Part shown: piece after piece, positions 1-64,000 of the stretch | Position numbering within the stretch: the stretch's first letter is position 1 | Layout of the letters: each line of letters starts with the position of its first letter | Source: Dehalococcoidia bacterium | GTDB lineage: Bacteria > Chloroflexota > Dehalococcoidia > Bin125 | Assembly (NCBI GenBank): GCA_965203775.1 | Contig: OZ241913.1 | Location: 3,242,653-3,306,652 of the forward strand | Length of the DNA stretch: 64,000 nt | Direction of reading: 5' to 3' | Translations under genes and position numbers: made by a program | Notes under the pieces: model-generated | The model's input: only the letters and a program-made list of their open reading frames with translations | Database searches by the model: none | What the model was told of the DNA's origin: nothing

Positions 1-78
1 GGAATGACGGGGAGGGGGGCGCAGGAATGACGGGGAGGGCGGGGGTTCCTGCCTGCGCAGGAATGACGGGGAGGGGGA
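1..78. repeat. Edge of a REP-like repeat cluster, family A (ggttcctgcctgcgcaggaatgacgg; hairpin ttcctgc/gcaggaa)
   Basis: Full copy at 44-69 plus partial gcaggaatgacgg copies at 1-10 and 21-33. The same unit recurs more than 12 times in the window. Confidence 0.8.
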
Positions 79-1794
79 CTAGGGCGACGGGGCTGTGAGG
101 CGGTTGTTGGCGCTGTTGCCCCAGCAGGCGATAGTGCCGTCGGTCTTGATGCCGCAGGTGTGTTCATTGCCGGCGCTGACGGCGGTGTAGGTGCCTGCGG
201 TGACGGTGGTTTGGTCCTGGTTGTTGCGGCCCCAACAGGTGATTGCGCCGGCGCTGCTGAGCGCGCAGGTGTGATTTCTGCCGGCGCTGATCGCGGTGAA
301 CGTGCCCGAGGAGGGCGCGTCGCTCCTTTGGTTGTAAGCATTCCGGCCCCAGCAGGAGATCGCGCCGGCGCTGCTCAGCGCGCAGGTATGGCCCCCGCCG
401 GCGCTCAACGCAGTGAATGCGCCTGTCGGCGCGGCGGTCCGATCCTCAATGCTTTCGCCCCAGCAGTGGATCGCCCCGGTGCTGCGCAGCCCGCAGGTGT
501 AGGTGTCGCCGGCGCTGACTGCGCTGAACGTGCCCGTCTGCGCGTCGATCCGGCCTAACGTGCTGGCTCCCCAGCAGGAGACCGCTCCGCCGCTCGCCAG
601 TGCGCAGGTGTGCGACGCATCGGAGCCGCTGCCCAGCGCGGTGAAGCTGCCCGAGGGCGCGTTGAGGCGGTTGTTACTGCTCGCTCCCCAGCACTCAATT
701 GCGCCGCTGCTGCGCAGCGCGCAGGTGTGGTGCGCGCCGACCGCCAGCGCGGTAAATGAGCCCGTCGGAGCGTTGAGGCGGTTGTCGGCGTTGTTGCCCC
801 AGCAGACGATCGTGCCCGTGCTGCGCAGGGCGCAGGTGTGCGACCTGCCCGCGCTGAGCGCGGTGAACGTGGTTGGGGTTGGAGTCGGTGTAGGGGTTGG
901 CGTAGGCGTAGCAGGGTCCGGCGTTGCGCCGCCCTCGTCGTTGCTTGAGGTGTCCGCGACGGTCCGAGTAGCCGTTGTCGGGGTGAGCTCCGCAATCAGC
1001 TCAGGCAAGCGATCATCCTGCCCGCCCCAGCAGCGAGCGCGCTCGTCGTTGAGCGCGCAGGAGTGGCGCATTCCCGCGCTCACGGCGATGTAGCGCCCCG
1101 ACGGGGCGTTGGACTGGTCGTAGCGATCGTCGCCCCAGCACTCGATTGCGCCTGATTCGCGCAGCCCGCACGAGTGCCAGGCTCCGGCGCTGATTTGGGT
1201 GAAGACTCCCGTTGGGGCGTTGAGTTGGCTGAAGTTGTTGAGTCCCCAGCATTCGGCTGCGCCGTTTTCGCGCAGAGCGCAGCTATGCGTCGTGCCCGCG
1301 CTCACTTGCGTGAAGACGCCATCGGGGGCGTCGGTGCGTCCGAGGTTGGCGCGGCCCCAGCAGGCGATTTCGCCTGTTGTGCGCAGTCCGCAGGCGTGCA
1401 GATAGCCCGCGCTAACCGCGCTGAACTCCCCCTCCGGCGGATTCGCTTGTCCGTAGTCGAGCACGCTGCGGCCATAGCTGCTCGTTCCCCAGCACTCGAT
1501 CGCGCTGTCGCTCTTGCGGACGGCGCAGGCGAACTGCCAGCCCACGGCGATGTCGCTGAACGCGCCTTGCGGCGCGTTCTGATCTGCGCCCCAGCAGGCG
1601 ATTTCGCCGCCGCCCTGTCGGATGGCGCAGTTGTGCCAGTCGCCGGCGCTCACGGCCGTGTAGCGGCCTTCGGGGATGTCGCGCAGGTCTGCCTGGTTGC
1701 CGCCCCAGCAGCGGATCACGCCGTCGGCGCGGAGGGTGCATTGGTGCTCGCCGCCGGCGTCGAGCGCGAGGTAGCGGCTGGTTGAGGTGGGCAT
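79..1794 (-). CDS. RCC1-repeat (beta-propeller) protein, two repeat blocks joined by a PT-rich linker, paralog 1
   Basis: About 20 repeats of the type HTCALrstGaIxCWGxN and a (PT)n linker. The frame stays open upstream of the ATG at 1794 and encodes a signal-peptide h-region (KFLPIALAIAALLLAFLTLAQAA) up to the poly-C tract at 1866-1881. Confidence 0.75.
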   Translation of the reverse strand: MPTSTSRYLALDAGGEHQCTLRADGVIRCWGGNQADLRDIPEGRYTAVSAGDWHNCAIRQGGGEIACWGADQNAPQGAFSDIAVGWQFACAVRKSDSAIECWGTSSYGRSVLDYGQANPPEGEFSAVSAGYLHACGLRTTGEIACWGRANLGRTDAPDGVFTQVSAGTTHSCALRENGAAECWGLNNFSQLNAPTGVFTQISAGAWHSCGLRESGAIECWGDDRYDQSNAPSGRYIAVSAGMRHSCALNDERARCWGGQDDRLPELIAELTPTTATRTVADTSSNDEGGATPDPATPTPTPTPTPTPTTFTALSAGRSHTCALRSTGTIVCWGNNADNRLNAPTGSFTALAVGAHHTCALRSSGAIECWGASSNNRLNAPSGSFTALGSGSDASHTCALASGGAVSCWGASTLGRIDAQTGTFSAVSAGDTYTCGLRSTGAIHCWGESIEDRTAAPTGAFTALSAGGGHTCALSSAGAISCWGRNAYNQRSDAPSSGTFTAISAGRNHTCALSSAGAITCWGRNNQDQTTVTAGTYTAVSAGNEHTCGIKTDGTIACWGNSANNRLTAPSP

Positions 1795-1865
1795 GGCGGC
1801 CTGGGCGAGGGTCAGGAATGCGAGCAGGAGCGCGGCGATCGCGAGGGCGATCGGGAGGAATTTAT

Positions 1866-1881
1866 CCCCCCCCCCCCCCCC
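1866..1881 (-). repeat. Homopolymer tract, 16 C on + strand (16 G in the gene sense) inside the predicted signal-peptide region of RCC1 paralog 1
   Basis: Counted directly. ATG at 1929-1931 (minus) reads MTAAQRAGRALAALARSGGGGG then goes out of frame. 17 or 14 G would join it to the downstream ORF. Confidence 0.9.
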
Positions 1882-2072
1882 GATCGGGCAAGCGCCGCCA
1901 ACGCGCGGCCGGCGCGTTGGGCGGCGGTCATGAGGTCGGCACCGTGCTTCACGTCTGCCACTCTACACCAGCGCGGCTGGTTGCGCGATCTTGGGTTGAC
2001 GAGGGTTCTGTGTGAAGATGAGAGGCGACGGGGCGGGCAGCTGGGCTACACTGCCCGAACGGATGGGCGAGG

Positions 2073-3113
2073 ATGAGGATGGCGAACCCCAACAGCGTGG
2101 CAGAGGCGGTGGCTCTGCTGGGCGTCGCGCCGGGAGCGGACGCGGCGGCGGTGCGCAAGCGCTACCGCGAGCTGGCCAAGCAGCTTCACCCCGACCGCAA
2201 CCCCGATGATCCGCTGGCGGACCAGCGGATGGCGGAGCTGAATCGCGCCCGCGACCTGCTGGTCGACGGGGTGCCGCGCGACTTGCAGCGCGGGGCGCCG
2301 GCGAGTCCCCCGCCGCAGCCGAAGCCGGAACCGCAGCGCCGGCCGCAGTCGCGCGCCGAGCGTGCGGAGACGCATCAGGCGTTTCGCGACGAGATGGAGC
2401 GGGCGCGGCGCACGGATACGGAGCGCGAGCGTCGGCGTCGGGCGGCGCGGCGTCGAGCGCGGCAAGAGGCGGAGGAGCGCGCGCGGCGCGCCGCTGAGGC
2501 CGCCCGCGAGGCGGCGGACCAGCCGCCGTCGACCGAGCCGGCTACGGAACGCCGCCGCCGCCGACCGAGCGGGCAAGCGCGAACGGGCGCGAGCAAGACT
2601 GCCGCCCCGAAGCGACGCGGCGGCACCCGCGCGCGCAACGCGCCGCCCAAACGCGACGCATTCACCTCTCCGATCGGTCGAATCTGCGATCTGCTCTCCG
2701 CGCAGGGCTGGGAGGATGCGGTGGCCGCGGTTCGACAGCGCTACCGCGAGGCGGGGGCGTCTGCGCCGCCCAGCGCGGAGTTCGTGCTGTCGGTGGAGCT
2801 TGACGGCGAGGCGCGGGTCGCGGCGGTGGTGGTGGCCGCTCCCGGCGTGCTCGACGGCGCGGCGCTGGACTACGCGATCGGGCGGGCGGCGGAGGTCGGC
2901 GCGCCGTTCGCGTTCGCCGCGAACGAGCGGATGTTCCGTCGGGCCGGCGTCCGCAGCCGAGCACGCACGAATCCGAAAGCGCTCTCGAAATTCCCGAGCC
3001 CCGCTGAGCTGAGCGAGGCGCTGGCGCAGCAGATCGCGGAGGCTGAGGCGGGGGACGGATCGTCGAAGCGCGAGCGCGGGCCGGCGAATTTTGGGCGTCT
3101 GTTCCGTCGCTGA
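2073..3113 (+). CDS. J-domain (DnaJ-like) protein with an Arg/Glu-rich charged segment and an uncharacterised C-terminal domain
   Basis: N-terminus LLGVAPGADAAAVRKRYRELAKQLHPDRNPDD has an intact HPD motif, followed by ERERRRRAARRRARQEAEERARRAAEAA. Confidence 0.75.
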   Translation: MRMANPNSVAEAVALLGVAPGADAAAVRKRYRELAKQLHPDRNPDDPLADQRMAELNRARDLLVDGVPRDLQRGAPASPPPQPKPEPQRRPQSRAERAETHQAFRDEMERARRTDTERERRRRAARRRARQEAEERARRAAEAAREAADQPPSTEPATERRRRRPSGQARTGASKTAAPKRRGGTRARNAPPKRDAFTSPIGRICDLLSAQGWEDAVAAVRQRYREAGASAPPSAEFVLSVELDGEARVAAVVVAAPGVLDGAALDYAIGRAAEVGAPFAFAANERMFRRAGVRSRARTNPKALSKFPSPAELSEALAQQIAEAEAGDGSSKRERGPANFGRLFRR

Positions 3114-3145
3114 GACGGGCGGTTAGGCTCTCGGCAGGAGCAGCG

Positions 3146-4300
3146 ATGATCGAACTTAATGAGGCGCAGGAACTGATTCGGCGCACGGTGCGCGGCTTCG
3201 CGGAGGCGGAGATCGAGCCGATCGCGGACGAGATCGACCGCGAGGACAAGTGGCCGGGGCATTTGTGGCCGATGCTCGGCGAGTTGGGGCTGTTGGGCGT
3301 GACGATCGACGAGCGCTACGGCGGCTCCGACGCGGGGCTGCTGGCGGGCGTGATTGCGACGGAGGAGATCGCGCGGGCGTCGGCGTCGGTCGCGCTGTCC
3401 TACGGCGCGCACGCGAATCTGTGCGCGAACAACATCGCGACCAACGGCAGCGAGGCGCAGAAGCGGCGCTATCTGCCGGGATTGTGCAGCGGGGCGGAGG
3501 TGGGCGCGCTGGCGCTGACCGAGCCGGAGGCGGGCTCCGACGCGGTGGGCATCCGCAGCACGGCGGCGCGCGAGGGCGATGTCTACCGGCTCAACGGGAG
3601 CAAGATGTTCATCACCAACGGGTCGGTCGCGGACACGCTGGTGCTCTACGCCAAGACCGATCCTGAGGCGGGCTCGCGCGGGATCACGGCGTTCATCGTG
3701 GAGTCCTCGTTCGAGGGCTTCTCGGTGGGGCAGAAGTTGGACAAGGTGGGTCACCGCGGCTCGCCTACCGCCGAGCTGCTGCTGGAGGATTGCCTGGTGC
3801 CGGCCGACAATGTGCTGGGGCGGGAGGGCGGCGGCGCGGCGGTGATGATGCAGGGGCTGGCGGTCGAGCGGGCGTTTCTGGCGGGCGAGCCGCTGGGGAT
3901 TGCGCAAGCGGCGCTGGATGCGGCGGTCGGCTACGCCCGCGAGCGGCGGCAGTTCGGACAGCGGATCGGCGATTTCCAGCTGATTCAGGCGATGCTGGCG
4001 GACATGTACACGGAGTTGGAGGCGGCGCGCTGGCTGGTCTACCGCACGGCGTCGCTGGTCGAGCAGCGGGCGGCGCGGGGAGAGCGGGCGAACAAAGAGG
4101 CGGCAGCGGCGATTCTGTATTCGGCGGAGATGTCGAGTCGGGTGGCGGACAAGGCGGTGCAGATTCACGGTGGCTACGGCTACATGAGCGAGAGTCGGGT
4201 GGCGCGCTACGCGCGCGACGCGAAGCTGCTGGAGATCGGGGCGGGGACGAGCGAGATTCGGCGCTTGCTGATTGGTCGGGAGTTGGTGGGGCCGGAGTAG
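3146..4300 (+). CDS. Acyl-CoA dehydrogenase (isovaleryl-CoA dehydrogenase-like)
   Basis: Full-length ACAD pattern (SYGAHANLC, LTEPEAGSD, FITNG, GDFQLIQ, catalytic-base region GGYGY) recognised by eye. Confidence 0.9.
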   Translation: MIELNEAQELIRRTVRGFAEAEIEPIADEIDREDKWPGHLWPMLGELGLLGVTIDERYGGSDAGLLAGVIATEEIARASASVALSYGAHANLCANNIATNGSEAQKRRYLPGLCSGAEVGALALTEPEAGSDAVGIRSTAAREGDVYRLNGSKMFITNGSVADTLVLYAKTDPEAGSRGITAFIVESSFEGFSVGQKLDKVGHRGSPTAELLLEDCLVPADNVLGREGGGAAVMMQGLAVERAFLAGEPLGIAQAALDAAVGYARERRQFGQRIGDFQLIQAMLADMYTELEAARWLVYRTASLVEQRAARGERANKEAAAAILYSAEMSSRVADKAVQIHGGYGYMSESRVARYARDAKLLEIGAGTSEIRRLLIGRELVGPE

Positions 4301-4306
4301 GGGCGG

Positions 4307-4335
4307 TTGACAAGGCGGGGCGGGGCGGTCAATCT
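4307..4335 (+). promoter_or_regulatory. Sigma-70-like promoter of sRNA-like unit A
   Basis: TTGACA (4307-4312), 17-nt spacer, caatct (4330-4335). Confidence 0.5.
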
Positions 4336-4340
4336 TGCTT

Positions 4341-4475
4341 GCGAGGGCCGGCAACTGCGTAGCGGAAGACGGTCCCGCCGACGGCGTCACCAGGCCCCCG
4401 GCAGGCGCTGTCAATGGCTCAAGGGGGTCGGAGGGCTGGTCGCTGCCATTGCGGGGGCCGGCCCTCACTCGTTTC
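4341..4475 (+). ncRNA. Candidate structured small RNA, unit A of four tandem paralogous units (family unknown)
   Basis: Conserved core ggtcccgccgacggcgtcaccaggcccccggcaggcgctgtcaatggct. 3' hairpin gagggctggt (4431-4440) / gccggccctc (4458-4467). No coding frame is shared between units. Ends are approximate. Confidence 0.5.
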
Positions 4476-4536
4476 TGCGCCGCTGGTTCGGCCTTGTCAT
4501 GGATTCAGTGCAGCTAGAGGCGATCTGTAGGCGCGC

Positions 4537-4565
4537 TTGACATTTCTCAGCGAAGCGGCCAACCT
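4537..4565 (+). promoter_or_regulatory. Sigma-70-like promoter of sRNA-like unit B
   Basis: TTGACA (4537-4542), 17-nt spacer, caacct (4560-4565). Confidence 0.5.
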
Positions 4566-4570
4566 TGTTC

Positions 4571-4705
4571 CTGAGGGCCAGCCACTGAGTATTCGGCCGC
4601 TGGTCCCGCCGACGGCGTCGCCAGGCCCCCGGCAGGCGCTGTCAATGGCTTCAGGGGGTCGGAGGGCCAGCCACCGCCACTGCGGTCGCTGGCCCCATTC
4701 GTCTG
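4571..4705 (+). ncRNA. Candidate structured small RNA, unit B
   Basis: Same core as unit A. 3' hairpin gggccagc (4664-4671) / gctggccc (4688-4695), with pairing kept by compensatory changes relative to A and D. Ends are approximate. Confidence 0.5.
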
Positions 4706-4745
4706 GCCCACTCCCCAAACGCGGCTGGAGCTTGGCGTCGGGGGC

Positions 4746-4774
4746 TTGACAATCCGCTTGGCGGTGTGCATCAT
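4746..4774 (+). promoter_or_regulatory. Sigma-70-like promoter of sRNA-like unit C
   Basis: TTGACA (4746-4751), 17-nt spacer, catcat (4769-4774). Confidence 0.5.
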
Positions 4775-4780
4775 TGCTCA

Positions 4781-4915
4781 TGAGGACTGTACCGACCCGT
4801 GGGGGACGGGCGGCCCCGCCGGAGACGTTGCCAGCCCCCGGTTGCGTCGCCATTGGCTGTTTGGGGGTGCGAAGGTCGGCCCCTGCCATCGCGGGCGCCG
4901 GCCTTCATCCTTGCT
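4781..4915 (+). ncRNA. Candidate structured small RNA, unit C (most diverged)
   Basis: Diverged core (ccccgccggagacgttgccagcccccggttgcgtcgccattggct). 3' hairpin gaaggtcggc (4871-4880) / gccggccttc (4897-4906), with a compensatory gg-to-ag / cc-to-ct change. Ends are approximate. Confidence 0.45.
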
Positions 4916-4973
4916 GATCTGCTGCCTCAATCGCGTCCTGGCTCCGCGCCGACAGAGACGATCTACAGGCGCG

Positions 4974-5003
4974 CTTGACATTTCGGGGCTGCGCAGTGCA
5001 TCA
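4974..5003 (+). promoter_or_regulatory. Sigma-70-like promoter of sRNA-like unit D
   Basis: TTGACA (4974-4979), 18-nt spacer, catcat (4998-5003). The upstream context gcgcgcttgacatttc is shared with unit B. Confidence 0.5.
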
Positions 5004-5007
5004 TTGC

Positions 5008-5140
5008 GGTGAGGGCCGGCAACTGCGTAGCGGAAGACGGTCCCGCCGACGGCGTCACCAGGCCCCCGGCAGGCGCTGTCAATGGCTCAAGGGGGTCGGA
5101 GGGCTGGTCGCTGCGTAGCGGGGGCCGGCCCTCACTCGTT
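5008..5140 (+). ncRNA. Candidate structured small RNA, unit D (near-identical to A)
   Basis: Core identical to A. 3' hairpin gagggctggt (5099-5108) / gccggccctc (5124-5133). The 3' end overlaps the stop of the convergent DUF3800 gene. Confidence 0.5.
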
Positions 5141-5857
5141 GGCCGGCATGACCTCGATCGCAGCCTCGCTGCTCCCGTGCAGCTTCTCGCGCACGATTTC
5201 CCAATCGGGCCGTTCCGGGTAACCGACGATGTGCCGGCCAATCGGCGTGACAACCAGGTCCGCCAGCTCCAGATCAACGAGTCGCTCCGATTTGTCATGG
5301 AATGACAACGAGGCAATGCGGCGACGGATCGAGCGCCCGGTGAAATCGCCTGCCCCAACCTCTCGCAGCGTTCGCCACTGCCTGAGAGTGCGGCGGTCCA
5401 ACGCCGGCTGCCGCTGTTCGGCGCGAATTCGCCCGCCGCGGTGCTGGTTGCCGACGATCTCACAGAACCGAATGACCAACCGTTCGAGCGCGTAGTGGTA
5501 CGGGTCGCCGACGGCCGGAGCCGACTCCGCATCAAGGCGATCTTTGCGCACCGCACACGCCACAACGCTGAATTCAAGGCCGCGCAGCACGGCGCTGAGT
5601 TCGCGAAAGAATGCGTTGCGAAAGTCGCGGTCCTGTAGAACAGAGAACACACCAGCGTTCCGGGTGATCTCCACGGTGTGCAAGACGAAGTCCGTTTGCC
5701 CGAACAGATCCCGCTTGAAGGCCCGAATTGCCTCGTCGGCTCGGATCCTCGCGTAGTCATCTTCGAAGATCACTCCGCCGAGGACGAAGACGGGGTAGCC
5801 CGGGTCAATCTGCTTGAGGTTGTGATCCCCCGACTCGTCCAGACTCATCGTCTTCAT
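5132..5857 (-). CDS. DUF3800-like protein
   Basis: Start chosen at MKTMSLDESGDHN (ATG 5855-5857), matching the DESG N-terminus typical of DUF3800. The upstream 84 codons of the track ORF lie inside the UGSC gene. The start overlaps the UGSC stop as ATGA. Confidence 0.65.
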   Translation of the reverse strand: MKTMSLDESGDHNLKQIDPGYPVFVLGGVIFEDDYARIRADEAIRAFKRDLFGQTDFVLHTVEITRNAGVFSVLQDRDFRNAFFRELSAVLRGLEFSVVACAVRKDRLDAESAPAVGDPYHYALERLVIRFCEIVGNQHRGGRIRAEQRQPALDRRTLRQWRTLREVGAGDFTGRSIRRRIASLSFHDKSERLVDLELADLVVTPIGRHIVGYPERPDWEIVREKLHGSSEAAIEVMPANE

Positions 5858-6390
5858 GGTTGCGCGCCGCTGAGCAGAATCTCCACGCCCTGGGCGTAGG
5901 CCTCGGCGGCGCGGGCAGCTAGCTCTGGCTGGCTGGCGCTGCCGATGGGGTGGTCTACCAGGGCGAAGGGGAAGTTGGGGAGGCCGAGGGTGCGGGCGAT
6001 CATTTTGCTCGTGGGCTCGAACGGATGCGTGCAGATCGCCAGCGCGGGCTTGCTCAGCTGCTCGAAAGTGATCGCGTCGTGCACACTGCACGTCGAGCAG
6101 GAGCCTCAATCGCCGACGGCGGTGATCAGGAAGTCCACGTTGTGGCTGAGATCGCGGAGCAGCTGCGGGTCGGCGACGCGGGAGGCGTTGGGCTTGGCCG
6201 TCTCGCGCGCGATGCGGCAGCCGTGCCGCTCGGCGAAGCGCTCGGCGGTCAGCCGCAGCAGGCGGTCGGCGTTGACCTTGCCGTTGGAGAGCAGGCCGAT
6301 TTTGAGGCCGTCGAGCGCGGACAGCCGCGCCGCCGCCGCGTAGCCGGTCTGCGGGGTTTGCCCGGTCGGGTCGAGGAGTTCGAGCGCCAT
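5854..6390 (-). CDS. UGSC-family selenoprotein (in-frame TGA = Sec at 6106-6108)
   Basis: Track ORFs 6106-6390 and 5854-6084 are in the same frame. Read-through gives ...ITAVGD-U-GSCSTCSVHDAITFEQ..., i.e. the UGSC motif. A hairpin follows the TGA. Confidence 0.7.
6075..6095 (-). promoter_or_regulatory. SECIS-like stem-loop downstream of the in-frame UGA
   Basis: RNA sense cgacgugca-gug-ugcacgacg: 6 perfect bp plus 2 bp beyond an A-A mismatch, with a G/U-containing loop. It starts 10 nt after the UGA. Confidence 0.55.
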
Positions 6391-6433
6391 GATGCCTGCC
6401 TTTGCTGGTTGCGCCTGGTTGGTTGGCTCGGCG

Positions 6434-7489
6434 TCAGCAGTCGAGGCAGACGCCGATCGGCCTGGTTTGGTAGAGCGAGTTGCGCCCGCGGCTCCAGGAG
6501 GGCAGGAAGGCGGAATGCCCGCCGGCTTCGCCGCCCGCGACCACGATCAGGATGTCCCCGGGCTCGCGCCCGCGGTGGAACGCGCCCGCGCCTCGCTCGT
6601 CAACGCCCGGGGCCAGGCCGTCGGCAGTGCGCTCGGCCGGCCACTTGCCGTGCGCGAGCAGTTCGGCGGCGGGGCGCCGGGCGCGCTCGAACAGATAGCG
6701 CTGCACATCCTCGCGGGCGTAGCCCGCCGAGGCGGCGATCTGCGCGTGTTCGGGCGACATCACGACCAGCGATTGGCCGTCGGTCAGCGCGCCCAGCGCG
6801 GCCATCGTGTCGGCGAAGGTGTCGAGCAGCGTGTCGGGATCGGCCGTGTAGTGGTTCTCGATGTTGTAGAAGCCGGACGCGGCGAAGGTCGTGACGGTGC
6901 TGACTTCGGGCGGGAAGCCGAGGCCGATGTGCAGCGGCTCCCAGGGGCTGTGCGCGGCGTTCTCGCCGATGCAGCAGCTGTACTTGCCCGGCCAGCCGGT
7001 GGTGGAGCGGTCGGCGATGCCGGGGGTCATGCGGAAGATGTTGAGGATGACGAGTCGGATTGCGCGGCCGATGGTGGCGTTGGCGCGGGCGCCGGGGCCG
7101 AACACGTTGACGCCGGTGTTGAGCCCGATCTCTTCGCCGATTTCGCCAGAGACGATCAGCACCGGCGCGGAGCCGCCGGTCGAGGCCGTCGATCCGTGGA
7201 AGTTGTAGGCGTCTTCGTTGAGCGCTTCCAGCGCGGCGAGCACGGTGGGGAAGTACTGCGGGAGGCAGCCGGCCATCACGGCGTTGATCGCGGCGTCCTG
7301 CACGCTGCACTCGCGGCCGGTGGCGGGGTGGCGGGCGACGACCTCTTCGGGCGGGCGTCCGGCGGCGGCGAGAAAGCGCTCGACCCGCTCGCGGGCGGGC
7401 GGCACGACGGGCAAGCCGTCGGTCCAGCCCTGCTCGTAGCACCAGTCGATCGCGGAGAGTTCGTCTTCAAGGTGGTGTGAGGTGGTCAT
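6434..7489 (-). CDS. Conserved hypothetical protein (351 aa, C-terminal CLDC), first gene of the UGSC cluster
   Basis: Long ORF with a non-repetitive, balanced composition, co-directional with the UGSC gene and 43 nt upstream of it. No family recognised by eye. Confidence 0.6.
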   Translation of the reverse strand: MTTSHHLEDELSAIDWCYEQGWTDGLPVVPPARERVERFLAAAGRPPEEVVARHPATGRECSVQDAAINAVMAGCLPQYFPTVLAALEALNEDAYNFHGSTASTGGSAPVLIVSGEIGEEIGLNTGVNVFGPGARANATIGRAIRLVILNIFRMTPGIADRSTTGWPGKYSCCIGENAAHSPWEPLHIGLGFPPEVSTVTTFAASGFYNIENHYTADPDTLLDTFADTMAALGALTDGQSLVVMSPEHAQIAASAGYAREDVQRYLFERARRPAAELLAHGKWPAERTADGLAPGVDERGAGAFHRGREPGDILIVVAGGEAGGHSAFLPSWSRGRNSLYQTRPIGVCLDC

Positions 7490-7545
7490 GCCTCAATTCT
7501 AAGGCGTGTTCGCACATGGCCGGCCGCCCTCCCATCGCACCCCGC

Positions 7546-9129
7546 TCAGGGCGAGCGCGTCGCGGGCGCCTGGTCTTCAACGTTGCGGCCCCAGCAGGCG
7601 ATCGTGCCATCGGTCTTGATGCCGCAGGTATGCGCATAGCCTGCGCTGACTGCGCTGTAGGTTCCCGCCGCGACCGCCGTCTGGCTGCTGGCATTGGAGC
7701 CCCAGCAAACGACCGCTCCCGCGCCGGTCACCCCGCAGGTGTGCGCATTCCCCGCGCTGACCGCGCTGTAGGTTCCCGCCGTGACGTCCGTCTGGCTGTT
7801 GGTGTTCAGACCCCAACAGACGATCGTCCCCGTGCTGCGCAGCCCGCAGTTGTGGCTGCCGCCCGCGCTGACGGCGGTGAACGTGCCTGTCTGCGCAGCG
7901 GTCCGATCGTTGCCGCTGTTTCCCCAGCAGTGAACCGCTCCCGTGCTGCGCAGTCCGCAGCTGTGACTGCCGCCCGCGCTGACGGCGGTGAATGTGCCCG
8001 TCAGCGTGGAGGTATCGGTCCGACCGTTGCCGCTGGCTCCCCAGCAGGAAACTCCACCACTGCTCGCCACCGCGCAGGTATGCCCCGCCTCGGAGCTGCT
8101 GCCGAGCGCGGTGAAGCTGCCTGAGGGCGCGGTCGTGCGGCTGTGGCCGTTGAATCCCCAGCAGACGATTGCGCCGCTGCTGCGCAGCGCGCAGGTGTGC
8201 GAGTTGCCGGCTGCCAGCGCGGTGAAGTCGGAACCCGTCGGCGGGGTGGCGCGGTTGTTGGCGTTGTTGCCCCAGCAGTCGAGCGTGCCCGTGCTGCGGA
8301 TGGCGCAGGTGTGGAAGCCGCCTGCGCTGACGGCGGTGTACGTGGTCGTCGGAGTTGGCGTCGGCGTCGGTGTGGGAGTTGGCGTGGGCGGGTCCGGCGT
8401 CGTCTCGCTCTCGTCGCCGCTTGATGTATCCGCGACGGTTCGGGTAACAGTGGTCGGCGTGAGCTCCGCAATCAGCTCAGGCAGGCGATCATCCTGCCCG
8501 CCCCAGCAGCGCGTGCCCGTGCGGCTTAGCGCGCAGGAATGGCGCATTCCTGCGCTGATGGCGAGATAGCGCCCCGACGGGGCGTTGGATTGGTCGTAGC
8601 GGTCGTCGCCCCAGCACTCGATTGCGCCTGATTCGCGCAAGCCGCAGCTGTGCCATGCTCCGGCGCTGATTTGGGTGAAGGCTCCTGATGGGGTGTCCAA
8701 CTGGCCGAAGTTGTTCAGCCCCCAGCACTCGGCTTCGCCGTTTTCGTGGAGGGCGCAGGAGTGGGTCGTGCCGGCGCTGATTTGGGTGAAAGTGCCTGAT
8801 GGCGCGTCGGTGCGTCCGAGGTTGGCGCGGCCCCAACAGGTGATTTCTCCCGTCGTTTGCAGTCCGCAGGCGTGGAGGTAGCCAGCGCTCACGGCACGGA
8901 ACTCGCCCTCCGGTGGATCCGCCTGGCCGTAGTCGAGCACGCTGCGGCCATAGCTGCTGGTTCCCCAGCACTCAAGCTCGCTGTCGCTTTCGCGGACGGC
9001 GCAGGCGAACTGCCAGCCTGCGGCGATGTCGCTGAACGCGCCTTGCGGCGCGTTCTGATCTGCGCCCCAGCAGGCGATTTCGTCGTTCTCCTGGCGGATC
9101 GCGCAGTTGTGCCATGCGCCGGCGCTCAC
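7546..9129 (-). CDS. RCC1-repeat protein, paralog 2 (track start is internal; the frame is open up to the poly-G tract at about 9342)
   Basis: Same architecture as 79-1794. Upstream in-frame translation RKPLSIALAIAALLLAALTLAQAATPTSTSRHLALDAGGEHQCTLRADGLIRCWGG matches the paralog 1 N-terminus but contains no start codon. Confidence 0.75.
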   Translation of the reverse strand: MSAGAWHNCAIRQENDEIACWGADQNAPQGAFSDIAAGWQFACAVRESDSELECWGTSSYGRSVLDYGQADPPEGEFRAVSAGYLHACGLQTTGEITCWGRANLGRTDAPSGTFTQISAGTTHSCALHENGEAECWGLNNFGQLDTPSGAFTQISAGAWHSCGLRESGAIECWGDDRYDQSNAPSGRYLAISAGMRHSCALSRTGTRCWGGQDDRLPELIAELTPTTVTRTVADTSSGDESETTPDPPTPTPTPTPTPTPTTTYTAVSAGGFHTCAIRSTGTLDCWGNNANNRATPPTGSDFTALAAGNSHTCALRSSGAIVCWGFNGHSRTTAPSGSFTALGSSSEAGHTCAVASSGGVSCWGASGNGRTDTSTLTGTFTAVSAGGSHSCGLRSTGAVHCWGNSGNDRTAAQTGTFTAVSAGGSHNCGLRSTGTIVCWGLNTNSQTDVTAGTYSAVSAGNAHTCGVTGAGAVVCWGSNASSQTAVAAGTYSAVSAGYAHTCGIKTDGTIACWGRNVEDQAPATRSP

Positions 9130-9343
9130 CGCGCTGTAGCGGCCTTCGGGGGTGTTGCGCAGATCTGCCTGGTTGCCGCCCCAGCAGCGGATTAGGCCGT
9201 CGGCGCGGAGCGTGCATTGGTGTTCGCCGCCGGCGTCGAGGGCGAGGTGGCGGCTGGTGGATGTGGGGGTGGCGGCTTGGGCGAGGGTCAGGGCGGCGAG
9301 CAGGAGCGCGGCGATCGCGAGGGCGATCGAGAGCGGTTTACGT

Positions 9344-9358
9344 CCCCCCCCCCCCCCC
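9344..9358 (-). repeat. Homopolymer tract, 15 C on + strand (15 G in the gene sense) in the signal-peptide region of RCC1 paralog 2
   Basis: Counted directly. GTG at 9428-9430 (minus) reads MNHTANLPTAAQRARRAAAALTRFGGGGG then hits a stop. 14 or 17 G would restore the frame. Confidence 0.9.
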
Positions 9359-9439
9359 GAATCGGGTAAGCGCCGCCGCCGCGCGGCGGGCGCGTTGGGC
9401 GGCGGTCGGGAGGTTGGCGGTGTGGTTCACGGTTGTCAC

Positions 9440-10900
9440 TTTACACCAGTGGGGCGTCTTCGTGATAGCTGCGGGGATGGGGGTGTGGAGAGTTGCTTTG
9501 CGCGCGGTTCCTGCCTGCGCAGGAATGACGGTGGGGGGGCGCAGGAATGACGGTGGGGAGGTGGGGGATGACGAGAGGGGGTGCGGGGGTGACGGGAGAG
9601 GGGCGCGCAGGAATGACGGAATGGGGTAGGTGTGACGGGAGGGAGGCGTGGGAGTGAGGGAGGGAGGCGTGAGGATGGCGAGAGAGGGGGCGGGGATGGC
9701 GGGAGTGTGGATGCCGCCTTGGAGGGTGTGGGCTGCCGCTCGGCCGCTGGTGGACGCTCGGGGCCTCCCACCCCCCACCTAACCTCCCCCCTGGAAGGGG
9801 GGAGGGATGAATTGGGGAAGGGGCGAGGAAAGTGGGGTTGGGAGCGGGTGGGTTCCTGCCTGCGCAGGAATGACGGTGGGGGGCGCGGGAATGACGGGAT
9901 GGGGGCGCAGGGGTGGCGAGAGGGGGGCGCGGGAATGGCGGGAGGGGCGCGCGGGTTCCTGCCTGCGCAGGAATGACGGAGGGGCGCGCGGGGGTGACGG
10001 AATGGGGTAGGTGTGACGGGAGGGAGGCGTGGGGGTGAGGGGAGGGAGGCGTGGGGGTGAGGGGAGTGTGGATGCGCTTTGGAGGGTGTGGGCTGCCGCT
10101 CGGCCGCTGGTGGACGCTCGGGGCCTCCCACCCCCCACCTAACCTCCCCCCTGGAAGGGGGGAGGGATGAATTGGGGAAGGGGTGGGTGTGTGTGAGGGG
10201 GGAGAGGGGTGGATTGGCGGGGTAGGTTCCTGCCTGCGCAGGAATGACGGAGAGGGGGCGCGGGAATGGCGGGAGGGGCGCGCGGGGGTGGCGGGAGGGG
10301 CGCGCGGGTTCCTGCCTGCGCAGGAATGACGGAGGGGGGCGCGGGGGTGACGGAATGGGGTAGGTGTGACGAGAGGGAGGCGTGGGGATGAGGGGAGTGT
10401 GGATGCGCTTTGGAGGGTGTGGGCTGCCGCTCGGCCGCTGGTGGACGCTCGGGGCCTCTCACCCCCCACCTAACCTCCCCCCTGGAAGGAGGGAGGGATG
10501 AATTGGGGAAGGAGGGGGTTGGGGGGGTGTGAGGGGGGATGCGTGTGTGGGGTGGATTTTGGGTGGGTTGCTGGCTGTGCGGGGGTGACGGGGTGGCGCG
10601 CGGGTTCCTGCCTACGCAGGAATGACGGAATAAGGGCAGGAATGACGGAGGGAGGCGCGGGAATGGCGGGAGGGGCGCGCGGGGGTGGCGGAGGGGGTGC
10701 GCGCGGGTTCCTGCCTGCGCAGGAATGACGGAATGGGGGGGCGCGGGAATGGCGGGAGGGGCGCGCGGGGGTGACGGAGGGGGTGCGCGTGGGTTCCTGC
10801 CTGCGCAGGAATGGCGGAGGGGGGAGGCAGGGATGGCGGGAGGGGGGCGCGGGGGTGTGGCGGAGGGGGTGAGGGGGCGTGGGCGATCGGGGTGGGGTGG
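9440..10900. repeat. About 1.45 kb gene-free array of REP-like elements (families A and B) organised as about 350-380 bp macro-repeats
   Basis: Family A copies near 9506, 9851, 9955, 10225, 10306, 10603, 10706 and 10791. Family B (cctcccccc-tggaa-ggggggagg hairpin) at 9783-9805, 10143-10165 and 10474-10497. The block gacggaatggggtaggtgtgac recurs near 9615, 9996 and 10345. Confidence 0.85.
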
Positions 10901-10906
10901 GGGCGG

Positions 10907-11761
10907 TTAGGGGGTGAAGTTGATGTGCTGTGGGTGGGTGGAGGCGAGGCGGCGGGCGGCGATTTGGGTGGCTTTGGGGTTGTTGTCGATTAGTAGGTAG
11001 GGGCGGTTGTTGCGGGCGGCGGCTTCGCCGGTGGTGCCGGAGCCGGCGAAGCAGTCGAGCACGAGGTCGCCGGGGTTAGAGTGGACGCGGACGATGCGTT
11101 CGAGGATGGCGAGCGGCTTTTGGGTGGGGTAGCCGGTGCGCTCGCGGCTGTTGGTGGGGACGATTGTCTGCCACCAGACATCGGTCGGGGTCTTGCCGCG
11201 CTCGGCCTTGGCCTTGCCGACGAGGTCGGGGGCGAGGTAGGGGATGCGATCGATGGCGTCGTAGTTGAAGGTGTAGCGCTGTGGGTCTTTGGCGTACCAA
11301 AAGATGGCGTCGTGCTTGGCGGGCCACTTGCGTTTGGAGCGGCCGCCGAAGTCGTAGGCCCAGATGATTTCGTTGAGGAAGCTCTCGCGTCCGAAGATGG
11401 CGTCGAGGAGCAGCTTGCAGTAGTGGGCTTCGCGGTAGTCGATGTGGAAGAAGAGCGAGCCGTGGGGGGCGAGGATGCGGTGCAGCTCGAGCAGGCGCGG
11501 CTCGATGAAGGCGAGGAAGTCGTCGAAGAGGTCGGCGAAGGAGTGGGAGCCGAGCGCGATGCTGCGGTAGCGTCGCCCGCCGAAGCCGACGCGGTCGCCG
11601 GCGGTGTCGTCGCGCTGGGTGCGGAGGCGCGTGCGGCGCTGCTCGCGGCCGGTGTTGAAGGGCGGGTCGAGGTAGATCAGCGGGACGGAGCCGCTCTCGA
11701 GGCCGGGGAGGATGTCGAGGTTGTCGGCGAGGATGATCCGGTTTTCGCTGCCGCCGCTCAT
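10907..11761 (-). CDS. Site-specific DNA methyltransferase, beta-class (N6-adenine or N4-cytosine), no adjacent endonuclease
   Basis: DPPFNTG (motif IV) is N-terminal and VLDCFAGSGTTGEAA (motif I) is C-terminal, which is the beta-class order. Confidence 0.8.
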   Translation of the reverse strand: MSGGSENRIILADNLDILPGLESGSVPLIYLDPPFNTGREQRRTRLRTQRDDTAGDRVGFGGRRYRSIALGSHSFADLFDDFLAFIEPRLLELHRILAPHGSLFFHIDYREAHYCKLLLDAIFGRESFLNEIIWAYDFGGRSKRKWPAKHDAIFWYAKDPQRYTFNYDAIDRIPYLAPDLVGKAKAERGKTPTDVWWQTIVPTNSRERTGYPTQKPLAILERIVRVHSNPGDLVLDCFAGSGTTGEAAARNNRPYLLIDNNPKATQIAARRLASTHPQHINFTP

Positions 11762-11791
11762 TGGGCCAGTCTAAGCCCAGCGCCCGGCTTG

Positions 11792-11839
11792 GCGGTGTTC
11801 GGGGCGGTGTTCGGGGCGGTGTTCGGGGCGGTGTTCGGG
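11792..11839. repeat. Perfect 4 x 12-nt tandem repeat (gcggtgttcggg) just upstream of the methyltransferase start
   Basis: Counted directly in the sequence. Confidence 0.9.
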
Positions 11840-11916
11840 TTTTGTTTTTTTCAGGGTGATCGGGGGTGATTTTGGGGGCGCCCCTATCTGGTCGGGGCGG
11901 TTGGGGGCGTTCGGAT

Positions 11917-11956
11917 TTGTTCAGGTTTGTTCGGGTTTGTTCAGGTTTGTTCGGGG
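11917..11956. repeat. 4 x 10-nt tandem repeat (tttgttc[a/g]gg)
   Basis: Counted directly in the sequence. Confidence 0.85.
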
Positions 11957-12120
11957 CGGCGCCGGGTTGGTTGGGGCGCGGGATGTGTTGCGGGGGTTGG
12001 GGAGAGACAGGCATGGTCGCGCACCTTTGTTCTTCTGTGAGGGTAAGGGTAGCACGGTTGCGGGGAGTTGGCGGCGCCGGGTGGTTCCTGCCTGCGCAGG
12101 AATGACGGAGGAAGTGCAGG

Positions 12121-13770
12121 ATGGGGACGGAGGAGGTCGTAGGATTGGGGGATGGCGGGGCGCGACGGACCTTTTCGGGAGTGGGGGCTGGGCGCGTGAG
12201 CGCGCTGAGGGGGCGTGGCGCGTCGGGGGATGATCAGCCGCTTGTGAGCGGGCCCAGCCTTGGGCCGATTCCGTATCGGTGGGTGGCGGCGGGGATCGTC
12301 TGCATCGGCATCTTTCTCGGCGTGCTGGACAACTCGATCACGAATGTGGCGCTGCCGACGCTGGCGGACGAGTTCGGGCGGCCGGAAGAGGATGTGATCT
12401 GGGTCGCGCTGGCCTTCATCGTGGTCAGCACCGGGTTGTCGCTGACGATGGGGCGGCTGGGCGACCTCTACGGGCGCAAGCTGCTCTACACGGTCGGCTT
12501 CGCGATCTTCACGGTGGCGACGCTGCTCTCGGCGCTCTCCGGCTCGCTCGAAGAGCTGATCGGCACCCGCGTGCTGCAGGCGATCGGCTCTGCGATGACG
12601 ATGGCCAACGGGGCGGCGATCATCACGGCGTCGTTTCCGCCGTCGCGGCGGGGAACGGGGCTGGGGATCATGGTGTCGACGGTGGGGGCGGGCTTTGCGG
12701 CGGGGCCGGTGCTGGGTGGGGTGCTGGTGGAGTGGCTCGACTGGCGGGCGATTTTCTGGACGCGCGCGCCGCTGGGGCTGGTCGGGGCGTTCCTGGCCTG
12801 GCGGCTGCTGGCCGACGCGCCCGCCGAGCAGCGGCCCAAGGGCCTCGACGTGCCCGGCGCGTTTCTGCTGTTCGGCGTGCTGGGCGCGCTGACGCTGGGC
12901 ATCAACCGAGGGCGCGAGGTCGGCTGGGAAAGCCCGATCATTCTGGGGATGTTCGCCGCCTGCGCGCTCTTCCTGATCGCCTTCATCGCAGTCGAGCGGC
13001 GGGTGGCCAGCCCGGTGGTGGATCTGGGGCTGTTCAAAGGGCGCGGATTTTCGGCGGGCGTGCTCGCCGCGATTCTCCAATTCATGGGCATGTCGGCGGC
13101 GATCTCGCTGGGGCCGTTCTTTCTGATTGACGGAAGCGGCTACAGCACGTTCGAGGCGGGGCTGATGATCATGCCGATGCCGGTGGCGATGCTGCTGATC
13201 TCGCCGGTCTCGGGGATGCTGTCGGATCGGCTCGGTTCGCGGCCGCTGACGACGCTGGGCTTAATTTTGGTCAGCGGCGCGCTGCTCTCGCTGGCGATGC
13301 TGGACAGCGGCGCGCAGCCGATCGAGTTCATGTGGCGGATGCTGGTGCTGGGCATCGGCACTTCGATCTTCAGCTCACCCAACACCTCGGTGATCATGTC
13401 GGCGGTGCCGCCCGACCGATTGGGCACGGCGTCGGCCTCGCAGACCACGGCGCGGACGATTGGCACGGCGATCGGCTACGCGATCTGGTTCGCGCTGTAT
13501 TCCAACGCGGCGATCGCGTTCGGTCTGGAGAACGGCGTGGAGCGGGAAACGCCGGCGGCGATTGTGAGCGGGTACCGGGCGGCGCTGCTGGTGGCTGGGC
13601 TGGTTACGATTCCGGCGATCGGGCTGGCGTTAATCGGCGGGCAGCGGGGCGTGCGGCGCGCGGCGGCGACCGTGCAGCGGCTGGTCGGCGCGCCGATCGC
13701 CACGGGGTTAATCGCCGCGCCGCGCCCGCAGAAGGCGGCCGCGATCGCCGATGAAGGAGTACTGGACTAA
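12121..13770 (+). CDS. MFS transporter, DHA2/EmrB-like (14-TMS type); start uncertain
   Basis: LGVLDNSITNVALPTLADEF, GRLGDLYGRK and many hydrophobic spans. The first 40 or so codons of the track ORF are probably not translated. Confidence 0.8.
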   Translation: MGTEEVVGLGDGGARRTFSGVGAGRVSALRGRGASGDDQPLVSGPSLGPIPYRWVAAGIVCIGIFLGVLDNSITNVALPTLADEFGRPEEDVIWVALAFIVVSTGLSLTMGRLGDLYGRKLLYTVGFAIFTVATLLSALSGSLEELIGTRVLQAIGSAMTMANGAAIITASFPPSRRGTGLGIMVSTVGAGFAAGPVLGGVLVEWLDWRAIFWTRAPLGLVGAFLAWRLLADAPAEQRPKGLDVPGAFLLFGVLGALTLGINRGREVGWESPIILGMFAACALFLIAFIAVERRVASPVVDLGLFKGRGFSAGVLAAILQFMGMSAAISLGPFFLIDGSGYSTFEAGLMIMPMPVAMLLISPVSGMLSDRLGSRPLTTLGLILVSGALLSLAMLDSGAQPIEFMWRMLVLGIGTSIFSSPNTSVIMSAVPPDRLGTASASQTTARTIGTAIGYAIWFALYSNAAIAFGLENGVERETPAAIVSGYRAALLVAGLVTIPAIGLALIGGQRGVRRAAATVQRLVGAPIATGLIAAPRPQKAAAIADEGVLD

Positions 13771-15245
13771 TGCCCGAACAGCGCGGAACGGTCGTGGTGG
13801 TCGGCGCGGGCAACGCGGCGCTGTGCGCGGCGATCAGCGCGCGCGAGCAGGGCGCCGAGGTGCTGGTGCTCGAAAAGGCTCCCGAGGCGGAGCGCGGCGG
13901 TAACACCTATTTCACCGGCGGCGGCTTTCGCTTTCCGTATGAGGGAATTGACGAAATCCGCGAGTTGATCCCCGATCTGAGCGAGGCCGAGCTCGCGCGG
14001 GTGGATGTGGGCGCGTATCCGGCGGCGCAATTCCGCGCGGATCTGGCGCGGGTGACGGAGGGGTTGATCGACGACGGCCTGGCCACGACGCTGGTGCGCG
14101 AGGCGCGGCCCACGATGCGATGGCTGGCCGAGCGCGGCGTGCGCTTCACGCTGATGACCGGGCGGCAGGCGAATGAGGTGGATGGGGTACTCGTTTTCTA
14201 CGGCGGTTTGACCGTCGAGGCGGTTGGGGCGGGCAAGGGGCTGTCCGATCAGGAGTTCGCCGCGGCGGAGCGGCTCGGCGTCGAGCTGCGCTACGGCGCG
14301 AAGGTTGTGGGGCTGCTGCGCGACGGCGCGCGGGTGCGCGGCGTGCGCGTCCGGCTGGACGGCGCGGAAGAAGAGATCGCGGCCGACGCGGTGGTGCTGG
14401 CGGCGGGCGGCTTCGAGGCGAACACGGAGATGCGCACGCGCTACCTGGGGCAGGGCTGGGACCTGGCCAAGGTGCGCGGCTCGCGGTTCAATACCGGCGA
14501 CGCGATCCGCGCGGCGCTGGAGATCGGCGCGCAGTCGTTCGGTCACTGGTCCGGCGCGCACGCCGTCGCCTGGGATCTGAATGCGCCGCCGACGGGGAAT
14601 CGGGTGGTCGCGGATCTGTACCAGAAACACTCGTACCCGTACGGGATCATCGTCAATCTCGACGGCGAGCGGTTCGTGGACGAGGGCGCGGATCTGCGCA
14701 ACTACACGTATGCCAAGTACGGACGCGAAATCCTGCGCCAGCCGGGGCGGGTCGCGTTTCAGGTTTTCGACCAGCAGACGGTCGGTCTGCTGCGCGACGA
14801 GTACCGCGTGAGGCAGGCGACGATGGCGCAGGCAGAGACGATCGGCGAACTGGCGGAGGCGTTGGGCGTTTCCGTTACGGGGTTGGAGCGCACGGTCGCC
14901 GAATTCAACGCGGCCTGCGGCGGGGGGGAATTTCACCCGTCCGTGTTGGACGGGCTGCGCACGGAGGGGGTTGAGCCGCCCAAATCGAATTGGGCGCTGC
15001 CGCTGACGGAGCCGCCCTTCCTCGGCTACGCGGTGACCTGCGGGATTACGTTCACCTTCGGCGGGCTGCGGATTGATCCGCGCTCGGCGCAGGTGCTGGA
15101 TACGGAGGAGCAGCCGATCGAGGGCCTGTACGCGGCCGGCGAGTTGATCGGCGGACTGTTCTACGACAACTACGCGGGCGGCTCCGGCCTGATGGCGGGC
15201 GCGGTGTTCGGCCGCATCGCGGGACGATCGGCGGCGCAGCGATGA
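13770..15245 (+). CDS. FAD-dependent dehydrogenase, TcuA / fumarate-reductase-flavoprotein-like
   Basis: VVVVGAGNAALCAAISAREQGAEVLVLEKAPEAERGGNT dinucleotide-binding N-terminus, and a C-terminal GLYAAGE motif. Confidence 0.75.
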   Translation: MPEQRGTVVVVGAGNAALCAAISAREQGAEVLVLEKAPEAERGGNTYFTGGGFRFPYEGIDEIRELIPDLSEAELARVDVGAYPAAQFRADLARVTEGLIDDGLATTLVREARPTMRWLAERGVRFTLMTGRQANEVDGVLVFYGGLTVEAVGAGKGLSDQEFAAAERLGVELRYGAKVVGLLRDGARVRGVRVRLDGAEEEIAADAVVLAAGGFEANTEMRTRYLGQGWDLAKVRGSRFNTGDAIRAALEIGAQSFGHWSGAHAVAWDLNAPPTGNRVVADLYQKHSYPYGIIVNLDGERFVDEGADLRNYTYAKYGREILRQPGRVAFQVFDQQTVGLLRDEYRVRQATMAQAETIGELAEALGVSVTGLERTVAEFNAACGGGEFHPSVLDGLRTEGVEPPKSNWALPLTEPPFLGYAVTCGITFTFGGLRIDPRSAQVLDTEEQPIEGLYAAGELIGGLFYDNYAGGSGLMAGAVFGRIAGRSAAQR

Positions 15246-15925
15246 TTACCGCCAACGAGGTCGAGCGCCGCCTGGCGAATGCGCCGCAGCCGATGCGCAC
15301 GCCGCAGATGCGGGCGATCGCCCGTCAGCTGGCGGGCGATCTGAAACAGACCGACGCGGAATCGGTGTTACTGTTGTGCGCCGCATTGACGCAGCGCGGC
15401 GGCTGGCAGCGCAGCGTCGCGTTCGAGCTGGCCGCGCGGCATCGCGGCGCGGCGGCGCTGCTCAACTGGCGCTGGCTGGAGCGTCTGAGCGCGACGCTGG
15501 ACGGCTGGGCGAGCGTGGATCATTTCGCGCGGCTGCTCAGCGGTCCGGCCTGGCAGCGCGGCCAGATTTCGGATGCGCGGGTGATGCGCTGGGCGCGCTC
15601 GCCGAACGAGCATTGGCGGCGGACGGCGATCGTATCGACGATCGCGCTCAACGAGCGGCAGCTAGGCAAGGGCGACGCGGCGCGCACGCTGGCGGTGTGC
15701 GATCTGTTTGTCGACGCGCGGGAGGATTTGATCGTGAAGGCGCTTTCGTGGGCGCTGCGGGAGCTGGGCATCCGCGACGAGCAGCCGGTGCGGGAGTGGT
15801 TGGGGCGGTATGAGCCGCGGCTCGCGCCGCGAGTGCTGCGGGAGGTGCGCGCGAAGCTCGATACGGGGTCAAAGGTGGGCAAACCGTCGGAGCGGATGCG
15901 GGAGCGCTGGTCGCAGCGGGATTAG
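15242..15925 (+). CDS. DNA alkylation repair (AlkD-like HEAT-repeat) family protein
   Basis: NEHWRRTAIVSTIAL and VKALSWALRELG resemble the PF08713-type pattern. ATGA overlap with the upstream gene. Confidence 0.6.
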   Translation: MITANEVERRLANAPQPMRTPQMRAIARQLAGDLKQTDAESVLLLCAALTQRGGWQRSVAFELAARHRGAAALLNWRWLERLSATLDGWASVDHFARLLSGPAWQRGQISDARVMRWARSPNEHWRRTAIVSTIALNERQLGKGDAARTLAVCDLFVDAREDLIVKALSWALRELGIRDEQPVREWLGRYEPRLAPRVLREVRAKLDTGSKVGKPSERMRERWSQRD

Positions 15926-15972
15926 GGGTTTCGTCTGGGAGAGCGAAATGTTGGTGGAAGCTCGTGGCTTCG

Positions 15973-16025
15973 CACCCCCCACCTAACCTCCCCCCTGGAA
16001 GGGGGGAGGGATGAATTGGGGAATG
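15973..16025. repeat. REP-like element, family B, isolated copy
   Basis: ccccccacctaacctcccccctggaaggggggagggatgaattgggg. Confidence 0.85.
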
Positions 16026-16080
16026 GATGAGTGTTCGGGAGGTGGGGGGTTGGATGATGGGGATGTGGGTGTTGCTGGTG

Positions 16081-16311
16081 TTAGATGTCGATTGCTTCGT
16101 CGCGGCGGCGGCGGCGGGTGAAGGAGATGCGGTTGCCGATTGGGCCGGGGCCGGCGATGAGGATGGTGAGCGGGGCGGCGACGGAGGCGATGCTGAGGAC
16201 GATCAGGAAGAATGCGGCGCCGCCGGCCACGATGATTGCGAAGAGGACGCAGATCAGCGTTGCGGCGAGGGCGAAGACGATGCGGCGGAAGAGGTTGTTT
16301 AGCAGGTTCAT
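16081..16311 (-). CDS. Small hypothetical membrane protein (76 aa)
   Basis: Two hydrophobic segments, 50 nt downstream of the carboxyltransferase gene. Weak support. Confidence 0.35.
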   Translation of the reverse strand: MNLLNNLFRRIVFALAATLICVLFAIIVAGGAAFFLIVLSIASVAAPLTILIAGPGPIGNRISFTRRRRRDEAIDI

Positions 16312-16360
16312 GGCAGGTTCCTTCGCTGCTGGGCGGCGTGGGTGTAACAGAGCGCGGTGG

Positions 16361-17923
16361 TCAGACGCAGGTGGGCCAGGAGGCGAGGGTTTTGGTTTGG
16401 CCGCGCGGGGGCGGGGCGGCGGGGAAGCGCTGAACGGCTTCGAGCAGCCAGCGGCGGGTGTCGGCGGGGTCGATGATTTCGTCGAGGTTCATTATCCCGG
16501 CTGCGCCGTAGGGCTCGTGGCCGAGCGTCCAGTCGTCGATCAGGCGTTGGCGCTCGGCTTCGGGGTTGGGGGCGTTTTCGATGTCGCGGGCGTGAACGAC
16601 GTTGACGCCGACTCCGGGGTCCATGAAGGAGATTTCGGCGCCGGGCCAGGCGGTGACGAGGGCGTTATCGAGGCTGTTGCCGGAGAGGGAGAAGTAGGCG
16701 AGGCCGAAGGCCTTGCGGAGTACGACGGTGAAGCGCGGCACGGTGGTGAGAGCGAGCGCCTCGAGGAACATGATCGCCTTGTGCAGGAGGCGGTTGTGTT
16801 CGGGCTGGCTGCCGACGATGAAGCCGGGCACATCCTGTAGGAAGACGAGCGGGATGTTGAAGGCCTCGCAGAGGCAGAGGAATTGAGTTGCTTTATCGCA
16901 GGTTTCGGGAGTGAGCGCGCCGGCGTTGAACATGGGATTGCTGGCGAGGATGCCGACACTGTTACCGCCGATGCGGGCGAGGGCGGTGATCAGGGAACGC
17001 CCGAAGCGCGGTTTGAGTTCCAGCATTTGTCCGTCGTCGACGATCCGCGCGATTATGCGGTGCATGTCGTAGGCGCGCTGGCGGCGGGTGGGGACGAGTT
17101 CGGCGAGTTGGGGATCGGGTTCGGCGCGGTCGTTACCGGGGAGTATGGGCGGGGTCTGCCAGCAGTTGTCGGGCATGTAGGAGAGGAAGGTTTTGATCAG
17201 GGCGATTGCCGCGTCCTCGTCGTCGGCCACCTGATCGATCTGGCCCGTGCGATCGAGGTGGACGTCGACGCCGCCCAGGTCTTCGAGGGAGATGCGCTCG
17301 CCGGTGGCGATTTCGATGACGCGGGGGCTGGAGACGGCCATCGAGCTGCCGCGCACCTGCACGACGAAATCGGAGAACGCGCCGTGAAAGGAGGAACCGC
17401 CGAAAGATTCGCCGAGGATGGCGGTGGCGAGGGGGATGCGTCGGCGTCGGCGACCCATTTCGAGTCCGGGCGGGATTTTGCTGAAGCCTTCGGAGCCGAG
17501 GGCGTCGGGCAGGCGCGCACCGCCGGTCTCGCCGAAGTAGACGTAGGGGACGCCCTGGGTAAGAGCCTGTTCGTAGATGCGCTTCATGCGCTTGCCGCCG
17601 ACGACCGAGGAGGAGCCGTGGAGGACGGTGATGTCGTCGCCGCAGGCGGCGGCGGGGCGTCCGTCGATTTTGCCCCAGCCGCCGATTTTGCCGTCGCCGG
17701 GCGTGCGGTCGCGGACGTCGGGGTGCTCCGAAACGGCGAATGTGCCGATTTCGCGGAAGCTGCCGGGGTCGAAGAGGCGGTCGAGGCGCTCGCGGATGGT
17801 GAGGCGTCCGCGGGCGTGCTGGCGGGCGATGCGGTCGGCGGAGCCCATCTGCTCGACGATGCGCTCGCGGCGGGCGTGCAGGTCGTCGCGGATTTGTTGC
17901 GGGGTGCGGACAGCGTCGGTCAT
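16361..17923 (-). CDS. Acyl-CoA carboxylase carboxyltransferase (beta) subunit
   Basis: Full-length carboxyl-transferase pattern (two crotonase-like halves; GGARLPD, GESFGGSSF, GPCAGG-like region). Confidence 0.85.
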   Translation of the reverse strand: MTDAVRTPQQIRDDLHARRERIVEQMGSADRIARQHARGRLTIRERLDRLFDPGSFREIGTFAVSEHPDVRDRTPGDGKIGGWGKIDGRPAAACGDDITVLHGSSSVVGGKRMKRIYEQALTQGVPYVYFGETGGARLPDALGSEGFSKIPPGLEMGRRRRRIPLATAILGESFGGSSFHGAFSDFVVQVRGSSMAVSSPRVIEIATGERISLEDLGGVDVHLDRTGQIDQVADDEDAAIALIKTFLSYMPDNCWQTPPILPGNDRAEPDPQLAELVPTRRQRAYDMHRIIARIVDDGQMLELKPRFGRSLITALARIGGNSVGILASNPMFNAGALTPETCDKATQFLCLCEAFNIPLVFLQDVPGFIVGSQPEHNRLLHKAIMFLEALALTTVPRFTVVLRKAFGLAYFSLSGNSLDNALVTAWPGAEISFMDPGVGVNVVHARDIENAPNPEAERQRLIDDWTLGHEPYGAAGIMNLDEIIDPADTRRWLLEAVQRFPAAPPPRGQTKTLASWPTCV

Positions 17924-20900
17924 TGGGCAGTCTCCGGTTGGGGTTGGGCGAGCGACGCCTGTTCGGCGGCGCCGGTGTGGGTGTAGAGCAGCCAGGCCTC
18001 TTTGACGGTCTGGCCGGCGGCAGTGAGCATTGCGGCGTAGGTTCGCACCTGCTCCTTGTAACGTCGATCTCGTTCGCGATCGCGGGAACGGTCGCTTTTG
18101 AAGTCGACGACGATCCAGCCGCCGGGCTCGTGAAAGACGAGGTCGGCGACGCCTTCGATGATGGTGATTTGGGCGGCGTCGGCGCCGTTGGAGCTGTTTG
18201 CGGCCTGGACGAGGGGGAGCTCGAAGTGGCGCTGGTCGGCTTGGGCGGCGCGGCGGAGCAGGTCGGTGTTGAGGGCGCGGTGGATTTCGGCCGCAAAGTC
18301 GGTGAGATCGAGCTTGTACTCCTCGGCGACGCGTCGGGCGATGTTGGCGGTTCGGGCGGGGTCGTTGAGGTCGGCGAGGGCGAGGGCGCGGTGGATGGCG
18401 ATGCCGCGCTTGAGCGCCTGCGCGCGGGAGGATGCGGGAGGAACGTATTCGGGAGGAGTAGTGTCGTCGTCGTCATCGGCGGCGGCGGTACCGGCTTCGC
18501 GCTCGGCTTTTTCTGCGTCGCCGCCGTGCTGCGAGGGGGCGCGGGTGATGATATTGACGCGGCCGGTTTCGAGCGTTGCGGCGCGGCGGGATTGCCAGGC
18601 GTCGGTGATCGCCTGGTGGGCGACGGGCGCGGGTTGGGGGGTAGGCGGTTCGAAGGCGTCGAACTGGTCGGGGGAGAGCTCGATAACGTGATCGGGGTCG
18701 GCGGTTTGGAGGGGTTCTTCGAGGAAGGCGGCGAAGGTGGATTCGGCGCGGCTCTGGGCGAGGAAATGGGGGAGGATGAGCCAGTCTTCGGCGCGGGTGG
18801 CGGCGACGTAGAGGAGGCGTCGGAATTCTGCTTCGGCGTGGGTGCGTTCGCGATCAGGGTCGAAGCCGGGAGTGTGGAAGCCGGCGTTGCTGGGGCCGAC
18901 CTGGATTTCGAAGGTATCGTTTTCGCGGTCGACCATCAGCTGGGTGGTGTCGCGGCGTCCGTCGCCGAGTTTGGGGACGATCACGATGGGGAATTCGAGG
19001 CCTTTGGCCTGGTGGATGGTGAGGATGCGGACGACCTGCTCGACGGCTTCGGAGGTGGCGGACTCGGCTTCGGAGAGGTCCTGATCGCGGCGCTGGGCGA
19101 TCCATTGGACGAAGGGGCGCAGGGAGTCTTCGGCGGCGGCGGCGAATTCGGCGGCGCGGTGGACGAGCATCTGCAGGTTGGCGGCGCGCTCTGCGCCGTG
19201 AATGCCATGCGCGAACTGCGCCTCGAGCAGGCCGGATTTGTGCAGTACGAAGTCGATGAACTGGGGCAGGGAGCGGTCGCGCAGGCCATCGCGCAGGCTG
19301 CGCAGCTGGGCGAAGCCGTCGCGGAGCGGGCCGTCGTACTCGTCGGGCACGGCGTGTTCGTCAAGCGTGAAGCGGGCGCGGCGGTTGGGGTCGTTGCGGG
19401 CGTAGACGTAGTCGAAGAGTTCCTGGTCGGAGGCGGAGGCGAGCGGGGTTTTGAGGGCGGACATGACGGCGACTTCGTCGGTGGGATCGTCGACGGCCAT
19501 GAGGATGTTGGCGAAGTCGTGGATTTCGGGGCGGGTGAAGAAGCCGCGTCCGCTGTCGAGGTGGTAGGGGATGGCGTGTTGGTCGAAGGCTTTGGTGTAG
19601 GTGTCGATTGCGGTGCGGGTGCGGACCAGGACGGCGATGTCGCCCATCCTGGGCGGGCGCGGGGCAGGGCAGGCTTGCTTTCGCTGGCAGGCGTCGCAGT
19701 TTTCGCAGGGCAGCTGGCCGAAGCCGGCGCGGTTTTCGGTGAGGTCGTGGATCAGGCGAACGAGCAGATCGGCTTCGGCTTCACGGGCCAGGGCGACCCG
19801 CTCGAACACATCGCCGCCGTTGATGACGACGACGCCCGGGCCGTCGCCCTCGCGGTGTGCGGCGATTGGCTTGCCGTAATCGGCTTGCGCGCCTTGGTGC
19901 TCGGGATCGGTGTGCAGGATTTGGGGGAAGGCGTCGTTGGCCCAGCCGACGAGGTCGGGGCGTGAGCGGAAGTTGACGCCGAGCCGCTCGACGGCTGCGC
20001 CGGCGTCGTCCTCGGCGGTCTGCTCGAAGATGCGCTGAACCTGCTGGTAGATGCGGATATCGGCGCGTCGGAAGCGGTAGATGGACTGTTTGGGGTCGCC
20101 GACGACGAAGAGTTTGCCGGGGGCGGGCTGCGCGGCGCGCCAGTCGTCGGTGTCTTCGGCGGCGGCGAGCAGCAGGACGAGTTCGGACTGGAGCGGGTCG
20201 GTGTCCTGGAATTCGTCGATCAGCAGGGTTTTGAAGCGCCGGCGGAAGTGCTGGCGGGCGCGGGGGTGGTCGCGGATCAGGTTGCGGGCGTAGAGCAGGA
20301 GGTCGTCGAAGGAGAGTTTGCCGGCGGCGCGGCGACGGTCGGCGTGCCAGGTGACGAAGTCGGTCAGCGCTCGCAGCAGGCGATGGAGCGCGGTGCTGCG
20401 CACGGCGTCGGCGAACTCGTTGCGGTCGTCGGCCGCGTCGTCCCAGAGTTCGCGGGCTTCGGCGTTGCGCTTGTACTTGCGGGGCGGGCGGATTGTCGGA
20501 TCGGCGGCGAACAGGGCCATGCGTCGGGCGAGGGCGTCGGCGTCTTCGCCGTCTCGCTCGCCGCCGCGCAGGTCGTCGAGTCCCTGTAGCAGCGCGGCAA
20601 TGCGGTTGTGGGCTTCCGGGCTGTCCTCGACCCGCAGATAGGCGTCGGCGGTCCGCTGCGCGTCGATAATCCACTGGTCCAGCGTCGCGGCCGGGTCGGG
20701 GACTTCCGCGCCGAAGCCGGGAGGATTGAGGTCGCGGTAGCGGCCGACGAGTTCGGCGGCGTCCTGGATGTGCGAAACCTGTAGGCCATGGCTCAGCATC
20801 TCTTCCAGCGCGCTGGTGTGGCTCTGGTCGCGCCCGGACCAGATCCATTCGTCCCAGGCGTCCCGGAAATCAAGCGTCTGGCCGAGTTGATCGAGGACGC

Positions 20901-22029
20901 TGAAGTAGGGGGCGAGCTTGGCCTCGAAGGGTCGCTCGCGGAGCAGGCTGGAGGCGAAGGCGTGGATGGTGCCGATCTGCGCGACATCCACCTGTTCCTG
21001 CGCTGTGCGCAGGCGATCGCGCTCTGCCGGATTGGGGGCGTCTTTCAGCTCGTCGGCCAGGCCGCGGCGGATTCGGGCGCGGAGTTCGCCAGCGGCCTTT
21101 TCGGTGAAGGTGATGGCGACGATTTCGCGTAGTTCGGCTTTGCCCTGGCGGACGGTTTCGATCACGCGCTCGACCATCACGCGGGTTTTGCCCGCGCCGG
21201 CGCCGGCTTCGAGGAAGAAGGAGGTATCGAGTTCGTGGACGACGCGCTCGCGGGTTTGTTGGTCCTGGTCGGCGATTTGGCGACGGGCGCGCTTGCGTTC
21301 CTCGGCGGCTTCAGCTTCGCGACGGGCGCGCTCAAGCTCGGCTGCTTCCCGCGCTGCAGCTGCTTCAGCTTCGCGGCGCACTCGCTCGCGTTCGGCGGCT
21401 TCCCGCGCTGCGGCGGCCTCAGCTTCGCGGCGCACCCGCTCACGCTCGGCAGCTTCGGCTTCTCGGCGCACTCGCTCGCGTCTGGCAGCTTCGGCTTCGC
21501 GGCGCGCTCGCTCGCGTTCGGCGGTTTCGGCTTCGCGGCGGGCTTGCTTGCGTTCTGCCTCGGCTGTGGCCTCGCGCCAGGCGCGTTCGCGTTCTGCCGC
21601 TGCTTCGGCTTCGCGACGTGCTTGTTCGCGTTCTCGGGCTCGTTCGTGTTCGGCCGCGGCTGTAGCCTCGCGCCAGGCGCGTTCGCGTTCTGCCGCTGCT
21701 TCAGCTTCGCGGCGCGCTCGTTCCGCCTGCTGCTGAGTCTGTCGGTTGCTCCCGCCAGCGCGGCGTGGAGCCTGCTCAGATCCGGTGCGACGGCGATCGC
21801 CCTGCTGCCTTCCAGGAGTTGGCTTCGGGTCGTCGGACAGGATGGGCTCCACGAGCTCCCAAGCTACGTTGATCTCCGCCGTGCGCTGGTCAGCGTCGGT
21901 GGCGGCGTTGCGATCAGAGTGATGAAGTTTCACCAGTTTGCGGTAAGCTGCCAAGCCAGCTTTCTTCGTCGTGCTGGCCGAGATGCCCAACACCTTGAGC
22001 GCTTCTTTCGGGGTTTTCGGAATTGCCAT
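17920..22029 (-). CDS. addA: AddA/RecB-type UvrD-family helicase-nuclease with an N-terminal J-like domain and charged coiled-coil extension
   Basis: J-like LKVLGISASTTKKAGLAAYRKLVKLHHSDRN (HPD replaced by HSD), about 200 aa of REAEAAAERER repeats, Walker A GAGAGKT, DEFQDTD, and the C-terminal RecB nuclease motif GVADLVFHEPGGWIVVDFKSD. Confidence 0.8.
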   Translation of the reverse strand: MAIPKTPKEALKVLGISASTTKKAGLAAYRKLVKLHHSDRNAATDADQRTAEINVAWELVEPILSDDPKPTPGRQQGDRRRTGSEQAPRRAGGSNRQTQQQAERARREAEAAAERERAWREATAAAEHERAREREQARREAEAAAERERAWREATAEAERKQARREAETAERERARREAEAARRERVRREAEAAERERVRREAEAAAAREAAERERVRREAEAAAAREAAELERARREAEAAEERKRARRQIADQDQQTRERVVHELDTSFFLEAGAGAGKTRVMVERVIETVRQGKAELREIVAITFTEKAAGELRARIRRGLADELKDAPNPAERDRLRTAQEQVDVAQIGTIHAFASSLLRERPFEAKLAPYFSVLDQLGQTLDFRDAWDEWIWSGRDQSHTSALEEMLSHGLQVSHIQDAAELVGRYRDLNPPGFGAEVPDPAATLDQWIIDAQRTADAYLRVEDSPEAHNRIAALLQGLDDLRGGERDGEDADALARRMALFAADPTIRPPRKYKRNAEARELWDDAADDRNEFADAVRSTALHRLLRALTDFVTWHADRRRAAGKLSFDDLLLYARNLIRDHPRARQHFRRRFKTLLIDEFQDTDPLQSELVLLLAAAEDTDDWRAAQPAPGKLFVVGDPKQSIYRFRRADIRIYQQVQRIFEQTAEDDAGAAVERLGVNFRSRPDLVGWANDAFPQILHTDPEHQGAQADYGKPIAAHREGDGPGVVVINGGDVFERVALAREAEADLLVRLIHDLTENRAGFGQLPCENCDACQRKQACPAPRPPRMGDIAVLVRTRTAIDTYTKAFDQHAIPYHLDSGRGFFTRPEIHDFANILMAVDDPTDEVAVMSALKTPLASASDQELFDYVYARNDPNRRARFTLDEHAVPDEYDGPLRDGFAQLRSLRDGLRDRSLPQFIDFVLHKSGLLEAQFAHGIHGAERAANLQMLVHRAAEFAAAAEDSLRPFVQWIAQRRDQDLSEAESATSEAVEQVVRILTIHQAKGLEFPIVIVPKLGDGRRDTTQLMVDRENDTFEIQVGPSNAGFHTPGFDPDRERTHAEAEFRRLLYVAATRAEDWLILPHFLAQSRAESTFAAFLEEPLQTADPDHVIELSPDQFDAFEPPTPQPAPVAHQAITDAWQSRRAATLETGRVNIITRAPSQHGGDAEKAEREAGTAAADDDDDTTPPEYVPPASSRAQALKRGIAIHRALALADLNDPARTANIARRVAEEYKLDLTDFAAEIHRALNTDLLRRAAQADQRHFELPLVQAANSSNGADAAQITIIEGVADLVFHEPGGWIVVDFKSDRSRDRERDRRYKEQVRTYAAMLTAAGQTVKEAWLLYTHTGAAEQASLAQPQPETAQ
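21290..21730 (-). repeat. Imperfect in-frame tandem repeats encoding the Arg/Glu/Ala coiled-coil of the AddA fusion
   Basis: Recurrent gcttcggcttcgcggcgcgctcgctcgcgttc-type units on the + strand. Confidence 0.7.
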
Positions 22030-22086
22030 TGTGGTTTGCGCGGTTCCTTTAGCAGGTGGGTGGTGTGAGGTCGCGTGTGTTGCTGA

Positions 22087-25000
22087 TCAGCGGATGCGCT
22101 TTGCGACTAGCTGCTCGAAGTCGGCGGTGAGGGACTGGTTGCGGCGCTGCTTGGTTATGTAGCGGGGGGCGACCTGCGAGTTGCAGGCGGGCTGGAAATC
22201 GCACCATTTGCAGTGAGTGTCGTCGGGCTTCTTCTGCGCTGAGCGGAAGGGAAAGGGGAAGAATGCGCCGTTGACGATGCCCTCGGAGATGGTTTCCAGG
22301 ACATGCTCCAGCTCGTCGGCCGGCGTGAGGGCGTCGGGCGTTCCGTGGGGAGCGAGCTCGCTGCCATCGAGCGGTTCGCGCTGGAAGCCGCCTTTGGCGG
22401 AGACGTAGAAGAATTCGGCGGTGGATGCGGCGAGCTCGCCGCGGTCGTCCTGCTCCATGGCGTGGAGGTAGAGGGGGAGTTGCATGAGGTAGCCGGAGCG
22501 GAAGGCTTCGGCGGCGTCGCGGCGGTGTTTGCCGGTCTTGTAGTCGATTGCGCGGCGGCGTCCGCCGGGCGCTTCGTCGACCCGGTCGATTCGGCCATTG
22601 ACGATCAGGGTGCGGTCGTTGCCGGCGTCCAGCTGGACGTTCTCGAATTTGCGCTCGACGGAGCGGGGGCGCCAGTGGGGCTCGGCGGCGGCGCGTTTCG
22701 CTTCGGCCTGGCGGGCTTGTTCAAGGTCGTCGAGCACCTGGCGTCGGAGGCCGTCGGCGATGCCGGGGGGACCGAGTTGGCGCTTCTGCTCGGCCTCGTC
22801 GAGCTTTGCGTTGGCGACTTCGAGCAGCGGAGCGGGGTCGAGGGCGTACTCGGGCCAATCCGGGCGTTTCTGGTTGAGCCAGTTTTGCACCCAGGCTTCG
22901 AGGATCTCGTGCATGAGGCTGCCACGATCGAGCACGGAGAGTTCGCCGCCTTCTTCGGGCTCTTCGACGGCGTGGACGCCGAGGATGTTGGCGAGGAAGA
23001 AGCGGTAGGGGCAGGCGGCGTAGCGCTCGAGGGCGGTGGCGGAGAGGGTGCGCTGGCCGTCGAAGGGATTCCAGAGGTCGCCGGGGGGGCGGATGAGGCC
23101 GTCGAATTCGGTGAATTGGAGGCTGTTGCGTCCGCGTCGGGCGATGTCGGCGCGCTCGGCGGGGAGGCCGCCGATCTCGAGCAGCAGCTGGTGGCCGACG
23201 ACGCCGGGGGCGCTGAGCATGGCGATGCGCAGGTCCGATTCGTCGAGCGCGCGTTGTTCTGCGCCCCAAATCGGCGCGCCGTCCTCGTCGGGGCGGGGCG
23301 CGGCTTCGGAAACGGCGGCGGGGAGGCGTTGGAAGCGCTCGCTCTTGTTGAGGGCTTCTTCATCGAGCGGAGCGGTACCGGAGCCGTTGACGCGGCCGAT
23401 GGCCTGGGTGAGTAGGACGGAGGGGTGTGAGGGGCCGCCGACGGCGGAGGCGCGGCGGGCGTAAGAGAGGGTGAGTCGTTTGCGGGCGGCCTGCTCGATC
23501 AGGGTGAAGGCGAGACGGTCCAGGCGGGTGCGGGTTTGGCCGAGGCGCAGGGCTTCGGCTCCGATTTGGGCGTTGAGGTCGCGGCGGGCGCTGTCGGGCA
23601 GGAGCGGGTCCTGGCGGGGGACGGCGGGAAAGCTGCGCTCGGCCATGCCGGGGACGAAGACGGCGTCGAAGCGGAGGGTTCGGGCTGCGCCGGCGGCGTT
23701 GCCGATCAGGACGCCCTGGAGGGCGCGGCGTGGCCGGAGGCGGGACTTGTTGAGCGCGCCGCGGGCGGCGTGGAGCAGGCGGGCGGAGGTGTAGCGGGCT
23801 TCGATTCGGTCGATGCCGCCGAGCTCGGAGAGCGCGGCGCGGATGGCGTCGATTAAGCGGGGGTAGTCGTCGGGCGCGTCTTCAGCTGCGTCGGAGTCCG
23901 GCCTGCCTCGGCCGTCGTTGATGTAGTCGTCGAGCGCCTTGAGCACGACTTTGACGGCGTCGGACCAGTTGCCGGCGTGCGCAATCTGGTCGGCGCGCGA
24001 TTGCAGGTCGTCGCAGACCGCCAGCAGTTCGCGGGTGGCTTGCTGCTCGTAGGGGCGTTCGGCGTCGTTGCGCTTGAGTGAGTCGAGGTGCTGTTCGAGG
24101 TGGGAGTGGAACTCGGCCCAATCGCTGGTCAGGCGGGCGCTGCGGGAGATGCGCTCCCACTGGAGCGGCTTGGGGCGCGGACCGACGGGGAGGGGCGCGC
24201 GGAGGGTGGGATTGCCGAGGAATTCGAGCAGTTGGGGGCGCTGGGGTTTGTCGCAGAGCAGTTCGAGCAGGCGCAGGGCGGCGCGCCCGGGGTTGGTGTG
24301 GAGGACGGGCTGTCCGCCGGCGACGAAGGCGGGGATGTCGGCGCGCCGGAGCGCGTCGGCGAGGCTGGCGTCGCCTGCGGCACCGGCGCGGTGGAGGATC
24401 GCCATTTCGTGGAATTTGACGCCGCCTGCGGCGGCGTCGAGGACGCGGCGGGCGGTTTCGGCGGCTTCGGCGCGGGGATCGGAGGTGGAGAAGCCGCCCG
24501 CGGCGGCCGGGCTCGATTGGGCGGGCGCGGGCGGGAGCGACTCGGCGTCGGTTTCGGCTTGGAGAGTGTCGGCAAGAGCGGCGGCGTGTTCGTCGCCGTC
24601 GGGGGCGGGGATGAGCACGTGGACGGGAACCTGCGCGGCGCAGCTGGCGAGCAGTTGACGCTGGACGCGGGTGAAGTCGTACATGCCGGTGACGATCAGC
24701 CGCGCGCCGCCGAGTGCGGCGGCGATGTCGTGGGGCTGGACGGCCTGGGCGAGCGCGTCTTCGTAGAAGGAGGGGCGGTCGCGGAGTTCGGCGGCGCGGT
24801 CGCGCCAGGCGGTGTAGAGCGCGGCGAGGTCGGCGATGATGCGGCGGTCGTCGGCGTTGGCGGGGCGGTCGTGGGCGAAGCGGGCGAATGTTTCGGCGTC
24901 GACGCCGCCCTCGCGGAGGTCGGTGAAGGTGACGTGCAGCGCTTCGGCGAGGCCGGGGGAGTTGGGGTCGAGTTCGCGGAGCTGACCGGCGGCGGCGAGG

Positions 25001-25299
25001 TTGTGGATGATGTCGTCAAGCAGGAGCGGGGCGGCGCCGGGCGGGAGCAGGATGCGCTTGGGCAGGTCGGCGCGGTCGGCGATTTCGCGGGCGAGGTCGG
25101 CGGGGGTGAAGAAGTAGATGGCGGCGAGCGGGCCGACTTGTTGTGCGAGGCGGCGCTGGTGGTAGAGGCGCTGGAGGCCGGAGCCGACGAGGATGTTGAC
25201 GCGGGCAAGGGGTTGGTCGGCGCGCCGCTCGCCGAGCGCCGCCTGAAGGCGGCGCTCGGCGGCGGCGATGTCGCGGCAGCGCTCGATGGTGAGGGGCAT
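22087..25299 (-). CDS. addB: AddB-type PD-(D/E)XK nuclease subunit with C-terminal Fe-S cysteine cluster
   Basis: Sits directly upstream of addA. C-terminal region has CPYRFF ... IDYKTGK ... CKWCDFQPAC. Confidence 0.75.
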   Translation of the reverse strand: MPLTIERCRDIAAAERRLQAALGERRADQPLARVNILVGSGLQRLYHQRRLAQQVGPLAAIYFFTPADLAREIADRADLPKRILLPPGAAPLLLDDIIHNLAAAGQLRELDPNSPGLAEALHVTFTDLREGGVDAETFARFAHDRPANADDRRIIADLAALYTAWRDRAAELRDRPSFYEDALAQAVQPHDIAAALGGARLIVTGMYDFTRVQRQLLASCAAQVPVHVLIPAPDGDEHAAALADTLQAETDAESLPPAPAQSSPAAAGGFSTSDPRAEAAETARRVLDAAAGGVKFHEMAILHRAGAAGDASLADALRRADIPAFVAGGQPVLHTNPGRAALRLLELLCDKPQRPQLLEFLGNPTLRAPLPVGPRPKPLQWERISRSARLTSDWAEFHSHLEQHLDSLKRNDAERPYEQQATRELLAVCDDLQSRADQIAHAGNWSDAVKVVLKALDDYINDGRGRPDSDAAEDAPDDYPRLIDAIRAALSELGGIDRIEARYTSARLLHAARGALNKSRLRPRRALQGVLIGNAAGAARTLRFDAVFVPGMAERSFPAVPRQDPLLPDSARRDLNAQIGAEALRLGQTRTRLDRLAFTLIEQAARKRLTLSYARRASAVGGPSHPSVLLTQAIGRVNGSGTAPLDEEALNKSERFQRLPAAVSEAAPRPDEDGAPIWGAEQRALDESDLRIAMLSAPGVVGHQLLLEIGGLPAERADIARRGRNSLQFTEFDGLIRPPGDLWNPFDGQRTLSATALERYAACPYRFFLANILGVHAVEEPEEGGELSVLDRGSLMHEILEAWVQNWLNQKRPDWPEYALDPAPLLEVANAKLDEAEQKRQLGPPGIADGLRRQVLDDLEQARQAEAKRAAAEPHWRPRSVERKFENVQLDAGNDRTLIVNGRIDRVDEAPGGRRRAIDYKTGKHRRDAAEAFRSGYLMQLPLYLHAMEQDDRGELAASTAEFFYVSAKGGFQREPLDGSELAPHGTPDALTPADELEHVLETISEGIVNGAFFPFPFRSAQKKPDDTHCKWCDFQPACNSQVAPRYITKQRRNQSLTADFEQLVAKRIR

Positions 25300-25358
25300 A
25301 GGGAGAGGGTAGCCCGCGAGCGCGTTTGCGTGGGTGGGTAGAGAACGCCGGCCGCGGG

Positions 25359-25697
25359 TTAGACGGCGGAGGGGCCGCGCTCGCGGGTGCGCACGCGGAC
25401 GGCGTCTTCGACGGGGAGGACGAAGATTTTGCCGTCGCCGATCTGGCCGGTGCCGGCGTTTTCGAGGATCGCGTCGATCACGGAGTCGAGCGGGGTGGTG
25501 TTGATCACGATCTCGATGCGGATTTTGGGCAGGTAGTCGACCTGCACCTGCTGTCCGCGGTACTCCTGGACCATGCCGCGCTGCGCGCCGCGGCCGCGGA
25601 CTTCGGTGATCGTCATGCTGACGATGCCGATCTGTTCGAGCGCGTGGCGGACGATCGAGAGTCGTTCGGGTCGGATGATGGCGATGACCATCTTCAT
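25359..25697 (-). CDS. glnK: P-II nitrogen regulatory protein
   Basis: MKMVIAIIRPERL... with T-loop EYRG. 112 aa, immediately downstream of amt. The track N-terminal extension was rejected. Confidence 0.9.
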   Translation of the reverse strand: MKMVIAIIRPERLSIVRHALEQIGIVSMTITEVRGRGAQRGMVQEYRGQQVQVDYLPKIRIEIVINTTPLDSVIDAILENAGTGQIGDGKIFVLPVEDAVRVRTRERGPSAV

Positions 25698-25767
25698 GGG
25701 ATGAGCCTTTCTGTAGCGGGGGCGGCCGGGTGGGCCGCCCCCGCGCTGTGGTTGCCGCGGGGCGAGG

Positions 25768-27285
25768 CTAGTCGCCGCCGGCAGCGGGTGCGGGAGCGGG
25801 CGACTCCTCGAGTGCGGAGACTTCGGTCGCGGTGCCCGGCGCGACGGTGGGGAACTCGGGGTAAGCGCCGATGCCGTGCTCCTGGACATCGAGGCCGGCG
25901 AGCTCTTCGGCTTCGCTGACGCGCAGGCCGATGGTGTTCTTGATCACGAAGAACAGGATGCCGGCGGTGGCGAGCGTCCAGCCGAGGACGGCGAGGATGC
26001 CGACGATCTGCACCCAGAGGACGCCGAAGCCGCCGCCCATCAGCAGGCCGTACGGACCGGTCCACTCTTCGATCGGGATGTCGGTGCCACTCCAGAAGTG
26101 AGCGCCGCCTTTGATGGCGAAGAGACCGACAGCCAGAGTGCCCCAGATGCCGCACACGCCGTGGACGGAGATTGCGCCCACAGGGTCGTCGATTTTGATC
26201 CGGTCGAAGAACGCGACGGCGAAGACGACCAGAACTCCGCCAACAGCGCCGATGAGCAGCGCGGCCCAGGGCTCGACGAAGCCGCAGCCGGCGGTGATCG
26301 AGACGAGTCCGGCGAGCGCGCCGTTCATCGTCAGGCCGAGGTCAGCCTTGCCGTAGCGGAGCTTGGCGACGCCCATGGCGACGATCGCGCCTGCGCCGGC
26401 GGAGAGGGTGGTGTTGATCGCGACCCAAGCGGCTTCGGTGGCGAGCCCGTCGGTGAGGCCGAGGGTGGAGCCGGGGTTGAAGCCGTACCAGCCGAACCAG
26501 AGGATGAACATGCCGAGCGCGGCCATGCTCATGTTGTGTCCAGGAATGGCGGTGGGGGTGCCATCAGAGGCGTACTTGCCGATGCGGGGTCCGAGCAGGA
26601 AGGCTCCGGCGAGTCCGGCCCAGGCGCCGACGCTGTGGACGATCGTCGAGCCGGCGTAGTCCATGAAGCCCGTCTCGCCGAGCTCGCTCAGCCAGCCGCC
26701 GCCCCAGGTCCAGTTGACGACGATCGGGTAGATCAGGCCGGTGATGAAGACGGTGTAGAAGAGGTAGGCGGAGAATTTGGTGCGCTCGGCGAGCGCGCCG
26801 GAGACGATGGTGGCGGCGGTGGCGGCGAAGGCCCATTGGAAGAAGAAGAGGGCGGCCTCGGAGACGCCGTCGGTCTCGGTCAGCCCGCCCAGGGCGGGGA
26901 AGAACGAGTGGCCGCCGATGAAGCCGCCTTGACTGGTGCCGAAGGCGAAGCCGAACCCGACGGCCCACCAGACGACGCCGCCGAGCGAGGCGTCGAGCAC
27001 GTTCTTCATCAGGATGTTGGCGGTGTTTTTGACGCGGACGAAGCCGGCCTCGAGCATCCCAAATCCCGCCTGCATGAAGAAGACGAGGATGCCGGCGATG
27101 ACGTACCAGATGGTGTCGACGGCGAGGATCAGGTCGGCGACGGCTTCGGCGTCCTGCGCGGCGGCGATGCCGAGAGTGGCGAGCAGGGCGGTGGCGAGGC
27201 CGGCGGCGAGGCCGATGCCCGCTCGTTTGGCTCCGCGGGGGAGCCTGCCCCGTAAGGGGCGACTGCGAATTCCGGGGTGAATCAT
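25768..27285 (-). CDS. amt: Ammonium transporter
   Basis: Amt/MEP signature regions (FGFNPGS, HGVCGIWG) and an N-terminal signal-like segment. Start chosen at MIHPGIRS. The track N-terminal extension comes from translating repeats. Confidence 0.9.
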   Translation of the reverse strand: MIHPGIRSRPLRGRLPRGAKRAGIGLAAGLATALLATLGIAAAQDAEAVADLILAVDTIWYVIAGILVFFMQAGFGMLEAGFVRVKNTANILMKNVLDASLGGVVWWAVGFGFAFGTSQGGFIGGHSFFPALGGLTETDGVSEAALFFFQWAFAATAATIVSGALAERTKFSAYLFYTVFITGLIYPIVVNWTWGGGWLSELGETGFMDYAGSTIVHSVGAWAGLAGAFLLGPRIGKYASDGTPTAIPGHNMSMAALGMFILWFGWYGFNPGSTLGLTDGLATEAAWVAINTTLSAGAGAIVAMGVAKLRYGKADLGLTMNGALAGLVSITAGCGFVEPWAALLIGAVGGVLVVFAVAFFDRIKIDDPVGAISVHGVCGIWGTLAVGLFAIKGGAHFWSGTDIPIEEWTGPYGLLMGGGFGVLWVQIVGILAVLGWTLATAGILFFVIKNTIGLRVSEAEELAGLDVQEHGIGAYPEFPTVAPGTATEVSALEESPAPAPAAGGD

Positions 27286-27458
27286 GCATTCCTCCGTTCC
27301 CGGGTGGGTGGTGTCATTGAGTAAGCTATGCAGCGTTGGCGGCAGCTTGGTTTCGCGCGGTTTACGCGCTTGTGTCGTTTGGATGTCGCCGTGTTTCGGG
27401 GATGTTTCGGGGACTGATCGTGAGTGGGGTAAATCGGGCAGGTGAGCGGAGCGGGACG

Positions 27459-27890
27459 ATGAACTATCGGCTGATGCGGGCGGTGACGCGAATTCAGGAT
27501 GCGCAGTTTTCGCTGTTTGGGGGGCGCTGGATGGGTCCGCCGACGCTGCGGTTGACGACGACGGGTCGGCGGAGCGGTCGGGCGCGGCGGGTGCTGCTGC
27601 TGTATCTGGAGGATGGGGAGCGGCTGGTCGTGATCGCGTCGGCGGGCGGGGCGGCGGCGGATCCGGACTGGTGCAAAAATCTGCGGGCAAATCCGCGGGC
27701 GGTGGTGGAGCGCGGCAGGCGGGCGACGGCGGAGTATGAGGCGGTGGAGTTGGAGGGTGAGGAGCGGGAGGCGATGTTCGGGAAGATGTGCGGGCTGTTT
27801 TCGCATTTCGAGGGGTATCAGCGGAAGGCGGGGCGTTTGATTCCGGTGGTGGCGTTGGAGCGGGTGGGGTTCCTGCCTGCGCAGGAATGA
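27459..27890 (+). CDS. Deazaflavin(F420)-dependent nitroreductase-family protein
   Basis: TTTGRRSGRARRVLLLYLEDGERLVVIASAGGAAADPDWCKNLRANP pattern. The C-terminal GFLPAQE and the stop codon come from a family A repeat. Confidence 0.7.
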   Translation: MNYRLMRAVTRIQDAQFSLFGGRWMGPPTLRLTTTGRRSGRARRVLLLYLEDGERLVVIASAGGAAADPDWCKNLRANPRAVVERGRRATAEYEAVELEGEEREAMFGKMCGLFSHFEGYQRKAGRLIPVVALERVGFLPAQE

Positions 27891-28257
27891 CGGTGAAGGG
27901 CGCGGGAGTGACGGTTGGGGATGACGAGTGGGGGGTGGGAGTGGCGAGCGGGGGGGGGGGGGCGGGAGTGACTAGCGGGAGCGCAGGAGTGGCGAGCGGG
28001 GGCGCAGGAATGACGGCGCGGGGATGACGAGTGGTGGGGCGGGAATGGGGTTGGGGGAGAGGGGTGGTGCGCTTGGGGGGTGGTGGGTGTTCGCGGCCGC
28101 TCACCCCCCACCTAACCTCCCCCCTGGTAGGGGGGAGGGACCTGAAAGGGAGGGGGATTGTTGTGAGGGAGAGCGGGCGGAATGGATGGGGTGGGTTCCT
28201 GCCTGCGCAGGAATGACGGTTGAGGGCGCAGGAGGAATGGATGGGCGGCGGGTGGGT
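27868..28257. repeat. REP-like array (families A and B), left part, truncated by the IS insertion
   Basis: Family A at 27868 and 28195, family B hairpin at 28116-28139. The half copy gggtgggttc ends at 28257. Confidence 0.8.
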
Positions 28258-29294
28258 TCGCTAAGTTGGCGCTTGGGGTGCAACGGATGTTGGAGGTGGA
28301 GCGATGGCCCGAACGCACACGCAGCTCAGCCGCGAGGAGCGCTGGCGGCTGGCCCGACTACACGCCGAGGGCCGCTCCGCGCGGCAAATCGCGGCAACTC
28401 TGGATCGCGCGCCATCGACGATTACTCGAGAGTTGAAGCGCAACGCGCGCGCCGACGGCGGTTACGACCCGGACTACGCCCAGCAGCAGACCCGCGCCCA
28501 CTGCATGACTGGGCTTCCGCGGCTTGCGGCTGGAGCGCGACGCCGAACTGCGCGAGCAGGTGCTGAACATGCTCGCCGCCGGCCGCTCGCCCCAGCAGGT
28601 CGCCGGGCGGCTCAAGCGCGAAGCCGGGCGGCACGTGATCTCGCCCGAGAGCATCTACCGCTTCATCCACGCCCAGATCGCCCGCACCAAGGACTACCGC
28701 TTCGCCCGCTATCTGCCCCGCGGGCGGGTCAAGCGCGGTTACAGCCGCACGCGCGGCGCGCGCGGCTCGACCGATTACCTGCAGGAGCGCCGTCCGCTCA
28801 GCGAGCGCCCGCCCGAGGCCGACCAGCGCCTGGTCTACGGCCACTGGGAGGTGGACCTGATGAGCTTCGGCCAGGGGCGCCCGCCGCTGCTCGTGCTGCA
28901 GGAACGCCGCTCCCGCGCGCTGCTCGCCGCGGCCCTGCCGAGCAAGGCCGCCGAGCCGCTCAGCCGCGTCCTGCGCGGGCTGTTCCGGCGCCTCCCGCCG
29001 GCCCTCCGGCGCAGCGCCACCTTCGACAACGGCTCCGAGTTCGTCCGCCATCACCGGCTCCACGACCTGGGCGTCGAGACGTTCTTCTGCGACCCGCATT
29101 CGCCCTGGCAGAAGGGCGGCGTGGAGAACGCAATCGGCCGGCTGCGCCGCAACACCGACCTCAACGCGCTCTCCGCCGCCGCGCTCCACGCCGTCATCCG
29201 CGCCGCCAACAACACCCCCCGCAAGTGCCTCGACTACCAAACCCCCGCCGAAGTGCTCCACAACCAACTGTTGCATTTGCAAGCTGACTCCACA
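28258..29294 (+). mobile_element. IS30-family insertion sequence inserted into a family A repeat
   Basis: IS30-type transposase. Imperfect terminal inverted repeats (gcttggggtgcaac... / ...gttgcatttgcaagc). TTC lies on both flanks (28255-28257 and 29295-29297), and the flanks reconstitute gggttcctgcctgcgcagg. Confidence 0.75.
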
Positions 29295-29315
29295 TTCCTG
29301 CCTGCGCAGGAATGA
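28304..29315 (+). pseudogene. IS30-family transposase, interrupted by a frameshift near 28515-28525
   Basis: The N-terminal HTH (MARTHTQLSREERWRLARLHAEGRSARQIAATLDRAPSTITRELKRN) is in one frame. The remainder (LERDAELREQVL...DDE region...HSPWQKGGVENAIGRLRR) is in another frame. The ORF runs past the IS end into the flanking repeat. Confidence 0.7.
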
Positions 29316-29640
29316 CGGTTGAGGGCGCGAGAATGATGAGTGGGGGCGGGAGCGGCGAGCGGGGGGCGGGAATGGGGTTGGGGGAGAGAGGTGGTGCGCT
29401 TGGGGGGTGGTGGATGTTCGCGGCCGCTCACCCCCCACCTAACCTCCCCCCTGGTAGGGGGGAGGGACCAGAAAAGGGCGGGGGATTGTTGTGAGGGAGA
29501 GCGGGCGGGATGGGGCGGGAATGTGTGCGTGGGAGGAATAGATGGGGTGGCGGGTGGGTTCCTGCCTGCGCAGGAATGACGGTTGGGGGCGCGGGAAATG
29601 AGGGGGAGGGGGCGCGGGAAATGAGGGGAGGAGGGGAATT
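29295..29640. repeat. REP-like array, right part
   Basis: Family A at 29295 and 29557, family B hairpin at 29443-29465. This macro-unit is homologous to 28030-28257. Confidence 0.8.
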
Positions 29641-29654
29641 GGGGATGGACGACG

Positions 29655-29682
29655 GAGAGCCGAGCTTTGGGGCTCGGCTCTC
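29655..29682 (-). terminator. Perfect 11-bp hairpin immediately 3' of tRNA-fMet (possible operon terminator, no U-tract)
   Basis: gagagccgagc-tttggg-gctcggctctc. Confidence 0.4.
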
Positions 29683-29693
29683 TGAGTGGTGTC

Positions 29694-29768
<75 letters not shown>

Positions 29769-29861
29769 ACCGTGGACTGAGGGAGCAGGCTGCGAAAGCG
29801 TGTTGAGCGTGCGGCGTGTGCGGCGCGGATGCGCGCCGCTGCGCTGCGCAGTGGGTAGGGC

Positions 29862-32848
<2,987 letters not shown>

Positions 32849-33164
32849 CGCTACACGCTGCGCATGCGCATGAACCACACGCTCTGCCTCCGGACGCGCT
32901 GCGCCTGGCCGCCGCGGTCCTTTCGGGCCGGGGCGGGCGCTGCGCACCGAAGGCGTTTCCCGCTGCTCCCTGCGTCGCATGCAGGGAGCGCTGTGGACGC
33001 TTTCGCAACCTGTCCCTTGTCAAGGCGCTCCCCGCAGGCGGGCGGCGCTCCGCCGGAGCGGCGCGGGCTCGCTGAGGGGTGCAAGACGCAATCCTACCCC
33101 CCTGATCGCGCTGGCGTCAACCGCCCCGTGAGGGAGGCTGTGCAGGGGCGGGGCCGGGGGCGGC

Positions 33165-33986
33165 TCAGAAGCGGTCCTGGTAGGAGCGGGCGAGCGATTC
33201 GGAGGGGTCGGCCTGGATGCCGAGCGGGGGGATGGGGTAGCGCAGCCCGTTGCGCGAGAGGGCTTCAAGCCCGGCGATGAGCTTGGGCAGGTAGCGGGGC
33301 GGGATGGCCATGAGCAGTTCGTCGTCCTGCACGCCGCCGAAGCGGCGCTCGGCGTAGCAGGGGATGGAGAGGGAGGGCTCGCCGGTGCGGAGGGCGCGGC
33401 CCCAGCTGTCGGCGCAGGCGGATTCGCCGACGACGGTGAAGTCGAATTTCTTGTAGCCGCTGAACTGGAGGCCGTTGATCAGGATGATCATCTGCCCCGG
33501 AGTGCCGTAGAGCAGGACGAGGTCGGGCGGGTCGAGGCGGCCGGCGGCGAGGGGGGAGACGGCGAGGGCGGCGTAGCGTCCGCTGGGGAGGACATCCATG
33601 GCCTGCTGGTGGGCGATGGAGTCTTCGTCGGTCTCGAACCAGACATTGGTCATGGTGGTGCGGCCGCGCCACTCGCCGCCGTCTTCGTTGGGGTGGAGTC
33701 CGACGGGCGCGCCGCACTGCGCACCGATCAGGTCGTCCATGGTGATGCCGAGGGTGAAGTTGAGCCAGCGGGCCTGGGCGACGATCTGGTCGAGGGCGAA
33801 TTTGGTCTGGGGGCGGCGGATGCGGGGGACCGCCTCCATTTGCTCGACGGTCTCGAACAACTTCATGCCGACGGGGGTGGGCGTGAGTCGGAGCAGGCGG
33901 GCGAGGTCGGCGACGATTTGGGGCCAGTCGTAGACGTCGGGCTCGGGCGGTGCGTCGGCGGCGACGCCGATAGCGGTGGTGGTCAT
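33165..33986 (-). CDS. DUF169-like protein
   Basis: Recognised by overall pattern only (PVGMKLFE..., conserved Cys positions). Confidence 0.5.
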   Translation of the reverse strand: MTTTAIGVAADAPPEPDVYDWPQIVADLARLLRLTPTPVGMKLFETVEQMEAVPRIRRPQTKFALDQIVAQARWLNFTLGITMDDLIGAQCGAPVGLHPNEDGGEWRGRTTMTNVWFETDEDSIAHQQAMDVLPSGRYAALAVSPLAAGRLDPPDLVLLYGTPGQMIILINGLQFSGYKKFDFTVVGESACADSWGRALRTGEPSLSIPCYAERRFGGVQDDELLMAIPPRYLPKLIAGLEALSRNGLRYPIPPLGIQADPSESLARSYQDRF

Positions 33987-34090
33987 GGTGCGTCCTCCCT
34001 TGCCTGCGATGGTAGGCGAGAGGCGACCGCGACGCTCTATCCTCAGTCGCCAACCCGGACCCGTGATGGACTCGGAAAGGTCGGCGCGCC

Positions 34091-35344
34091 ATGAGAATTC
34101 CCAAGGTCCTCTTCTTCGCCCTGATCGCTGCGGCGGTCGCCGGCGGGATGCTGATCAGCCAGTTTGCGTTGGGCGGCGCGTCGGCTCAGAGCGAGGGGGG
34201 TACGCATGCGCGGGAGGTGCGGATTGCGGCGCTCACGCACGAGAACGGGCGGGTGGAGGTGGCGCTGCAGCAACGAGAAGCGAACGGTGAATGGGGAGCG
34301 CGGCAGCGGCCTGCGCTGCGCTTTGTGGCGGACGACGCGCCGGCCGGCCGCTGGCTGCACAGTTCGCCGCTGGCGCTGACGCCGCCCGACGATCACTTCT
34401 ACTGCCTGATTGGGCACGGTCGCGCGGACGACTACTTCTGGGCGCAGCTGGAGCGGTATTCGAAGCTGGCCGCGCAGCGGCTGGGGCTGAATGTGCGCTT
34501 CGGCAACTACCTGGACCACAGCGAGCAGGTGGCGGCGATCCGCGAGTGCATCGCCGACGGCGCGGCGGCGATCGCCTCGTCGATTCCGCAGCCGAGCGAG
34601 ATCGTCGGGGCGCTGCAGGAGGCGCGCGAGGCGGGTATTCGGGTGCTGACCTACAACTCGGGCTCGGAGTTCGCAACGGAGGCCGGTTCGTCGGTCCATT
34701 TCCAGCTCGATGAACGGGCGGCGGGGCGCAAGGCGGCGGAGCGGCTGAACCTGGAGCAGGTGACGGGGCGAGCGCTGTGCGTGATTCACGAGGAGCGCAA
34801 CGTGGGCTTGCCGCCGCGCTGCGCGGCGCTGACCGAGACCTACACGGGCGGGCCGGTCGAGGTCTTACAGCTGCGCGATGCGGACGGCTTCGACTCGATC
34901 AGCCGCCGCCTGCGGGCGCGTTTTGAGGACGAGTCGCAGCCGGCGCTGGCGGTGATCGTGAGTCTGAGCGGGGACACGATGATCGCGGCGATGGCGGCGG
35001 TCGAGGGTTCGGAGCTCTGCCCGGAGTCGGAGCGTTGCCCGCGCGTGGCGGCGGTCGGCGCGACGCCGCGGATTGCGACGTTCCCGCCGTGGGTGCGCGA
35101 GCGGAATCTGACGACGGTCGACGACGCCGGCTCGTTCCAAGGTTATCTGATCACGGCGTCGTTCCACATGTGGCAGAACTACCACCGCCCGGACTTTCTG
35201 ATTCTGGGGACGCCGATTCTGTCGATCGATCCGTACGTGAACAACGCGGCGGGCTACCGGACACAGGCGGCGGCGGAGACGCTCGATTCGAATCTGGATC
35301 TGATCGGGGATGACCCGGAGAGTCGCACGGAGCAGAGCGAGTAA
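34091..35344 (+). CDS. Secreted periplasmic-binding-protein type 1 (sugar-binding-like) domain protein
   Basis: Signal peptide MRIPKVLFFALIAAAVAGGMLISQFALGGASAQ, and a PBP1-like segment (AAIASSIPQPSEIVGALQEAREAGIRVLTYNSG). Confidence 0.5.
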   Translation: MRIPKVLFFALIAAAVAGGMLISQFALGGASAQSEGGTHAREVRIAALTHENGRVEVALQQREANGEWGARQRPALRFVADDAPAGRWLHSSPLALTPPDDHFYCLIGHGRADDYFWAQLERYSKLAAQRLGLNVRFGNYLDHSEQVAAIRECIADGAAAIASSIPQPSEIVGALQEAREAGIRVLTYNSGSEFATEAGSSVHFQLDERAAGRKAAERLNLEQVTGRALCVIHEERNVGLPPRCAALTETYTGGPVEVLQLRDADGFDSISRRLRARFEDESQPALAVIVSLSGDTMIAAMAAVEGSELCPESERCPRVAAVGATPRIATFPPWVRERNLTTVDDAGSFQGYLITASFHMWQNYHRPDFLILGTPILSIDPYVNNAAGYRTQAAAETLDSNLDLIGDDPESRTEQSE

Positions 35345-35709
35345 GGGCGGTTGAGCCGGCAGCCTCTCTTCTTCCATCGAGAGGAGAGGCCGTCGGCGGG
35401 GGGGCGTCGGGTTTGCCGGGATGGCGCTTGCCTGGCCAGCGGGCCCGATTGAGGTCGTTGCGACGCTTGAGCGCGGCATCGTCCGGGCTCTGTAGGGCGT
35501 CACTTGTGGGCGTCTGTTCGTTCTCTAGCAGGTGGCGCGGGTGGGCAGACGGCTGAGTGGAAGTTTTGCGACGGTCTCCGCGAGGGGGAGCGATAGAGCA
35601 TTGGCGTTTACACCGTCGCGCTGCTGCGGTCTTGGCTAGGATGCGCCCAACTGTGCAGGGCAGCGGGATCGCGCGCGGGACCGCGGCCGACGGATCGAGG
35701 AGGGTTGAG

Positions 35710-36945
35710 ATGCCGGCGTTGGACGGGATGCGGGTGCTGGACATGACGCAATACGAGGCGGGCACGTCGTGCACGCAGGCGCTGGCCTGGCTGGGCGCGG
35801 ATGTGGTCAAGGTGGAGCAGCCCGGGCGGGGCGATCCGGGCCGCGGCGTGCGCGGGACGGAGTTCGACTCGCCGTATTTCGTGGCGTGGAACTCGAACAA
35901 GCGCTCGGTGGCGCTGGATTTGCAGTCGGAGCGGGGGCGGGCGCTGCTGCTGGAGATGGCTCCGCACTACGACGTGTTCGTGGAGAACTACGGGCCGGGC
36001 GTGATGGAGCGTCTGGGGCTGACCTACGCGGCGTTTGAGGCGGTCAACCCGGCGATCATCTACGCGCGGCTGAAGGGGTTCGGGCTGTCGGGGCCGTTCG
36101 CGGAGTACAAGTGCTTCGACCCGATTGCGCAGAACGCGGCGGGGGCGTTTTCGACGACGGGCGAGGCGGACGGCCCGCCGACGCTGCCGGGCGCGGCGGT
36201 GGGCGACTCGGGGACGGGGATGCAGCTGGCGTTCGCGATCACGGCGGCGTATGTGCAGAAGCTGCGCACGGGCGAGGGGCAGGAGATCGAGATTTCGATG
36301 CAGGAGGCGATGACCTACTACATGCGGACGTACGTGGCGCAGACGGACGACTGGGGGGAGACGGTGGTGCCGCGCAGCGGGAACGGTTTCGGGCGGGGGC
36401 CGACGAATCTGTACCCGTGCAAGCCGGTCGAGGGCTCGGACGGGTCGAACGACTACGTGTACCTGATCGTGATGACCTCGCGGATGTGGGACACGATGTG
36501 CGCGGCGATGGAGCGGACGGATCTGCTGGTGGATCCGCGCTTCGCGGATGAGGAGGCGCGGGTGGAGCACGTGGCGGAGCTGCAGGCGGAGATTCGCAAT
36601 TGGACGATGCAGCGGACGAAGTGGGAGGCGATGGAGATTCTGGGCAAGGCGGGGGTGCCGTGCTCGGCGACGCACGACACCTACGACCTGTTCCACAACC
36701 CGCACTTCGAGGCGCGGGGCTTCATTGCGCATCTGGAACACCCGCAGTGGGGCGAAATTCGGCAGTTGGGCTGGGCGCCGCGGCTGTCGCGCTCGGCGGT
36801 GCCGATGCGGGCCGCGCCGCTGCTGGGCGAGCACACGCGCGAGGTGCTGGCGGACGACCTCGGGGTCTGCGCGGAGGATCTGGCGGCGTTGGCTCGGGAG
36901 GGCGTGGTCGGGGGCGTCGGCGAGGGCGCGGCGGGAACTCTATGA
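35710..36945 (+). CDS. Family III CoA-transferase (CaiB/BaiF-like), copy 1
   Basis: MPALDGMRVLDMTQYEAGTSCTQALAWLGADVVKVEQPGRGDPGR. Start moved to the ATG at 35710 by comparison with copy 2. Confidence 0.85.
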   Translation: MPALDGMRVLDMTQYEAGTSCTQALAWLGADVVKVEQPGRGDPGRGVRGTEFDSPYFVAWNSNKRSVALDLQSERGRALLLEMAPHYDVFVENYGPGVMERLGLTYAAFEAVNPAIIYARLKGFGLSGPFAEYKCFDPIAQNAAGAFSTTGEADGPPTLPGAAVGDSGTGMQLAFAITAAYVQKLRTGEGQEIEISMQEAMTYYMRTYVAQTDDWGETVVPRSGNGFGRGPTNLYPCKPVEGSDGSNDYVYLIVMTSRMWDTMCAAMERTDLLVDPRFADEEARVEHVAELQAEIRNWTMQRTKWEAMEILGKAGVPCSATHDTYDLFHNPHFEARGFIAHLEHPQWGEIRQLGWAPRLSRSAVPMRAAPLLGEHTREVLADDLGVCAEDLAALAREGVVGGVGEGAAGTL

Positions 36946-37008
36946 TGAGTGCGATGATCAGAGCGCCTGCGAGCCGCCGCCGGCTCGCGCCGCGGAGGAG
37001 GACTGACG

Positions 37009-38232
37009 ATGCCCGCACTTGACGGAATGCGGATCCTGGACATGACGCAGTACGAGGCGGGCACGTCGTGCACGCAGGCGCTGGCCTGGCTGGGCGCAGA
37101 TGTGGTGAAGATCGAGCAGCCGGGCGTGGGCGATCCGGGCCGCGGCGTGCGCACGGGGGCGCTGAACTCGCCGTATTTCGTGAACTGGAACTCGAACAAG
37201 CGGAGCGTGACGCTGAACCTGCGCGAGGCGCGGGGGCGGGAGCTGCTCCTGGAGATGGCGCCGCACTACGATGTGTTCGTGGAGAACTACGGGCCGGGCG
37301 TGATCGAGAATCTGGAGCTGGGCTACGAGGTGATGAAGGAAGCGAATCCGGGGATCATCTACGCGCGGCTGAAGGGGTTCGGGCTGTCGGGCCCGTGGGC
37401 GGACTACAAGTGCTTCGACATGATCGCGCAGGCGGCGGCCGGGGCGTTTTCGGTGACGGGCGAGGAGGACGGGCCGCCGATGCTGCCGGGCGCGACAGTG
37501 GGAGACTCGGGGACGGGGGTGGAGCTGGCGCTGGCGATCACGGCGGCCTATGTGCAGAAGCAGCGGACGGGCGAGGGGCAGTTCATCGAGATCACGATGC
37601 AGGAGGCGATGACCTACTTCATGCGGACGCGGATCGCGTACTCGGAGTGGGGCGAGAAGGTGGCGCCGCGGCGGGGCAACTCGGCGGGCGCGCCGACGGA
37701 CCTGTACCCCTGCAAGCCGGCGCACGGCGGCGACGGGGCGAACGATTATGTCTACGTGATGGTCGTGACCTCGCGGATGTGGGACACGCTCTGCGCCACC
37801 ATCGGGCGGCCGGAGCTGATCGTGGACCCGCGCTTCGAGGACATGTGGAAGCGGAACGAGAACGGCAAGGATCTCTACGCGGAGATCGCGAAGTGGACGC
37901 GGCAGCGGACCAAGTGGGAGGCGATGGAGGAGCTGGGGGCGGCGGGCGTGCCGGCGTCGGCGGTGCTGGACACCTACGACCTGTTCCACAATCCGCACTT
38001 CGAGGAGCGCGGCTTCGTGCATGATCTGGAGCATCCGGACTACGGGCCAATTCGGCTGCTGGGCTGGGCGCCGCGAATGTCGGCGAGCGAGGTGCCGCTG
38101 CGCCGCGCGCCGCTGCTGGGCGAGCACACGCTGGATGTGCTGAGCGACGATCTGGGGCTCGGCTCGGGCGAGATGCAGGAGCTGGAGGCGGCGGGGGTGA
38201 TCGGCGGCGCGCCGGTGATCGCGGGGAAGTAG
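37009..38232 (+). CDS. Family III CoA-transferase (CaiB/BaiF-like), copy 2 (tandem paralog)
   Basis: Collinear with copy 1 along its whole length. Confidence 0.85.
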   Translation: MPALDGMRILDMTQYEAGTSCTQALAWLGADVVKIEQPGVGDPGRGVRTGALNSPYFVNWNSNKRSVTLNLREARGRELLLEMAPHYDVFVENYGPGVIENLELGYEVMKEANPGIIYARLKGFGLSGPWADYKCFDMIAQAAAGAFSVTGEEDGPPMLPGATVGDSGTGVELALAITAAYVQKQRTGEGQFIEITMQEAMTYFMRTRIAYSEWGEKVAPRRGNSAGAPTDLYPCKPAHGGDGANDYVYVMVVTSRMWDTLCATIGRPELIVDPRFEDMWKRNENGKDLYAEIAKWTRQRTKWEAMEELGAAGVPASAVLDTYDLFHNPHFEERGFVHDLEHPDYGPIRLLGWAPRMSASEVPLRRAPLLGEHTLDVLSDDLGLGSGEMQELEAAGVIGGAPVIAGK

Positions 38233-38273
38233 GGGCGCCGACGTCGGCCGAAGAGTCGCCGCTGCTGCGTGGG

Positions 38274-38774
38274 TTGCCGCCGATTCTGCCGGATGGCAGG
38301 TTGCGGGCGCTGGTGCTGGGCTCGTTTCCGAGCGTGGCGTCGCTGGAAGCGGGGCAGTACTACGCGCATCCGCAAAACTGGTTCTGGCGGGTGCTGGAGC
38401 GCTGCGGGGTAATCGCGGATGCGAACGCGCCGTATGAGCGGCGGGTGGCGGAGCTGCGGCGGGTCGGCCTGGGCGTGTGGGATTTGTACGCGCGGGTGCG
38501 GCGGGAAGGTTCGGGGGACGATCGGATTCGCGACCAGGCGGTCAACCGGGTCGATCTGCTGCTGCGGGAGCGGGGGCCGTTTCCGATTTTGCTGAACGGC
38601 CGCCGGGAGCGGGAGTGGCGGCGTCATTTCGGGGGTCTGGATGCGGAGACGGCGGCGCTGCCAAGCACAAGCCCGCGTCCGCTGCATTGGAATACGGAGG
38701 AGTCGCGGGCGGCGGCGATCGGGGAGTGGTGTGAGGCGCTGTCGGTGCTCAATCGGGATACACTTGATCAGTGA
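38274..38774 (+). CDS. DNA-deoxyinosine (hypoxanthine) glycosylase, UDG family 6-like
   Basis: LVLGSFPSVASLEAGQYYAHPQNWFWRVL and LPSTSP motifs. TTG start. Confidence 0.7.
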   Translation: MPPILPDGRLRALVLGSFPSVASLEAGQYYAHPQNWFWRVLERCGVIADANAPYERRVAELRRVGLGVWDLYARVRREGSGDDRIRDQAVNRVDLLLRERGPFPILLNGRREREWRRHFGGLDAETAALPSTSPRPLHWNTEESRAAAIGEWCEALSVLNRDTLDQ

Positions 38775-38805
38775 TCATCAGGATTCGCCGCCGAGGATTG
38801 TGAAC

Positions 38806-39096
38806 ATGCCGATGCTCAACCCACCTCATCCCGGGCGCATGCTGCTGCGCGACTGCATTGAGGCGCTGGGGCTGACGGTCGCTGAGGCGGCGGAGCATCT
38901 GCGGGTGAACGAAGAGGCGCTGGCCGCGATCTGTCGGCGCGAGGCGCCGATCACGGCGGATATCGCCGTGCGCGTCGACAAGGCGTTCGGCGGCAGCGCG
39001 GAGGCCTGGCTGCGGATGCAGGTTGCGCACGACCTTGCGCAGGCGCGGCGGGATGTTGAGCAGGTCTCGATCAAGCGGATCGAGCGGGCGGCGTAG
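38806..39096 (+). CDS. higA: HigA-family antitoxin-like XRE HTH protein, copy 1
   Basis: HPGRMLLRDCIEALGLTVAEAAEHLRV...ITADIAVRVDKAFGGSAEAWLRMQVAHDL. Confidence 0.75.
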   Translation: MPMLNPPHPGRMLLRDCIEALGLTVAEAAEHLRVNEEALAAICRREAPITADIAVRVDKAFGGSAEAWLRMQVAHDLAQARRDVEQVSIKRIERAA

Positions 39097-39098
39097 AG

Positions 39099-39389
39099 AT
39101 GCCGCGTCGGATATCGCACCATCCGGGGGAGACGCTGCGCGAAGATTGCATCGAGGCGCTGGGGCTGACGATCGCTGAGGCGGCGGAGCATCTACAGGTT
39201 GACGAGCAGGCGCTCGCAGCCATCTGCGAGTGCAAGGCTCCGATCACGGCTGATCTGGCGATTCGCTTTGAGCAGGCGTTTGGGAGCACGGCGGAGCATT
39301 GGCTGCGGATGCAGGTTGCGCACGACCTGGGACGGGCGCGTGCGGTCGGCCAACGCCCGCCGATTGCGCGGATTGCGCGCCCCGCCTGA
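39099..39389 (+). CDS. higA: HigA-family antitoxin-like XRE HTH protein, copy 2
   Basis: Paralog of copy 1, 2 nt downstream of it. No higB-like ORF on either side. Confidence 0.75.
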   Translation: MPRRISHHPGETLREDCIEALGLTIAEAAEHLQVDEQALAAICECKAPITADLAIRFEQAFGSTAEHWLRMQVAHDLGRARAVGQRPPIARIARPA

Positions 39390-39422
39390 CGGCCCACGAT
39401 CGTTTTGGGCGGCGCCCGCGCG

Positions 39423-40046
39423 TCACTGGGGGCGATTGCAGGCTTTGCCGCGCCAGACGAGTGGTTTGGCGGTTTCGGCGTCTATGAGGCCGTCGATCAG
39501 CGGCGGGCAATCCGGGTCGGCGCAGGCCGAGTCGAGCTGGCGTTGCGTCAGACCGCAAGACTTGGATTGCACGCCTCCGCCGATGAAGTCGGCTCCCGAG
39601 AGATTTGCGCCCATCAGGTCCGCATTGGTCAAGTTTGCGTTTTGCAGCTTCGCGCCCGTCAGGTCGGCGTCGGTCAATGTCGTATCACCGAGGTCTGCGT
39701 ACCTCAGATCGGCGTCGATCAGCACCGCTTCGCGCAGCGCCGCTTCCTGTAGGTTGGCGCCAACCAGGTTCGTCCGCGCCAGGTTGGTGTGTACGAGTCG
39801 GGCCTGCGAAAGATTGGCTTTGCCCAGCCAGCCGTCCGAGAGATCGGCATAGGAGAGCCGCGCGTCGACCAGATGCCCCTCGATCGCCTCGAGGCCGCGC
39901 ATTCGCGCGCCGCGCCAGTCGATTCGCCGCACTTTGCGCTGCGCGGCCTGCTCAGGGTCCGTCCGAAAGGCGATCATGCCCTGCTGGTCGGGCGGCAGCC
40001 GGGGCGGGATGTCGGGCTCGTACATTGAGCGTTCAATCGCGGTCAT
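39423..40046 (-). CDS. Pentapeptide-repeat protein (module 1)
   Basis: Runs of A(D/N)LxX quintets (ANLSQARLVHTNLARTNLVGANLQEAALREAVLIDADLRYADLGDTTLTDADLTGAKLQNANLTNADLMGANLSGADF). Start at MTAIERS overlaps the upstream stop by 14 nt. Confidence 0.8.
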   Translation of the reverse strand: MTAIERSMYEPDIPPRLPPDQQGMIAFRTDPEQAAQRKVRRIDWRGARMRGLEAIEGHLVDARLSYADLSDGWLGKANLSQARLVHTNLARTNLVGANLQEAALREAVLIDADLRYADLGDTTLTDADLTGAKLQNANLTNADLMGANLSGADFIGGGVQSKSCGLTQRQLDSACADPDCPPLIDGLIDAETAKPLVWRGKACNRPQ

Positions 40047-40461
40047 GGTCGTCCTCGACTGGAAACTGGCGGAGCGCATCAAAGAGCTCCTCGACTCGGC
40101 CGCCGTAGGAGTCAGGATACTCGGCTGCGAGCCGACGCAGGGCGTTCAGGCCGGTGACGCGGATCGCCGGCACGGAGCTGCCGAGCATCTGGATGGCGTG
40201 CTGGAACCTGCCGTCGAGCAGATCGCGGTGGGCGGTATCGGCTTGCCGTTCGGCGACTCTGCTGCGCCAGATCGCGACGGGCAGAGCGATCACTGCAGCG
40301 ACGACCAGGCCGACGTTGCGGATGTCTTCCGTCTCGTCCCAGAAGAAGACCGAGACGACGATCACAGCGGCCAGTGCGAGGATGGCCAGAGGCGCCATGC
40401 CGGCCTCGGCGAGCAGCGCGGCGCGCTTGCTGAGTTCGTTGATCCGGTGGATGAGCGGCAT
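40033..40461 (-). CDS. Two-TM membrane protein with cytoplasmic helical domain (module 1)
   Basis: TM segments MAPLAILALAAVIVVSVFFW and VGLVVAAVIALPVAIW, then RSRVAERQADTA, which is conserved in the paralog at 45631-46074. Confidence 0.65.
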   Translation of the reverse strand: MPLIHRINELSKRAALLAEAGMAPLAILALAAVIVVSVFFWDETEDIRNVGLVVAAVIALPVAIWRSRVAERQADTAHRDLLDGRFQHAIQMLGSSVPAIRVTGLNALRRLAAEYPDSYGGRVEELFDALRQFPVEDDHDRD

Positions 40462-40498
40462 TGGCGTCTCCGAGCCGAGTTTAGGGCGTGCTCACACT

Positions 40499-40557
40499 TC
40501 CGTCATACCCGCGCCCCGCCTCCGCCATACCCGCGCTCGCCGCGGGTATCTCGCCGT
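40499..40557. repeat. Palindromic element (ccgtcatacccgcgc...gcgggtatctcgcc), left copy with an internal partial duplication
   Basis: Inverted relative to 41761-41794. This family is seen only at these two sites in the window. Confidence 0.75.
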
Positions 40558-40628
40558 GACGAGCATGTACGCCCGCTATCTGGTAGGCTGAGTTCACTGC
40601 TCAGAGTAAGGGCGACTGGAGAGGACGC

Positions 40629-41726
40629 ATGACTAGCTGCGCAGAGGGTCACCACACAGCGTTCGTGATCATGCCTTTTGGCGTTGAGTTTGACGCGATC
40701 TACAAGGAGTTCATCGTCGCAGTTCTCTCAGAGGTCGGATTCACAGTCACGCGAGCTGACGAGGCGATCAGCTCCGCCAGCATCATGGCGAACATCATTC
40801 GCGGCATCAAGGAGAGCTGCATTGTCGTCGCTGACCTGACTGGCGGGAATGCGAATGTCCTCTACGAGCTGGGCTTGGCCCACGCTCTCCACAAGCCTGT
40901 CATCCACCTCACTCAAGACGTAAAGGGCCTACCTTTCGACATCAGCGGCTACCAGGCCATTCCCTACGACCGAGACTTCGTCGCGATGGGCGTGGCTCAG
41001 CGCACCCTCGCCGAAGTCGCTGCGGGTGTGCTCGGTGGCAAAACAGCCTTCGGCAATCCCTACTCCGACCACGTCGGCAAGGGGATCATTCCGTCATGCT
41101 CCACCGGGCGTTCCGCTGAGGCTGAGCAACGCCAAGAACAACAGCGGAATGGCGAAAGCGGGCCGCTCGGATTTCTTGATCACCAAACGGCGATGGAGGA
41201 GGGCTTCGAAACGATCCGAGATTCGACTGAGGAGATCGCCATCAAGACCGCTCAAGTCGACGAGAGCATGCGGAGGCTCACGACTGAGCTTAACGCCACT
41301 CAAAGTGTTCGCGGCTCTCGCCAGACACAACAGCGGCTGAAACTCATCCGGGGTCTCGCCCAGGAAATGGACGGCTACGCGGATTTTCTGTCCACAGCGA
41401 ACGGCGAGTACAGTGACGCTGTTGACCGAAGCCGACCCGCGCTCGAAGCCATGCTTGCCGCGAGCCAAGATGACCCAAACGACATCCAGGACCTCTTGGG
41501 TACTCTCGACACGGTTGAGCAGCAGGTCGTCACCTTTCATGAGACGACTAACACTGTCGCAACCGTGATCAGCGAGCTGCCGGATGTTGAGAGCTCGTTT
41601 ATGAGGGCCCGAGATCGAGTGGTCGACCAGTTGCGGCAACTGGCGGGCAACATCGCCCGTATCGTCGCGATGATCGCCCGGACGAGAGAGCTTGCTCGGC
41701 TGAAACTTGCTGAGCAAACTGAGTGA
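40629..41726 (+). CDS. Nucleoside 2-deoxyribosyltransferase-like (TIR-related Rossmannoid) N-terminal domain protein with a long C-terminal coiled-coil
   Basis: AFVIMPFGVEFDAIYKEFI ... IVVADLTGGNANVLYELGLAHALHKPVIHL (NDT-type YElG Glu motif). C-terminal 200 aa are helical and Gln/Glu-rich. Visibly lower GC than its neighbours. Confidence 0.55.
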   Translation: MTSCAEGHHTAFVIMPFGVEFDAIYKEFIVAVLSEVGFTVTRADEAISSASIMANIIRGIKESCIVVADLTGGNANVLYELGLAHALHKPVIHLTQDVKGLPFDISGYQAIPYDRDFVAMGVAQRTLAEVAAGVLGGKTAFGNPYSDHVGKGIIPSCSTGRSAEAEQRQEQQRNGESGPLGFLDHQTAMEEGFETIRDSTEEIAIKTAQVDESMRRLTTELNATQSVRGSRQTQQRLKLIRGLAQEMDGYADFLSTANGEYSDAVDRSRPALEAMLAASQDDPNDIQDLLGTLDTVEQQVVTFHETTNTVATVISELPDVESSFMRARDRVVDQLRQLAGNIARIVAMIARTRELARLKLAEQTE

Positions 41727-41760
41727 CCCGTAGCAGCCGCGCGGGGCTTGTGCTGGGCGC

Positions 41761-41794
41761 GGCGAGATACCCGCGGTGAGCGCGGGTATGACGG
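41761..41794. repeat. Palindromic element, right copy (atacccgcg-gtgag-cgcgggtat hairpin) between convergent gene ends
   Basis: Its reverse complement matches the left copy. It could also act as a bidirectional terminator. Confidence 0.75.
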
Positions 41795-41811
41795 ATCTCG
41801 GAGTCGAAATT

Positions 41812-44800
41812 TCAGTCGCTTTGGCTGACCGCCTCCAGGATGGCGGCGATGCGACGGGTTGCCTCCGAGAACCAGCTTACCTCATCCAGCGTCAGCGCGC
41901 GGCCTAGGACTTTGTGGTCGCGGTAGGAGAGGTATTTTTTTAGGACTTGGTAGCCGCCCAGGCGGTATTGCCAGACGGGTTTGGGGATGTTTGACCAGTA
42001 GGTTTGGTCGTTGAGGTGGATGTTTACGGTGTCGCCGTGGTCTTCGATGCGGCCCTGGCCGGGCATTACGGCTTTGTTTGCGCCGTAGTGGCCCCAGCCG
42101 GCGGTGAGTTTGAAGTCGTCGTCTTTCATGTTGGAGCCGTCGGTTTTGGTTGGGACGGCGATATTGTGGTCGAGGAGGTCGGCGGCGTCGGACTCGGTGT
42201 CGAGCAGGCGGGCCAGGGCGCGTCCGCGCTCGGCGGAGGCGATCAGGGCGTCTCGGTCGTCGGGGAGGGGGATTCGGGGCCAGCCCATACGCAGGCCGCC
42301 GGCGTTGTCGCGCAGGTAGGAGGGATCGTGCAGGGTTGCGATGACGTGGTGGAAGAGGTCAACGGGATCGATGCGCATTGCGCCAAGGTATTGGCGAGCA
42401 TCGTCGCTGAGGTTAGCGATCCGTCGTTCGCCTTCTACTTCGACGTGGAATTGGTCGCCCTCCAATGCCAGCGGGTCTTCACGCAGGTAGAGCGGAAACA
42501 TGTTGGCGCCACGCTCGATCAGGTGCAGGCAGGCTATCTGGCCCGTGACACAGGCTTGCGGTTCGTCCTCGCCTTTTCGAAGATGCGGCGCAGCGGACAG
42601 CCAAACGTTTCCGGCGAAGACATGCGGCCGGTAGTCGGGCCGCTTCTCGTTTAGGAGCTTGGTGTCAGCTTCCCAGTACAACCATCGAACGTCGAACGGC
42701 CGATAGGCGTAGCGGATAAAGCCAGACTCTGTCGGGCCGCCGCGTTGAAGCAGCGCTCTACGCACTTTGTGAGGATCGAACCGCGCTCGGCGACCCATTG
42801 CGACAGAGTAGCGGCGTGCGATTTCGTCGTCGGGCTGGTCCGCGTCGAAGTAATCGTCGATGCGCTGCTTCAGCGGGGCAAGATCGATGTCCACGACGAA
42901 GCCATCTCGATTGGTGTTGACGCCAGAGAACTGCCGCGGAAACAGGTCGGGCAAAGCCGGCCAGCTGGACCAATCGCCGCCCGTCTTGGTCGGCGTGAAC
43001 GGCAAGCCCAACGACGGCGAGGGGCTAAGGGCGTCATAGATCGAATCCGGATCGGCGTCAGCCGTGGCCAAGAGTTCGTCGCGCTTACCGACGCCCCAGA
43101 GATTCCTGAACTGCACGACATCAGTCGAGGCGTGTTCGGTTTTGCGGATCAGCGTTGCGATCGCCGTTCCGACCTGAATGCCGACTGACTGATCATCCAC
43201 GGTGAAGATGCTCGGATCCGGTGCTCCGCTAGGCGTCCGTCCGCCTTTCCGCACATCGCCGTTGAGGTGGTCGATGCGGACGTGATCAAACTCGCGGAGG
43301 TATCGCTCTCTCATTCCCGCGAACGATCGTCCATCGAGCCACGACTGGTTCGAAATGAAACAGACGACGCCCTCGGTGGTCCTCTCAGTGATTCGCCGTT
43401 CGGCGATGCGAAAGAACCTTACGTACAGATCGTGGAGCGCCCGTGTATCCGGTAGGTCGACATCCTGTGATGTTCGGTATGCCTCAAGCATCTCGTCTTC
43501 TTCCTCGACGGCGACGCCGGCAAAGCCGTTGTAGGGCGGGTTGCCGAGCACTACGAGGATGGGGCGCTCGCGCTTGACCTCGTTGGCGCGCTCGCGTTCC
43601 TCTTCCAGCTCCGGGAACGGCAAGTCCTTGGTAACGGCTTCTTCCCAGCCGGTGAGGGCGTTGGTGAGGAAGACGGCGGCGCGCTGGTCGTCGCCGAGGG
43701 GGGCGTTCAGCTGTTCGAGGGCGAGGCCGATTTGGAGGTGTGCGACGACGAGCGGTGCGGGCATGATTTCGAAGCCGAAGACGCGGGTTTGGGCGGCCTG
43801 GCGCAGTGCTTCGCCGGCGGCGGCGCCCGAGCCCTGCAAGGACTCGGCGATGCAGCGCAGGGTTTCGACGAGGAACGCGCCGGTGCCGCAGCAGGGGTCG
43901 AGCACGACGACGCGCTGATCGGCGAGTCCGTCGGCGAGGCCGAGGTCGTCGCGCAGGGTGCGGTCGACGCGGGCGACCATGTACTGGACGATTTCGCGCG
44001 GGGTGTACCAGACGCCGAGTTGTTTGCGCAGTTCGGGGTCGAAGGCTTCGAGGAAGGGCTCGTAGAAGTACTGGACGGCTTCGCCCTGCTTGAAGCGGTC
44101 GAGGAATGTTTCGTGGTCGACGCGCGAGAGGACGGCGTCGGACCAGTCCAGCACTTCGACCAGGTCGAGGCGGCGCAGGCGGCGGCGATCGGTCAGTTGG
44201 TGGAACAGGACGCTCAATACCGGCATTTGCAGGTAGTCGACCGCGTCCTTCCAGCGGAACCGCCCGGTGTTTCCCTCTCGCACCCATAGCACCCAGGCGG
44301 CGAAGACGCCGTAGAAGAGGGTTTGCACGAGAGTTGAGCGGAAGAGTTGCGCGCCGCGCTGGTCGTCGAAGCGCATGCCCAGCGCCTGGTCGAGGGCGCG
44401 GCGGACCTGCGAGAGCGATTTTTCGTCGCTGGCGGCGTTGACGCGCTCGAGCGCGTCTCTCGCGCAGAGGGCGAGCAGTCGAGCCAGGTCGCGCGGGTCG
44501 CGAATTGGCGCGGTGTGCTGCATTACGCGCGCGAGGTACTCGCCGAGCCGCACGCCGTGGCGGTTAGCCGCCGCTTGCGGATGCCGCAGCTGTTGCTCGA
44601 ATTCCTCGATGTCCGCCGCCAGGGAATAGCGTTCGAGCACGGTTTTCGCGCCGTCGCTGTCTTCCCCAATCAGGGCGAATTGACGCAGGTTGGTTACGAG
44701 TACGAGTCGGTGCGCGCGCCAGTATCTGCCGACCTGCTCGGAGGCGATGAGCTGATCCAGGTCTGCGTCCGCGCTCTTCACTTCGACGACGCCGCGGTCG

Positions 44801-45039
44801 GCGGTGTCGGCGGTGAACAATGTCTGCTTGCCGGCGTCGGAGAAGAAACCGATGTCGGGCTGATCGGAGCCGGGTTCGCTGGGGTGGACAACGGCGCGAA
44901 CGCGCGGTTTGAGTTGCGCGCCGACAGCGTCGAAGAGGTTATCGAGCGCGGTGTAGTGGGAGAGTTCGGGGGTGCCGACGCTGCGGACTGCGGCGATCGC
45001 TTTGAGGTAGTCGCGGACGGCCTGTTTGTACTCGTTCAT
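41812..45039 (-). CDS. MmeI-like/type IIG-type single-chain restriction-modification enzyme candidate (N6-adenine MTase with N-terminal PD-ExK-like motif)
   Basis: N-terminal GVVEVKSADADLDQL (ExK-S..DLD as in the MmeI family). Motif I VVVLDPCCGTGAFLVE, motif IV VVLGNPPYNGFAG. C-terminal WQYRLGGYQVLKKYLSYRD specificity-domain-like tail. Start taken at MNEYK (ATGA overlap with the upstream PRP gene); the track start is 45078. Confidence 0.7.
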   Translation of the reverse strand: MNEYKQAVRDYLKAIAAVRSVGTPELSHYTALDNLFDAVGAQLKPRVRAVVHPSEPGSDQPDIGFFSDAGKQTLFTADTADRGVVEVKSADADLDQLIASEQVGRYWRAHRLVLVTNLRQFALIGEDSDGAKTVLERYSLAADIEEFEQQLRHPQAAANRHGVRLGEYLARVMQHTAPIRDPRDLARLLALCARDALERVNAASDEKSLSQVRRALDQALGMRFDDQRGAQLFRSTLVQTLFYGVFAAWVLWVREGNTGRFRWKDAVDYLQMPVLSVLFHQLTDRRRLRRLDLVEVLDWSDAVLSRVDHETFLDRFKQGEAVQYFYEPFLEAFDPELRKQLGVWYTPREIVQYMVARVDRTLRDDLGLADGLADQRVVVLDPCCGTGAFLVETLRCIAESLQGSGAAAGEALRQAAQTRVFGFEIMPAPLVVAHLQIGLALEQLNAPLGDDQRAAVFLTNALTGWEEAVTKDLPFPELEEERERANEVKRERPILVVLGNPPYNGFAGVAVEEEDEMLEAYRTSQDVDLPDTRALHDLYVRFFRIAERRITERTTEGVVCFISNQSWLDGRSFAGMRERYLREFDHVRIDHLNGDVRKGGRTPSGAPDPSIFTVDDQSVGIQVGTAIATLIRKTEHASTDVVQFRNLWGVGKRDELLATADADPDSIYDALSPSPSLGLPFTPTKTGGDWSSWPALPDLFPRQFSGVNTNRDGFVVDIDLAPLKQRIDDYFDADQPDDEIARRYSVAMGRRARFDPHKVRRALLQRGGPTESGFIRYAYRPFDVRWLYWEADTKLLNEKRPDYRPHVFAGNVWLSAAPHLRKGEDEPQACVTGQIACLHLIERGANMFPLYLREDPLALEGDQFHVEVEGERRIANLSDDARQYLGAMRIDPVDLFHHVIATLHDPSYLRDNAGGLRMGWPRIPLPDDRDALIASAERGRALARLLDTESDAADLLDHNIAVPTKTDGSNMKDDDFKLTAGWGHYGANKAVMPGQGRIEDHGDTVNIHLNDQTYWSNIPKPVWQYRLGGYQVLKKYLSYRDHKVLGRALTLDEVSWFSEATRRIAAILEAVSQSD

Positions 45040-45644
45040 TGTTCGCGGGGCTGCGCGTTGGGCGGCGCGCTGGGCCAAGCGAGCGGGGCGCCGGTTTGGG
45101 CGTCGGCGGCGTTGCCGAGGATGGGGGGTTCGTCGGGTTCGGCGCGTGCGCGGTCGAGTTGGGCCTGGGTGAGGCCGACGGCGGCGGCCTGGTCGTCGGC
45201 GAAGATTGCGCCGCTGATGTCCGCGCCGTCGAGGGTGGCGTCGGTGAGGTCGGCGCCCTGGAGTTGGGCGTGCGCGAGGTCTGCGTTGGTCAGGTCGGCG
45301 GTGGTCAGGTCGGCGCGGCGGAGGTCGACGGCGGCGAGGACGGCGTCGCGGAAGGTGGCGCCGGCGAGCTTGGATTTGTGGAGGCTGCCGCCGGCGAGGT
45401 CGGCTTCGGAGAAGTCGGCGTGGTTCATGCGCCCGTGTGAGAGGTCGGTTTTCCAGAGCTTGGCGCGGACGAAGTTGCCGTAGTCGGCGTCGATGCCGAG
45501 CAGCCGGCTGCCGCGCCAGTCGATCGGGACGTGATGGAGGCTGGCGGCGCGCTTGGGGTCGGTTCGGACTCTGACGATCGTCCTCCCGACGGGGCGAAGC
45601 CAGCGGCGCGAAACGAGATCCTGCACCCGTTCAGAGGTTGTCAT
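45036..45644 (-). CDS. Pentapeptide-repeat protein (module 2)
   Basis: TDLSHGRMNHADFSEADLAGGSLHKSKLAGATFRDAVLAAVDLRRADLTTADLTNADLAHAQLQGADLTDATLDGADISGAIF. The same 14-nt overlap with the upstream membrane gene as in module 1. Confidence 0.8.
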   Translation of the reverse strand: MTTSERVQDLVSRRWLRPVGRTIVRVRTDPKRAASLHHVPIDWRGSRLLGIDADYGNFVRAKLWKTDLSHGRMNHADFSEADLAGGSLHKSKLAGATFRDAVLAAVDLRRADLTTADLTNADLAHAQLQGADLTDATLDGADISGAIFADDQAAAVGLTQAQLDRARAEPDEPPILGNAADAQTGAPLAWPSAPPNAQPREQ

Positions 45645-46074
45645 CGGTGTCTCCAATGTGTTGGCTGGTCAGGTGGCGGTCTATCAGCTCGACGATCTGC
45701 GAACCGTAGGCGTCAGGATACTCGGCCAGGAGCCGCTCCAAGATCGAGAGGCCGTCGAGCTGGATTGCTTCCCGCTCGTCCTGGAGCATGCGCAAGCCGA
45801 GCTCGAAGCGAGCGTCGAGGCGGGTGGCTTCGGCGGTGTCGGCCTGGCGCTCGGCGACTCTGCTGCGCCAGATTGCGAGGGCGACGGCGACGACTCCGCC
45901 GGCGAGCAGGCCGAAGTTGCGCACTTCGTCGGACGATTGCCACCACAGGATGGCGACGATGACGATCGCGGCGAGCAGCGCGAGGGCGGCGATGGCGAGG
46001 CGCTGTTCGAGCGCCCAGAGGATCGCGCGGAGTATCCGCTCCAGCCAGTCGGCCACGGTTCGCAGGCGGCTCAT
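45631..46074 (-). CDS. Two-TM membrane protein with cytoplasmic helical domain (module 2)
   Basis: Paralog of 40033-40461 (IAALALLAAIVIVAILWW, FGLLAGGVVAVALAIWRSRVAERQADTA). ATGA overlap with the panE stop. Confidence 0.65.
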   Translation of the reverse strand: MSRLRTVADWLERILRAILWALEQRLAIAALALLAAIVIVAILWWQSSDEVRNFGLLAGGVVAVALAIWRSRVAERQADTAEATRLDARFELGLRMLQDEREAIQLDGLSILERLLAEYPDAYGSQIVELIDRHLTSQHIGDTDDNL

Positions 46075-47018
46075 GGGCGGTGGTCCAGCTGGCGGACGAG
46101 GGCGGCGAGGGTGTTGATGTTGGGTGTGGGGACGCCGAGTTGAGCGGCGCGGCGGGCGGGGGTCTCGAACATGGCCTCGACCTCCATGGGGCGTCCGTCG
46201 ATGAAATCGAGCACGGTGCTGGGGCGGTAGGGGCCCATGCCGGCGGTCATCGTGAGGTAGCGGTCGCAGAGGGCGTCGCTGTCGATGCGGGCGGGTTGAC
46301 CGCGCGCGGCGAGGTCGGCGTTGCCTGCGGCGGCGACTTCGCGCATGGCGCGGTGGGCGGCGTCGCGCAGGGCGGAGTCGGACATGATGGTTTCGGTGGA
46401 CGCGCCGCCGGCGACGACGCAGAGGCCGTTGAAGGGGATGTTCCAGCCGAGCTTTTCCCAGCGGGCTTTGAGCAGGGAGGGTTCGGGGCGGATTTCGACT
46501 TTGGAGTCTTGCCAGAGGGCGATTGCGTCGGCGAGTTGGGCGGGGGCGTCGCCGTGGTGGCCGAGGTTGAGCGCGCCGAACTCGAGGTGGAGGATTTGGC
46601 CGGGCTCGCCGCGGTGGACGCCGATGAAGGCCATGCCGCCGAAGATTTGGCGGTCGGGCAGCAGGGCGGCGATTTCGCTTTCGATGGTGAGGCCGTTCAT
46701 CAGAGCGATGACGCGGGTTTCTGGGGAGAGGAGCGGGCCGGCGAGGGCGGGGAGGGCGTCGAGCCCGGTGGCTTTGAGGCCGACGAGCAGCCAGTCGACT
46801 GGGCCGTGCGCGGCGAGCTCGTCGGGCGTGCGGGCGATGCCTGGGCTGGGCAGGTGGAGGTCGCCGAGCGGGCTGACAAGTCGGAGTCCGTCGGCGGCGA
46901 CGGCGTCGTAGTCGCGGCGGAGCAGGAAGCGGACATCGCAGCCGGCCTCGGCGAGGCGCATGCCGTAGTAGCCGCCCACCGCGCCCGCGCCGACGACCGC
47001 GACCCGTTGAGGCGGCAT
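46071..47018 (-). CDS. panE: 2-dehydropantoate 2-reductase
   Basis: VAVVGAGAVGGYYG NAD(P) fold, KARWEKLGWNIPFNGL, STVLDFIDGRPMEVEAM. Confidence 0.8.
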   Translation of the reverse strand: MPPQRVAVVGAGAVGGYYGMRLAEAGCDVRFLLRRDYDAVAADGLRLVSPLGDLHLPSPGIARTPDELAAHGPVDWLLVGLKATGLDALPALAGPLLSPETRVIALMNGLTIESEIAALLPDRQIFGGMAFIGVHRGEPGQILHLEFGALNLGHHGDAPAQLADAIALWQDSKVEIRPEPSLLKARWEKLGWNIPFNGLCVVAGGASTETIMSDSALRDAAHRAMREVAAAGNADLAARGQPARIDSDALCDRYLTMTAGMGPYRPSTVLDFIDGRPMEVEAMFETPARRAAQLGVPTPNINTLAALVRQLDHRP

Positions 47019-47021
47019 TGC

Positions 47022-48194
47022 TCAGGAACCGGCGGCCGATGCGGCGTCGGCACCGAGCAGACGCTCGAAGCGGAAGAGGTGCAGGTCGTGGCGGGAGCGG
47101 CGGTCGATGGCGAGGTCGGCGATCGCTTCGCCGATGGCGGGAGCGAATTTGAAGCCGTGCCCGGAGCAGGGGCAGGCGGCGACGATGTTGGGGCGCTTGG
47201 GGTGGAGGTCAAGCAGGAAGTGGGCGTCGGGGGTGTTGGTGTAGAGGCAGGTTTCGGCGCGGAGGATTTGGCCGGAGGCGTCGGGCAGGGTGTCGCCGAG
47301 CCAGGCGCGGATGGTGGCTTCGTCGCGGGGGTGGATGTTGCGGTCGTAGTCGGAGGGTTCGACGGCTTCGTCGGGGAAGTGGTGGCCGACTTTGACGCCG
47401 TTGCCGAAGTCGGGCAGGCCGTAGCCGAAGTCCTGGCGGCCGCGCTCCCACATCCAGATCGGCAGGTTGCCGGCCTGGAAGCGGTCGGCGTCGCCTTTGG
47501 GGCGCAGCCAGAACATCACCTGGCGGGAGACGAGCAACGGCAGCGCGAGCTTGCGCAGCAGCGAGGCGGTCCAAGCGCCGGCGGTGAGGATCAGGCGGTC
47601 GGCGGTAACTGCGCCGTCGGGGGTTTGGATTTCGATGGGGGATTCGAGGTCGTTGAGGTCGGTGGGCGTCCAGCGTTCGATTGGGGTGTCGAAGCGGAGC
47701 TCCGCGCCGTTGCGGGCGGCGAGCTCGAGCTGGGCGCCAATGCAGCCTTCGATGTCGAGCGCGCCGGCGCGGTGCTCGAAGAGGCCGATCAGCGACTCGC
47801 GCGGGGCCATCACGGGGAAGCGGCGGCGAATTTCGGCGGCGCTGAGCGGCTCGTGGGGGATGTTGTGTTCGCGGGCGCTGGCGAGCGCGCCGGGGACGAG
47901 CAGGCCGTCGGCTTCGCTGACCATCAGCGCGCCGGTCCGGCGGAGCAGTTGGCGGTCGGTCGCGGCGGCGAGTTCGCCCCACAGTTCGTAGGCGCGTTGG
48001 ACCAGCGGGACGTAGGAGGGGTCTTCGTAGTAGGCCTCGCGGATGACACGGGTGTCGCCGTGCGAGGAGCCGAGGTTGTGGGGCGGGTGGAAGCGGTCGA
48101 AGCCAACGACGCTGAGGCCGCGCCGGGCGAGCATCCAGGCGGCGGCGGAGCCCATTGCGCCGAGTCCGATGATGGCAGCGTCGTAGCGTGGCAT
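47022..48194 (-). CDS. solA: Monomeric sarcosine oxidase / N-methyl-L-tryptophan oxidase family flavoprotein
   Basis: YDAAIIGLGAMGSAAAWMLARRG, HGDTRVIREAYYEDPSYVPL, and the covalent-FAD Cys context CSGHGFKFAP. Confidence 0.75.
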   Translation of the reverse strand: MPRYDAAIIGLGAMGSAAAWMLARRGLSVVGFDRFHPPHNLGSSHGDTRVIREAYYEDPSYVPLVQRAYELWGELAAATDRQLLRRTGALMVSEADGLLVPGALASAREHNIPHEPLSAAEIRRRFPVMAPRESLIGLFEHRAGALDIEGCIGAQLELAARNGAELRFDTPIERWTPTDLNDLESPIEIQTPDGAVTADRLILTAGAWTASLLRKLALPLLVSRQVMFWLRPKGDADRFQAGNLPIWMWERGRQDFGYGLPDFGNGVKVGHHFPDEAVEPSDYDRNIHPRDEATIRAWLGDTLPDASGQILRAETCLYTNTPDAHFLLDLHPKRPNIVAACPCSGHGFKFAPAIGEAIADLAIDRRSRHDLHLFRFERLLGADAASAAGS

Positions 48195-48380
48195 GGGTGG
48201 AGTCTAGAGTTAGTCAGGGCGGCTCGAACAGGACCACCGACGCTCGGCGCATGCCACGTAAACCATGCGTAAAGCCGTCGGAAGCGCAAGACGGGCAGCA
48301 CGCCGGCTGTCGAGCGTTGCACCGCTGGCCGGCGAAAAGGTACATTGCACTACAGGACAGAGGAGAGAAAGGGGCCGCAA

Positions 48381-48671
48381 ATGAGTCAAGCGACTCCGCC
48401 GGAAGCGGGCAACCCTGCGGAACGATGCGTCAGCGAGGATGTGCGCGATGCGATGTGGGACGAGCATCAGCGGAACCTGGATTACTTCCTCAAGCATGGG
48501 CTGGCGCTCTTTGAGCAGCATCCGGATCAGTGGCTGCTGATCCACAGCGGCAGCGAAGTTGAGGGCTTCGACAATCTCGCGGACCTGTTTGACCGCTGCG
48601 ACACGTTCGGGAGTGTGCAGCGCGGTGCGGCGATGATCGAGCGACGCAAGACTGGCGCGTGGATTCTGTGA
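48381..48671 (+). CDS. Small DUF5678-like protein, partner of retropepsin-like protease 1
   Basis: SD aggaga/aagggg then ATG. Core WDEHQRNLDYFLKHGLALFEQHPDQWLLIHSGSEVEGFDNLADLF is conserved in the two paralogs. Confidence 0.65.
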   Translation: MSQATPPEAGNPAERCVSEDVRDAMWDEHQRNLDYFLKHGLALFEQHPDQWLLIHSGSEVEGFDNLADLFDRCDTFGSVQRGAAMIERRKTGAWIL

Positions 48672-49234
48672 CGCGACGAGTCCGCGGCGCGCTCTGGCCA
48701 GTTCCGCCGGCGCATCAGCTTCTTCCCGCATCTCCACCCGCCGTCGTCGCCGTCGATGTTGAGATCGGCGGCCAGTCCAAGACGGTCGACTTCATGATCG
48801 ACAGCGGAGCAGATTTCACAACTCTCGGACCTGTGGAGGCGAATGAGTTGCTCGGTGAAGAACGCTACGAAAGCCTGGACTTTAACGACCCGCAACGCTC
48901 ACTGGCGATGCACGGCGTTGGGCAACTCGCCGCTCGAGTTTTTCTCCTGGATGCTCAGATCATGTTCCGGGATGATCAAGGTCAGCGAATTCCGATACCG
49001 CTTGTGGCAGCTGTCGCCCAGCCGCTCCCCTCTCCTTCAGCGCACCGCCGCAGGGAGCGACGACGCCGTCTGGCGCGACGGCAGGGGTCGATACCGGACC
49101 TGCAAGAAGTCGAAGAGCCAGACAATTGGTGGATGCCAAACCTCTTGGGACGCGACATTCTCCACCACTTTGACCTCCATGTCAGCTACGGCGCAGATTC
49201 GGTGTCTCTGATAGAGAGGCCTTCCGGCGGCTGA
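48668..49234 (+). CDS. Retropepsin-like (clan AA) aspartic protease 1
   Basis: VDFMIDSGADFTTLG (D-S/T-G-A active site) and LLGRDILHHFDL. The GTG start overlaps the partner stop (GTGA). Confidence 0.7.
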   Translation: MTRRVRGALWPVPPAHQLLPASPPAVVAVDVEIGGQSKTVDFMIDSGADFTTLGPVEANELLGEERYESLDFNDPQRSLAMHGVGQLAARVFLLDAQIMFRDDQGQRIPIPLVAAVAQPLPSPSAHRRRERRRRLARRQGSIPDLQEVEEPDNWWMPNLLGRDILHHFDLHVSYGADSVSLIERPSGG

Positions 49235-49300
49235 GGCGCCGGGGCTCCCCATGCGGCCATCGCGCGGGTGCGGTATGCTGTATGCGCAAGGAGCGTTCTG

Positions 49301-49918
49301 ATGACCCAGCCGACGACCGTGGCGGCCGATCCGGCGCAGCGCAGCCCAGCCGTGGACGATCTGATCCGCGGCATGCACGCGGAGCGCGAGCGCAACCGCG
49401 CGTTCTTCGAGGCGCATTGCGACGATCTGTTTGCGGAGCACTCGGAAGACTGGCTGCTGATTCACAGCGGCGGCGAAGTGATTGCGTCGGACAACCTCTT
49501 CGAGTTGGCAGGCCGGCGCGAGGCGCTTGACACGGTGCCCCGTGGCGGAGCGCTGATCAAGGGACGCCCGCGACGGCTCGCTGATAAGCGCAAGCCGAAC
49601 GCTGGCGGCTCCGAGTCGCTTGACTCGCTGCCGAAGCCGCGGCTGGTGCGCAGCGGCCCGCTGAGCGACCGGGCGCGCGCCAGCGCTGAGGAACACCAGC
49701 GCAATCTCGATTTCTTCCTGGCTCACCAGGAAGAGCTGTTCGCCAAGTACCCGAAGATGTGGCTGTTGATCCACAGCGGCGGTGAAGTGGTCGCGTCCAA
49801 GGACCTGTTCGAACTCAACGATCTGCGTGAGACGTTCGACAGTGTGACGCGGAGCGCCGCCCTGTTCGAGATCAAGCGCCCGTGGCCGATGATCCCCACG
49901 CTGTTTTTCGTCCGATGA
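49301..49918 (+). CDS. Tandem-duplicated DUF5678-like protein (two copies of the small-protein domain), partner of protease 2
   Basis: SD aaggag then ATG. Contains both ...FEAHCDDLFAEHSEDWLLIHSGGEVIASDNLFEL... and ...FLAHQEELFAKYPKMWLLIHSGGEVVASKDLFEL... Confidence 0.65.
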   Translation: MTQPTTVAADPAQRSPAVDDLIRGMHAERERNRAFFEAHCDDLFAEHSEDWLLIHSGGEVIASDNLFELAGRREALDTVPRGGALIKGRPRRLADKRKPNAGGSESLDSLPKPRLVRSGPLSDRARASAEEHQRNLDFFLAHQEELFAKYPKMWLLIHSGGEVVASKDLFELNDLRETFDSVTRSAALFEIKRPWPMIPTLFFVR

Positions 49919-50403
49919 CTCGGCATATCAGAGGCGTATTTCGTCGCCACGGCCAGTACCAGCATCCCGCTGCCCCACTGGCCGCCTACGTCAATGTCGT
50001 GGTGGGCGAAAACGACCCGCCGCGCAGTGTGGATTTCATGATCGACACCGGCGCTGATTTTACGACGCTGGCGCCGCGCGACACTCTCAGACTGCTTGGG
50101 CGGGCTTATGGGAACATTGACTTTGGGGACCCAGCAAGCAGTATCGAGTCGATCGGCGTTGGCCACGCTGGAGCGCGCCTGATTAGGATCTCGACGCAGC
50201 TGCAATTCACAGACGACGCAGGTGGGCATCTCACCATCGAAATTCCTGTCGCAGTCGCCGAGCCTGTCCCTCCGCAACCCGGCGCGCATGGCAACTGGTT
50301 AATGCCGAGCTTGTTGGGGCGGGATGTGCTTCAGTATTTCGACTTGCAGCTGGGCTATCACCCGCCTTCGGTGGTGCTGGAGGAGGCGTCGGCGGGCGGC
50401 TGA
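49915..50403 (+). CDS. Retropepsin-like aspartic protease 2
   Basis: VDFMIDTGADFTTLA and LLGRDVLQYFDL. ATGA overlap with the partner stop. Confidence 0.7.
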   Translation: MTRHIRGVFRRHGQYQHPAAPLAAYVNVVVGENDPPRSVDFMIDTGADFTTLAPRDTLRLLGRAYGNIDFGDPASSIESIGVGHAGARLIRISTQLQFTDDAGGHLTIEIPVAVAEPVPPQPGAHGNWLMPSLLGRDVLQYFDLQLGYHPPSVVLEEASAGG

Positions 50404-50485
50404 GCGGCGAGGTGGTCGGCGTTGCGGTCGGCGGCGGCGGAGGGTATGCTGCCTCTACAAGACGACACTCATGAGAGGAGGCCTC

Positions 50486-50776
50486 ATGAGCCACATGACC
50501 AAGTCCGAGATGCACGATCCGAGTGCGGATCTGCGCATTGATGGCGCGCGCCGGGCGATGTGGGACGAGCATCGGCGAAACTTCGACTACTTCACCGAGC
50601 ATTCCACGGCGCTCTTCGCGGAGCATCCCGACGAGTGGCTGCTCATTCACAGCGGCGGCGCGGTCGAGACCTTTGACAATCTGGGGAAGCTCTTCGAGCG
50701 TCGCAGTCAGCTTGCCAGCGTGCAACGCAAGGCCGCGATGATCGAGCGGCGCAAGGTGGCCGCGTGGATCCTGTGA
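50486..50776 (+). CDS. Small DUF5678-like protein, partner of protease 3
   Basis: SD gaggagg then ATG. WDEHRRNFDYFTEHSTALFAEHPDEWLLIHSGGAVETFDNLGKLF. Confidence 0.65.
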   Translation: MSHMTKSEMHDPSADLRIDGARRAMWDEHRRNFDYFTEHSTALFAEHPDEWLLIHSGGAVETFDNLGKLFERRSQLASVQRKAAMIERRKVAAWIL

Positions 50777-51282
50777 CCCGGCGAATTCCCGCGCATGTCG
50801 AGGAACACCAACTCGATGCGACCCCACCGCATCCCAGCCTCCGCTCGACTGCGGCGGCGATTGTGCGCGCAGAGGTTGAGATCGACGGCGCGTTGGGCAT
50901 GGTTGACTTCCGACTCGACACCGGCGCCGACTTCACGACTCTCAGCCCAAGAGACGCATACTCCGTACTCGAAGAACGCTATCTCGAAATGGTCTTCGAT
51001 CCGGAGGAGGAGGTCATTGAGATGGTCGGCGCCGGCGGCGGCGCATCCACCATCGTTCGACAAGCGCGAATCGCACTCTTCGACGAAGATGACCGACCGG
51101 TTCCCATCACACTCGGCGTCGCCCTGATAAGGCCAAGCCCGCGACAGCCTGGCGCTCACGGACTCTGGGACAACTGGGATATGCCAAGCTTGCTCGGCCT
51201 AGACATTCTGCACTACTTCGACTTGCGCCTGAGCTATCACCCGCCATCGGTGGTGCTGGAGGAGGCGTCGGCGAGCGGCTGA
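50773..51282 (+). CDS. Retropepsin-like aspartic protease 3
   Basis: VDFRLDTGADFTTLS and LLGLDILHYFDL. GTGA overlap with the partner stop. Confidence 0.7.
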   Translation: MTRRIPAHVEEHQLDATPPHPSLRSTAAAIVRAEVEIDGALGMVDFRLDTGADFTTLSPRDAYSVLEERYLEMVFDPEEEVIEMVGAGGGASTIVRQARIALFDEDDRPVPITLGVALIRPSPRQPGAHGLWDNWDMPSLLGLDILHYFDLRLSYHPPSVVLEEASASG

Positions 51283-51386
51283 GCGGCGAGGTGGTCGGCG
51301 TTGCGGCTGGCGGCCTCGTCGCTCTCGGCGAGCCGGGCGCGGATGCGCTAAGATGGCGGAGCGCGACGACGAACGGAGGTGTGCGC

Positions 51387-52352
51387 GTGAGCTCTGAGAA
51401 CCGACCCTTCACCCCGCTGCTCGCTCGTCATGGAATGGACGAGCGCGATTACAGCGTCCGCTCCAAAGATGTCGAACCGCACCTGAAAGACTTGCTCTGG
51501 GATTGGTGCCGCTCATACGTCGTCTCCTGGGATCCAAACGTGCTCAACCCGCGCGGTGCCCGCATGTGCCTCGTACTGAGACTGACTGCGAGATCAGAAT
51601 CAGCGCTGAGGAGTATCATAAGCAGGAAGCCCAACATGCTGCTCAACATGGCAGACTGGTTGCTGCAAACTGGCGAGTCCTACGGCTACGGCTACGAACC
51701 TCTCCAGGTCGAGCACCTGGAGCAGATGCTTGACGCAGGCGGCTCCGGCTGGCGGGTTGCGCCCGATGGCAAGAGCCTGATCGAGCGAACGCTCGATGCT
51801 GAGCACGCTGCTGTCGAGCTGGCTGCGCAAGGTGGTGATCAGGTCGCAGCCGACATCAACATGGCATGGAGCGCCGCGTGGCGCCGCGAAGAGCCGTCGG
51901 CGATTGAGGCGTACGCAGCCGCCGTCAAGGCCGTTGAGGGCGTGCTGGCCCCAATCGTCACGCCCGATGATCCCAAGCCGTCTTTGGGCAAGATGATCCC
52001 CGCACTGCGCGACAAGCCGGAGAAATGGGATACTCGCTTTCGCAGCGTTGAGACTGTCGAAGCGCTGGCCGGCATGCTTGATGAGGTGTGGCGGTCGCAA
52101 CATCGTCACGGCGGCGGGGCCGAGTTGCCCAACACACTGGATGAGGCGCGCGACGCCGTCTCGATCGCCGTCGCCGTCGTTGGTCTATGCCGCCGCAGCT
52201 TTCTCGAACGGCTTGATGAGATCACGCCCGACGAGGAAACGGCGGATCGCGAGTGGGCGGCCGAACTGCGCCGCGAGCTCGACGAAGACGGCGCAGGCGA
52301 CACGATCCCGATTGAGGAGCTATTCGCCGATCAGCGGGCGAGCGGCGAGTGA
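51387..52352 (+). CDS. Hypothetical 321-aa protein in the antitoxin position upstream of a RelE/ParE toxin; possible HEPN-type Rx4H motif
   Basis: SD ggagg, 7 nt, GTG. WRSQHRHG near 52088-52111. Acidic C-terminal tail. GTGA overlap with the toxin start. No family recognised with confidence. Confidence 0.55.
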   Translation: MSSENRPFTPLLARHGMDERDYSVRSKDVEPHLKDLLWDWCRSYVVSWDPNVLNPRGARMCLVLRLTARSESALRSIISRKPNMLLNMADWLLQTGESYGYGYEPLQVEHLEQMLDAGGSGWRVAPDGKSLIERTLDAEHAAVELAAQGGDQVAADINMAWSAAWRREEPSAIEAYAAAVKAVEGVLAPIVTPDDPKPSLGKMIPALRDKPEKWDTRFRSVETVEALAGMLDEVWRSQHRHGGGAELPNTLDEARDAVSIAVAVVGLCRRSFLERLDEITPDEETADREWAAELRRELDEDGAGDTIPIEELFADQRASGE

Positions 52353-52627
52353 CGTCAACGCCGCGCGGCCCCTATCGAGTCAGCTTCACGCCCCGCGCCG
52401 CGCGGCATCTCCGCCGCGTCGATACTGCGTACCGGGGTCGAATCACGCGGCGCATATCCGCGCTCGCCGATGCGCCGCGACCCCGCGGGGCGATCAAACT
52501 CGATCAGGAATCGTGGCGGTTTCGCGTAGGTCCCTGGCGCATCTTCTATGAGATCCGCGACACGGAACTGTCGGTGATCGTTACGGATGTCCTGCGCCGC
52601 GAAAAAGATACGTACAGCAGGCGTTGA
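52349..52627 (+). CDS. Type II toxin-antitoxin system RelE/ParE-family toxin
   Basis: YRVSFTPRAARHLRRV...ISALADAPRPRGAIKL...WRFRVGPWRIFYEIRDTELSVIVTDVLRRE. Confidence 0.8.
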   Translation: MTSTPRGPYRVSFTPRAARHLRRVDTAYRGRITRRISALADAPRPRGAIKLDQESWRFRVGPWRIFYEIRDTELSVIVTDVLRREKDTYSRR

Positions 52628-52632
52628 TCGGC

Positions 52633-55600
52633 CTACTTGAGCAGCTGGGCGACGAGGCGCTCGACCTGCTGGCCTTCGGCGCTTTGGGCTAGCCAGTTGC
52701 GGATTTCGCGGCGGGCGATGGTGGCGGTGGTGGGTTTGCCCTGGACGGCGCGGATGGTTTGGACTTCCTGTAACAGCGCTGTTGCGCCTGCGGTTGCTTC
52801 GACTGCGGCGGCGGCGATGTCTCGGTGGAGGGGATTGTGGTCGTCGTACTCGGGGATGGGGAGGCGCCAAGGATGTTTCAGCACGTGGCGGGCACCAAAC
52901 TGTCCTTTGGGCATCAGCGGCGCCAGCTTGACTTCAAGCGCTGTGCTGTTCAGCACGGCCACTAGAAAATTCGCCTCGGCGATAGACACTGTGTCAACCC
53001 AGTAAAGCGTTTTGTCGAAAACGGCGTCACGATCTCCGACTATCGCTGCCGTCGGGCGACCTGACGAACCGTAGACGACGCGATGCGTGTCTCCCCGTTG
53101 TCTGAGCTCGGTATCCTGCGCGGTCAGCTTACCCATGTAGTCGAGCTGGCCAAGCAGATCGAGCTTGTTGTTCACGCTCTTGTGCTGATCCCAGAGTCGA
53201 TTGACGACACGCCAGCGACGACGCATCCGATCGCCGAGATGAGTTGGATCGAGCCCTAGCAGCCCACTCTCCTTTCTGACGAGGCCGCCTGTTCGGTGGG
53301 AAAGCGGCAGCACCGCGTAGAGCGGCTCCAGCAAGACGTATGGAGCTAACGTCTCACCCAGATAAACGGCCCGGACATGCGCGGTCTCGATCGGTCGACT
53401 TGAGAGATCGAGCAGGTCGAGCGTCTTCCACGGGGCCTTCTCTTGGCTCGATCGCCGGTGAGAGACCGTAATGATGTCGGCAGCGCGGACAGCTACTCCT
53501 GACGCCTCCTTGTTCACGAAGAAAAGCGACCGCGGGTAGATGGTCGCTCCTTCTCGCGCACGATCCCCATATGGTGACGCAAACTCACCTGACGTATCGA
53601 CCAACGGGACATCCTCGTGCGTGAATGGTCCACCAGGCTCGCCGCGCCAGCGGTCAGCCGTTTTAGCTAACGGTGTTGCTGATCCGTCTGTGCGGCGGAG
53701 GAAGCCCACACAGGAGGGCACCGGAAAGAATGTGTTGGGCTTGACCCGCTCAAGATCCCACGGCTGGCGCAACGAGAAATCGACGCGCGTGGACCCCCAG
53801 TCTCCCCCGCGCCACTTGCGATATTGGCCGCTCTGTAGCGCGCTGTGGGGGAGTACCATCGCCGCGACGCCGCCCGGCTTGAGATAGAGATCGACGCAGC
53901 GTGTGAAAAACAGTCCCGCCACATCTTGATTAGAGGCGTAGCGTCCGCCGGTCCAAATCTCATAGGTCGACTTGCTTTGTTGCTCCAGCTCTGAGCGCAA
54001 GACCGCCGCAGTGCGGTTGTAGGTGAGCCAGGGCGGGTTGCCGACGACTACGTCTACGGGGTCGGCGCGGAGGGCGATGGGGCGGACGAGGTTGCGGGCG
54101 TAGTAGGCCCAGATGTGGTCGCGTCCGTCGGCGTGGAGGCGAGCGAGAGTGTCGGCGGTGCGTTCGAGCATCGGGCGGTCGGCGTCGTCGGGGATGCCGA
54201 CGTCGTCGAGCGCCTGGCGCGGGTCGCCGCCCTGTTCGAGTTCTTCGGCGAAGCGGGTCATAAGGCTATCGAACCAGTCGCCCTGCTCGACGAGAGCGCG
54301 GGGAAATTCGAGGCTGAGGTTGCGCTCGAGATCGCCGTCGTCGTTTTCGATCTCGATCGTTACGGTGCTGCTGGCGAAGAGGCCGGAGGTCTCGGTGCGC
54401 AGCTGAAGCGAGTCGCCCAGGTAGATGGGGACGGTGACGTCGTCCGCGCCGGCGCCGCGGGCGCGTTCGAGTGCTTCGCGGGCGGCGAAGGTCCAGGTGG
54501 CGCGGGCGAGGTGGACGGCGGCGGGGTGTACGTCGATGCCTGTGACGTGGGTGAGCAGTCCGTCGAGCACGCGGGCGGGTTTGCGGCGCGCGGCGCGGGC
54601 GGCGGCGAGATACTTGCGCACGGCGGCGAAGATGAATGAGCCGGAGCCGCAGGCGGGGTCGAGCACGCGCTGGTTGAGCGGGTCGGTGACGACGGCGTCG
54701 ACGATTTCGCGGGCGAGCCAGTCGGGGGTGTAATACTCGCCGAGTCGGCGGCGGTCGTCGGCGGGGATGACGGTTTCGTAGAGGATGCGGGCGACATCGG
54801 ACTCGGCGCGGGTCCAATCAAAGCGGTCGACGCGGCGGGCGAGACCGCGCAGCCATGCGCCGCCCTCGACTTCGGCGGGCCAGGTGAAGAAGTCGGACTC
54901 GACGACGCCGCGCACGCCGGTTTCGTTAACGAATAGCTGGCCGTTGAGCAGTTCGGCGGGGTCGCGCTGCGCGTATTGGACGATATTGATGCCGAAGGCG
55001 GATTGCAGGGCGAGCGCGACGACGGCGGAGAGGTAGGTGTGGCGGAGGAACAGGTCGTCGAGGTTATCCTCGTGCTCGATCACTTCGCCCAGCGCGGCGG
55101 CGAGCAGTTGCCGCCAGAGGCGGCGCTTAATCGCGATGGTGGGCTCGTCGCGGCGCTGCTCGTACAGCTCGCGGAGCGACTGGAGGTGCTGCTCGAAGCG
55201 CGGGCCGGGACCGAGCCGTTTACGCACCTCCCCATCAGTGGGAGTCAGTTCGCTGCGCTCCAGTGCCTGCGATTCGTCGCGCAGCCATTCGTAGAGGTTG
55301 TAACCGCGGTTGGCGTCTTCAAGCGTGAAGGCGTAGGGCGGCGCGGCGCTCCAGGCGGCGGCGCCAGGGCGGCGCAGCAGCCAGTACTTGCCGTCGGTGA
55401 GGATGCCGAGACGGGGCGGTTTGCCATCGCGGGCGAGCGCGCGGAGGTAGTGGTCGAGTTGCTGTTTGTTATCGTCGGTGGCGTCGAGTCGAGTGCCGAT
55501 TCGGCGCTTAACCTCGATCACGAGGTCGTCGGATTCCAGGTCGATTCTGCCGCCGCCGGCCTTGCTTTCCATCTGGATATCGGCGCGGCGGGCGAGTTTG

Positions 55601-55728
55601 GCGGCGACCAGAAAGTCGCGCAGCGCGCCGCGAATATCGGCTTCCGAGGTGTTGTCGGCGTGGCGGTCGAGCAGCGTCTGGGCGCTGCGGCGGAGCGCCG
55701 GGCTTTCCGGGGTGATCTCGCGCGTCAT
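52633..55728 (-). CDS. MmeI-like/type IIG-type single-chain restriction-modification enzyme candidate 2 (N6-adenine MTase with N-terminal PD-ExK-like motif)
   Basis: RIDLESDDLVIEVKRRIG (D-x8-E-x-K), motif I RVLDPACGSGSFIFAAV, motif IV VVVGNPPWLTYN. Large C-terminal region, visibly lower in GC. Confidence 0.7.
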   Translation of the reverse strand: MTREITPESPALRRSAQTLLDRHADNTSEADIRGALRDFLVAAKLARRADIQMESKAGGGRIDLESDDLVIEVKRRIGTRLDATDDNKQQLDHYLRALARDGKPPRLGILTDGKYWLLRRPGAAAWSAAPPYAFTLEDANRGYNLYEWLRDESQALERSELTPTDGEVRKRLGPGPRFEQHLQSLRELYEQRRDEPTIAIKRRLWRQLLAAALGEVIEHEDNLDDLFLRHTYLSAVVALALQSAFGINIVQYAQRDPAELLNGQLFVNETGVRGVVESDFFTWPAEVEGGAWLRGLARRVDRFDWTRAESDVARILYETVIPADDRRRLGEYYTPDWLAREIVDAVVTDPLNQRVLDPACGSGSFIFAAVRKYLAAARAARRKPARVLDGLLTHVTGIDVHPAAVHLARATWTFAAREALERARGAGADDVTVPIYLGDSLQLRTETSGLFASSTVTIEIENDDGDLERNLSLEFPRALVEQGDWFDSLMTRFAEELEQGGDPRQALDDVGIPDDADRPMLERTADTLARLHADGRDHIWAYYARNLVRPIALRADPVDVVVGNPPWLTYNRTAAVLRSELEQQSKSTYEIWTGGRYASNQDVAGLFFTRCVDLYLKPGGVAAMVLPHSALQSGQYRKWRGGDWGSTRVDFSLRQPWDLERVKPNTFFPVPSCVGFLRRTDGSATPLAKTADRWRGEPGGPFTHEDVPLVDTSGEFASPYGDRAREGATIYPRSLFFVNKEASGVAVRAADIITVSHRRSSQEKAPWKTLDLLDLSSRPIETAHVRAVYLGETLAPYVLLEPLYAVLPLSHRTGGLVRKESGLLGLDPTHLGDRMRRRWRVVNRLWDQHKSVNNKLDLLGQLDYMGKLTAQDTELRQRGDTHRVVYGSSGRPTAAIVGDRDAVFDKTLYWVDTVSIAEANFLVAVLNSTALEVKLAPLMPKGQFGARHVLKHPWRLPIPEYDDHNPLHRDIAAAAVEATAGATALLQEVQTIRAVQGKPTTATIARREIRNWLAQSAEGQQVERLVAQLLK

Positions 55729-56153
55729 TGGGCGTCGGCGAGTTCGGCTGCGGCCTGGGTCATCGAGTTGTTTTCCCAGTAGAGGGTGTGTTCGACGTGC
55801 TCGCGGATTGACCAGTCGTCGTTGGGCGCTTTGGCGTCGAGCAGCTCGTCGGGCATCTGGAGGAGTTGTCCGACCAGTTCGGCGCGCTCGCGGATCAGTT
55901 CGCGGGTGAGGCGGCCGAGGTCGGATTCCTGCATTCGCCTGGCGGTGTAGCGGGCGGTGGAGACGGCGCCGGCGTGCATGCGGTCGTGTTCGGCGTTATG
56001 GATGAGCAGGCGTCGGATGCCGCCGTCCATCGCGCAACCGTGCGCGGTGGGGAAGGCGAGGTCGTCTTCCTCCATCGCGAGCAGGGTTTCGACGGTTTGG
56101 GTGAGCTGGCGGAGCAGTTGCAGGGCGAGTTCGCCGCTCTCTCGGTGCGTCAT
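55725..56153 (-). CDS. DinB-family (four-helix-bundle, metal-binding) protein
   Basis: 142 aa with His-rich pattern (HNAEHDRMH, EHVEHTLYW). ATGA overlaps at both ends. Confidence 0.55.
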   Translation of the reverse strand: MTHRESGELALQLLRQLTQTVETLLAMEEDDLAFPTAHGCAMDGGIRRLLIHNAEHDRMHAGAVSTARYTARRMQESDLGRLTRELIRERAELVGQLLQMPDELLDAKAPNDDWSIREHVEHTLYWENNSMTQAAAELADAQ

Positions 56154-57193
56154 TCGATCCTCCGTTTCGCGGGCGTGTCGGCGAGAAACTTGAGTAGTAC
56201 GCGGTTGGTGTGGTCGGGCGCTTCTTCGGGGAAGAAATGCCCAGCGCCGGGCGCGGGCTCGGCGCGAAGGTCGGGGAAGTACATGGGGAACTGGTCGAAG
56301 AAGGGGTTGCCGGCGGGGGTTACGCCGGGGCGCGAGCGCTTGGACGGGTCGCCGTACATCCAGAGGGTTGGGCCGGGGAATTGTTTGCCGCGGTCTTCGG
56401 GGCCGTAGTCCATGTACTCGCGGCCGTAGAGGTGCTGGTCGAGTCCTGTGCGCCAGACATGGCCGACTTCGGTCGCGGAGAGGCGATCGAAGCGCAGGCC
56501 GCCGCGGCGGCGTTTGTCGGCGATGATGCGGTGGAAGGGCAGCGCGTGGCGGTAGTAGGAGATGGCGGCGCGTTGGGTGTCGGGATCGCGGAAGGCGCGC
56601 TGGTAGGCGCGAATGTCGGCGTCGGTCGCCCAGCGGTTGGGCGCGAGTTGCCGCGAGGCGTAGCCCCACGGCGATTGCGGCGGGCCGGGCAGATCGACGC
56701 CGGGGTCGCCGCCGAAGATTTGTGCTATGAATTCCTTGTGGTAGCGGGCGAAGAAACGCTCGGGCAGCGGGCGCGCCTTGAACCAGAAACCGTGGATGGC
56801 CTGGGGCAGCCAGACGGTGCAGAGGGTGTCCATGAGCGCGGCGCGGGAGACGCGCTCGGGGTGGTCGATGATCAGTTTGAAGCCGATGATGCCGCCCCAG
56901 TCGTGGCCGACGACGGCGGCCTGCTCGATGTCGAGTTGGTCGAGCAGGCCGAGCATGTCGTCGGCGAGGAGCTTGCGGGAGTAGCGCCCGTGGGGCTTGT
57001 CGGATTTGCCGAAGCCGCGCGTGTCGGGGGCGATGACGCGGTAGCCGGCGTCGGCCAGCGCGGGGATTTGGTTGCGCCATTCGTAGCTGGTCTCGGGGAA
57101 GCCGTGGATAAGCAGGACGGGGTCGCCGTTGCGCGGTCCGGCGGTGAGGGCGTGCAGTCGGATGCCGTTGCTGTGGATGTAGCGGCTGGCCAT
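56150..57193 (-). CDS. Alpha/beta-fold hydrolase, epoxide-hydrolase/haloalkane-dehalogenase-like
   Basis: LIHGFPETSYEWRNQIPALADAGYRVIAPDTRGFGKSD and nucleophile context VVGHDWGG. Confidence 0.8.
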   Translation of the reverse strand: MASRYIHSNGIRLHALTAGPRNGDPVLLIHGFPETSYEWRNQIPALADAGYRVIAPDTRGFGKSDKPHGRYSRKLLADDMLGLLDQLDIEQAAVVGHDWGGIIGFKLIIDHPERVSRAALMDTLCTVWLPQAIHGFWFKARPLPERFFARYHKEFIAQIFGGDPGVDLPGPPQSPWGYASRQLAPNRWATDADIRAYQRAFRDPDTQRAAISYYRHALPFHRIIADKRRRGGLRFDRLSATEVGHVWRTGLDQHLYGREYMDYGPEDRGKQFPGPTLWMYGDPSKRSRPGVTPAGNPFFDQFPMYFPDLRAEPAPGAGHFFPEEAPDHTNRVLLKFLADTPAKRRIE

Positions 57194-57243
57194 GGCGTGC
57201 TCCGTTGGCTGGTTGCGGGGTGCTCGCAGGGTAGCAGGTTGGG

Positions 57244-60174
57244 TCAGTCGCAGTAGGCGTAGTCTTCGATGACCGGCCCGCCCTGATCGGCGCTGATGGC
57301 TGCCGTGACTTCGATTTCGGCGCGCAGATCCGCATCCAACGCGGCGGGTATGTCGACGAATACGGCCTGCTCAAGGTCGTTGCCCTGCGGTTCATAGACT
57401 TTCCACCAACTGATGCCGTCGGCGCGGAGGGTGACGGCGTAATTGGTCGCTTCGGCGATTGAGGGCCAGGAGACGATGATGTCGGAATCTCGGCGTTGCA
57501 GCGTGGGGTGGATTGCGTCGGGCAGGGTTCGGGCGATGTGGGATTCGGTCCAGTCGAGCTGGTTGGGTTGGGCGAGGTCGTCGGCGCCGAAATAGGTTGC
57601 AAGCTGGACCTCGTACTCGGTGTTCGGAGCGAGACCGTCCAAGGTCCACTTGGATGAGCCGCCTGTGCAGTTGATCGGTCTTATGCCGTCTGTGGTGCGA
57701 TAGCGCCATACCTGTGTGCCGATTTCGCGCCAGCGGACAACGAACGAGCGCAAGTGGCGGCTTTGCTCCCACCGAAAATCTCCGTTGTAGCGATTCCAGC
57801 GCAGCAGAAGCGAGTTGCTCTGAACGTAGAAGCGACTCAGCGCCAATGGAGGCCATCGTCGATGCCAGCTCTCCGCGCGGCTGATCGGTTCACCGTTATC
57901 GTCGCGGAAGTCGAGGATGGTGTAGCGAATTCCATCCCGATCCGTACGCCCGCGTGCGTCGGTGACCGTCACCACGGCACGGACTTCGGTCCGGATCTCG
58001 CGTTGCATGTCCCCGGTTTCGCAGTGGACCTCCAGTAGCCCTTCATGATCGCTCGTCACGGTCGCTAGACCACCGTCGACCTGAATGGTGTATGGCGCAG
58101 CGCCGCCCTGGATGCGCCAAGAAACAAGCGCGGGAACGCCGCCGACCCGGTCACAGGTCAACATATCGTGGTGAACTGGATCGTCATATGTGCTGCTCAC
58201 GTATATGATCGGGCCAGCGGATTGCGAGAAAGTCTGGGAGGTCGCGCGGCCCTCGCCGAGCGAATCACTGTATGAGGCGACTTGGATTTCGTATTCGCCG
58301 CTGTCAGCGGGAATCGGAAACTCGGCGCTGGTCGCCATCCCAACATCGAGCATTCGAACCTGCTCGCCGGTTCGATGCAGGTACACTCGGAAGCCGTCGA
58401 TCAGGCCGCGAAGGAGATCGTGAGCATCGGAGAAGTACCCCGGCGGACTTGCCGGCGGCAGCGGCCAGGATGCGATTAACACTCCTTGCTGCTCCCGCAC
58501 GTAGAGCGACTCGGGCGGTGGCGGCTTCGCGGATACTCGCAACGCCGACGACCACCGCGACCAGGGACCAAGTTCGCCACGGCGGAGGCGCAATTGGAAC
58601 GGGTAAGGACCGGGATCGGCGGTCCAAATCACGATCGGCGGTTGTTCAGCTGATTGCGTCATCGCGTGGCCATCGCGCAGCCAGCGGACCTGGACGATTT
58701 TGCCTCTGTGCTCAGTGTCCCAGGTGACGACGAACTTGTAGCCGCGACTACGCTCGCCGTAGTCTGGGTAGCGATGCTCCACATGCCAGTCGGGCAGCGT
58801 CATGTACTCGTCGATGCTCTCGGACTCGGTTGATCGCGGCTCCACGATCACTCGCGTCTCTTCGTCCTCGATGCCGAGATGGCGCACGAACACCTCGTAG
58901 GTGGTGTCCCGCGGCAGTCTCACCACATAGCTTGGCCCTCCACCGCCCCCCACCGGCGTGATCGGATCGGGGCGAGGCGTGCCATACTCGTGCGCGATCA
59001 CCTCGTACGCTCGTTCTTCGCCTTCGAGTGGCGGGTCCCAGGCCACGACGAATCCGACGCCGCCTGGATGCGCGGTCGCCCGAACGTTTTGGGGACGGCG
59101 AGGTTCCCTCGACCAGCCCGGCGGCGCGGGTGCGGTGCGCACCGAAAGGCGTCGCGTCGAAGCGCACAACTCATCATCCCAGCCGTAGCTATCGCAGTTG
59201 TCATCGAGCGCGACTCGGACGCTGTAGAGGGTATCGGGCAACAGTCCGTCGTAGCTCACCTCATAGGGCAGCGCAGGTCCGGCAGTCTTCTGTGACCACT
59301 CCGACCGATCCCAGGCTCCATGGCGCCGGTCGTAGTCTCGATCCCGGCGACCCACGGGGCTCACACTAGCCTTCCAGGCCAATCCCTCGGTGGTTGGGCC
59401 CCATGAGACAGTAATGGTATCGTGCGTCGCACGAGCGGTCAGATCGGTTGGCGGCGAGGCTGTCGTCGCGTACGCCGTTTCGCTCCAATTGAGTAGATTA
59501 AGCGTCGCAGATTCGGCCAAAGATCGCACCTGGGCGACCTCGACGGCCACGCGCGCGCCGATCATTTCGGTCTCGTGGTACAGCAAATAATCGGGCCCAC
59601 TCGAGCCGGGCAGCGCGGTGTCGGTATGGTAGTTCCAGACTGTGCTTCCCTGCGCACGCCAGCGAATGAGATAACGGCGAACCTGGTTCACACCGACGCC
59701 GTGTGCATGTGCGGTGATCAGCGTGCGGTAGGTCCACCCGGGGATCGGCCCTGCATCCACTGTAGGCGCCGGGAGCGGCGGGGCGCGGTTGAGAGTGAGA
59801 GCGTGAGCCGCTTCGGATCCGGCGGCGTCGAGGATGGTCAGATCGATGTTGAGCGGCGGCGGCTGGACAATGCCGCGCAGCCAGGCGGGAATGTCGTAGG
59901 CGGGGCCGCAGGGGGCTGGGGCGCTGTTGGACGATGCGTCTACGGGCTCGCCGTTGAGCGTTGCCTGGTAGGGTTCGGCGCCGCCGCTGATTTGCCAGTG
60001 GACTTGCATCATTGAGCCGGCGGTGCAGACTGACGCATCGGCGTGGAACGTTACTTCCAATGGGGTGGGCGGGCTTTCGGCGGCGTCGGGTTCGTCGGCA
60101 TGCGCGACGGTCCAGCCGGCCGCAAGGGCGGCGAACAGCGCGCAGCACAGGCCGAGCGCGAGTGGAAGTCTCAT
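57244..60174 (-). CDS. Large secreted protein with multiple fibronectin-III-like repeats, paralog 1
   Basis: Start moved to MRLPLALGLCCALFAALAAGWTVAHA (signal peptide). Recurrent ...RWR..G...W.Y... strands. Confidence 0.6.
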   Translation of the reverse strand: MRLPLALGLCCALFAALAAGWTVAHADEPDAAESPPTPLEVTFHADASVCTAGSMMQVHWQISGGAEPYQATLNGEPVDASSNSAPAPCGPAYDIPAWLRGIVQPPPLNIDLTILDAAGSEAAHALTLNRAPPLPAPTVDAGPIPGWTYRTLITAHAHGVGVNQVRRYLIRWRAQGSTVWNYHTDTALPGSSGPDYLLYHETEMIGARVAVEVAQVRSLAESATLNLLNWSETAYATTASPPTDLTARATHDTITVSWGPTTEGLAWKASVSPVGRRDRDYDRRHGAWDRSEWSQKTAGPALPYEVSYDGLLPDTLYSVRVALDDNCDSYGWDDELCASTRRLSVRTAPAPPGWSREPRRPQNVRATAHPGGVGFVVAWDPPLEGEERAYEVIAHEYGTPRPDPITPVGGGGGPSYVVRLPRDTTYEVFVRHLGIEDEETRVIVEPRSTESESIDEYMTLPDWHVEHRYPDYGERSRGYKFVVTWDTEHRGKIVQVRWLRDGHAMTQSAEQPPIVIWTADPGPYPFQLRLRRGELGPWSRWSSALRVSAKPPPPESLYVREQQGVLIASWPLPPASPPGYFSDAHDLLRGLIDGFRVYLHRTGEQVRMLDVGMATSAEFPIPADSGEYEIQVASYSDSLGEGRATSQTFSQSAGPIIYVSSTYDDPVHHDMLTCDRVGGVPALVSWRIQGGAAPYTIQVDGGLATVTSDHEGLLEVHCETGDMQREIRTEVRAVVTVTDARGRTDRDGIRYTILDFRDDNGEPISRAESWHRRWPPLALSRFYVQSNSLLLRWNRYNGDFRWEQSRHLRSFVVRWREIGTQVWRYRTTDGIRPINCTGGSSKWTLDGLAPNTEYEVQLATYFGADDLAQPNQLDWTESHIARTLPDAIHPTLQRRDSDIIVSWPSIAEATNYAVTLRADGISWWKVYEPQGNDLEQAVFVDIPAALDADLRAEIEVTAAISADQGGPVIEDYAYCD

Positions 60175-60248
60175 CGCTGCGCCTCCGTTTCGAGCGTCTC
60201 GCCTGCAAGACGCCGGAGCGGCGCTGATTGTTCCCTCGGCGCGCGCGG

Positions 60249-61229
60249 CTAGAGGAGGGCGGGCAGGACTTCCTCGGTGACGCGGCGGTACTGGCCCTGC
60301 TGGTCGGCGCTGCAGAGGCGGAGGGTGATGGTGGTCGCGCCGGCGGCGATGTATTCGCGGATGTCGGCGGCGCACTGCTCAGGCGAGCCCATGGCGGCCC
60401 AGAGATTGAGCTGCGCCTCGCTGTAGTCGGTGGTGTAGTAGGCGTCGAGGTAGCGCTTGGTTTCGGCCAGCGCGGCGCTGCGATCCTCGTTGACGTTGAT
60501 GTTGTAGTAGACGGCGGTTTCGAAGTTGTCGGGCAGTTCGCGGCCCGCTTCGGCGGCGTAGCGGCCGATCTCGGCGCGGTACTCGCGGACGATTTCGGGC
60601 GGCTGGAAGGTGGTCATCCAGCCGTCGCCGAGGCGGGCGACGCGGCTGAGTCCGTTGCGACGGTTGCGGCTGAGGTGCGGCGCGGGGTTGGAGGTGATCC
60701 AGATGGGGATGGGGCGCTGCACGGAGCGGGGCTCGATCGTAACACCTTCGAAGTCGTTGTGCTCGCCGTGGTAGGAGACATCGTCTTCGCTGGTGAGCAG
60801 GCGCAGGATTTCGACGGCCTCCTCCATTCGCTTCATGCGCGACTCGGTGGGGACGCAGAAGGCGGCGAATTCGTCGTCCATATCGCCGCCGCCGGCGCCG
60901 GGCGCGCCCATGCAGGCGACGAAGATGGAGCGGCCGCCGCTGAGCAGGTCGAGCGAGGCCCACTGGTAGGCGAGCAGCAGGGCGGGGCGCAGCGGGGTGC
61001 TGGCGAAGCAGGCGGGGCCGATGCGCACGCGGTCGGTCTGCACGGCCAGCGCGGACATCAGGCCGAGCGCGTCGAGGCGCGGCTTGGCGAGCAGCGAGTC
61101 GCCGACCCAGATGCTGTCCCAGGCCTGGTCGGCGTCGGCCAGCCGGGCGAGGGTGAGCATGTCCTCGATGGTGCTCGAGCCGGTCACAACGCCGCGGTTG
61201 GAGAGGGTGAGTCCGAATTTGGTCGCCAT
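60249..61229 (-). CDS. LLM-class (luciferase-like) flavin/F420-dependent oxidoreductase
   Basis: MATKFGLTLSNRG...WVGDSLLAKPRLD...IWITSNP pattern. Confidence 0.7.
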   Translation of the reverse strand: MATKFGLTLSNRGVVTGSSTIEDMLTLARLADADQAWDSIWVGDSLLAKPRLDALGLMSALAVQTDRVRIGPACFASTPLRPALLLAYQWASLDLLSGGRSIFVACMGAPGAGGGDMDDEFAAFCVPTESRMKRMEEAVEILRLLTSEDDVSYHGEHNDFEGVTIEPRSVQRPIPIWITSNPAPHLSRNRRNGLSRVARLGDGWMTTFQPPEIVREYRAEIGRYAAEAGRELPDNFETAVYYNINVNEDRSAALAETKRYLDAYYTTDYSEAQLNLWAAMGSPEQCAADIREYIAAGATTITLRLCSADQQGQYRRVTEEVLPALL

Positions 61230-61305
61230 TGCGCGCCTCCGATCGTGTGCAGTGCAGGATAGCGGTTGTCAGCCGCCGATGCAGCGGTGTGAGCTATGGT
61301 CAATG

Positions 61306-64000
61306 TCATTCGCCGAACGGCCCGGCGAATGCGAAGCCCGGCGTGAGTATCTCTTCACCGTTGGAGAGCGGGGGAGTGATGATCTCGACGTCGTATTCGA
61401 CATCCGCGGGCAAGCCTCTGAAGAGCGCTCGCTCAAACACATCGCCGCTCGGTTCGCGCCAGGTCCACCACGACGCGCCCGCGGCGCGCAGGACGATCTG
61501 GTACGCCCATGCGTCGGGTTGCGAACGCCAGGAGACGGCCACGCCGCCATCTTCGGCGGCGAGGCGAACATCGGTCGATGGCCCAAGCGTCGTCACAGTC
61601 TCGGTGGGAGTCCATTCAAGCGTCTCGGGAGATTCGAGCTGCGCGGGGTGGGCATAGACGGCGAGCTGAAACTCATAGCGCGTCGACGGCTCGAGGTCCG
61701 GCCACCGGCCGCGGCATACCCAATCAGGGTCGCTGCGCCACGGCACGAACTTCTCTTGTGCCATATAGCGCCACTCCTCCTCCGCGCGAGCACGCCAGCG
61801 GATGGCGGTCTTCTGGTTCCAGCGAGTGCAATCCCAGCTGAGCCAGATGTGGAAGCGGTGAACGCTGCGCAGATACAAGCCGCCCCACGGCTGGCCGGGC
61901 ATCCGGTCAAGCCGATCGTCGCCGGCGTACACGATCCTCGTAGCGCCGGCGGCTGTGCGGCCGTAGTAGTCTGCCAGCTCCGCGCGTACTACGTGCGTAT
62001 CGGGCTGGGACGGAACGACATCGGGCCGGCATCTGATCTCCGTCGTCCCGCGCCGCTCAATCGTTTCGAAAGCAGCGTCGCCATCGATGGCGAGCAGAAA
62101 CGGCGCGGCGCCCCCCGTGATCTCCCAGGACACGCTTGTTTTAATTCCTGCTTGGGGCAGGCAGCGGGGATGCCAGTACGTCGTGTGTGCGAGTTCGAGG
62201 ATTGGCGGCTCGCCTTGGCGATATTCGGCGGTGTACGAGCGCGGACCTTCACCGCCCTCGCGACTCCAGGCGGTTACCGAGACCGAGTACTCTGTTTCGC
62301 CCGGATCGATCGGATGCAAGATCGATGTTGCCTTCCCTGCGTCGATCACTTCTTCGACGCCGTTCGGGCAGCAGATGTACACGCGATAGCCGTCAACTGG
62401 GAGTGTAATCCACGGTGAGAGCCAGTTGACAACCAGGTGGCCGCTTCGCTCGTCGAGTCTCACAGCAGCAGGCCAACCCGGTACGAGGGATATCCGAACC
62501 GCTTCCGACCACGGCGACCAAACGCCTTCGTTCAGATAGCGGACGCGAAATGAGGGAGACTCTTCCGTTTTGATCCCGACGAATTGGGAATGCACTTCGT
62601 CCGCCGCCACTTGCCAGCGCATTGTCCGGTCTCGCACAGTCCATTCGAGCTCGGCGCGCTGCGCCTCGACGGTTTCGTCCCAAACGAGACTGAAGAACTC
62701 CAATCCTTCGTGGTCGGATGATTCTGGAAACCCTGGCGGTATCCCGGGCCTGCCGCTGTGCCGGACATCGGGCGGAGGCGGAGGAGCGCCGGCGGTCGCT
62801 CCCCCGTCGGCGGGATAGGGGACGTAGACGACGCGCTCAACGACCGCCGGCGGAATTGATCTGTGAGCGACGCGAATCCGATAGGTGCCTCCCGCGGGCG
62901 ACTGCATCGAGAAGATGGCTTGGCGCTCTCTTGCGGCGACGGAATGGCAGGTGTAGGGATAGAGCGGCCTGTCATCAGGCCTCTGGCAGACCGAGTAGCC
63001 CAGCTCGGGACCCACGAGGGGCGGCTCCCACATGATCCGCAAGCCCTCGTCCACCGAAACCGCGTTCACGCTCTGCGGAAGCCGTGGCTTTGGTGTCCAA
63101 TCCGGCGGCGCCGGTTCCGTACGCACCTCGAACCACCGCGGCGGTGCTACTTTCCCTTCAGCGAATCCGACATGAACTCGATACCAGGTGTCGGGCAGCA
63201 GGCCGTCGAAGTGCGCCGCGCAAGGACACGTTGCTGCGGCATCGATGCTCCAAGAATCCCACGCGTGGTAGTCGGAGCCGCCGGCCGACAGCGCGGCGAT
63301 GTAATGCGTTCCCGGCGAATTTGGCCCCCAGGAGAGCGTGATCGTATCGTGCGTCGTTTTCGCGACGATGCTGCGCGGCGGCGGCGCGGCGGAGATCAGC
63401 TGCGGCGGCGACCAGCTGAGCGCGTGCGGCGACTCGCGCTCGATGCCGCGGCGCAGATGCGCGAGTTGGATTTCGAGCACGCGGTCGATCAGCGATTTAT
63501 CGACCGACCACTTGTGGAGCTGCTCGGACTCGAAGCGCTCGACCGGCGCCGGCGCCTCGTAGGCCCAACGGTCGGCGCCCTGCACGCGCCAGCGCAGCAG
63601 CATGTAGCGAGCAGCGGGTTGCCATGGCGGCGTTCCGGCGCGCCAGCGCGTCCTGATCTGTGGATCGCCGAACTCGAACTGCACCGGTACCGGTGTGTGG
63701 AGCCAGACCAGAAAGCTCCGCGATTGCGCGTCGGTGGGCGGGTCGAGCGCGGCGGCGAGTGTCAGCCGCGCCGATGCCGTGGCCGCCGCGCCCAGCGAGT
63801 CGGTCGCCACGGCGGTGACGTGGCGCTGGCGACCGATGCCCAGCAGCCATTCGAGGCCGTCGTCGACCATTGCACCGCAGGGCGCGAGCGCGTGCGGCGC
63901 GGCGGCGGCAACCTCTTCGCCGTTGATCGTGAGGGCGTAGGGCGGCGTCCCTCCGCTGATGATCCAGGAAACCTGAGTCAGCGTGCCGGCGGTGCAGAGT
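61306..64000 (-). CDS. Large secreted fibronectin-III-like repeat protein, paralog 2 (5' end outside the window)
   Basis: The frame stays open upstream of the track Met (63870) to the window edge. LCTAGTLTQVSWIISGGTPPYALTINGEEV aligns with CTAGSMMQVHWQISGGAEPYQATLNGEPV of paralog 1. Confidence 0.6.
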   Translation of the reverse strand, partial: LCTAGTLTQVSWIISGGTPPYALTINGEEVAAAAPHALAPCGAMVDDGLEWLLGIGRQRHVTAVATDSLGAAATASARLTLAAALDPPTDAQSRSFLVWLHTPVPVQFEFGDPQIRTRWRAGTPPWQPAARYMLLRWRVQGADRWAYEAPAPVERFESEQLHKWSVDKSLIDRVLEIQLAHLRRGIERESPHALSWSPPQLISAAPPPRSIVAKTTHDTITLSWGPNSPGTHYIAALSAGGSDYHAWDSWSIDAAATCPCAAHFDGLLPDTWYRVHVGFAEGKVAPPRWFEVRTEPAPPDWTPKPRLPQSVNAVSVDEGLRIMWEPPLVGPELGYSVCQRPDDRPLYPYTCHSVAARERQAIFSMQSPAGGTYRIRVAHRSIPPAVVERVVYVPYPADGGATAGAPPPPPDVRHSGRPGIPPGFPESSDHEGLEFFSLVWDETVEAQRAELEWTVRDRTMRWQVAADEVHSQFVGIKTEESPSFRVRYLNEGVWSPWSEAVRISLVPGWPAAVRLDERSGHLVVNWLSPWITLPVDGYRVYICCPNGVEEVIDAGKATSILHPIDPGETEYSVSVTAWSREGGEGPRSYTAEYRQGEPPILELAHTTYWHPRCLPQAGIKTSVSWEITGGAAPFLLAIDGDAAFETIERRGTTEIRCRPDVVPSQPDTHVVRAELADYYGRTAAGATRIVYAGDDRLDRMPGQPWGGLYLRSVHRFHIWLSWDCTRWNQKTAIRWRARAEEEWRYMAQEKFVPWRSDPDWVCRGRWPDLEPSTRYEFQLAVYAHPAQLESPETLEWTPTETVTTLGPSTDVRLAAEDGGVAVSWRSQPDAWAYQIVLRAAGASWWTWREPSGDVFERALFRGLPADVEYDVEIITPPLSNGEEILTPGFAFAGPFGE

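Follow-up and report, generated by a model that had tools for sequence, protein, structure and literature searches.

The two RCC1-repeat genes and their leaders

The window, i.e. the whole 64-kb stretch of Dehalococcoidia DNA that was analyzed, carries two RCC1-repeat genes on the minus strand, here called paralog 1 and paralog 2. The features of paralog 1 were located as follows.

79..1794, minus strand: predicted mature RCC1-repeat protein, 571 codons and stop
1795..1865, minus strand: h-region and A-Q-A signal-peptidase-type site, (D)KFLPIALAIAALLLAFLTLAQAA, in the RCC1 frame
1812..1814, minus strand: TGA stop that ends the 46-aa product of the GTG start when the tract is G16
1866..1881, minus strand: poly-G tract, 16 nt (C16 on the plus strand)
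1882..1949, minus strand: putative Arg-rich n-region of the signal peptide in the GTG frame (KHGADLMTAAQRAGRALAALARS)
1929..1931, minus strand: ATG first proposed as the start, in the same frame as the GTG, not conserved
1950..1952, minus strand: GTG, the likely true start, 21 nt upstream of the ATG and in frame with it
1960..1971, minus strand: conserved upstream motif CTGGTGTAGAGT, with a -10-like TAGAGT 6-7 nt before the GTG

The paralog 1 ORF is, according to its profile matches, that of an RCC1-repeat (β-propeller) protein. The Pfam RCC1_2 profile (PF13540) matched in 11 stretches with E = 1e-84 and 276.7 bits (cut-off 22), and the RCC1-like domain (PF25390) with E = 2e-52 and 179.5 bits (cut-off 150). 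The protein is laid out as two RCC1-like propeller regions with a Pro/Thr-rich linker between them.

The original prediction described a tract of 16 G in paralog 1, and the minus strand indeed reads exactly 16 G from 1881 to 1866. The tract would code for Gly5 if it were in frame; at 16 G the frame is shifted, whereas 14, 17 or 20 G are in frame. Adding one G or removing two in silico produced a single continuous ORF, as expected from the claim that only 14 or 17 G would join the two halves. Read upstream, the RCC1 frame gives GGGGGDKFLPIALAIAALLLAFLTLAQAA-MPTSTS and lacks any ATG, GTG or TTG codon between the TAG at 1965-1963 and the ATG at 1794-1792, so the predicted lack of an upstream start in this frame was borne out. 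The G of the Asp codon preceding KFLPIALAIAALLLAFLTLAQAA is the last base of the tract (1866). From the ATG at 1931-1929, translation at G16 runs through MTAAQRAGRALAALARS and GGGGG into INSSRSPSRSPRSCSHS and stops at the TGA at 1814-1812.

A corresponding layout was found in paralog 2, which shares 74% aa identity with paralog 1.

7546..9343, minus strand: h-region (RKPLSIALAIAALLLAALTLAQAA) and RCC1 body, ~599 codons and stop
9344..9358, minus strand: poly-G tract, 15 nt, out of frame (14 or 17 needed)
9428..9430, minus strand: GTG start (VNHTANLPTAAQRARRAAAALTRF...)
9438..9449, minus strand: upstream motif CTGGTGTAAAGT, the same conserved motif as in paralog 1

The GTG frame of paralog 2 is terminated by a TAA at 9340-9338. 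In its RCC1 frame, the earliest ATG, GTG or TTG is the GTG at 9129, which lies within blade 1; an upstream start and a change of frame are therefore required. Neither the split layout of paralog 2 nor the multi-copy nature of the family had been part of the original prediction.

The G16 run is far beyond chance. The window contains three G/C runs of ≥ 13 nt (16, 15 and 13), the third of which, a G13, is intergenic, and all other runs are ≤ 7 nt. A search for G13 returned 8 overlapping matches at 3 loci, compared with 0.02 in shuffled sequences, and the expectation from base composition is 0.06 such runs per 64 kb.

The gene family in related genomes

A search with the full-length protein returned only generic multi-repeat RCC1 proteins of ≤ 46% identity and no orthologs. 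Relatives were instead sought with a query formed by the leader and the first blades. In total, 18 copies were compared: the two in the window, at least 10 on OZ241849.1 and six on six metagenome contigs. OZ241849.1 is a related complete Dehalococcoidia MAG chromosome, syntenic with the window at 91-93%, and its at least 10 genes with a poly-G leader carry tracts of G14-G20. The six metagenome contigs comprise five relatives at G13-G16 and an ortholog of paralog 1 (L242) at G17, on a contig with 2x coverage. Scans of genome contigs and of JGI metagenome contigs with a permissive leader DNA pattern gave mostly chance matches; among the matches listed, true leaders came only from OZ241849.1, and none from the metagenome scan. 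Exact-sequence look-ups of three proteins of the window returned no record. By sequence, the family thus counts at least 12 genes in this Dehalococcoidia lineage, two in the window and at least 10 on OZ241849.1.

The start of paralog 1 had been placed at the ATG at 1929-1931. The frame logic of that proposal stood, and the identity of the start probably did not: the position of the ATG is occupied by CTG in the OZ241849.1 ortholog and by CCG in paralog 2. The in-frame GTG at 1952-1950 is probably the start instead, because it is present in all 16 copies with a recovered 5′ end. Motif CTGGTGTAGAGT precedes it at the same spacing in the same 16 of 16 copies. The two RCC1 leaders are its only exact sites in the window, with one further site at a single mismatch (chance expectation 0.13). 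Judging by its conservation and spacing, the motif may act as a promoter, in which case the mRNA would be leaderless or nearly so. A sigma-70 scan of both window leaders detected no full -35/-10 pair, and an Rfam scan at the leaders detected no known RNA family.

Inspected by eye, the leader consists of an Arg-rich n-region, a hydrophobic core of 18-20 residues and an A-Q-A site. From this layout, we infer that it would act as a Sec-type signal peptide and that the RCC1-repeat protein would be secreted. The leaders fall into two types with 85 or 88 nt outside the tract, the flanking indels being frame-compensated (a multiple of 3), as expected if the n-region and the h-region share one reading frame. 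The paralog 1 ortholog on OZ241849.1 has an in-frame 12-nt deletion in the h-region, which is consistent with translation of the segment 1795..1865. The GTG frame of the n-region is open in all copies. Its variability among copies shows no third-position bias in any frame and thus lends no independent support to translation of the n-region; the conserved GTG and three in-frame copies (L083, L004 and L005) suggest that it is translated in the GTG frame. The leader DNA is more conserved than the synonymous sites of the gene body.

A G run was found at the homologous position in 18 of 18 copies, with lengths of 13, 14, 15, 16, 17 and 20, and it is uninterrupted in 17 of them. Among the 17 scorable copies, four are in frame (L083, L004, L005 and L001). 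Three of these have continuous ORFs from the GTG (L083, L004 and L005), and L083, with G20, has an intact ORF of 623 aa. Compared with the expectation of 1/3, four of 17 gives P = 0.28 for ≤ 4, which fits random or “off”-favored states and not an always-on family. For the window and OZ241849.1 taken together, the in-frame count is one of 12 (P = 0.054), and for OZ241849.1 itself it is one of 10. Selection for “off”, systematic undercalling or slippage read-through could each account for this marginal excess of “off” copies. The 11 standard-type tracts of these two assemblies comprise six at 15 and five at 16, with none at 14 or 17. In L003, from a scaffold-named assembly, the tract is G14 and out of frame (13 or 16 needed).

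Comparison of tract lengths in relatives, as the original prediction had advised, gave a divided result. The paralogs range from 13 to 20, and the orthologs in the window and OZ241849.1 are equal in length at both loci (16/16 for paralog 1 and 15/15 for paralog 2). The sole ortholog tract of differing length is the G17 of L242, which joins the n-region exactly to the h-region and lies on the 2x-coverage contig, full of other indels. In several of the metagenomic relatives, the body of the gene contains further 1-nt indels, which may point either to decay of some family members or to poor assembly.

The bodies of the out-of-frame genes, roughly 580-600 codons long, appear to be maintained. Both window copies have ~590 intact codons after the tract. 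Pairwise dN/dS among nine intact bodies of out-of-frame copies (438-595 codons) is 0.18-0.46, and that of paralog 1 with other family members is 0.18-0.40. For the ortholog pair of paralog 2, which has G15 in both genomes, dN is 0.055 and dS is 0.184 (ω = 0.30). By these values, the out-of-frame copies are under purifying selection and are not pseudogenes. The tract itself is selected for purity at the nucleotide level, since it stays pure G across paralogs at dS of 0.5-0.85 although only ~10% of the Gly codons of these genes are GGG (22% overall).

Interpretation of the out-of-frame tracts

Slipped-strand phase variation of a secreted-protein family is, in our judgment, the best reading of these data, and we hold it with evenly balanced confidence. 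The G16 run would separate the positively charged n-region of a Sec-type signal peptide from its hydrophobic h-region and would be kept there by selection. Slipped-strand mispairing at replication would add or remove G residues. With 14, 17 or 20 G, the conserved GTG would be joined to the h-region, and the RCC1 protein would be made and exported; with 15 or 16 G, translation would stop after 30-46 residues and the copy would be silent. As the tract would be located in the cleaved leader, changes of its length would leave the mature RCC1 protein unaltered. Both window copies (16 and 15) would be silent, and a single slip could bring either of them to an “on” length. With 14 and 17 as the “on” lengths on either side, 15 and 16 would make up an “off” island of two states, and this would account for most copies having one of these two lengths. 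We further infer frequent changes of tract length within populations and an mRNA 5′ end at the GTG or close to it.

Three traits of a contingency locus were found at these genes. A long pure repeat lies in the 5′ coding region (G16 at 1866-1881 and G15 at 9344-9358). The repeat number sets the frame of the start relative to the protein in paralog 1, in paralog 2 and in the copies of the relatives. The repeat is selected, and the “off” alleles are not pseudogenes. The original prediction of a phase-variation architecture was thus upheld in its layout, in its frame arithmetic and in the comparative trend; as a whole it is supported in part, given that the ortholog lengths are equal and that 16 is one short of 17. 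Identical ortholog lengths are not what very fast random switching predicts. If the copies drift on the two-state 15/16 island, the chance of agreement is ~25%, and the identical lengths fit a stable state or slippage read-through as well as rapid switching.

It is doubtful, though worth weighing, that the tract is fixed out of frame and read through, with RNA polymerase slipping on the 15-16-nt run or the ribosome slipping on GGG codons. A fraction of the product would then always be in frame, and the tract would serve as an expression attenuator or a noise generator, not as a heritable switch. Such a mechanism would agree with the lengths shared by orthologs while the body remained under purifying selection over dS 0.18, and with 0 of 11 standard-type tracts at 14 or 17 in the two long assemblies. 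The run is longer than the RNA:DNA hybrid, so that realignment would be mismatch-free (Baranov et al. 2005, as cited in PMC3711429). For a poly-G run in mycobacteria, products of slippage have been suggested (PMC7835394), and low expression from “off” alleles of a repeat-controlled gene by frameshift suppression has also been described (bioRxiv 10.64898/2026.04.01.715767). However, both +1 and -1 copies occur, and no single directional ribosomal frameshift would serve all of them; the in-frame copies (L083 with G20, L004 and L005) indicate that an out-of-frame tract is not an obligatory design. RNAalifold on 13 leaders gave a covariation term of -0.1 kcal/mol, i.e. no covariation-supported, conserved stimulatory RNA structure, and the predicted pairs mostly joined the G run with C-rich coding sequence. 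Two further points count against this mechanism: efficient slippage is well documented for A/T runs, and hybrids of G:C have the higher stability.

Read-through and DNA-level switching can coexist. We give a small chance to the idea that the family is built out of frame, with the 15/16 “off” island being held and expression arising by RNA-polymerase or ribosome slippage, alone or over rare DNA slippage. If so, at least 10 secreted propeller genes would each have a low, noisy and individually tunable output. We know of no precedent for a conserved poly-G recoding device in Chloroflexota.

We also consider it unlikely that the split is an assembly artefact, in which the true length would be 17 (or 14), the gene in frame, and the long homopolymer miscalled by 1-2 bases. 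Even then, the tract would be a conserved Gly5-coding homopolymer, and only the split would vanish. The observed 16 equals the in-frame 17 minus one base, and homopolymers of ≥ 10 nt are difficult for long-read consensus (PMC9262707). The relatives come from metagenome assemblies with contig names resembling long-read assembler output, several with the 1-nt body indels mentioned above; L242 reads G17, and one in-frame copy among 12 in the two long assemblies is a possible result of systematic undercalling. Nevertheless, to place all the standard-type tracts in frame, an error of -2/+1 would be needed at the six 15-tracts and of -1 at the five 16-tracts, with none called right, a pattern that no unbiased error model would readily produce. 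At both orthologous loci, the lengths agree between two assemblies that were deposited separately, the scaffold-named L003 is likewise out of frame, and the spread from 13 to 20 between copies is too wide for ±1 noise. Elsewhere in the window, unbroken ORFs extend up to 1389 aa; by this rough check of indel quality, the assembly is not riddled with indels in general.

We find it very improbable that there is no split signal peptide at all, and that a cytoplasmic protein starts at the ATG at 1794-1792 of paralog 1 while the poly-G region is an untranslated leader or regulatory DNA, e.g. a G-quadruplex-forming one. The lack of codon-position bias in the n-region would suit this model, and the conservation of the leader beyond synonymous body sites could reflect a function at the nucleic-acid level. 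On the other hand, this ATG is unique to paralog 1, for which reason a cytoplasmic start there was rejected: its equivalent is a Thr codon (ACC or ACG) in the ortholog and nearly all other copies, and in paralog 2 and most copies the RCC1 frame has no start codon before blade 1. The segment from the tract to 1794 codes for a hydrophobic core and AQA and stays in frame despite the 12-nt deletion, the flanking indels are compensated modulo 3, and three copies have continuous ORFs from the GTG.

Decay of the gene, i.e. a pseudogene frameshifted in a mutation-prone run, is hardly tenable and was rejected: the gene is out of frame as assembled, and some relatives have extra frameshifts or short bodies (139 aa in L097, a 470-aa open RCC1 frame in L088, and L001-L004), but both window copies keep their intact bodies, dN/dS is about 0.2-0.3, including the ortholog pair with a shared out-of-frame length, 17 of 18 copies keep a pure tract, and the relatives, in which the original prediction had considered that a decayed gene might show an invariant out-of-frame tract, include in-frame copies and lengths from 13 to 20.

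Comparison with known repeat-controlled genes

In terms of the position of the repeat, slipped-strand switching of the RCC1 family would resemble that of pilC in Neisseria gonorrhoeae and N. meningitidis, where, as Jonsson et al. are said to have described in 1991, a poly-G run lies in the region coding for the signal peptide. In both systems, the G run is in the signal-peptide region, and frameshifts toggle (in the RCC1 family, would toggle) an exported protein whose mature sequence is unchanged. However, pilC is a one- or two-copy gene of a host-restricted proteobacterial pathogen, and its switching was shown experimentally, whereas the RCC1 family comprises at least 12 genes in an uncultured Dehalococcoidia lineage of 67% GC, and its switching is deduced from sequence. 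The opa genes of Neisseria have CTCTT repeats in the leader-peptide region at about 11 loci, most of which are off and few on. They share with the RCC1 family the scattered multi-copy arrangement, a leader repeat in each copy and the mostly-off state, which matches one of 10 in OZ241849.1. In contrast, opa has a pentamer repeat and codes for outer-membrane β-barrels, whereas the RCC1 family has a homopolymer and codes for RCC1 propellers.

The poly-G/C tracts of Campylobacter jejuni, Helicobacter pylori and Haemophilus are usually 8-13 nt long and belong to low-GC, small, host-adapted genomes, often to glycosyltransferase or restriction-modification genes. They are simple-sequence contingency loci (PMC3711429, PMC5084427). 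Like the RCC1 genes, these loci have G/C homopolymers in the 5′ part of the ORF and a frame set by tract length; their functions are surface-related, as those of the RCC1 genes are predicted to be, and their tract lengths differ between strains. The RCC1 tracts are longer, at 13-20 nt, and reside in a high-GC genome.

A coding poly-G run in a high-GC genome that changes the frame is also found at the frdB-frdC junction of Mycobacterium bovis/BCG, where it varies between 10 and 22 nt among strains, altering the frame, and where transcriptional slippage was proposed to give several products (PMC7835394). Unlike in the RCC1 family, this run belongs to a single metabolic operon and fuses two subunits, being neither a leader-peptide switch nor part of a gene family. 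In endosymbionts, frameshifts in poly-A tracts are rescued by polymerase infidelity (Wernegreen et al. 2010; Baranov et al. 2005; both as cited in PMC3711429). These cases and the leaky “off” alleles (bioRxiv 10.64898/2026.04.01.715767) resemble the RCC1 family in having conserved out-of-frame repeats under purifying selection, and their product is made by slippage at the RNA or ribosome level. They differ in that their repeats are A/T runs or dinucleotides, compared with G runs in the RCC1 family. To our knowledge, there is no case of slippage at G15-16 in a signal peptide.

The use of repeats to switch exported proteins on and off counts as a hallmark of host-adapted pathogens and commensals with small genomes, among them Neisseria, Haemophilus, Campylobacter, Helicobacter and Mycoplasma. 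Literature searches on phase variation in Chloroflexi and on the accessions found nothing relevant. If the slipped-strand reading is true, the strategy would extend to uncultured high-GC Dehalococcoidia, a very different bacterial branch, and would suggest a fluctuating selective agent acting on secreted or surface proteins, e.g. phage, grazers or a host. In MAG quality pipelines, poly-G frameshifts of this kind would be taken for errors and flagged or “polished” away. We must also note that the starts chosen by gene callers lie within the h-region or at an internal Met; in consequence, the RCC1 proteins are annotated as truncated and non-secreted.

Poly-G tracts in the leaders of the two RCC1 genes

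The leader of paralog 1, a minus-strand gene, was found to contain an uninterrupted poly-G run between the n-region and the h-region of its predicted signal peptide. The long G runs of the window were as follows.

1881..1866, minus strand: exactly 16 G, leader of paralog 1
9344-9358, minus strand: 15 G, homologous position of paralog 2
27950-27962, plus strand: 13 G, intergenic, among arrayed short G-rich repeats that follow the ORF 27336-27890; it appears unrelated to the RCC1 genes

All other G/C runs in the 64-kb window were of 7 nt or less. The shuffled window gave 0.02 G13 matches, and 0.06 runs of such length were predicted from window composition; the run in paralog 1 is not due to chance.

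The 571-aa ORF of paralog 1 (79..1794) encodes an RCC1-repeat protein (Pfam RCC1_2, E = 1e-84, 11 stretches; RCC1-like domain, E = 2e-52), in which a Pro/Thr linker connects two propeller regions. Direct counting and translation confirmed the original prediction that the G16 run is out of frame with this ORF. The frame of the ATG at 1931-1929 reads MTAAQRAGRALAALARS-GGGGG, then INSSRSPSRSPRSCSHS, and stops at 1814-1812. The frame upstream of the body reads GGGGG-DKFLPIALAIAALLLAFLTLAQAA-MPTSTS, and it contains no ATG, GTG or TTG back as far as the TAG at 1965-1963; the original prediction had proposed the lack of a start between the tract and the h-region. Adding one G or removing two in silico restored one continuous ORF, in agreement with the predicted need for 14 or 17 G.

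Paralog 2 (7546-9430, 74% aa identity to paralog 1) requires the same 14 or 17 G. Translation from its GTG (9430-9428) gives VNHTANLPTAAQRARRAAAALTRF-GGGGG-T-stop. In the RCC1 frame, GGGGG-RKPLSIALAIAALLLAALTLAQAA-TPTSTS leads on into the body, and the first start codon is GTG 9129, within the first blade.

The ATG proposed as the start of paralog 1 is not conserved: the ortholog has CTG at that position, and paralog 2 has CCG. A GTG lies upstream in the same frame (1952-1950), and this start is present in all 16 copies with a recovered 5' end. The conserved motif CTGGTGTAGAGT, with a -10-like TAGAGT, is located 6-7 bases upstream of the GTG; within the window it is confined to the two RCC1 leaders. 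The fixed spacing suggests leaderless or near-leaderless mRNA; as a sigma-70 scan at both window leaders did not find a -35/-10 pair, we only infer this.

Orthologs and family copies

The region 1376-9469 aligns at 91-93% identity to 3,040,001-3,048,000 of OZ241849.1, a complete Dehalococcoidia MAG chromosome (3.31 Mb). The source of the window is therefore closely related to that organism, and the block contains true orthologs of both paralogs. Tract lengths are equal in the two genomes (G16/G16 for paralog 1, G15/G15 for paralog 2), with several substitutions in the flanks and a 12-nt in-frame deletion in the h-region of the OZ241849.1 paralog 1. A third paralog 1 ortholog (L242, a 2x-coverage contig, 93% identity) has G17, which joins TAAQRARRALAALARS-GGGGG-DKFLPIAL, the junction expected in the original prediction; its one-nucleotide difference is untrustworthy, since the contig also has one additional C upstream and numerous indels in the gene body.

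Three more distant relatives (L243, L244, L245; 83-87% aa identity of the gene 6434-7489) keep the backbone order of methyltransferase, 351-aa gene, two UGSC genes, acyl-CoA dehydrogenase and DnaJ-domain gene. Both RCC1 genes are absent from this backbone, so the family expanded in the clade of the window and OZ241849.1, and its copies are lineage-specific insertions.

Metagenomic homologs were retrieved with the leader and first blades as the query, and every one whose DNA was inspected has a G run at the homologous place. In a leader DNA-pattern scan, the matches listed were mostly noise; among them were at least nine dispersed leaders on OZ241849.1. The paralog 1 ortholog, located by synteny, brings the total to at least ten.

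Leader tracts in metagenome contigs (L001-L005) and in gene copies on OZ241849.1 (the others)
L001: G16; in frame owing to one additional G, 25 nt upstream
L002: G16; out of frame
L003: G14; out of frame, 13 or 16 needed
L004: G3-T-G11; in frame
L005: G13; in frame; about 55% aa identity to the paralog 1 N-terminal query
L021, L032b, L049, L053, L061: G15; out of frame (L053 inferred, 5' end missing)
L032a, L043, L097: G16; out of frame
L088: G14; out of frame, 13 or 16 needed
L083: G20; in frame, the GTG opening an uninterrupted ORF of 623 aa

Tract length varies among copies (13-20) and is equal in the two ortholog pairs shared with OZ241849.1. Four of 17 scorable copies are in frame (P = 0.28 under 1/3), and 1 of 12 in the window and OZ241849.1 (P = 0.054). 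Extra 1-nt indels or shortened bodies were observed in L001 (6690-6880, at least four indels inside 190 nt), L002 (~6064), L003 (~4168), L004 (~1096), L097 and L088; either some copies are decaying or the assemblies concerned tend towards indels in a gene so rich in repeats.

Selection and the nature of the tract

A pseudogene reading was rejected. Intact bodies of 438-595 codons were present in nine copies, of which eight have an out-of-frame tract, and pairwise Nei-Gojobori dN/dS among the RCC1 copies is 0.18-0.46. The low ratio of the paralog 2 ortholog pair (dN 0.055, dS 0.184, omega 0.30) means that the RCC1 frame was translated over the time separating the two genomes, which rules out a long-standing dead gene, the decay that the original prediction had named as a refutation. 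The run is pure G in 17 of 18 copies, despite paralog dS of 0.5-0.85 and a GGG share of only about 10% of Gly codons in RCC1 bodies (22% in ten window genes), which argues for selection on the homopolymer as such. The leaders fall into two types, separated by indels of 1 nt before and 2 nt after the run. The non-tract lengths of 85 and 88 nt indicate frame compensation, and this would be expected only with a single reading frame that extends from n-region to h-region across the tract. Codon positions of the n-region showed no third-position bias, and it would be constrained at most for an open frame and Arg-richness.

The most economical reading, to which we give about an even chance, is a contingency switch in the leader peptide. 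Replication slippage would alter the number of G in the run, and only at 14, 17 or 20 G would the start be connected with the exported protein. If the "on" state were usually disfavoured, 15 and 16 would form a neutral two-state island bordered by "on" lengths, which would give clustering at 15-16, no 14 or 17, and a rather high probability, about 1 in 4, of both ortholog pairs matching. The phase-variation claim is supported in part, by the frame logic, the family-wide tract and the non-pseudogene copies; the equal ortholog lengths fit a stable out-of-frame state too.

The closest analogues are probably in Neisseria, where pilC has a poly-G run in its signal-peptide coding region and the many scattered opa copies each carry a frame-shifting repeat in the leader, most being off. 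The RCC1 leaders would share this logic; they differ in belonging to uncultured high-GC Dehalococcoidia, in preceding RCC1 propellers, in their tract length (13-20) and in being a predicted rather than a demonstrated switch. We found no literature report of phase variation in Chloroflexi.

Alternatively, the tracts could be stably out of frame, with RNA polymerase or the ribosome slipping on the G run so that product is made without DNA switching. We consider this unlikely as the sole explanation, even though it fits the tract-length facts about as well as the contingency switch and has precedents in spirit (PMC7835394; bioRxiv 10.64898/2026.04.01.715767); the two can coexist. No conserved RNA structure was found at the tract, and an Rfam scan at the leaders matched no family.

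Homopolymer miscalling at the paralog 1 locus is likewise improbable. Runs of 15-16 are difficult for any sequencing platform (PMC9262707), and some 16s, paralog 1 included, may in reality be 17s. However, of eleven out-of-frame tracts in the window and OZ241849.1 with in-frame lengths of 14, 17 or 20, six are 15, five are 16 and none is 14 or 17 (the twelfth out-of-frame copy being L088); bringing all in frame needs mixed +1/-1 errors, or -2 errors, without one correct call. This distribution argues against a pure artefact, and ORFs unbroken up to 1389 aa show that the window is not generally indel-ridden. Any further explanation is very unlikely.

Other repeats and genes

The near-palindromic element TTCCTGCCTGCGCAGGAA has 14 copies in the window, all in one orientation (0 expected by chance), which make up a REP-like array immediately before paralog 2; it is also arrayed upstream of the L001 RCC1 gene. 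Further features were observed as follows.

46-63; 9508-10811 (9 copies); 12085-12102; 27870-28213; 29295-29576: TTCCTGCCTGCGCAGGAA copies
4299-4464, 4602-4695, 4967-5132: 94-148-nt direct repeat, three copies, 87-89% identical, located in the gap from the acyl-CoA dehydrogenase gene to the next gene and giving spurious look-alike ORF ends (…DQPSDPLEPLTAPAGGL…)
28304-29315, plus strand: IS30-like transposase in two overlapping frames (N-terminal HTH 28304-29287, catalytic 28524-29315)
29698-29769, minus strand: tRNA downstream of the 23S rRNA gene
29861-32846, minus strand: complete 23S rRNA gene

No 16S rRNA gene lies within the 64-kb window. No homopolymer marks the site where the transposase changes frame (near 28490-28525), so the split is either a real pseudogene or an indel. 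In L245, a G11 run (4009-4019), unrelated to the RCC1 genes, immediately precedes a tandem array of ~20-nt repeats (CCCGGATTCGGTCGGCCGAT).

What the first reader, a model, noticed from the sequence alone, without database searches (positions are those of the whole stretch)
4307..5140. Four tandem structured RNA-like units of about 130 nt, each with its own promoter, of unknown family
The 830-bp gap between the ACAD gene and the convergent DUF3800 gene is not empty. It holds four paralogous units. Each opens with a perfect TTGACA, a 17-18 nt spacer and a CAnnnT -10 box (caatct, caacct, catcat, catcat). Units A, B and D share a core (ggtcccgccgacggcgtc.ccaggcccccggcaggcgctgtcaatggct); unit C is diverged. 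All four end in a 3' hairpin of about 10 bp whose pairing is kept by compensatory substitutions: A and D gagggctggt/gccggccctc, B gggccagc/gctggccc, C gaaggtcggc/gccggccttc. An inner helix (gacggcg...cgctgtc in A, gacg...cgtc in C) also survives the divergence. Units A and D carry a second 5' copy of gagggccggc that can pair with the same 3' strand, so two mutually exclusive folds are possible. The only peptide shared between units (SDQPSDPLEPLTAPAGG...) lies on the opposite strand, embedded in unrelated long GC-driven ORFs without its own start. Multi-copy sRNA genes with separate promoters are typical of regulatory sRNA families, but I do not recognise this one.
Basis: seen in the sequence. 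Interest (0 to 1): 0.8.

Follow-up and report, generated by a model that had tools for sequence, protein, structure and literature searches.

The report
Small RNA genes beside DUF3800 nuclease
The gap holds four real, separately promoted small structured RNA genes of a family absent from Rfam, and they belong to the neighbouring DUF3800 (RNase H-like) gene, built around a hairpin that also sits next to phage capsid genes.

Summary
Window 4307-5143 (+) holds four paralogous units of about 134 nt. Each has a perfect TTGACA, a 17-18 nt spacer, a CAnnnT -10 box and 6-7 nt to a conserved GAGG start. Related Dehalococcoidia genomes carry 1-4 such units at the same place. Across 19 units a three-stem-loop fold is 98% paired, and 13 of 40 pairs show compensatory changes. 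No Rfam 15 family matches.

The units always lie convergent to a DUF3800 (PF12686, RNase H-like) gene and abut or overlap its stop codon. SL1 and SL3 are copies of a 33-nt hairpin with the apical sequence A-CUGC-GUA-GCGG-G. In every DUF3800 homologue of this subfamily that I fetched from unrelated contexts, a minimal version (promoter plus this hairpin) lies antisense at the gene's 3' end. The same hairpin also occurs in about 20 uncultured viral contigs, several times directly after the major capsid gene.

This is best filed as a new structural class among the "DUF3800-associated RNAs" of Weinberg 2017, here in expanded, multi-copy form. My mechanism is inferred, not shown: an RNA partner, antitoxin-like, of the nuclease.

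The parts
4307..4335 (+). Promoter of unit A: -35 TTGACA 4307-4312, 17-nt spacer, -10 CAATCT 4330-4335
   Evidence: The same architecture is conserved in all 19 units of 9 genomes.
4343..4476 (+). sRNA unit A (type 1): SL1 4343-4376 (inner CUGC-GUA-GCGG 4355-4365); SL2 4377-4418 (C-rich loop 4390-4401); G-run 4423-4427; SL3 4432-4465 (apical CUGC-CAUU-GCGG); tail 4466-4476
   Evidence: (147.5 bits). The 5' and 3' ends are predicted, not mapped.
4537..4565 (+). Promoter of unit B: -35 TTGACA 4537-4542, 17-nt spacer, -10 CAACCT 4560-4565
4573..4707 (+). sRNA unit B (type 1 variant): SL1 4573-4607, SL2 4608-4649, SL3 4663-4696. It carries the G->A / C->U compensatory changes in SL1 and SL3. Neither of its hairpins has the canonical GUA apex.
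   Evidence: (121.7 bits)
4746..4774 (+). Promoter of unit C: -35 TTGACA 4746-4751, 17-nt spacer, -10 CATCAT 4769-4774
4782..4916 (+). sRNA unit C (diverged type 2): SL1 4782-4817, SL2 4818-4857, SL3 4872-4905, tail CAUCCUUGCUG
   Evidence: (93.1 bits). Type 2 copies are present in L008, L012, L034, L059, L126 and L128.
4975..5004 (+). Promoter of unit D: -35 TTGACA 4975-4980, 18-nt spacer, -10 CATCAT 4999-5004
5011..5143 (+). sRNA unit D (type 1): SL1 5011-5044 (CUGC-GUA-GCGG 5023-5033); SL2 5045-5086; SL3 5100-5132 (canonical apex CUGC-GUA-GCGG 5111-5121). SL3 ends at 5132, the first base of the DUF3800 stop codon (5132-5134); the next two bases pair in the single-sequence fold.
   Evidence: (137.4 bits)
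5132..5857 (-). DUF3800 (PF12686) gene, 241 aa, RNase H-like fold, N-terminal LDESGD motif. It is convergent with the RNA array and is the proposed partner of the RNAs.
   Evidence: P0001; invariant D7, E8, H60, R66, E147, D200; pLDDT 94; best fold matches are RNase HII and RNase HI
3146..4300 (+). Acyl-CoA dehydrogenase gene. Its stop codon is 6 nt before the -35 box of unit A. It is a syntenic neighbour only and not linked to the RNA outside this clade.
   Evidence: Hairpin elements occur next to DUF3800 without ACAD in L130, L132, L145, L146, L148 and L152.

Best explanation
The four units are independently transcribed small RNA genes of about 134 nt on the + strand. They form a duplicated, expanded version of a small RNA that is encoded convergently at the 3' end of DUF3800 genes.

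Each RNA has three stem-loops:
- SL1 starts right at the transcription start.
- SL2 is specific to this clade and has an almost invariant C-rich apical loop, CCAGRCCCCCGG. A single-stranded GGGGG run follows it.
- SL3 is a long terminal hairpin whose base overlaps the DUF3800 stop codon.

SL1 and SL3 are two copies of one 33-nt hairpin module. Its outer stem covaries and its apex, A-CUGC-GUA-GCGG-G, contains a conserved U.G wobble.

Shown here: the genes, the promoters, the fold, the strand, and the linkage to DUF3800 across unrelated contexts.

Inferred: the hairpin is the ligand of the DUF3800 RNase H-like protein. An abundant RNA (strong promoters, 1-4 gene copies) keeps that fast-evolving nuclease in check, like an RNA antitoxin of a type III-like or abortive-infection module. 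The overlap of the 3' ends would add antisense control of the DUF3800 mRNA.
For: RNA genes:
- All 19 units have TTGACA, a 16-18 nt spacer, CAnnnT and 6-7 nt to GAGG.
- The fold is 98% paired and 13 of 40 pairs have changes on both sides. No shuffle of 500 reached this, and slid controls are 35-56% paired (13 sequences).
- Many conserved G.U pairs fix the strand. The reverse strand scores at most 26 bits, against 93-147 bits for the forward strand.
- Non-triplet indels between copies rule out coding.

Linkage to DUF3800:
- The same synteny and the same overlap with the stop codon hold in genomes whose DUF3800 proteins are only 48-70% identical.
- In other contexts, including restriction-modification and other defence-type gene neighbourhoods and mobile regions, the DUF3800 homologues L130/L131, L132, L133, L145, L146/L147, L148, L152/L153 and L154 each carry a hairpin of this design antisense at the 3' end. 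All except L133 have a TTGACN-like -35 box and a NAnnnT -10 box directly upstream.
- The hairpin's position relative to the stop codon shifts by about 60 nt, so protein coding does not explain its conservation.
- These loci were found through the protein, not the RNA, so the conserved CUGC-GUA-GCGG apex there is an independent observation.
- Across 17 hairpins, 96.8% of cells are paired, 4 of 13 pairs are compensatory, and the apical stem including its U.G pair is invariant.
- A purely cis-antisense role would not need a conserved sequence. That points to recognition by a trans factor.

Context:
- DUF3800 here is the fastest-evolving gene of the locus: 65-71% nt identity, against 87-89% for its neighbours ACAD and the 351-aa gene.
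- It has an RNase H-like fold with DE..E..D and many invariant basic residues.
- The literature links DUF3800 to ncRNAs, retrons and CRISPR accessory modules (PMC5737381, PMC7736814, PMC10910872).
- More distant DUF3800 genes carry different convergent 3' RNAs, including Rfam DUF3800-V in L154. A lineage-specific RNA partner is therefore the rule.
Against: - There are no expression data. The transcription starts, 3' ends and RNA abundance are all predicted.
- Nothing here shows that the DUF3800 protein binds or cuts the RNA, or that it is toxic.
- A strain-specific DUF3800 gene scored as essential in a Legionella Tn-seq study (PMC7811196). That fits a protective protein better than a toxin.
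- The protein evolves fast while the hairpin apex is invariant.
- Units B and C of the window have no canonical GUA apex, so not every copy can work through it.
- The same hairpin occurs in viral contigs without DUF3800. Its primary role could therefore be independent of DUF3800.
- PADLOC has no model that matches this protein.
- The sequences are few and related, and alignment A3 was fitted to the model, so the pair counts lean towards the structure.
Confidence: 0.55

Rival explanations
1. Sibling trans-acting regulatory sRNAs. The units regulate distant mRNAs by base pairing through the invariant C-rich loop of SL2 (anti-G-rich or anti-Shine-Dalgarno) or the GGGGG linker. Their position next to DUF3800 is incidental or only historical.
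For: - The C-rich apical loop CCAGRCCCCCGG and the single-stranded GGGGG run are almost invariant in 19 units.
- Multi-copy sRNA genes with separate promoters are typical of such regulators (general knowledge: Qrr, PrrF, CcsR).
- SL2 is absent from the minimal DUF3800 elements, so it may have its own function.
Against: - The promoter-proximal and terminal hairpins are the module that travels with DUF3800 genes in unrelated contexts.
- No convincing complementary site was found in the window: only two other 1-mismatch matches to the loop complement (at 31768 and 38629), and about two matches are expected by chance.
- Duplex prediction in this GC-rich DNA was uninformative.
- The family is confined to one locus per genome in a narrow clade.
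Confidence: 0.15
2. The roles are reversed. The hairpin RNA is the harmful or signalling molecule, either a small RNA toxin or a mimic of a phage RNA. DUF3800 is then the nuclease that processes or neutralises it, or senses the same hairpin on phage capsid mRNA, as in a type V/VIII-like toxin-antitoxin pair or an RNA-sensing defence.
For: - The DUF3800 gene scored essential in an accessory region of Legionella, alongside antitoxin genes (PMC7811196).
- The same hairpin lies directly after or before major head protein genes in several unrelated viral contigs.
- The RNase H-like fold suggests the protein cuts nucleic acid.
Against: - Up to four strongly promoted copies of a toxic RNA against one weakly signalled protein gene is the wrong stoichiometry for a toxin.
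- There is no evidence of toxicity.
- The Legionella protein is a different DUF3800 subfamily, and I did not inspect its RNA.
Confidence: 0.12
3. The hairpin is only an efficient terminator or 3'-end stabiliser shared by phages and hosts. The units are duplicated promoter-terminator cassettes that insulate the convergent ACAD and DUF3800 transcripts, and the RNA product has no function.
For: - SL3 sits at the convergence point of two genes.
- The minimal elements have U-runs after the hairpin.
- In phages the hairpin follows the most highly expressed gene, where stabilising hairpins are common (T7 T-phi, from general knowledge).
Against: - A terminator does not need an invariant 13-nt apex with a conserved U.G pair while its outer stem is free to covary.
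- Several viral copies and the window units lack a U-run.
- SL1 carries the same apex at the 5' end of the RNA, where it cannot terminate anything useful.
- SL2 is conserved and covaries.
- A consensus promoter firing straight into a terminator is conserved next to DUF3800 genes in many contexts.
Confidence: 0.1
4. The units are decayed fragments of a protein gene or of a mobile element (MITE or REP-like).
For: Long GC-driven ORFs cover the region on both strands. One related genome has a duplication that carries a 38-codon ACAD 3' fragment.
Against: - Copies differ by 1-2 nt indels, and no reading frame is kept in unit C.
- Substitutions follow base pairing, not codons.
- There is one locus per genome, no other copy in the 64 kb, and no terminal repeats.
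Confidence: 0.02

Closest known systems
DUF3800-associated RNA motifs, DUF3800-I to -XI (Weinberg et al. 2017, PMC5737381; Rfam RF02964, RF02968, RF02969 and others)
   Same: - Structured RNAs found next to PF12686 genes, on either strand, several ending in terminators, function unknown.
- That set already holds many unrelated structures attached to one protein family.
- In viral locus L154, Rfam DUF3800-V lies convergent to the DUF3800 gene, on the same side and strand as the units here.
   Different: - None of the Rfam models matches the window units or the minimal hairpins, even at E<=10.
- The DUF3800-V consensus (UAA-rich, one long irregular hairpin) shows no resemblance.
- Tandem copies with individual consensus promoters, and the two-hairpin modular build, are not described for those motifs in the paper's main text.
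- I could not read the paper's supplement, so identity with a motif that never reached Rfam cannot be fully excluded.
BjrC68 sRNA of Bradyrhizobiaceae (Rfam RF02353; transcription start validated in PMC4842269)
   Same: A second, different class of convergent 3' element is found at proteobacterial and viral DUF3800 genes that are 28-35% identical to the window protein. One copy gives a sub-threshold match to BjrC68 (L170, 26.3 bits against a gathering score of 39). If that match is real, it would be experimental precedent that RNAs in this position are expressed from their own promoters.
   Different: The sequence and fold differ from the window units. The match is below Rfam's cut-off. I did not check whether BjrC68 in Bradyrhizobium lies next to a DUF3800 gene.
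Type III toxin-antitoxin antitoxin RNAs (ToxI/ToxN and relatives) and phage pseudo-ToxI mimics (my own knowledge: Fineran 2009; Blower 2012)
   Same: - Repeated structured RNA units encoded beside a nuclease gene.
- RNA in excess over protein.
- Phages carry orphan copies of the RNA.
   Different: - ToxI repeats are about 36 nt, lie upstream of the toxin on the same strand, share one promoter and are cut out by the toxin.
- Here the units are about 134 nt (or a single 33-nt hairpin), convergent, and each has its own promoter.
- ToxN is a Kid/CcdB-like endoribonuclease, not an RNase H-like protein.
- Toxicity and processing are untested.
Type I toxin-antitoxin pairs with 3'-overlapping antisense RNA (RatA/txpA, SR4/bsrG; my own knowledge)
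   Same: A convergent small RNA with a strong promoter whose 3' end overlaps the 3' end of the partner mRNA.
   Different: - The partner is a 241-aa soluble RNase H-like protein, not a short hydrophobic peptide.
- The overlap is only a few to about 60 nt.
- The conserved sequence of the hairpin is not explained by cis-antisense pairing.
Stabilising or terminating hairpins after phage major capsid genes (for example T7 T-phi after gene 10; my own knowledge)
   Same: In viral contigs L177 and relatives, L182 and L183, the CUGC-GUA-GCGG hairpin lies immediately after the major head protein gene on the same strand.
   Different: - The apex is sequence-invariant across phages of 31-67% GC while the stems differ completely.
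- Several copies lack a U-run.
- The same hairpin is expressed from its own promoter next to DUF3800 genes.

Membership tests
DUF3800-associated RNA motifs (Weinberg 2017) | Encoded next to a gene for a PF12686 (DUF3800) protein, repeatedly and in different genomic contexts | tested here: met
   - Pfam hit of the neighbouring gene.
- Full units at 9 syntenic genomes.
- The hairpin module at DUF3800 genes in non-syntenic contexts L130, L132, L145, L146, L148, L152 and L154.
DUF3800-associated RNA motifs (Weinberg 2017) | Conserved secondary structure supported by covariation | tested here: met
   - 19 units: 98% paired, 13 of 40 pairs compensatory, 0 of 500 shuffles reach this.
- 17 hairpins: 96.8% paired, 4 of 13 pairs compensatory.
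DUF3800-associated RNA motifs (Weinberg 2017) | Matches one of the curated covariance models (Rfam DUF3800-I to -X) | tested here: not met
   - No hit at gathering score, or at E<=10, in window 4250-5200.
- No hit in related loci.
- Positive control: the same search finds DUF3800-V in L154.
Type III toxin-antitoxin RNA antitoxin (ToxI-like) | Tandem short repeats upstream of the toxin gene, on the same strand, under one promoter | tested here: not met
   The units are convergent to the protein gene, each has its own promoter, and the unit length is 134 nt.
Type III toxin-antitoxin RNA antitoxin (ToxI-like) | The protein partner is a toxic endoribonuclease that binds and processes the RNA | not testable with these tools
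   Only an RNase H-like fold and conserved acidic and basic residues could be shown.
Type I toxin-antitoxin antisense RNA (3'-overlap class) | Convergent sRNA overlapping the 3' end of the partner mRNA | tested here: met
   - The terminal hairpin of unit D reaches the stop codon at 5132-5134.
- The hairpin lies partly or wholly inside the CDS in L132 and L145.
Type I toxin-antitoxin antisense RNA (3'-overlap class) | The partner encodes a small hydrophobic toxic peptide | tested here: not met
   The partner is a 241-aa globular RNase H-like protein.
Sibling trans-acting sRNAs (Qrr, PrrF or CcsR type) | Several paralogous copies that share a conserved unpaired seed and have identifiable mRNA targets | tested here: inconclusive
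   A conserved C-rich loop and a G-run are present. No convincing target was found in the window, and the rest of the genome is not available.
Dispersed repeats (REP, MITE) | Many copies scattered through the genome, with terminal inverted repeats or target duplications | tested here: not met
   - There are only the four copies in 64 kb.
- There is one locus per genome in the four GTDB genomes that matched.
- No copy was found in the metagenome scan.

The most novel reading that the evidence does not exclude
The 33-nt hairpin with the invariant apex A-CUGC-GUA-GCGG-G is a shared RNA ligand in a phage-host conflict. DUF3800, a fast-evolving RNase H-like nuclease, is held inactive (or is loaded) by its own abundantly transcribed hairpin RNA. 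Phages place the same hairpin at the end of their capsid mRNA or on small transcripts of their own. There it would act either as a decoy antitoxin that silences the nuclease, or as the viral RNA signature that the nuclease senses. The four-copy, two-hairpin RNA of this window would then be a host escalation in RNA dosage.
Probability: 0.15. Interest if true: 0.85.

Novelty: new member of a known kind. Interest (0 to 1): 0.6.

Why it matters
DUF3800 proteins turn up in retrons, in Cas12a2/a3 and Cas13 accessory operons and in defence islands. Eleven unrelated RNA motifs have been tied to them since 2017, with no functional hypothesis.

This locus adds three things:
- A clean anatomy: a consensus promoter, a hairpin that starts at the transcription start, and a convergent position at the stop codon of the gene.
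- A minimal 33-nt element with a sequence-invariant apex that can be mutated and tested directly.
- Evidence that the same element sits next to phage capsid genes.

Together these make the question 'what do DUF3800 RNAs do?' experimentally approachable through binding, cleavage, toxicity and phage-challenge assays. The finding also adds an unrecognised sRNA family for Chloroflexota, a phylum with almost no characterised sRNAs.

Tried and rejected
- Rfam 15, at gathering score and at E<=10, on the window and on related loci found nothing for the units or the hairpin. Only junk-level hits appeared (mir-1257, AS1890 at 16 bits).
- The metagenome scan with a core pattern returned 48 loci, all chance matches in G+C-rich or low-complexity DNA.
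- In the genome scan, 67 of 71 loci were chance matches, several of them at one conserved site in homologous protein-coding genes. Only four Dehalococcoidia MAGs were real.
My first column indexing was off by one; the +1 slide row of that output is the correct register.
- A pseudoknot between the CCCCC loop and the GGGGG run can be neither supported nor excluded, because both are invariant.
- The target search for the C-rich loop, and RNAduplex against the DUF3800 operon, were uninformative in this GC-rich DNA.
- The hairpin is not an rRNA mimic: there is no similar site in the 23S gene of the window.
- Literature search for the hairpin sequence gave no paper.
- BLAST of the hairpin against GenBank phages and PLSDB plasmids gave no full-length match.
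- The RuvC-like protein whose gene overlaps the hairpin in viral contig L139 shows no relation to DUF3800 by profile comparison.
- PADLOC and NCBIfam have no model that matches the DUF3800 protein, and there is no sequence relative in the PDB.
- tRNA or tmRNA was rejected. Protein-coding was rejected.
Full report
**1. What is in the sequence**

Window 4307-5143 (+ strand) lies between an acyl-CoA dehydrogenase gene (3146-4300, +) and a convergent DUF3800 gene. Homologues show the DUF3800 gene is 5132-5857 (-), 241 aa, not the longer mechanical ORF. The gap holds four paralogous units.

- Each unit opens with a perfect TTGACA, a 17-18 nt spacer and a CAnnnT hexamer. A conserved GAGG follows 6-7 nt later.
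- Units A, B and D share a 94-nt core at 87-100% identity. Its central 30-mer occurs exactly three times in 64 kb, where none is expected.
- Unit C is a diverged fourth copy.
That peptide is not kept in unit C, and 1-2 nt indels between copies break its frame.
- There is no tRNA or tmRNA here and no Rfam 15 family, even at E<=10.

**2. Relatives**

An exact-pattern scan of one genome per GTDB species found real homologues only in four Dehalococcoidia MAGs: L008, L012, L034 and L059. L008 is 93-99% identical to the window over the flanking genes, so the window comes from that lineage. A scan of JGI metagenome contigs found none.

Homologues of the DUF3800 protein led to more genomes with the same synteny: a methyltransferase gene, a 350-aa gene, a UGSC gene and DUF3800 on one strand, facing the RNA units, ACAD and DnaJ on the other.

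- Copy number is one unit in L120, L124/L125 and L127.
- It is two in L012, L034, L059, L121-L123, L126 and L128/L129, and three in L008.
- It is four in the window.
- Two subtypes occur in varying order: type 1 (like A, B and D) and type 2 (like C).
- Several genomes carry a duplication that includes a 38-codon ACAD 3' fragment. This shows how the array grows.
- A covariance model of the unit finds only the four copies in the whole window.

**3. It is an RNA, made from the + strand**

RNAalifold on 13 units gives three stem-loops:

- SL1: GAGGGCCG/CGGUCCC enclosing CUGC-GUA-GCGG.
- SL2: GCC-GACGGCGUC ... GGCGCUGUC-AAU-GGC, with the apical loop CCAGRCCCCCGG.
- An unpaired GGGGG run.
- SL3: GAGGGCUGGUCGCUGC-GUA-GCGGGGGCCGGCCCUC.

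On 19 distinct units, 98.0% of cells are paired and 13 of 40 pairs have changes on both sides. None of 500 column shuffles reaches these values, and sliding the partners by 1-3 columns drops pairing to 35-56% (13 units).

Caveats apply. The sequences are related paralogues and orthologues, and this alignment was fitted to the model.

Further points:
- Conserved G.U pairs would be A.C mismatches on the other strand. The reverse strand scores at most 26 bits, against 93-147 bits for the forward strand.
- All 19 units keep the promoter architecture.
- A deletion in L008 unit 1 removes exactly the inner hairpin of SL1 and keeps the outer helix.
- The most diverged copy (L127) keeps SL1 through two double changes: G1-C37 to C-G, and G3-C36 to A-U.

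I regard it as a by-product of SL1 and SL3 being copies of one module.

**4. The RNA belongs to DUF3800, not to ACAD**

The 3' end of the last unit always abuts or overlaps the DUF3800 stop codon.

I then fetched DUF3800 homologues at 38-50% identity that lie in quite different surroundings:
- a mobile region with HNH, PD-(D/E)XK and AlpA genes (L130/L131);
- a cluster with type I restriction-modification, ThsB-like TIR, MazG and SLATT genes (L132);
- a site next to an MmeI-type enzyme (L145);
- sites near AbiEii or ParE genes (L146, L148);
- viral contigs (L152/L153, L154).

Every one has a minimal element antisense at the 3' end of the gene:
- It consists of a -35/-10 promoter (TTGACN-like, then NAnnnT) followed within about 7-10 nt by a single hairpin, often with a U-run.
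- The common form is GGNNNGGNN-A-CUGC-GUA-GCGG-G-NNCCNNNCC.
- The apex varies in two loci: GAA in L133 and GGAU in L154.
- L133 shares the window's synteny but has only this minimal form, and I found no clear -35 box there.

The hairpin lies downstream of the stop codon in L130, L146 and L148, across it in L132, and inside the coding region in L145. Protein coding therefore does not explain its conservation.

These loci were reached through the protein, so the shared apex is an independent observation. In an alignment of 17 such hairpins the outer stem covaries (4 of 13 pairs compensatory, 96.8% paired). The apical CUGC/GCGG stem, including a U.G wobble, never varies.

SL1 and SL3 of the window units are two copies of this module. 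SL2 is specific to the clade.

**5. Wider pattern**

More distant DUF3800 genes (28-35% identity) sit on proteobacterial plasmids (L149-L151) and in about 20 viral contigs (L155-L176). They carry a different conserved convergent element at the same place: AAAUGG-hairpin-CGGCGYU, then a terminator, then UUUCGCUUU.

- One copy gives a sub-threshold match to the Bradyrhizobium sRNA BjrC68 (26.3 bits, gathering score 39). BjrC68 is an sRNA whose transcription start was validated, and its function is unknown (PMC4842269).
- In L154, Rfam's DUF3800-V lies on the same side and strand, just upstream of the hairpin element (42.1 bits, gathering score 37.4).

This fits Weinberg et al. (PMC5737381). They reported eleven unrelated RNA structures associated with DUF3800 genes, in either orientation, several with terminators, and no functional hypothesis.

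**6. The protein**

- The AlphaFold model is confident (pLDDT 94).
- Its best structural matches are archaeal RNase HII and then RNase HI (TM 0.4-0.5). This agrees with the literature (PMC7736814, PMC10910872).
- D7 and E8 (LDESGD), E147 and D200 are invariant, as are H60 and several basic residues.
- Within the conserved synteny, DUF3800 is by far the fastest-evolving gene: 65-71% nucleotide identity where ACAD and the 351-aa gene keep 87-89% and the RNA units 80-96%.
- That pattern is typical of genes in conflict with parasites.
- PADLOC, NCBIfam and PDB sequence searches give nothing.

**7. The hairpin in phages**

Three pattern scans of IMG/VR found the hairpin in about 20 viral contigs of 31-67% G+C.

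- The apex was required by the patterns, so its invariance there is by construction.
- The complementary 5' arm was not required. Yet nearly every hit forms an 8-10 bp outer stem.
- The outer stems have completely different sequences, for example GGGGAGAGGU/GCCUCUCCCC, GGGCGGUU/GGCCGCCC and GGGGCGGUA/UGCCGCCC.
- Only L184 and L187 (the same contigs as L152 and L153) also encode DUF3800.
- In L177 and four relatives, in L182 and in L183, the hairpin lies immediately after the major head protein gene on the same strand (phrog_1328, phrog_617).
- In L135/L136 it lies between the scaffold-like gene and the capsid gene, behind a TTGACA promoter.
- In L139 it is antisense in the 3' end of a RuvC-like resolvase gene.
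- No cultured phage or plasmid record has it, and no paper contains the sequence.

**8. Interpretation**

Shown:
- Four separately promoted structured sRNA genes.
- A family not in Rfam.
- One locus per genome.
- Obligatory convergent linkage to DUF3800 through a conserved hairpin module.

Inferred:
- An invariant apex is not needed for cis-antisense pairing, and the outer stem is free to vary. The apex is therefore most likely read by a trans factor.
- The only constant neighbour is the DUF3800 nuclease.
- Strong promoters and gene amplification argue for RNA in excess over protein, as for RNA antitoxins.
- I therefore favour an RNA partner that restrains or loads the nuclease, with the 3' overlap as a second layer of control (confidence about 0.55 for the partner relationship, lower for the antitoxin mechanism).

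Points against:
- There are no expression or binding data.
- A DUF3800 gene scored essential in Legionella (PMC7811196).
- The protein evolves fast while the apex is fixed.
- Units B and C lack the canonical apex.
- Orphan hairpins exist in phages.

Rivals are: independent trans-acting sRNAs that use the C-rich loop; reversed roles, with the RNA as toxin or as the sensed phage signature; and a mere terminator or stabiliser.

**9. Classification**

It works like, and is best filed with, the DUF3800-associated RNAs. It is a new structural class within that kind, in an expanded and multi-copy form. It is not a member of any curated Rfam family. That was tested and not met, with DUF3800-V in L154 as a positive control.

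The shared hairpin between DUF3800 loci and phage capsid regions was not found in the literature I could search. It is the most interesting lead.

Noticed in passing
window 5854-6390 (-): The two small 'UGSC' ORFs (94 aa and 76 aa) are one 178-codon UGSC-family selenoprotein gene with an in-frame TGA at 6106-6108 (motif ...AVGD-U-GSCSTCS...). A hairpin can form just downstream of the TGA and is a possible SECIS element. The stop codon of this gene overlaps the DUF3800 start, so the two genes are probably translationally coupled.
   Followed up: partly
L177 (apex at 5568 in the RNA orientation), L182, L183, L135 7839-7867, L136; viral contigs: The hairpin with the apex ACUGC-GUA-GCGGG lies directly after, or just before, the major head protein gene in several unrelated uncultured phages (31-67% GC). 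The outer stems covary fully. The element is not in Rfam and its function is unknown.
   Followed up: partly
L149 about 2215-2330 (-), L150, L151 (plasmids of Methylorubrum, Sinorhizobium pSymA, Paraburkholderia); L155-L176 (viral): A second, different conserved convergent small element sits at the 3' end of more distant DUF3800 genes. It has a 5' AAAUGG or AAGUGG, a covarying hairpin, CGGCGYY, a terminator and UUUCGCUUU. One copy (L170 2207-2274) gives a sub-threshold match to the Bradyrhizobium sRNA BjrC68.
   Followed up: partly
window 5132-5857 compared with L012, L034, L124, L126, L128: DUF3800 is the fastest-evolving gene in an otherwise conserved gene order: 65-71% nucleotide identity where ACAD and the 351-aa gene keep 87-89%. 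This suggests diversifying selection or allele replacement.
   Followed up: partly
L034 (reverse orientation 2186-2310), L121-L123: The RNA array contains a duplicated 38-codon 3' fragment of the ACAD gene between two units. It is a footprint of the tandem duplication that multiplies the units.
   Followed up: no
window 29695-32846 (-): A 23S rRNA gene is followed directly by a tRNA-Met gene. No 5S or 16S rRNA match was reported anywhere in the 64 kb, which suggests an unlinked rRNA gene arrangement.
   Followed up: no
window 79-1794 (-) and 7546-9129 (-): Two large RCC1-repeat (beta-propeller) protein genes flank the region. In related genomes an N6/N4 DNA methyltransferase gene lies upstream of the 350-aa gene (in the position of 7546-9129).
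   Followed up: no
L154 2419-2564 (-): A bona fide Rfam DUF3800-V RNA and a separate promoter-plus-hairpin element (CUGC-GGAU-GCGG) lie in tandem downstream of one viral DUF3800 gene (GC 36%). One DUF3800 gene can therefore have two different associated RNAs.
   Followed up: partly

Follow-up and report, generated by a model that had tools for sequence, protein, structure and literature searches.

A conserved poly-G tract in a large family of Dehalococcoidia propeller genes as a probable phase-variation switch

The poly-G tract near the 5′ end of paralog 2, one of two related genes in the window (the whole 64-kb stretch of DNA that was analysed), is in our judgement probably the switch of a contingency (phase-variable) gene that belongs to a large dispersed family. 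Contingency logic would thereby appear in an uncultured Dehalococcoidia (Chloroflexota) lineage, and on an unusually large scale, a 3.3-Mb genome carrying no fewer than 21 copies, each with a tract. To our knowledge, nearly all contingency genes driven by repeats have been described in cultured pathogens and vertebrate commensals, and literature searches turned up neither a report of Chloroflexi with phase variation nor one of sponge symbionts with RCC1-type families. The source bacterium is probably a sponge symbiont, as inferred from the SPIRE-style label PANK22-1 of related scaffolds, which we take to refer to the work on sponges by Pankey et al. (2022). If the switch is confirmed, symbionts of basal animals vary exposed proteins stochastically, which would bear on how sponges (or phages) recognize their resident bacteria. 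Standard annotation calls such genes truncated ORFs or pseudogenes, and the family is therefore under-counted in symbiont gene inventories.

Reading frame of paralog 2

Paralog 2 is encoded on the minus strand and is predicted to start at a GTG codon (9428-9430), an equivalent of which is kept in 23/23 paralogs and is the start from which a full-length, in-frame gene of 621 aa was called on the allele L159, a SPIRE-style scaffold. Codons 2-24 (9359-9427) form an Arg-rich signal-peptide n-region. The 24 codons opened by the GTG read MNHTANLPTAAQRARRAAAALTRF and are followed by exactly 15 G (9344-9358, poly-C on the plus strand), the putative slippage site, and then by ACG TAA, the TAA (9338-9340) ending the upstream frame and overlapping the main-frame codons CGT-AAA. 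A sequence-only reading of this DNA had proposed this start with its Gly run, the immediate closure of the frame with 15 G and an open path into an RCC1 ORF with 14 or 17 G, and all three proposals were borne out. Translated in silico, a tract of 14 or 17 G gives an ORF of 627 or 628 aa that reads GGGGGRKPLSIALAIAALLLAALTLAQAATPTSTSRH... and stops at 7546, and 20 G is also in frame; with 13, 15 or 16 G the frame closes after 46, 30 or 47 codons, respectively. A change of one unit toggles between the full-length and a truncated product, a pattern common to all family members when tract lengths from n-2 to n+2 were translated in silico.

The main frame downstream of the tract (7546-9345, minus) comprises 599 codons and a stop, and opens with KPLSIALAIAALLLAALTLAQA (9274-9339), the signal-peptide h-region with an AQA-A cleavage-type site. 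Among the paralogs, pairwise identity in the h-region is 95% at codon positions 1 and 2 and 74% at position 3, and the h-region must therefore be translated in the main frame. A frame scan found no ATG, GTG or TTG between the paralog 2 tract and the h-region and none upstream in the main frame. Since the h-region is constrained as protein and lacks its own start codon, translation must pass through the tract. A start at GTG 9778, which opens the mechanical ORF 9338-9778, was considered and rejected because homology between the paralogs begins only ∼20 nt before GTG 9430.

That homology begins at a conserved box, CTGGTGTAAAGT (9438-9449, minus), which holds a -10-like TAAAGT/TAGAGT exactly 7 nt before the GTG. 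The box positions are the lowest-entropy upstream sites across the 23 paralogs, and the box is also present in L151, a homolog whose protein is just 51% identical. A scan for the sigma-70 consensus upstream of paralogs 1 and 2 did not call a promoter, so the function of the box is inferred from conservation alone; we infer that it may be a promoter yielding a leaderless or near-leaderless mRNA.

Tract lengths, phases and constraint across the family

Homolog searches with the full-length protein returned mostly long RCC1 proteins with many repeats (30-45% identity) and did not list the close family, which was recovered with a 210-aa N-terminal query. Exact-match look-ups of two proteins of the window, its RCC1 ORF and the acyl-CoA dehydrogenase, gave no recorded match. 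The family set consists of 21 paralogs fetched from the related Dehalococcoidia chromosome OZ241849.1 (which holds at least 21), syntenic with the window at 92-97% identity, and the two window copies, giving 23. The other window copy, paralog 1 (79-1952, minus), lies 7.5 kb from paralog 2 and has a GTG (1952-1950), an n-region, a tract of 16 G (1866-1881) and a main frame (79-1866). In all 23 members (21 of OZ241849.1 and 2 of the window), a tract of G12-G20 lies at the identical position, 71 or 72 nt after the GTG, which is also the length of the n-region, whose variation lacks strong codon periodicity. The tract occupies this position in seven further copies from other assemblies, and the anatomy is kept in 30 copies overall. 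A G13 tract persists in the distant homolog L151, and the tract is degenerate (GGGGGCGGG) in L155, a homolog with 59% identity. Within the 64-kb window there are no homopolymers of 8-12 nt (C runs reach at most 6 nt and G runs at most 7 nt), followed only by runs of 13, 15 and 16 nt, and this jump excludes a chance origin of the tract. A scan of metagenome contigs with the loose pattern GCTTRCNCGATN{1,26}TAAAN{5,9}GATCGC, in which the tract was left unspecified, gave 120 chance matches, none with a G run.

Several earlier claims can be judged on this comparison. The tract does sit at the same place in both window genes, at the boundary of n-region and h-region (72 nt after the GTG in paralog 2 and 71 nt in paralog 1), and its maintenance, as opposed to an accidental origin, is strongly supported by its fixed position in 21/21 paralogs of OZ241849.1 and in the seven copies elsewhere. 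A survey of other RCC1-repeat genes for N-terminal poly-G tracts had also been suggested, and that related chromosome holds at least 21 paralogs with the tract. It had also been argued that the two window genes need opposite single slips, and the arithmetic is right, since paralog 1 with G16 requires 17 or 14 G and paralog 2 with G15 requires 14.

Tract length is at least 15 nt in 22/23 copies of the two chromosome-grade genomes, the exception being L005 with G12. The in-frame lengths are 14, 17 and 20, or 13 and 16 in sub-types with a one-base difference in the flank, and the 23 copies divide into five in the ON phase (G17 twice, G20 three times), 12 at G15 (the TAA phase) and six in the other OFF phase. 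The G15-type phase meets TAA or TAG right after the tract, and the G16-type phase, as in paralog 1, meets TGA ∼17 codons further on. A TAA or TAG lies just past the tract in every family member despite differing main-frame codons (GAT, CGT, CAT or GGT followed by AAA or AGA), and the codons that make it up are seldom used in these genes, where Lys is elsewhere encoded by AAG in 25/26 cases (AAA in 1/26), CGT makes up 4% of Arg codons and third-position T amounts to 10%.

The copies that are out of frame are under purifying selection. Of 18 OFF copies, 17 keep an ORF that runs for 584-604 codons past the tract, the other (L027) ending after 106 codons, and OFF-OFF pairs have a median dN/dS of 0.27 at a median dS of 0.72. 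The orthologous pair of paralog 2 and L001, both G15, has a dN/dS of 0.30 at a dS of 0.18.

Comparison of strains at orthologous loci is limited to few strains, and some of the copies are of different sequence sub-types. At the paralog 2 locus the tract is 15 nt in the window, 15 in L001 and 16 in L157, and is OFF in all three strains. The paralog 1 locus has G16+A in the window, G17 in L157, where an A-to-G change lengthened the run, and an in-frame G13 in L159, which comes from a different assembly pipeline than the chromosome assemblies and is probably of short-read origin. At the L011 locus, G20 (ON) stands against G14 (OFF) in L153. Independent switching of the paralogs, as had been suggested, is not directly observed in the absence of read-level data and is plausible, because each of the three phases is represented among the paralogs of one genome and tract length at orthologous loci is not the same from strain to strain. 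Between strains, the propeller genes are 82-91% identical compared with 96-98% for their flanks, and two loci combine flanks of 92-97% identity with a propeller gene of at most 87%. Among paralogs, mean pairwise nucleotide identity is 0.64-0.68 in the C-terminal propeller versus 0.78-0.85 in the N-terminal domain. Clear evidence that paralogs convert one another is lacking, since identical stretches reach 84 nt at most and the longest lie inside the conserved 5′ module.

Export and fold of the encoded protein

The N-terminal region has the features of a Sec-type signal on inspection, with no dedicated predictor used: a net charge of +6 over residues 1-31, a Kyte-Doolittle peak of 2.5 over residues 34-48 (2.0-2.5 for the h-region segment) and LAQA-A. 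Export of the propeller protein is inferred from these features. The n-region, at ∼31 residues, is unusually long for a signal peptide. A Tat signal was rejected on inspection, the RR pair lying ∼20 residues ahead of the h-region and the RRxFLK motif being absent.

Downstream of the signal, the Pfam profiles RCC1_2 (300 bits against a cut-off of 22, in 11 stretches) and WD40_RLD (179 bits against 150) match the protein, which contains 28 Cys. The AlphaFold2 model (pLDDT 88.5) has two propellers with 7+7 CWG repeats. The N-terminal one (8500-9249, minus; residues 33-282, pLDDT mostly >90) is seven-bladed, has seven CWG repeats with two Cys per blade and is supported by both Pfam profiles. It is joined through a Thr/Pro-rich, disordered linker (8359-8490, containing TPTPTPTPTPTPT; model residues 286-329, pLDDT <50) to the C-terminal propeller (7588-8340), which according to the structure model and its repeats is also seven-bladed and is more variable among paralogs than the N-terminal one.

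In Foldseek searches with the N-terminal propeller, the best match was BLIP-II (3qi0_F; TM 0.75, rmsd 1.8, 28% identity), followed by the CRINKLY4 ectodomain (7a0j; TM 0.71-0.76). The probability was 1.00 to BLIP-II, CRINKLY4, UVR8 and RCC1 alike, with E values of 1e-19 to 1e-16 for the BLIP-II/CRINKLY4 sub-type versus ∼1e-13 for RCC1. Judged from the model, the fold is closer to the BLIP-II/CRINKLY4 sub-type than to RCC1 proper (the Ran guanine-nucleotide exchange factor, or a mimic of the Legionella LegG1 type), and nothing points to an interaction with Ran. The earlier label of RCC1 hence stands in so far as this is a propeller of RCC1-like repeats by Pfam, and fails in so far as the nearest folds are the secreted BLIP-II and the CRINKLY4 ectodomain and not nuclear RCC1. 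BLIP-II of Streptomyces exfoliatus and the plant CRINKLY4 ectodomain are likewise compact, seven-bladed propellers with blades of ∼37-40 residues and are secreted or extracellular; unlike them, the Dehalococcoidia protein has two tandem propellers with a Thr/Pro linker. BLIP-II is a very tight protein binder. By inference, the likeliest targets of the propellers described here are host, phage or neighbouring-cell proteins.

The proposed switch, alternative readings and known systems

Each copy carries a 5′ module made up of the -10-like box, 7 nt, the GTG, a positively charged n-region of 24 codons, G12-G20 read as a Gly stretch, a Lys or Arg codon and the h-region with its AQA site, and downstream of it two propellers with many Cys and a Thr/Pro linker between them, both of which are modeled as BLIP-II/CRINKLY4-like and predicted to be disulfide-rich. 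In the proposed mechanism, slipped-strand mispairing during replication would add or remove a G, and only with 14, 17 or 20 G (13 or 16 in the flank sub-types) would the export signal and the propellers be in frame with the start codon. Because each copy would switch alone, the combinations of secreted or surface propellers present in a population would shift. Frequent and reversible changes of length within one lineage are an inference, without read-level or single-cell data behind them. Against simple slippage by ±1, 12/23 tracts are exactly 15 nt long and 0/23 are 14, although 14 is in frame and one slip away. This excess is not predicted by ±1 slippage with neutral drift and calls for some further cause, such as a mutational attractor or selection against the ON state. 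Against a clean switch, RNA polymerase and ribosomes should also slip on a tract of this length and blur ON and OFF.

The tract lengths could in principle be artefacts of assembly, with real tracts whose true lengths are all in frame (14, 17 or 20) and genes that are constitutively expressed, and we regard this as quite improbable. Long-read data are at their weakest in homopolymers of 15-20 nt, and the chromosome-level assemblies are probably long-read, given that OZ241849.1 is one 3.3-Mb chromosome and that ERZ contig names (ctgNNN_19.76x_l, contig_11) resemble those of long-read assemblers. The SPIRE scaffolds, presumably short-read, have G13-G14 (G11 in the interrupted L154) and 4/5 of them are in frame, in a sample that retrieval by N-terminal protein matches biases toward in-frame copies. 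The errors would, however, have to turn every 14 into 15 (12/12), leave 17 and 20 correct five times and under-call other 17s as 16, and there is therefore no coherent bias. A length of 15 at an orthologous locus is agreed on by two independent assemblies, shorter homopolymers are free of indel noise, with gaps between the window and L001 or L157 almost never associated with homopolymers (3/88 for L157), and an out-of-frame tract (G14) also occurs on the presumably short-read SPIRE scaffold L153. Moreover, a conserved out-of-frame stop built from rare codons is sensible only if out-of-frame reading truly happens. Decay of a recently expanded family, inactivated as pseudogenes at a mutational hotspot, is hardly credible: it would account for the 18/23 copies that are out of frame, for the truncated L027 and for further disruptions in L157-p2, L150, L152 and L153, but it is contradicted by the long ORFs of 17/18 out-of-frame copies (584-604 codons) with a dN/dS of ∼0.27 at a dS of ∼0.7, which is that of an old family and not of a recent one.

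RNA-level slippage or recoding, whereby DNA lengths are fairly stable, the polymerase or ribosome supplies an in-frame fraction and the tract is a dimmer that lowers output, is unlikely, if still to be reckoned with. It would fit the purifying selection on out-of-frame copies, the predominance of G15 and the paralog 2 locus that is out of frame in three strains, and it has a precedent in insect endosymbionts, for whose frameshifted poly(A) genes such a dimmer has been proposed and in which selection reportedly maintains frameshifted homopolymers (a finding attributed to Wernegreen et al. in 2010). A programmed frameshift, however, normally has one conserved phase, and here all three phases occur with 5/23 copies in frame, so that this expectation fails. 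In addition, transcriptional slippage has been reviewed and its known sites are A/T runs (PMC3711429), whereas the tract is poly-G. Recoding is in any case compatible with switching at the DNA level and does not exclude it. There is a small chance that the run is instead held at 15 nt or more for a three-tetrad G-quadruplex in the mRNA or the non-template strand, which blocks or tunes translation or provokes recombination, with changes of frame as a side effect. The G-quadruplex model of ViennaRNA makes the three-tetrad form the minimum-energy fold from n = 15 (∼-11 kcal/mol) and predicts a four-tetrad form at the single longer length modelled (n = 20), which agrees with the 22/23 tracts of at least 15 nt; the faster divergence of the propeller genes than of their flanks (82-91% versus 96-98%), including the two loci with flanks at 92-97% and the gene at no more than 87%, also fits. 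It does not fit L005 with G12, relatives on SPIRE scaffolds with uninterrupted runs of G11-G14 only or the lack of long identical conversion tracts between paralogs (at most 84 nt, in the 5′ module), and the formation of the quadruplex is a thermodynamic prediction only. The pilE quadruplex of Neisseria provokes recombination. It is conceivable, if doubtful, that a quadruplex at the 5′ end of at least 20 paralogs stalls replication or transcription and so drives both slippage and recombination between copies, making a combined on/off and antigenic-variation system in the symbiont of an early-branching animal.

The phase-variation reading has its closest parallel in the opa genes of Neisseria gonorrhoeae and N. 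meningitidis, a set of dispersed paralogs (∼11 in the gonococcus), each of which has its own repeat in the signal- or leader-peptide code, where repeat number sets the frame and each gene switches independently (PMC3745409). The opa repeat differs in being a CTCTT pentamer in ∼11 genes for an outer-membrane β-barrel adhesin of a proteobacterial pathogen, as opposed to a homopolymer in at least 21 genes for a predicted-secreted double propeller. The poly-G/C tracts of Campylobacter jejuni are likewise intragenic tracts on the coding strand, at tens of loci per genome and with a modal length, which for poly-G is set by the bias between insertion and deletion, the mutation rate climbing steeply with length to ∼4e-3 per division at G11 (PMC3401435). 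They occur, however, in unrelated genes, mostly for surface-glycan enzymes, with G8-G11 (modal 9) and weak conservation per locus, whereas the Dehalococcoidia tracts are in one gene family at a fixed position with 12-20 nt (modal 15). The tpr genes of Treponema pallidum, paralogous candidates for surface exposure, have variable poly-G at their 5′ ends, where the tract lies in the promoter and alters transcription; in the Dehalococcoidia it lies in coding sequence and alters the frame. The frameshifted poly(A) genes of insect endosymbionts, reportedly rescued by transcriptional slippage, share out-of-frame homopolymers under purifying selection in a host-associated bacterium, but their runs are scattered over housekeeping genes of AT-rich genomes, without a family-specific conserved position. 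The propeller family is best read as an already known kind of contingency gene, in a phylum and a protein family that are both new to it.

Two propeller genes with a tract in the signal-peptide code

On the minus strand, paralog 2 (7546-9430) starts at a GTG (9430-9428), which is followed by 23 n-region codons (NHTANLPTAAQRARRAAAALTRF), a tract of exactly 15 G (9358-9344), ACG and a TAA stop (9340-9338); paralog 1 (79-1952, minus strand) has its GTG at 1952-1950 and a G16 tract at 1881-1866. In silico re-translation with altered tract lengths gave 46, 627, 30, 47 and 628 residues for paralog 2 with 13, 14, 15, 16 and 17 G, respectively, and 623, 29, 46, 624 and 30 residues for paralog 1 with 14, 15, 16, 17 and 18 G. 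Paralog 2 is thus out of frame as assembled and regains full length with one deletion or two insertions, as the sequence-only reading had it, and the two paralogs (G15 and G16) do need opposite single slips.

The repaired proteins match Pfam RCC1_2 (300 and 276 bits, 11 stretches each) and also the RCC1-like domain WD40_RLD, with 14 CWG repeats spaced by ∼37 residues and two cysteines in each repeat, 28 in all. The window's post-tract frame, modelled with AlphaFold2 (mean pLDDT 88.5), has an N-terminal helix, which is the h-region, a propeller (residues 33-282), a disordered Thr/Pro linker (286-329) and a second, separate propeller (336-586). The top Foldseek match in the PDB is the beta-lactamase inhibitor protein II (BLIP-II; 3qi0_F, target TM 0.75, rmsd 1.8 over 252 columns, 28% identity), followed by the CRINKLY4 receptor-kinase ectodomain and UVR8, and then by RCC1, RPGR and HERC2. 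Since BLIP-II and CRINKLY4 come ahead of RCC1, the product is predicted to be a tandem propeller of secreted type, belonging with the compact BLIP-II/CRINKLY4 propellers; a Ran-GEF look-alike was dropped, as RCC1 ranks after these two and UVR8. The 31 residues preceding the h-region segment have a net charge of +6, and the post-tract segment itself (KPLSIALAIAALLLAALTLAQA, then A) has an AXA site and a hydropathy peak of 2.5, so the tract appears to separate the n-region from the h-region of a Sec-type signal peptide, a placement made by inspection only, with export inferred.

The long tracts are outliers in the window, where C runs do not exceed 6 and G runs 7, and only 13, 15 and 16 lie beyond. 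The third long homopolymer, an intergenic G13 (27950-27962, plus strand), sits within a REP-like array, with the gene for an F420H2-dependent quinone reductase (27336-27890) on one side and an IS30-like transposase (28304-29315, plus strand) on the other; the latter runs over two overlapping frames (HTH_38, 28304-29287; rve integrase core, 28524-29315) and is either frameshifted or a pseudogene. The REP-like core, CGCAGGAATGACGG (often GTTCCTGCCTGCGCAGGAATGACGG), has 28 matches against ∼1 expected, 27 of them on the plus strand, at 9518-10817 (16 copies), 20-69, 12095, 27880-28219 and 29305-29582. Repeats of this type take up the 1.5-kb gap upstream of paralog 2 and also flank paralog 1; for some copies, their TGAC may provide a −35-like element to the family promoter. 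Intergenic runs like the G13 also occur in the relative (C14 at 11554 of locus L003; C13 at 88 and C16 at 12382 of locus L017), some of them extending the GG end of the repeat unit.

An N6/N4 DNA methyltransferase gene (10907-11761, minus strand) adjoins paralog 2, and two such genes and a NucS-domain gene adjoin the family member at locus L149 (all within 6665-8754 there), with no established link to the tracts. A complete 23S rRNA gene (29861-32846) is followed by tRNA-Met(CAT) (29695-29769), both on the minus strand, and Rfam found no 16S or 5S gene anywhere in the 64 kb (unlinked rRNA genes). The whole window has a strong, sustained G>C skew on the plus strand (24,803 G versus 18,290 C), cumulative skew climbing almost throughout, and the propeller genes lie on the minus strand.

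A dispersed family with one 5′ module

A search of representative genomes for the protein's N-terminal half found at least 21 family loci on one 3.31-Mb chromosome, OZ241849.1 ("MAG: Dehalococcoidia bacterium"). One of them, L001, aligns collinearly with positions 2190-14244 of the window (92-97% identity), which places the window in a different genome, that of a close relative. The family is larger than first noted: it numbers 21 or more tandem-propeller genes of the secreted type, and every one has a poly-G tract within the code for its signal peptide. The earlier suggestions that the tract is maintained rather than accidental, and that it occupies the same place in both paralogs, are borne out: a 5′-end G run (12-20 nt on OZ241849.1) is present in 21/21 copies there and in both window paralogs, and all 23, aligned on the tract, share a module comprising CTGGTGTA(A/G)AGT, 7 nt, GTG, an n-region of 71 or 72 nt, the G run, (A/ACG/CA)TAAA and the h-region. 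Compensating indels distinguish two sub-types, GATTC-Gn-ACGTAAA and GATC-Gn-ATAAA, which are hence both in frame at n = 14, 17 and 20.

The frame of the 23 copies was tallied by hand and by program. Five are in frame (L002, L011 and L015 with G20; L010 and L016 with G17). In 12, including window paralog 2 and L001, the tract is exactly 15 and the upstream frame meets TAA at once, and six are in the other OFF phase (four G16, one G17 with the flanking A lost, and one G12 in a sub-type requiring 13 or 16). No tract of 14 was seen among these 23.

Further copies, obtained through look-ups of neighboring genes, bring the total to 30, 8 in frame and 22 out. L157 (ERZ25070167), whose acyl-CoA dehydrogenase is 99% identical, aligns collinearly with window 79-12960 and has G16 at the paralog 2 locus, where the window and L001 have 15; at the paralog 1 locus its G17 directly before TAAA corresponds to the window's G16-A with an A-to-G change, the run being longer and the phase unchanged. 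L159 (PANK22-1_SAMN12290757), a SPIRE-style scaffold of presumed short-read origin, has G13 plus CATAAAC, in frame, at the Uma2-RCC1-DnaJ-ACAD locus, which is the paralog 1 locus, and its 621-residue gene is called from exactly the predicted GTG. Among other PANK22-1 scaffolds, L150 and L151 have G13 in frame, L154 an interrupted GGGTG11 in frame, and L153 G14 out of frame in the TAA phase; a 59% homolog (L155/L156) has a degenerate GGGGGCGGG and an ATG start. At L149 (around 10100-10127) a normally out-of-frame G16 is restored by a 1-nt n-region insertion (GCGCGGTTGG versus GCGCGTTGG), either a compensating mutation fixing the copy ON or an assembly error. In another Dehalococcoidia MAG (OZ251531.1, L024) a G12 (5637-5648) follows a promoter-like pair, TTGACA-18-TAGTGT, at a distance of ∼25 nt and precedes by ∼225 nt a gene for a distantly related RCC1-repeat lipoprotein; it may be a transcription- or leader-level tract, a different arrangement.

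Between strains the propeller genes are 82-91% identical and their flanks 96-98%; the ranges are 76-91% and 92-98% for housekeeping flanks over window 79-1952 and 7546-9430 versus L157, L149 versus L018, and L153 versus L011. In the last pair the flanks are 92% identical, and L153 has a gene of another sub-type, carrying G14 where L011 has G20. A more distant circular genome of 3.17 Mb (L158; dehydrogenase 92% identical) lacks the propeller gene at both the paralog 1 and paralog 2 sites and, over 16 kb, contains no homopolymer that reaches 8 nt. Given the low similarity of gene relative to flank and the absence of both genes from L158, the family turns over or diversifies quickly. The PANK22-1 label on five related scaffolds presumably denotes the sponge-microbe study of Pankey et al. 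2022, and a sponge-symbiont origin is inferred from it rather than recorded. That study is listed in the references of PMC11410982.

Selection on out-of-frame copies

Downstream ORFs of 584-604 codons are kept in 17 of 18 out-of-frame copies, the exception, L027, being cut after 106 codons. Median Nei-Gojobori values over 231 pairs are dN 0.19, dS 0.72 and dN/dS 0.26, with dN/dS 0.27 for OFF-OFF pairs and 0.30 (dS 0.18) for the orthologs window paralog 2 and L001, both G15. Judged from their sequences, the out-of-frame copies are alive. Between paralogs the h-region is 95% identical at the first two codon positions and 74% identical at the third, and it is therefore translated in the main frame; since inspection of the paralogs found no ATG, GTG or TTG between tract and h-region, or upstream in the main frame, translation must enter via the tract from the conserved GTG. 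The n-region varies without clear codon periodicity (23 copies), which fits charge as its main requirement.

The first codons after the run are xxT-AAA in all members (xxT-AGA in L151 and L152), and so the phase one base longer than in-frame meets TAA/TAG immediately; the other OFF phase reaches a TGA ∼17 codons further on. Elsewhere in family genes Lys is AAG in 25 of 26 codons, CGT makes up 4% of Arg codons and third-position T 10%. Because these codons are atypical, and T is constant while the first two bases of its codon vary (GA, CG, CA, GG), the pattern points to putative nucleotide-level selection for prompt termination in the commonest OFF phase.

Proposed switching, its rivals and known systems

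On the best-supported reading, slipped-strand mispairing at the intragenic homopolymer would turn translation of each copy on or off, and this is most probably a contingency-locus family. What had been observed from the sequence is confirmed and its interpretation supported; switching itself is inferred and, without read-level data, not directly proven. Tract lengths could instead be mis-called, with all copies truly in frame. The chromosome-grade assemblies look like long-read products, of which homopolymer calls of 15-20 nt are a weak point, and individual lengths may be off by one. However, such an artefact implies that each true 14 was called 15 (12/12, with no 14 left) and that 17 and 20 were called correctly five times, yet other 17s as 16, a pattern that no simple bias yields. 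Moreover, 15 recurs at the orthologous locus in two assemblies (window and L001), indels that separate the window from L001 or L157 come as compensated pairs within divergent regions (homopolymer-associated in only 3/88 for L157), the presumably short-read L153 is also out of frame, and the conserved rare-codon stop is purposeful only if out-of-frame reading is real. A pure artefact is therefore unlikely.

Slippage of RNA polymerase and ribosome, expected because the run is so long, probably adds leaky expression and does not exclude switching, but the occurrence of all three phases makes a dedicated recoding site unlikely. A G-quadruplex-linked role, as a translation block or in recombination as at pilE, cannot be excluded. 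Fifteen is the shortest G run able to fold into a three-tetrad quadruplex, 22 of 23 tracts reach it, and the propeller genes diverge faster than their flanks between strains; with the ViennaRNA G4 option the lowest-energy structure of the 5′ RNA becomes a quadruplex at n = 15 (gain ∼11 kcal/mol), and a four-tetrad form is predicted at n = 20, the sole longer length tried. Against this role, L005, one of the tract-bearing loci, has G12, uninterrupted runs in the SPIRE-scaffold relatives are just G11-G14, and long conversion tracts between paralogs were looked for and not found.

No account of repeat-mediated phase variation in Chloroflexi, or of a propeller family of this type in sponge symbionts, turned up in literature searches. 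For the preferred reading, on-off switching by slippage, the Campylobacter jejuni poly-G phasome is nearest in repeat type. There, short tracts are biased towards insertion and long ones towards deletion, which gives a modal length of G9; the rate of deletion climbs from 0.4 × 10−4 per division at G8 to 39 × 10−4 at G11 (PMC3401435). By extension, G15-G20 should be extremely unstable, so that any natural population would be a mixture and an assembled length the local mode. A mutational attractor near 15-16, between the in-frame 14 and 17, would on this inference explain the mostly OFF consensus states and the lack of 14, and selection against many copies ON may contribute to the OFF majority. 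Nearest in architecture is the gonococcal opa family, with ∼11 dispersed genes, each switched by repeats within the leader-peptide code (PMC3745409). Systems of this kind are already known; the novelty lies in the phylum, protein family, copy number and tract length.
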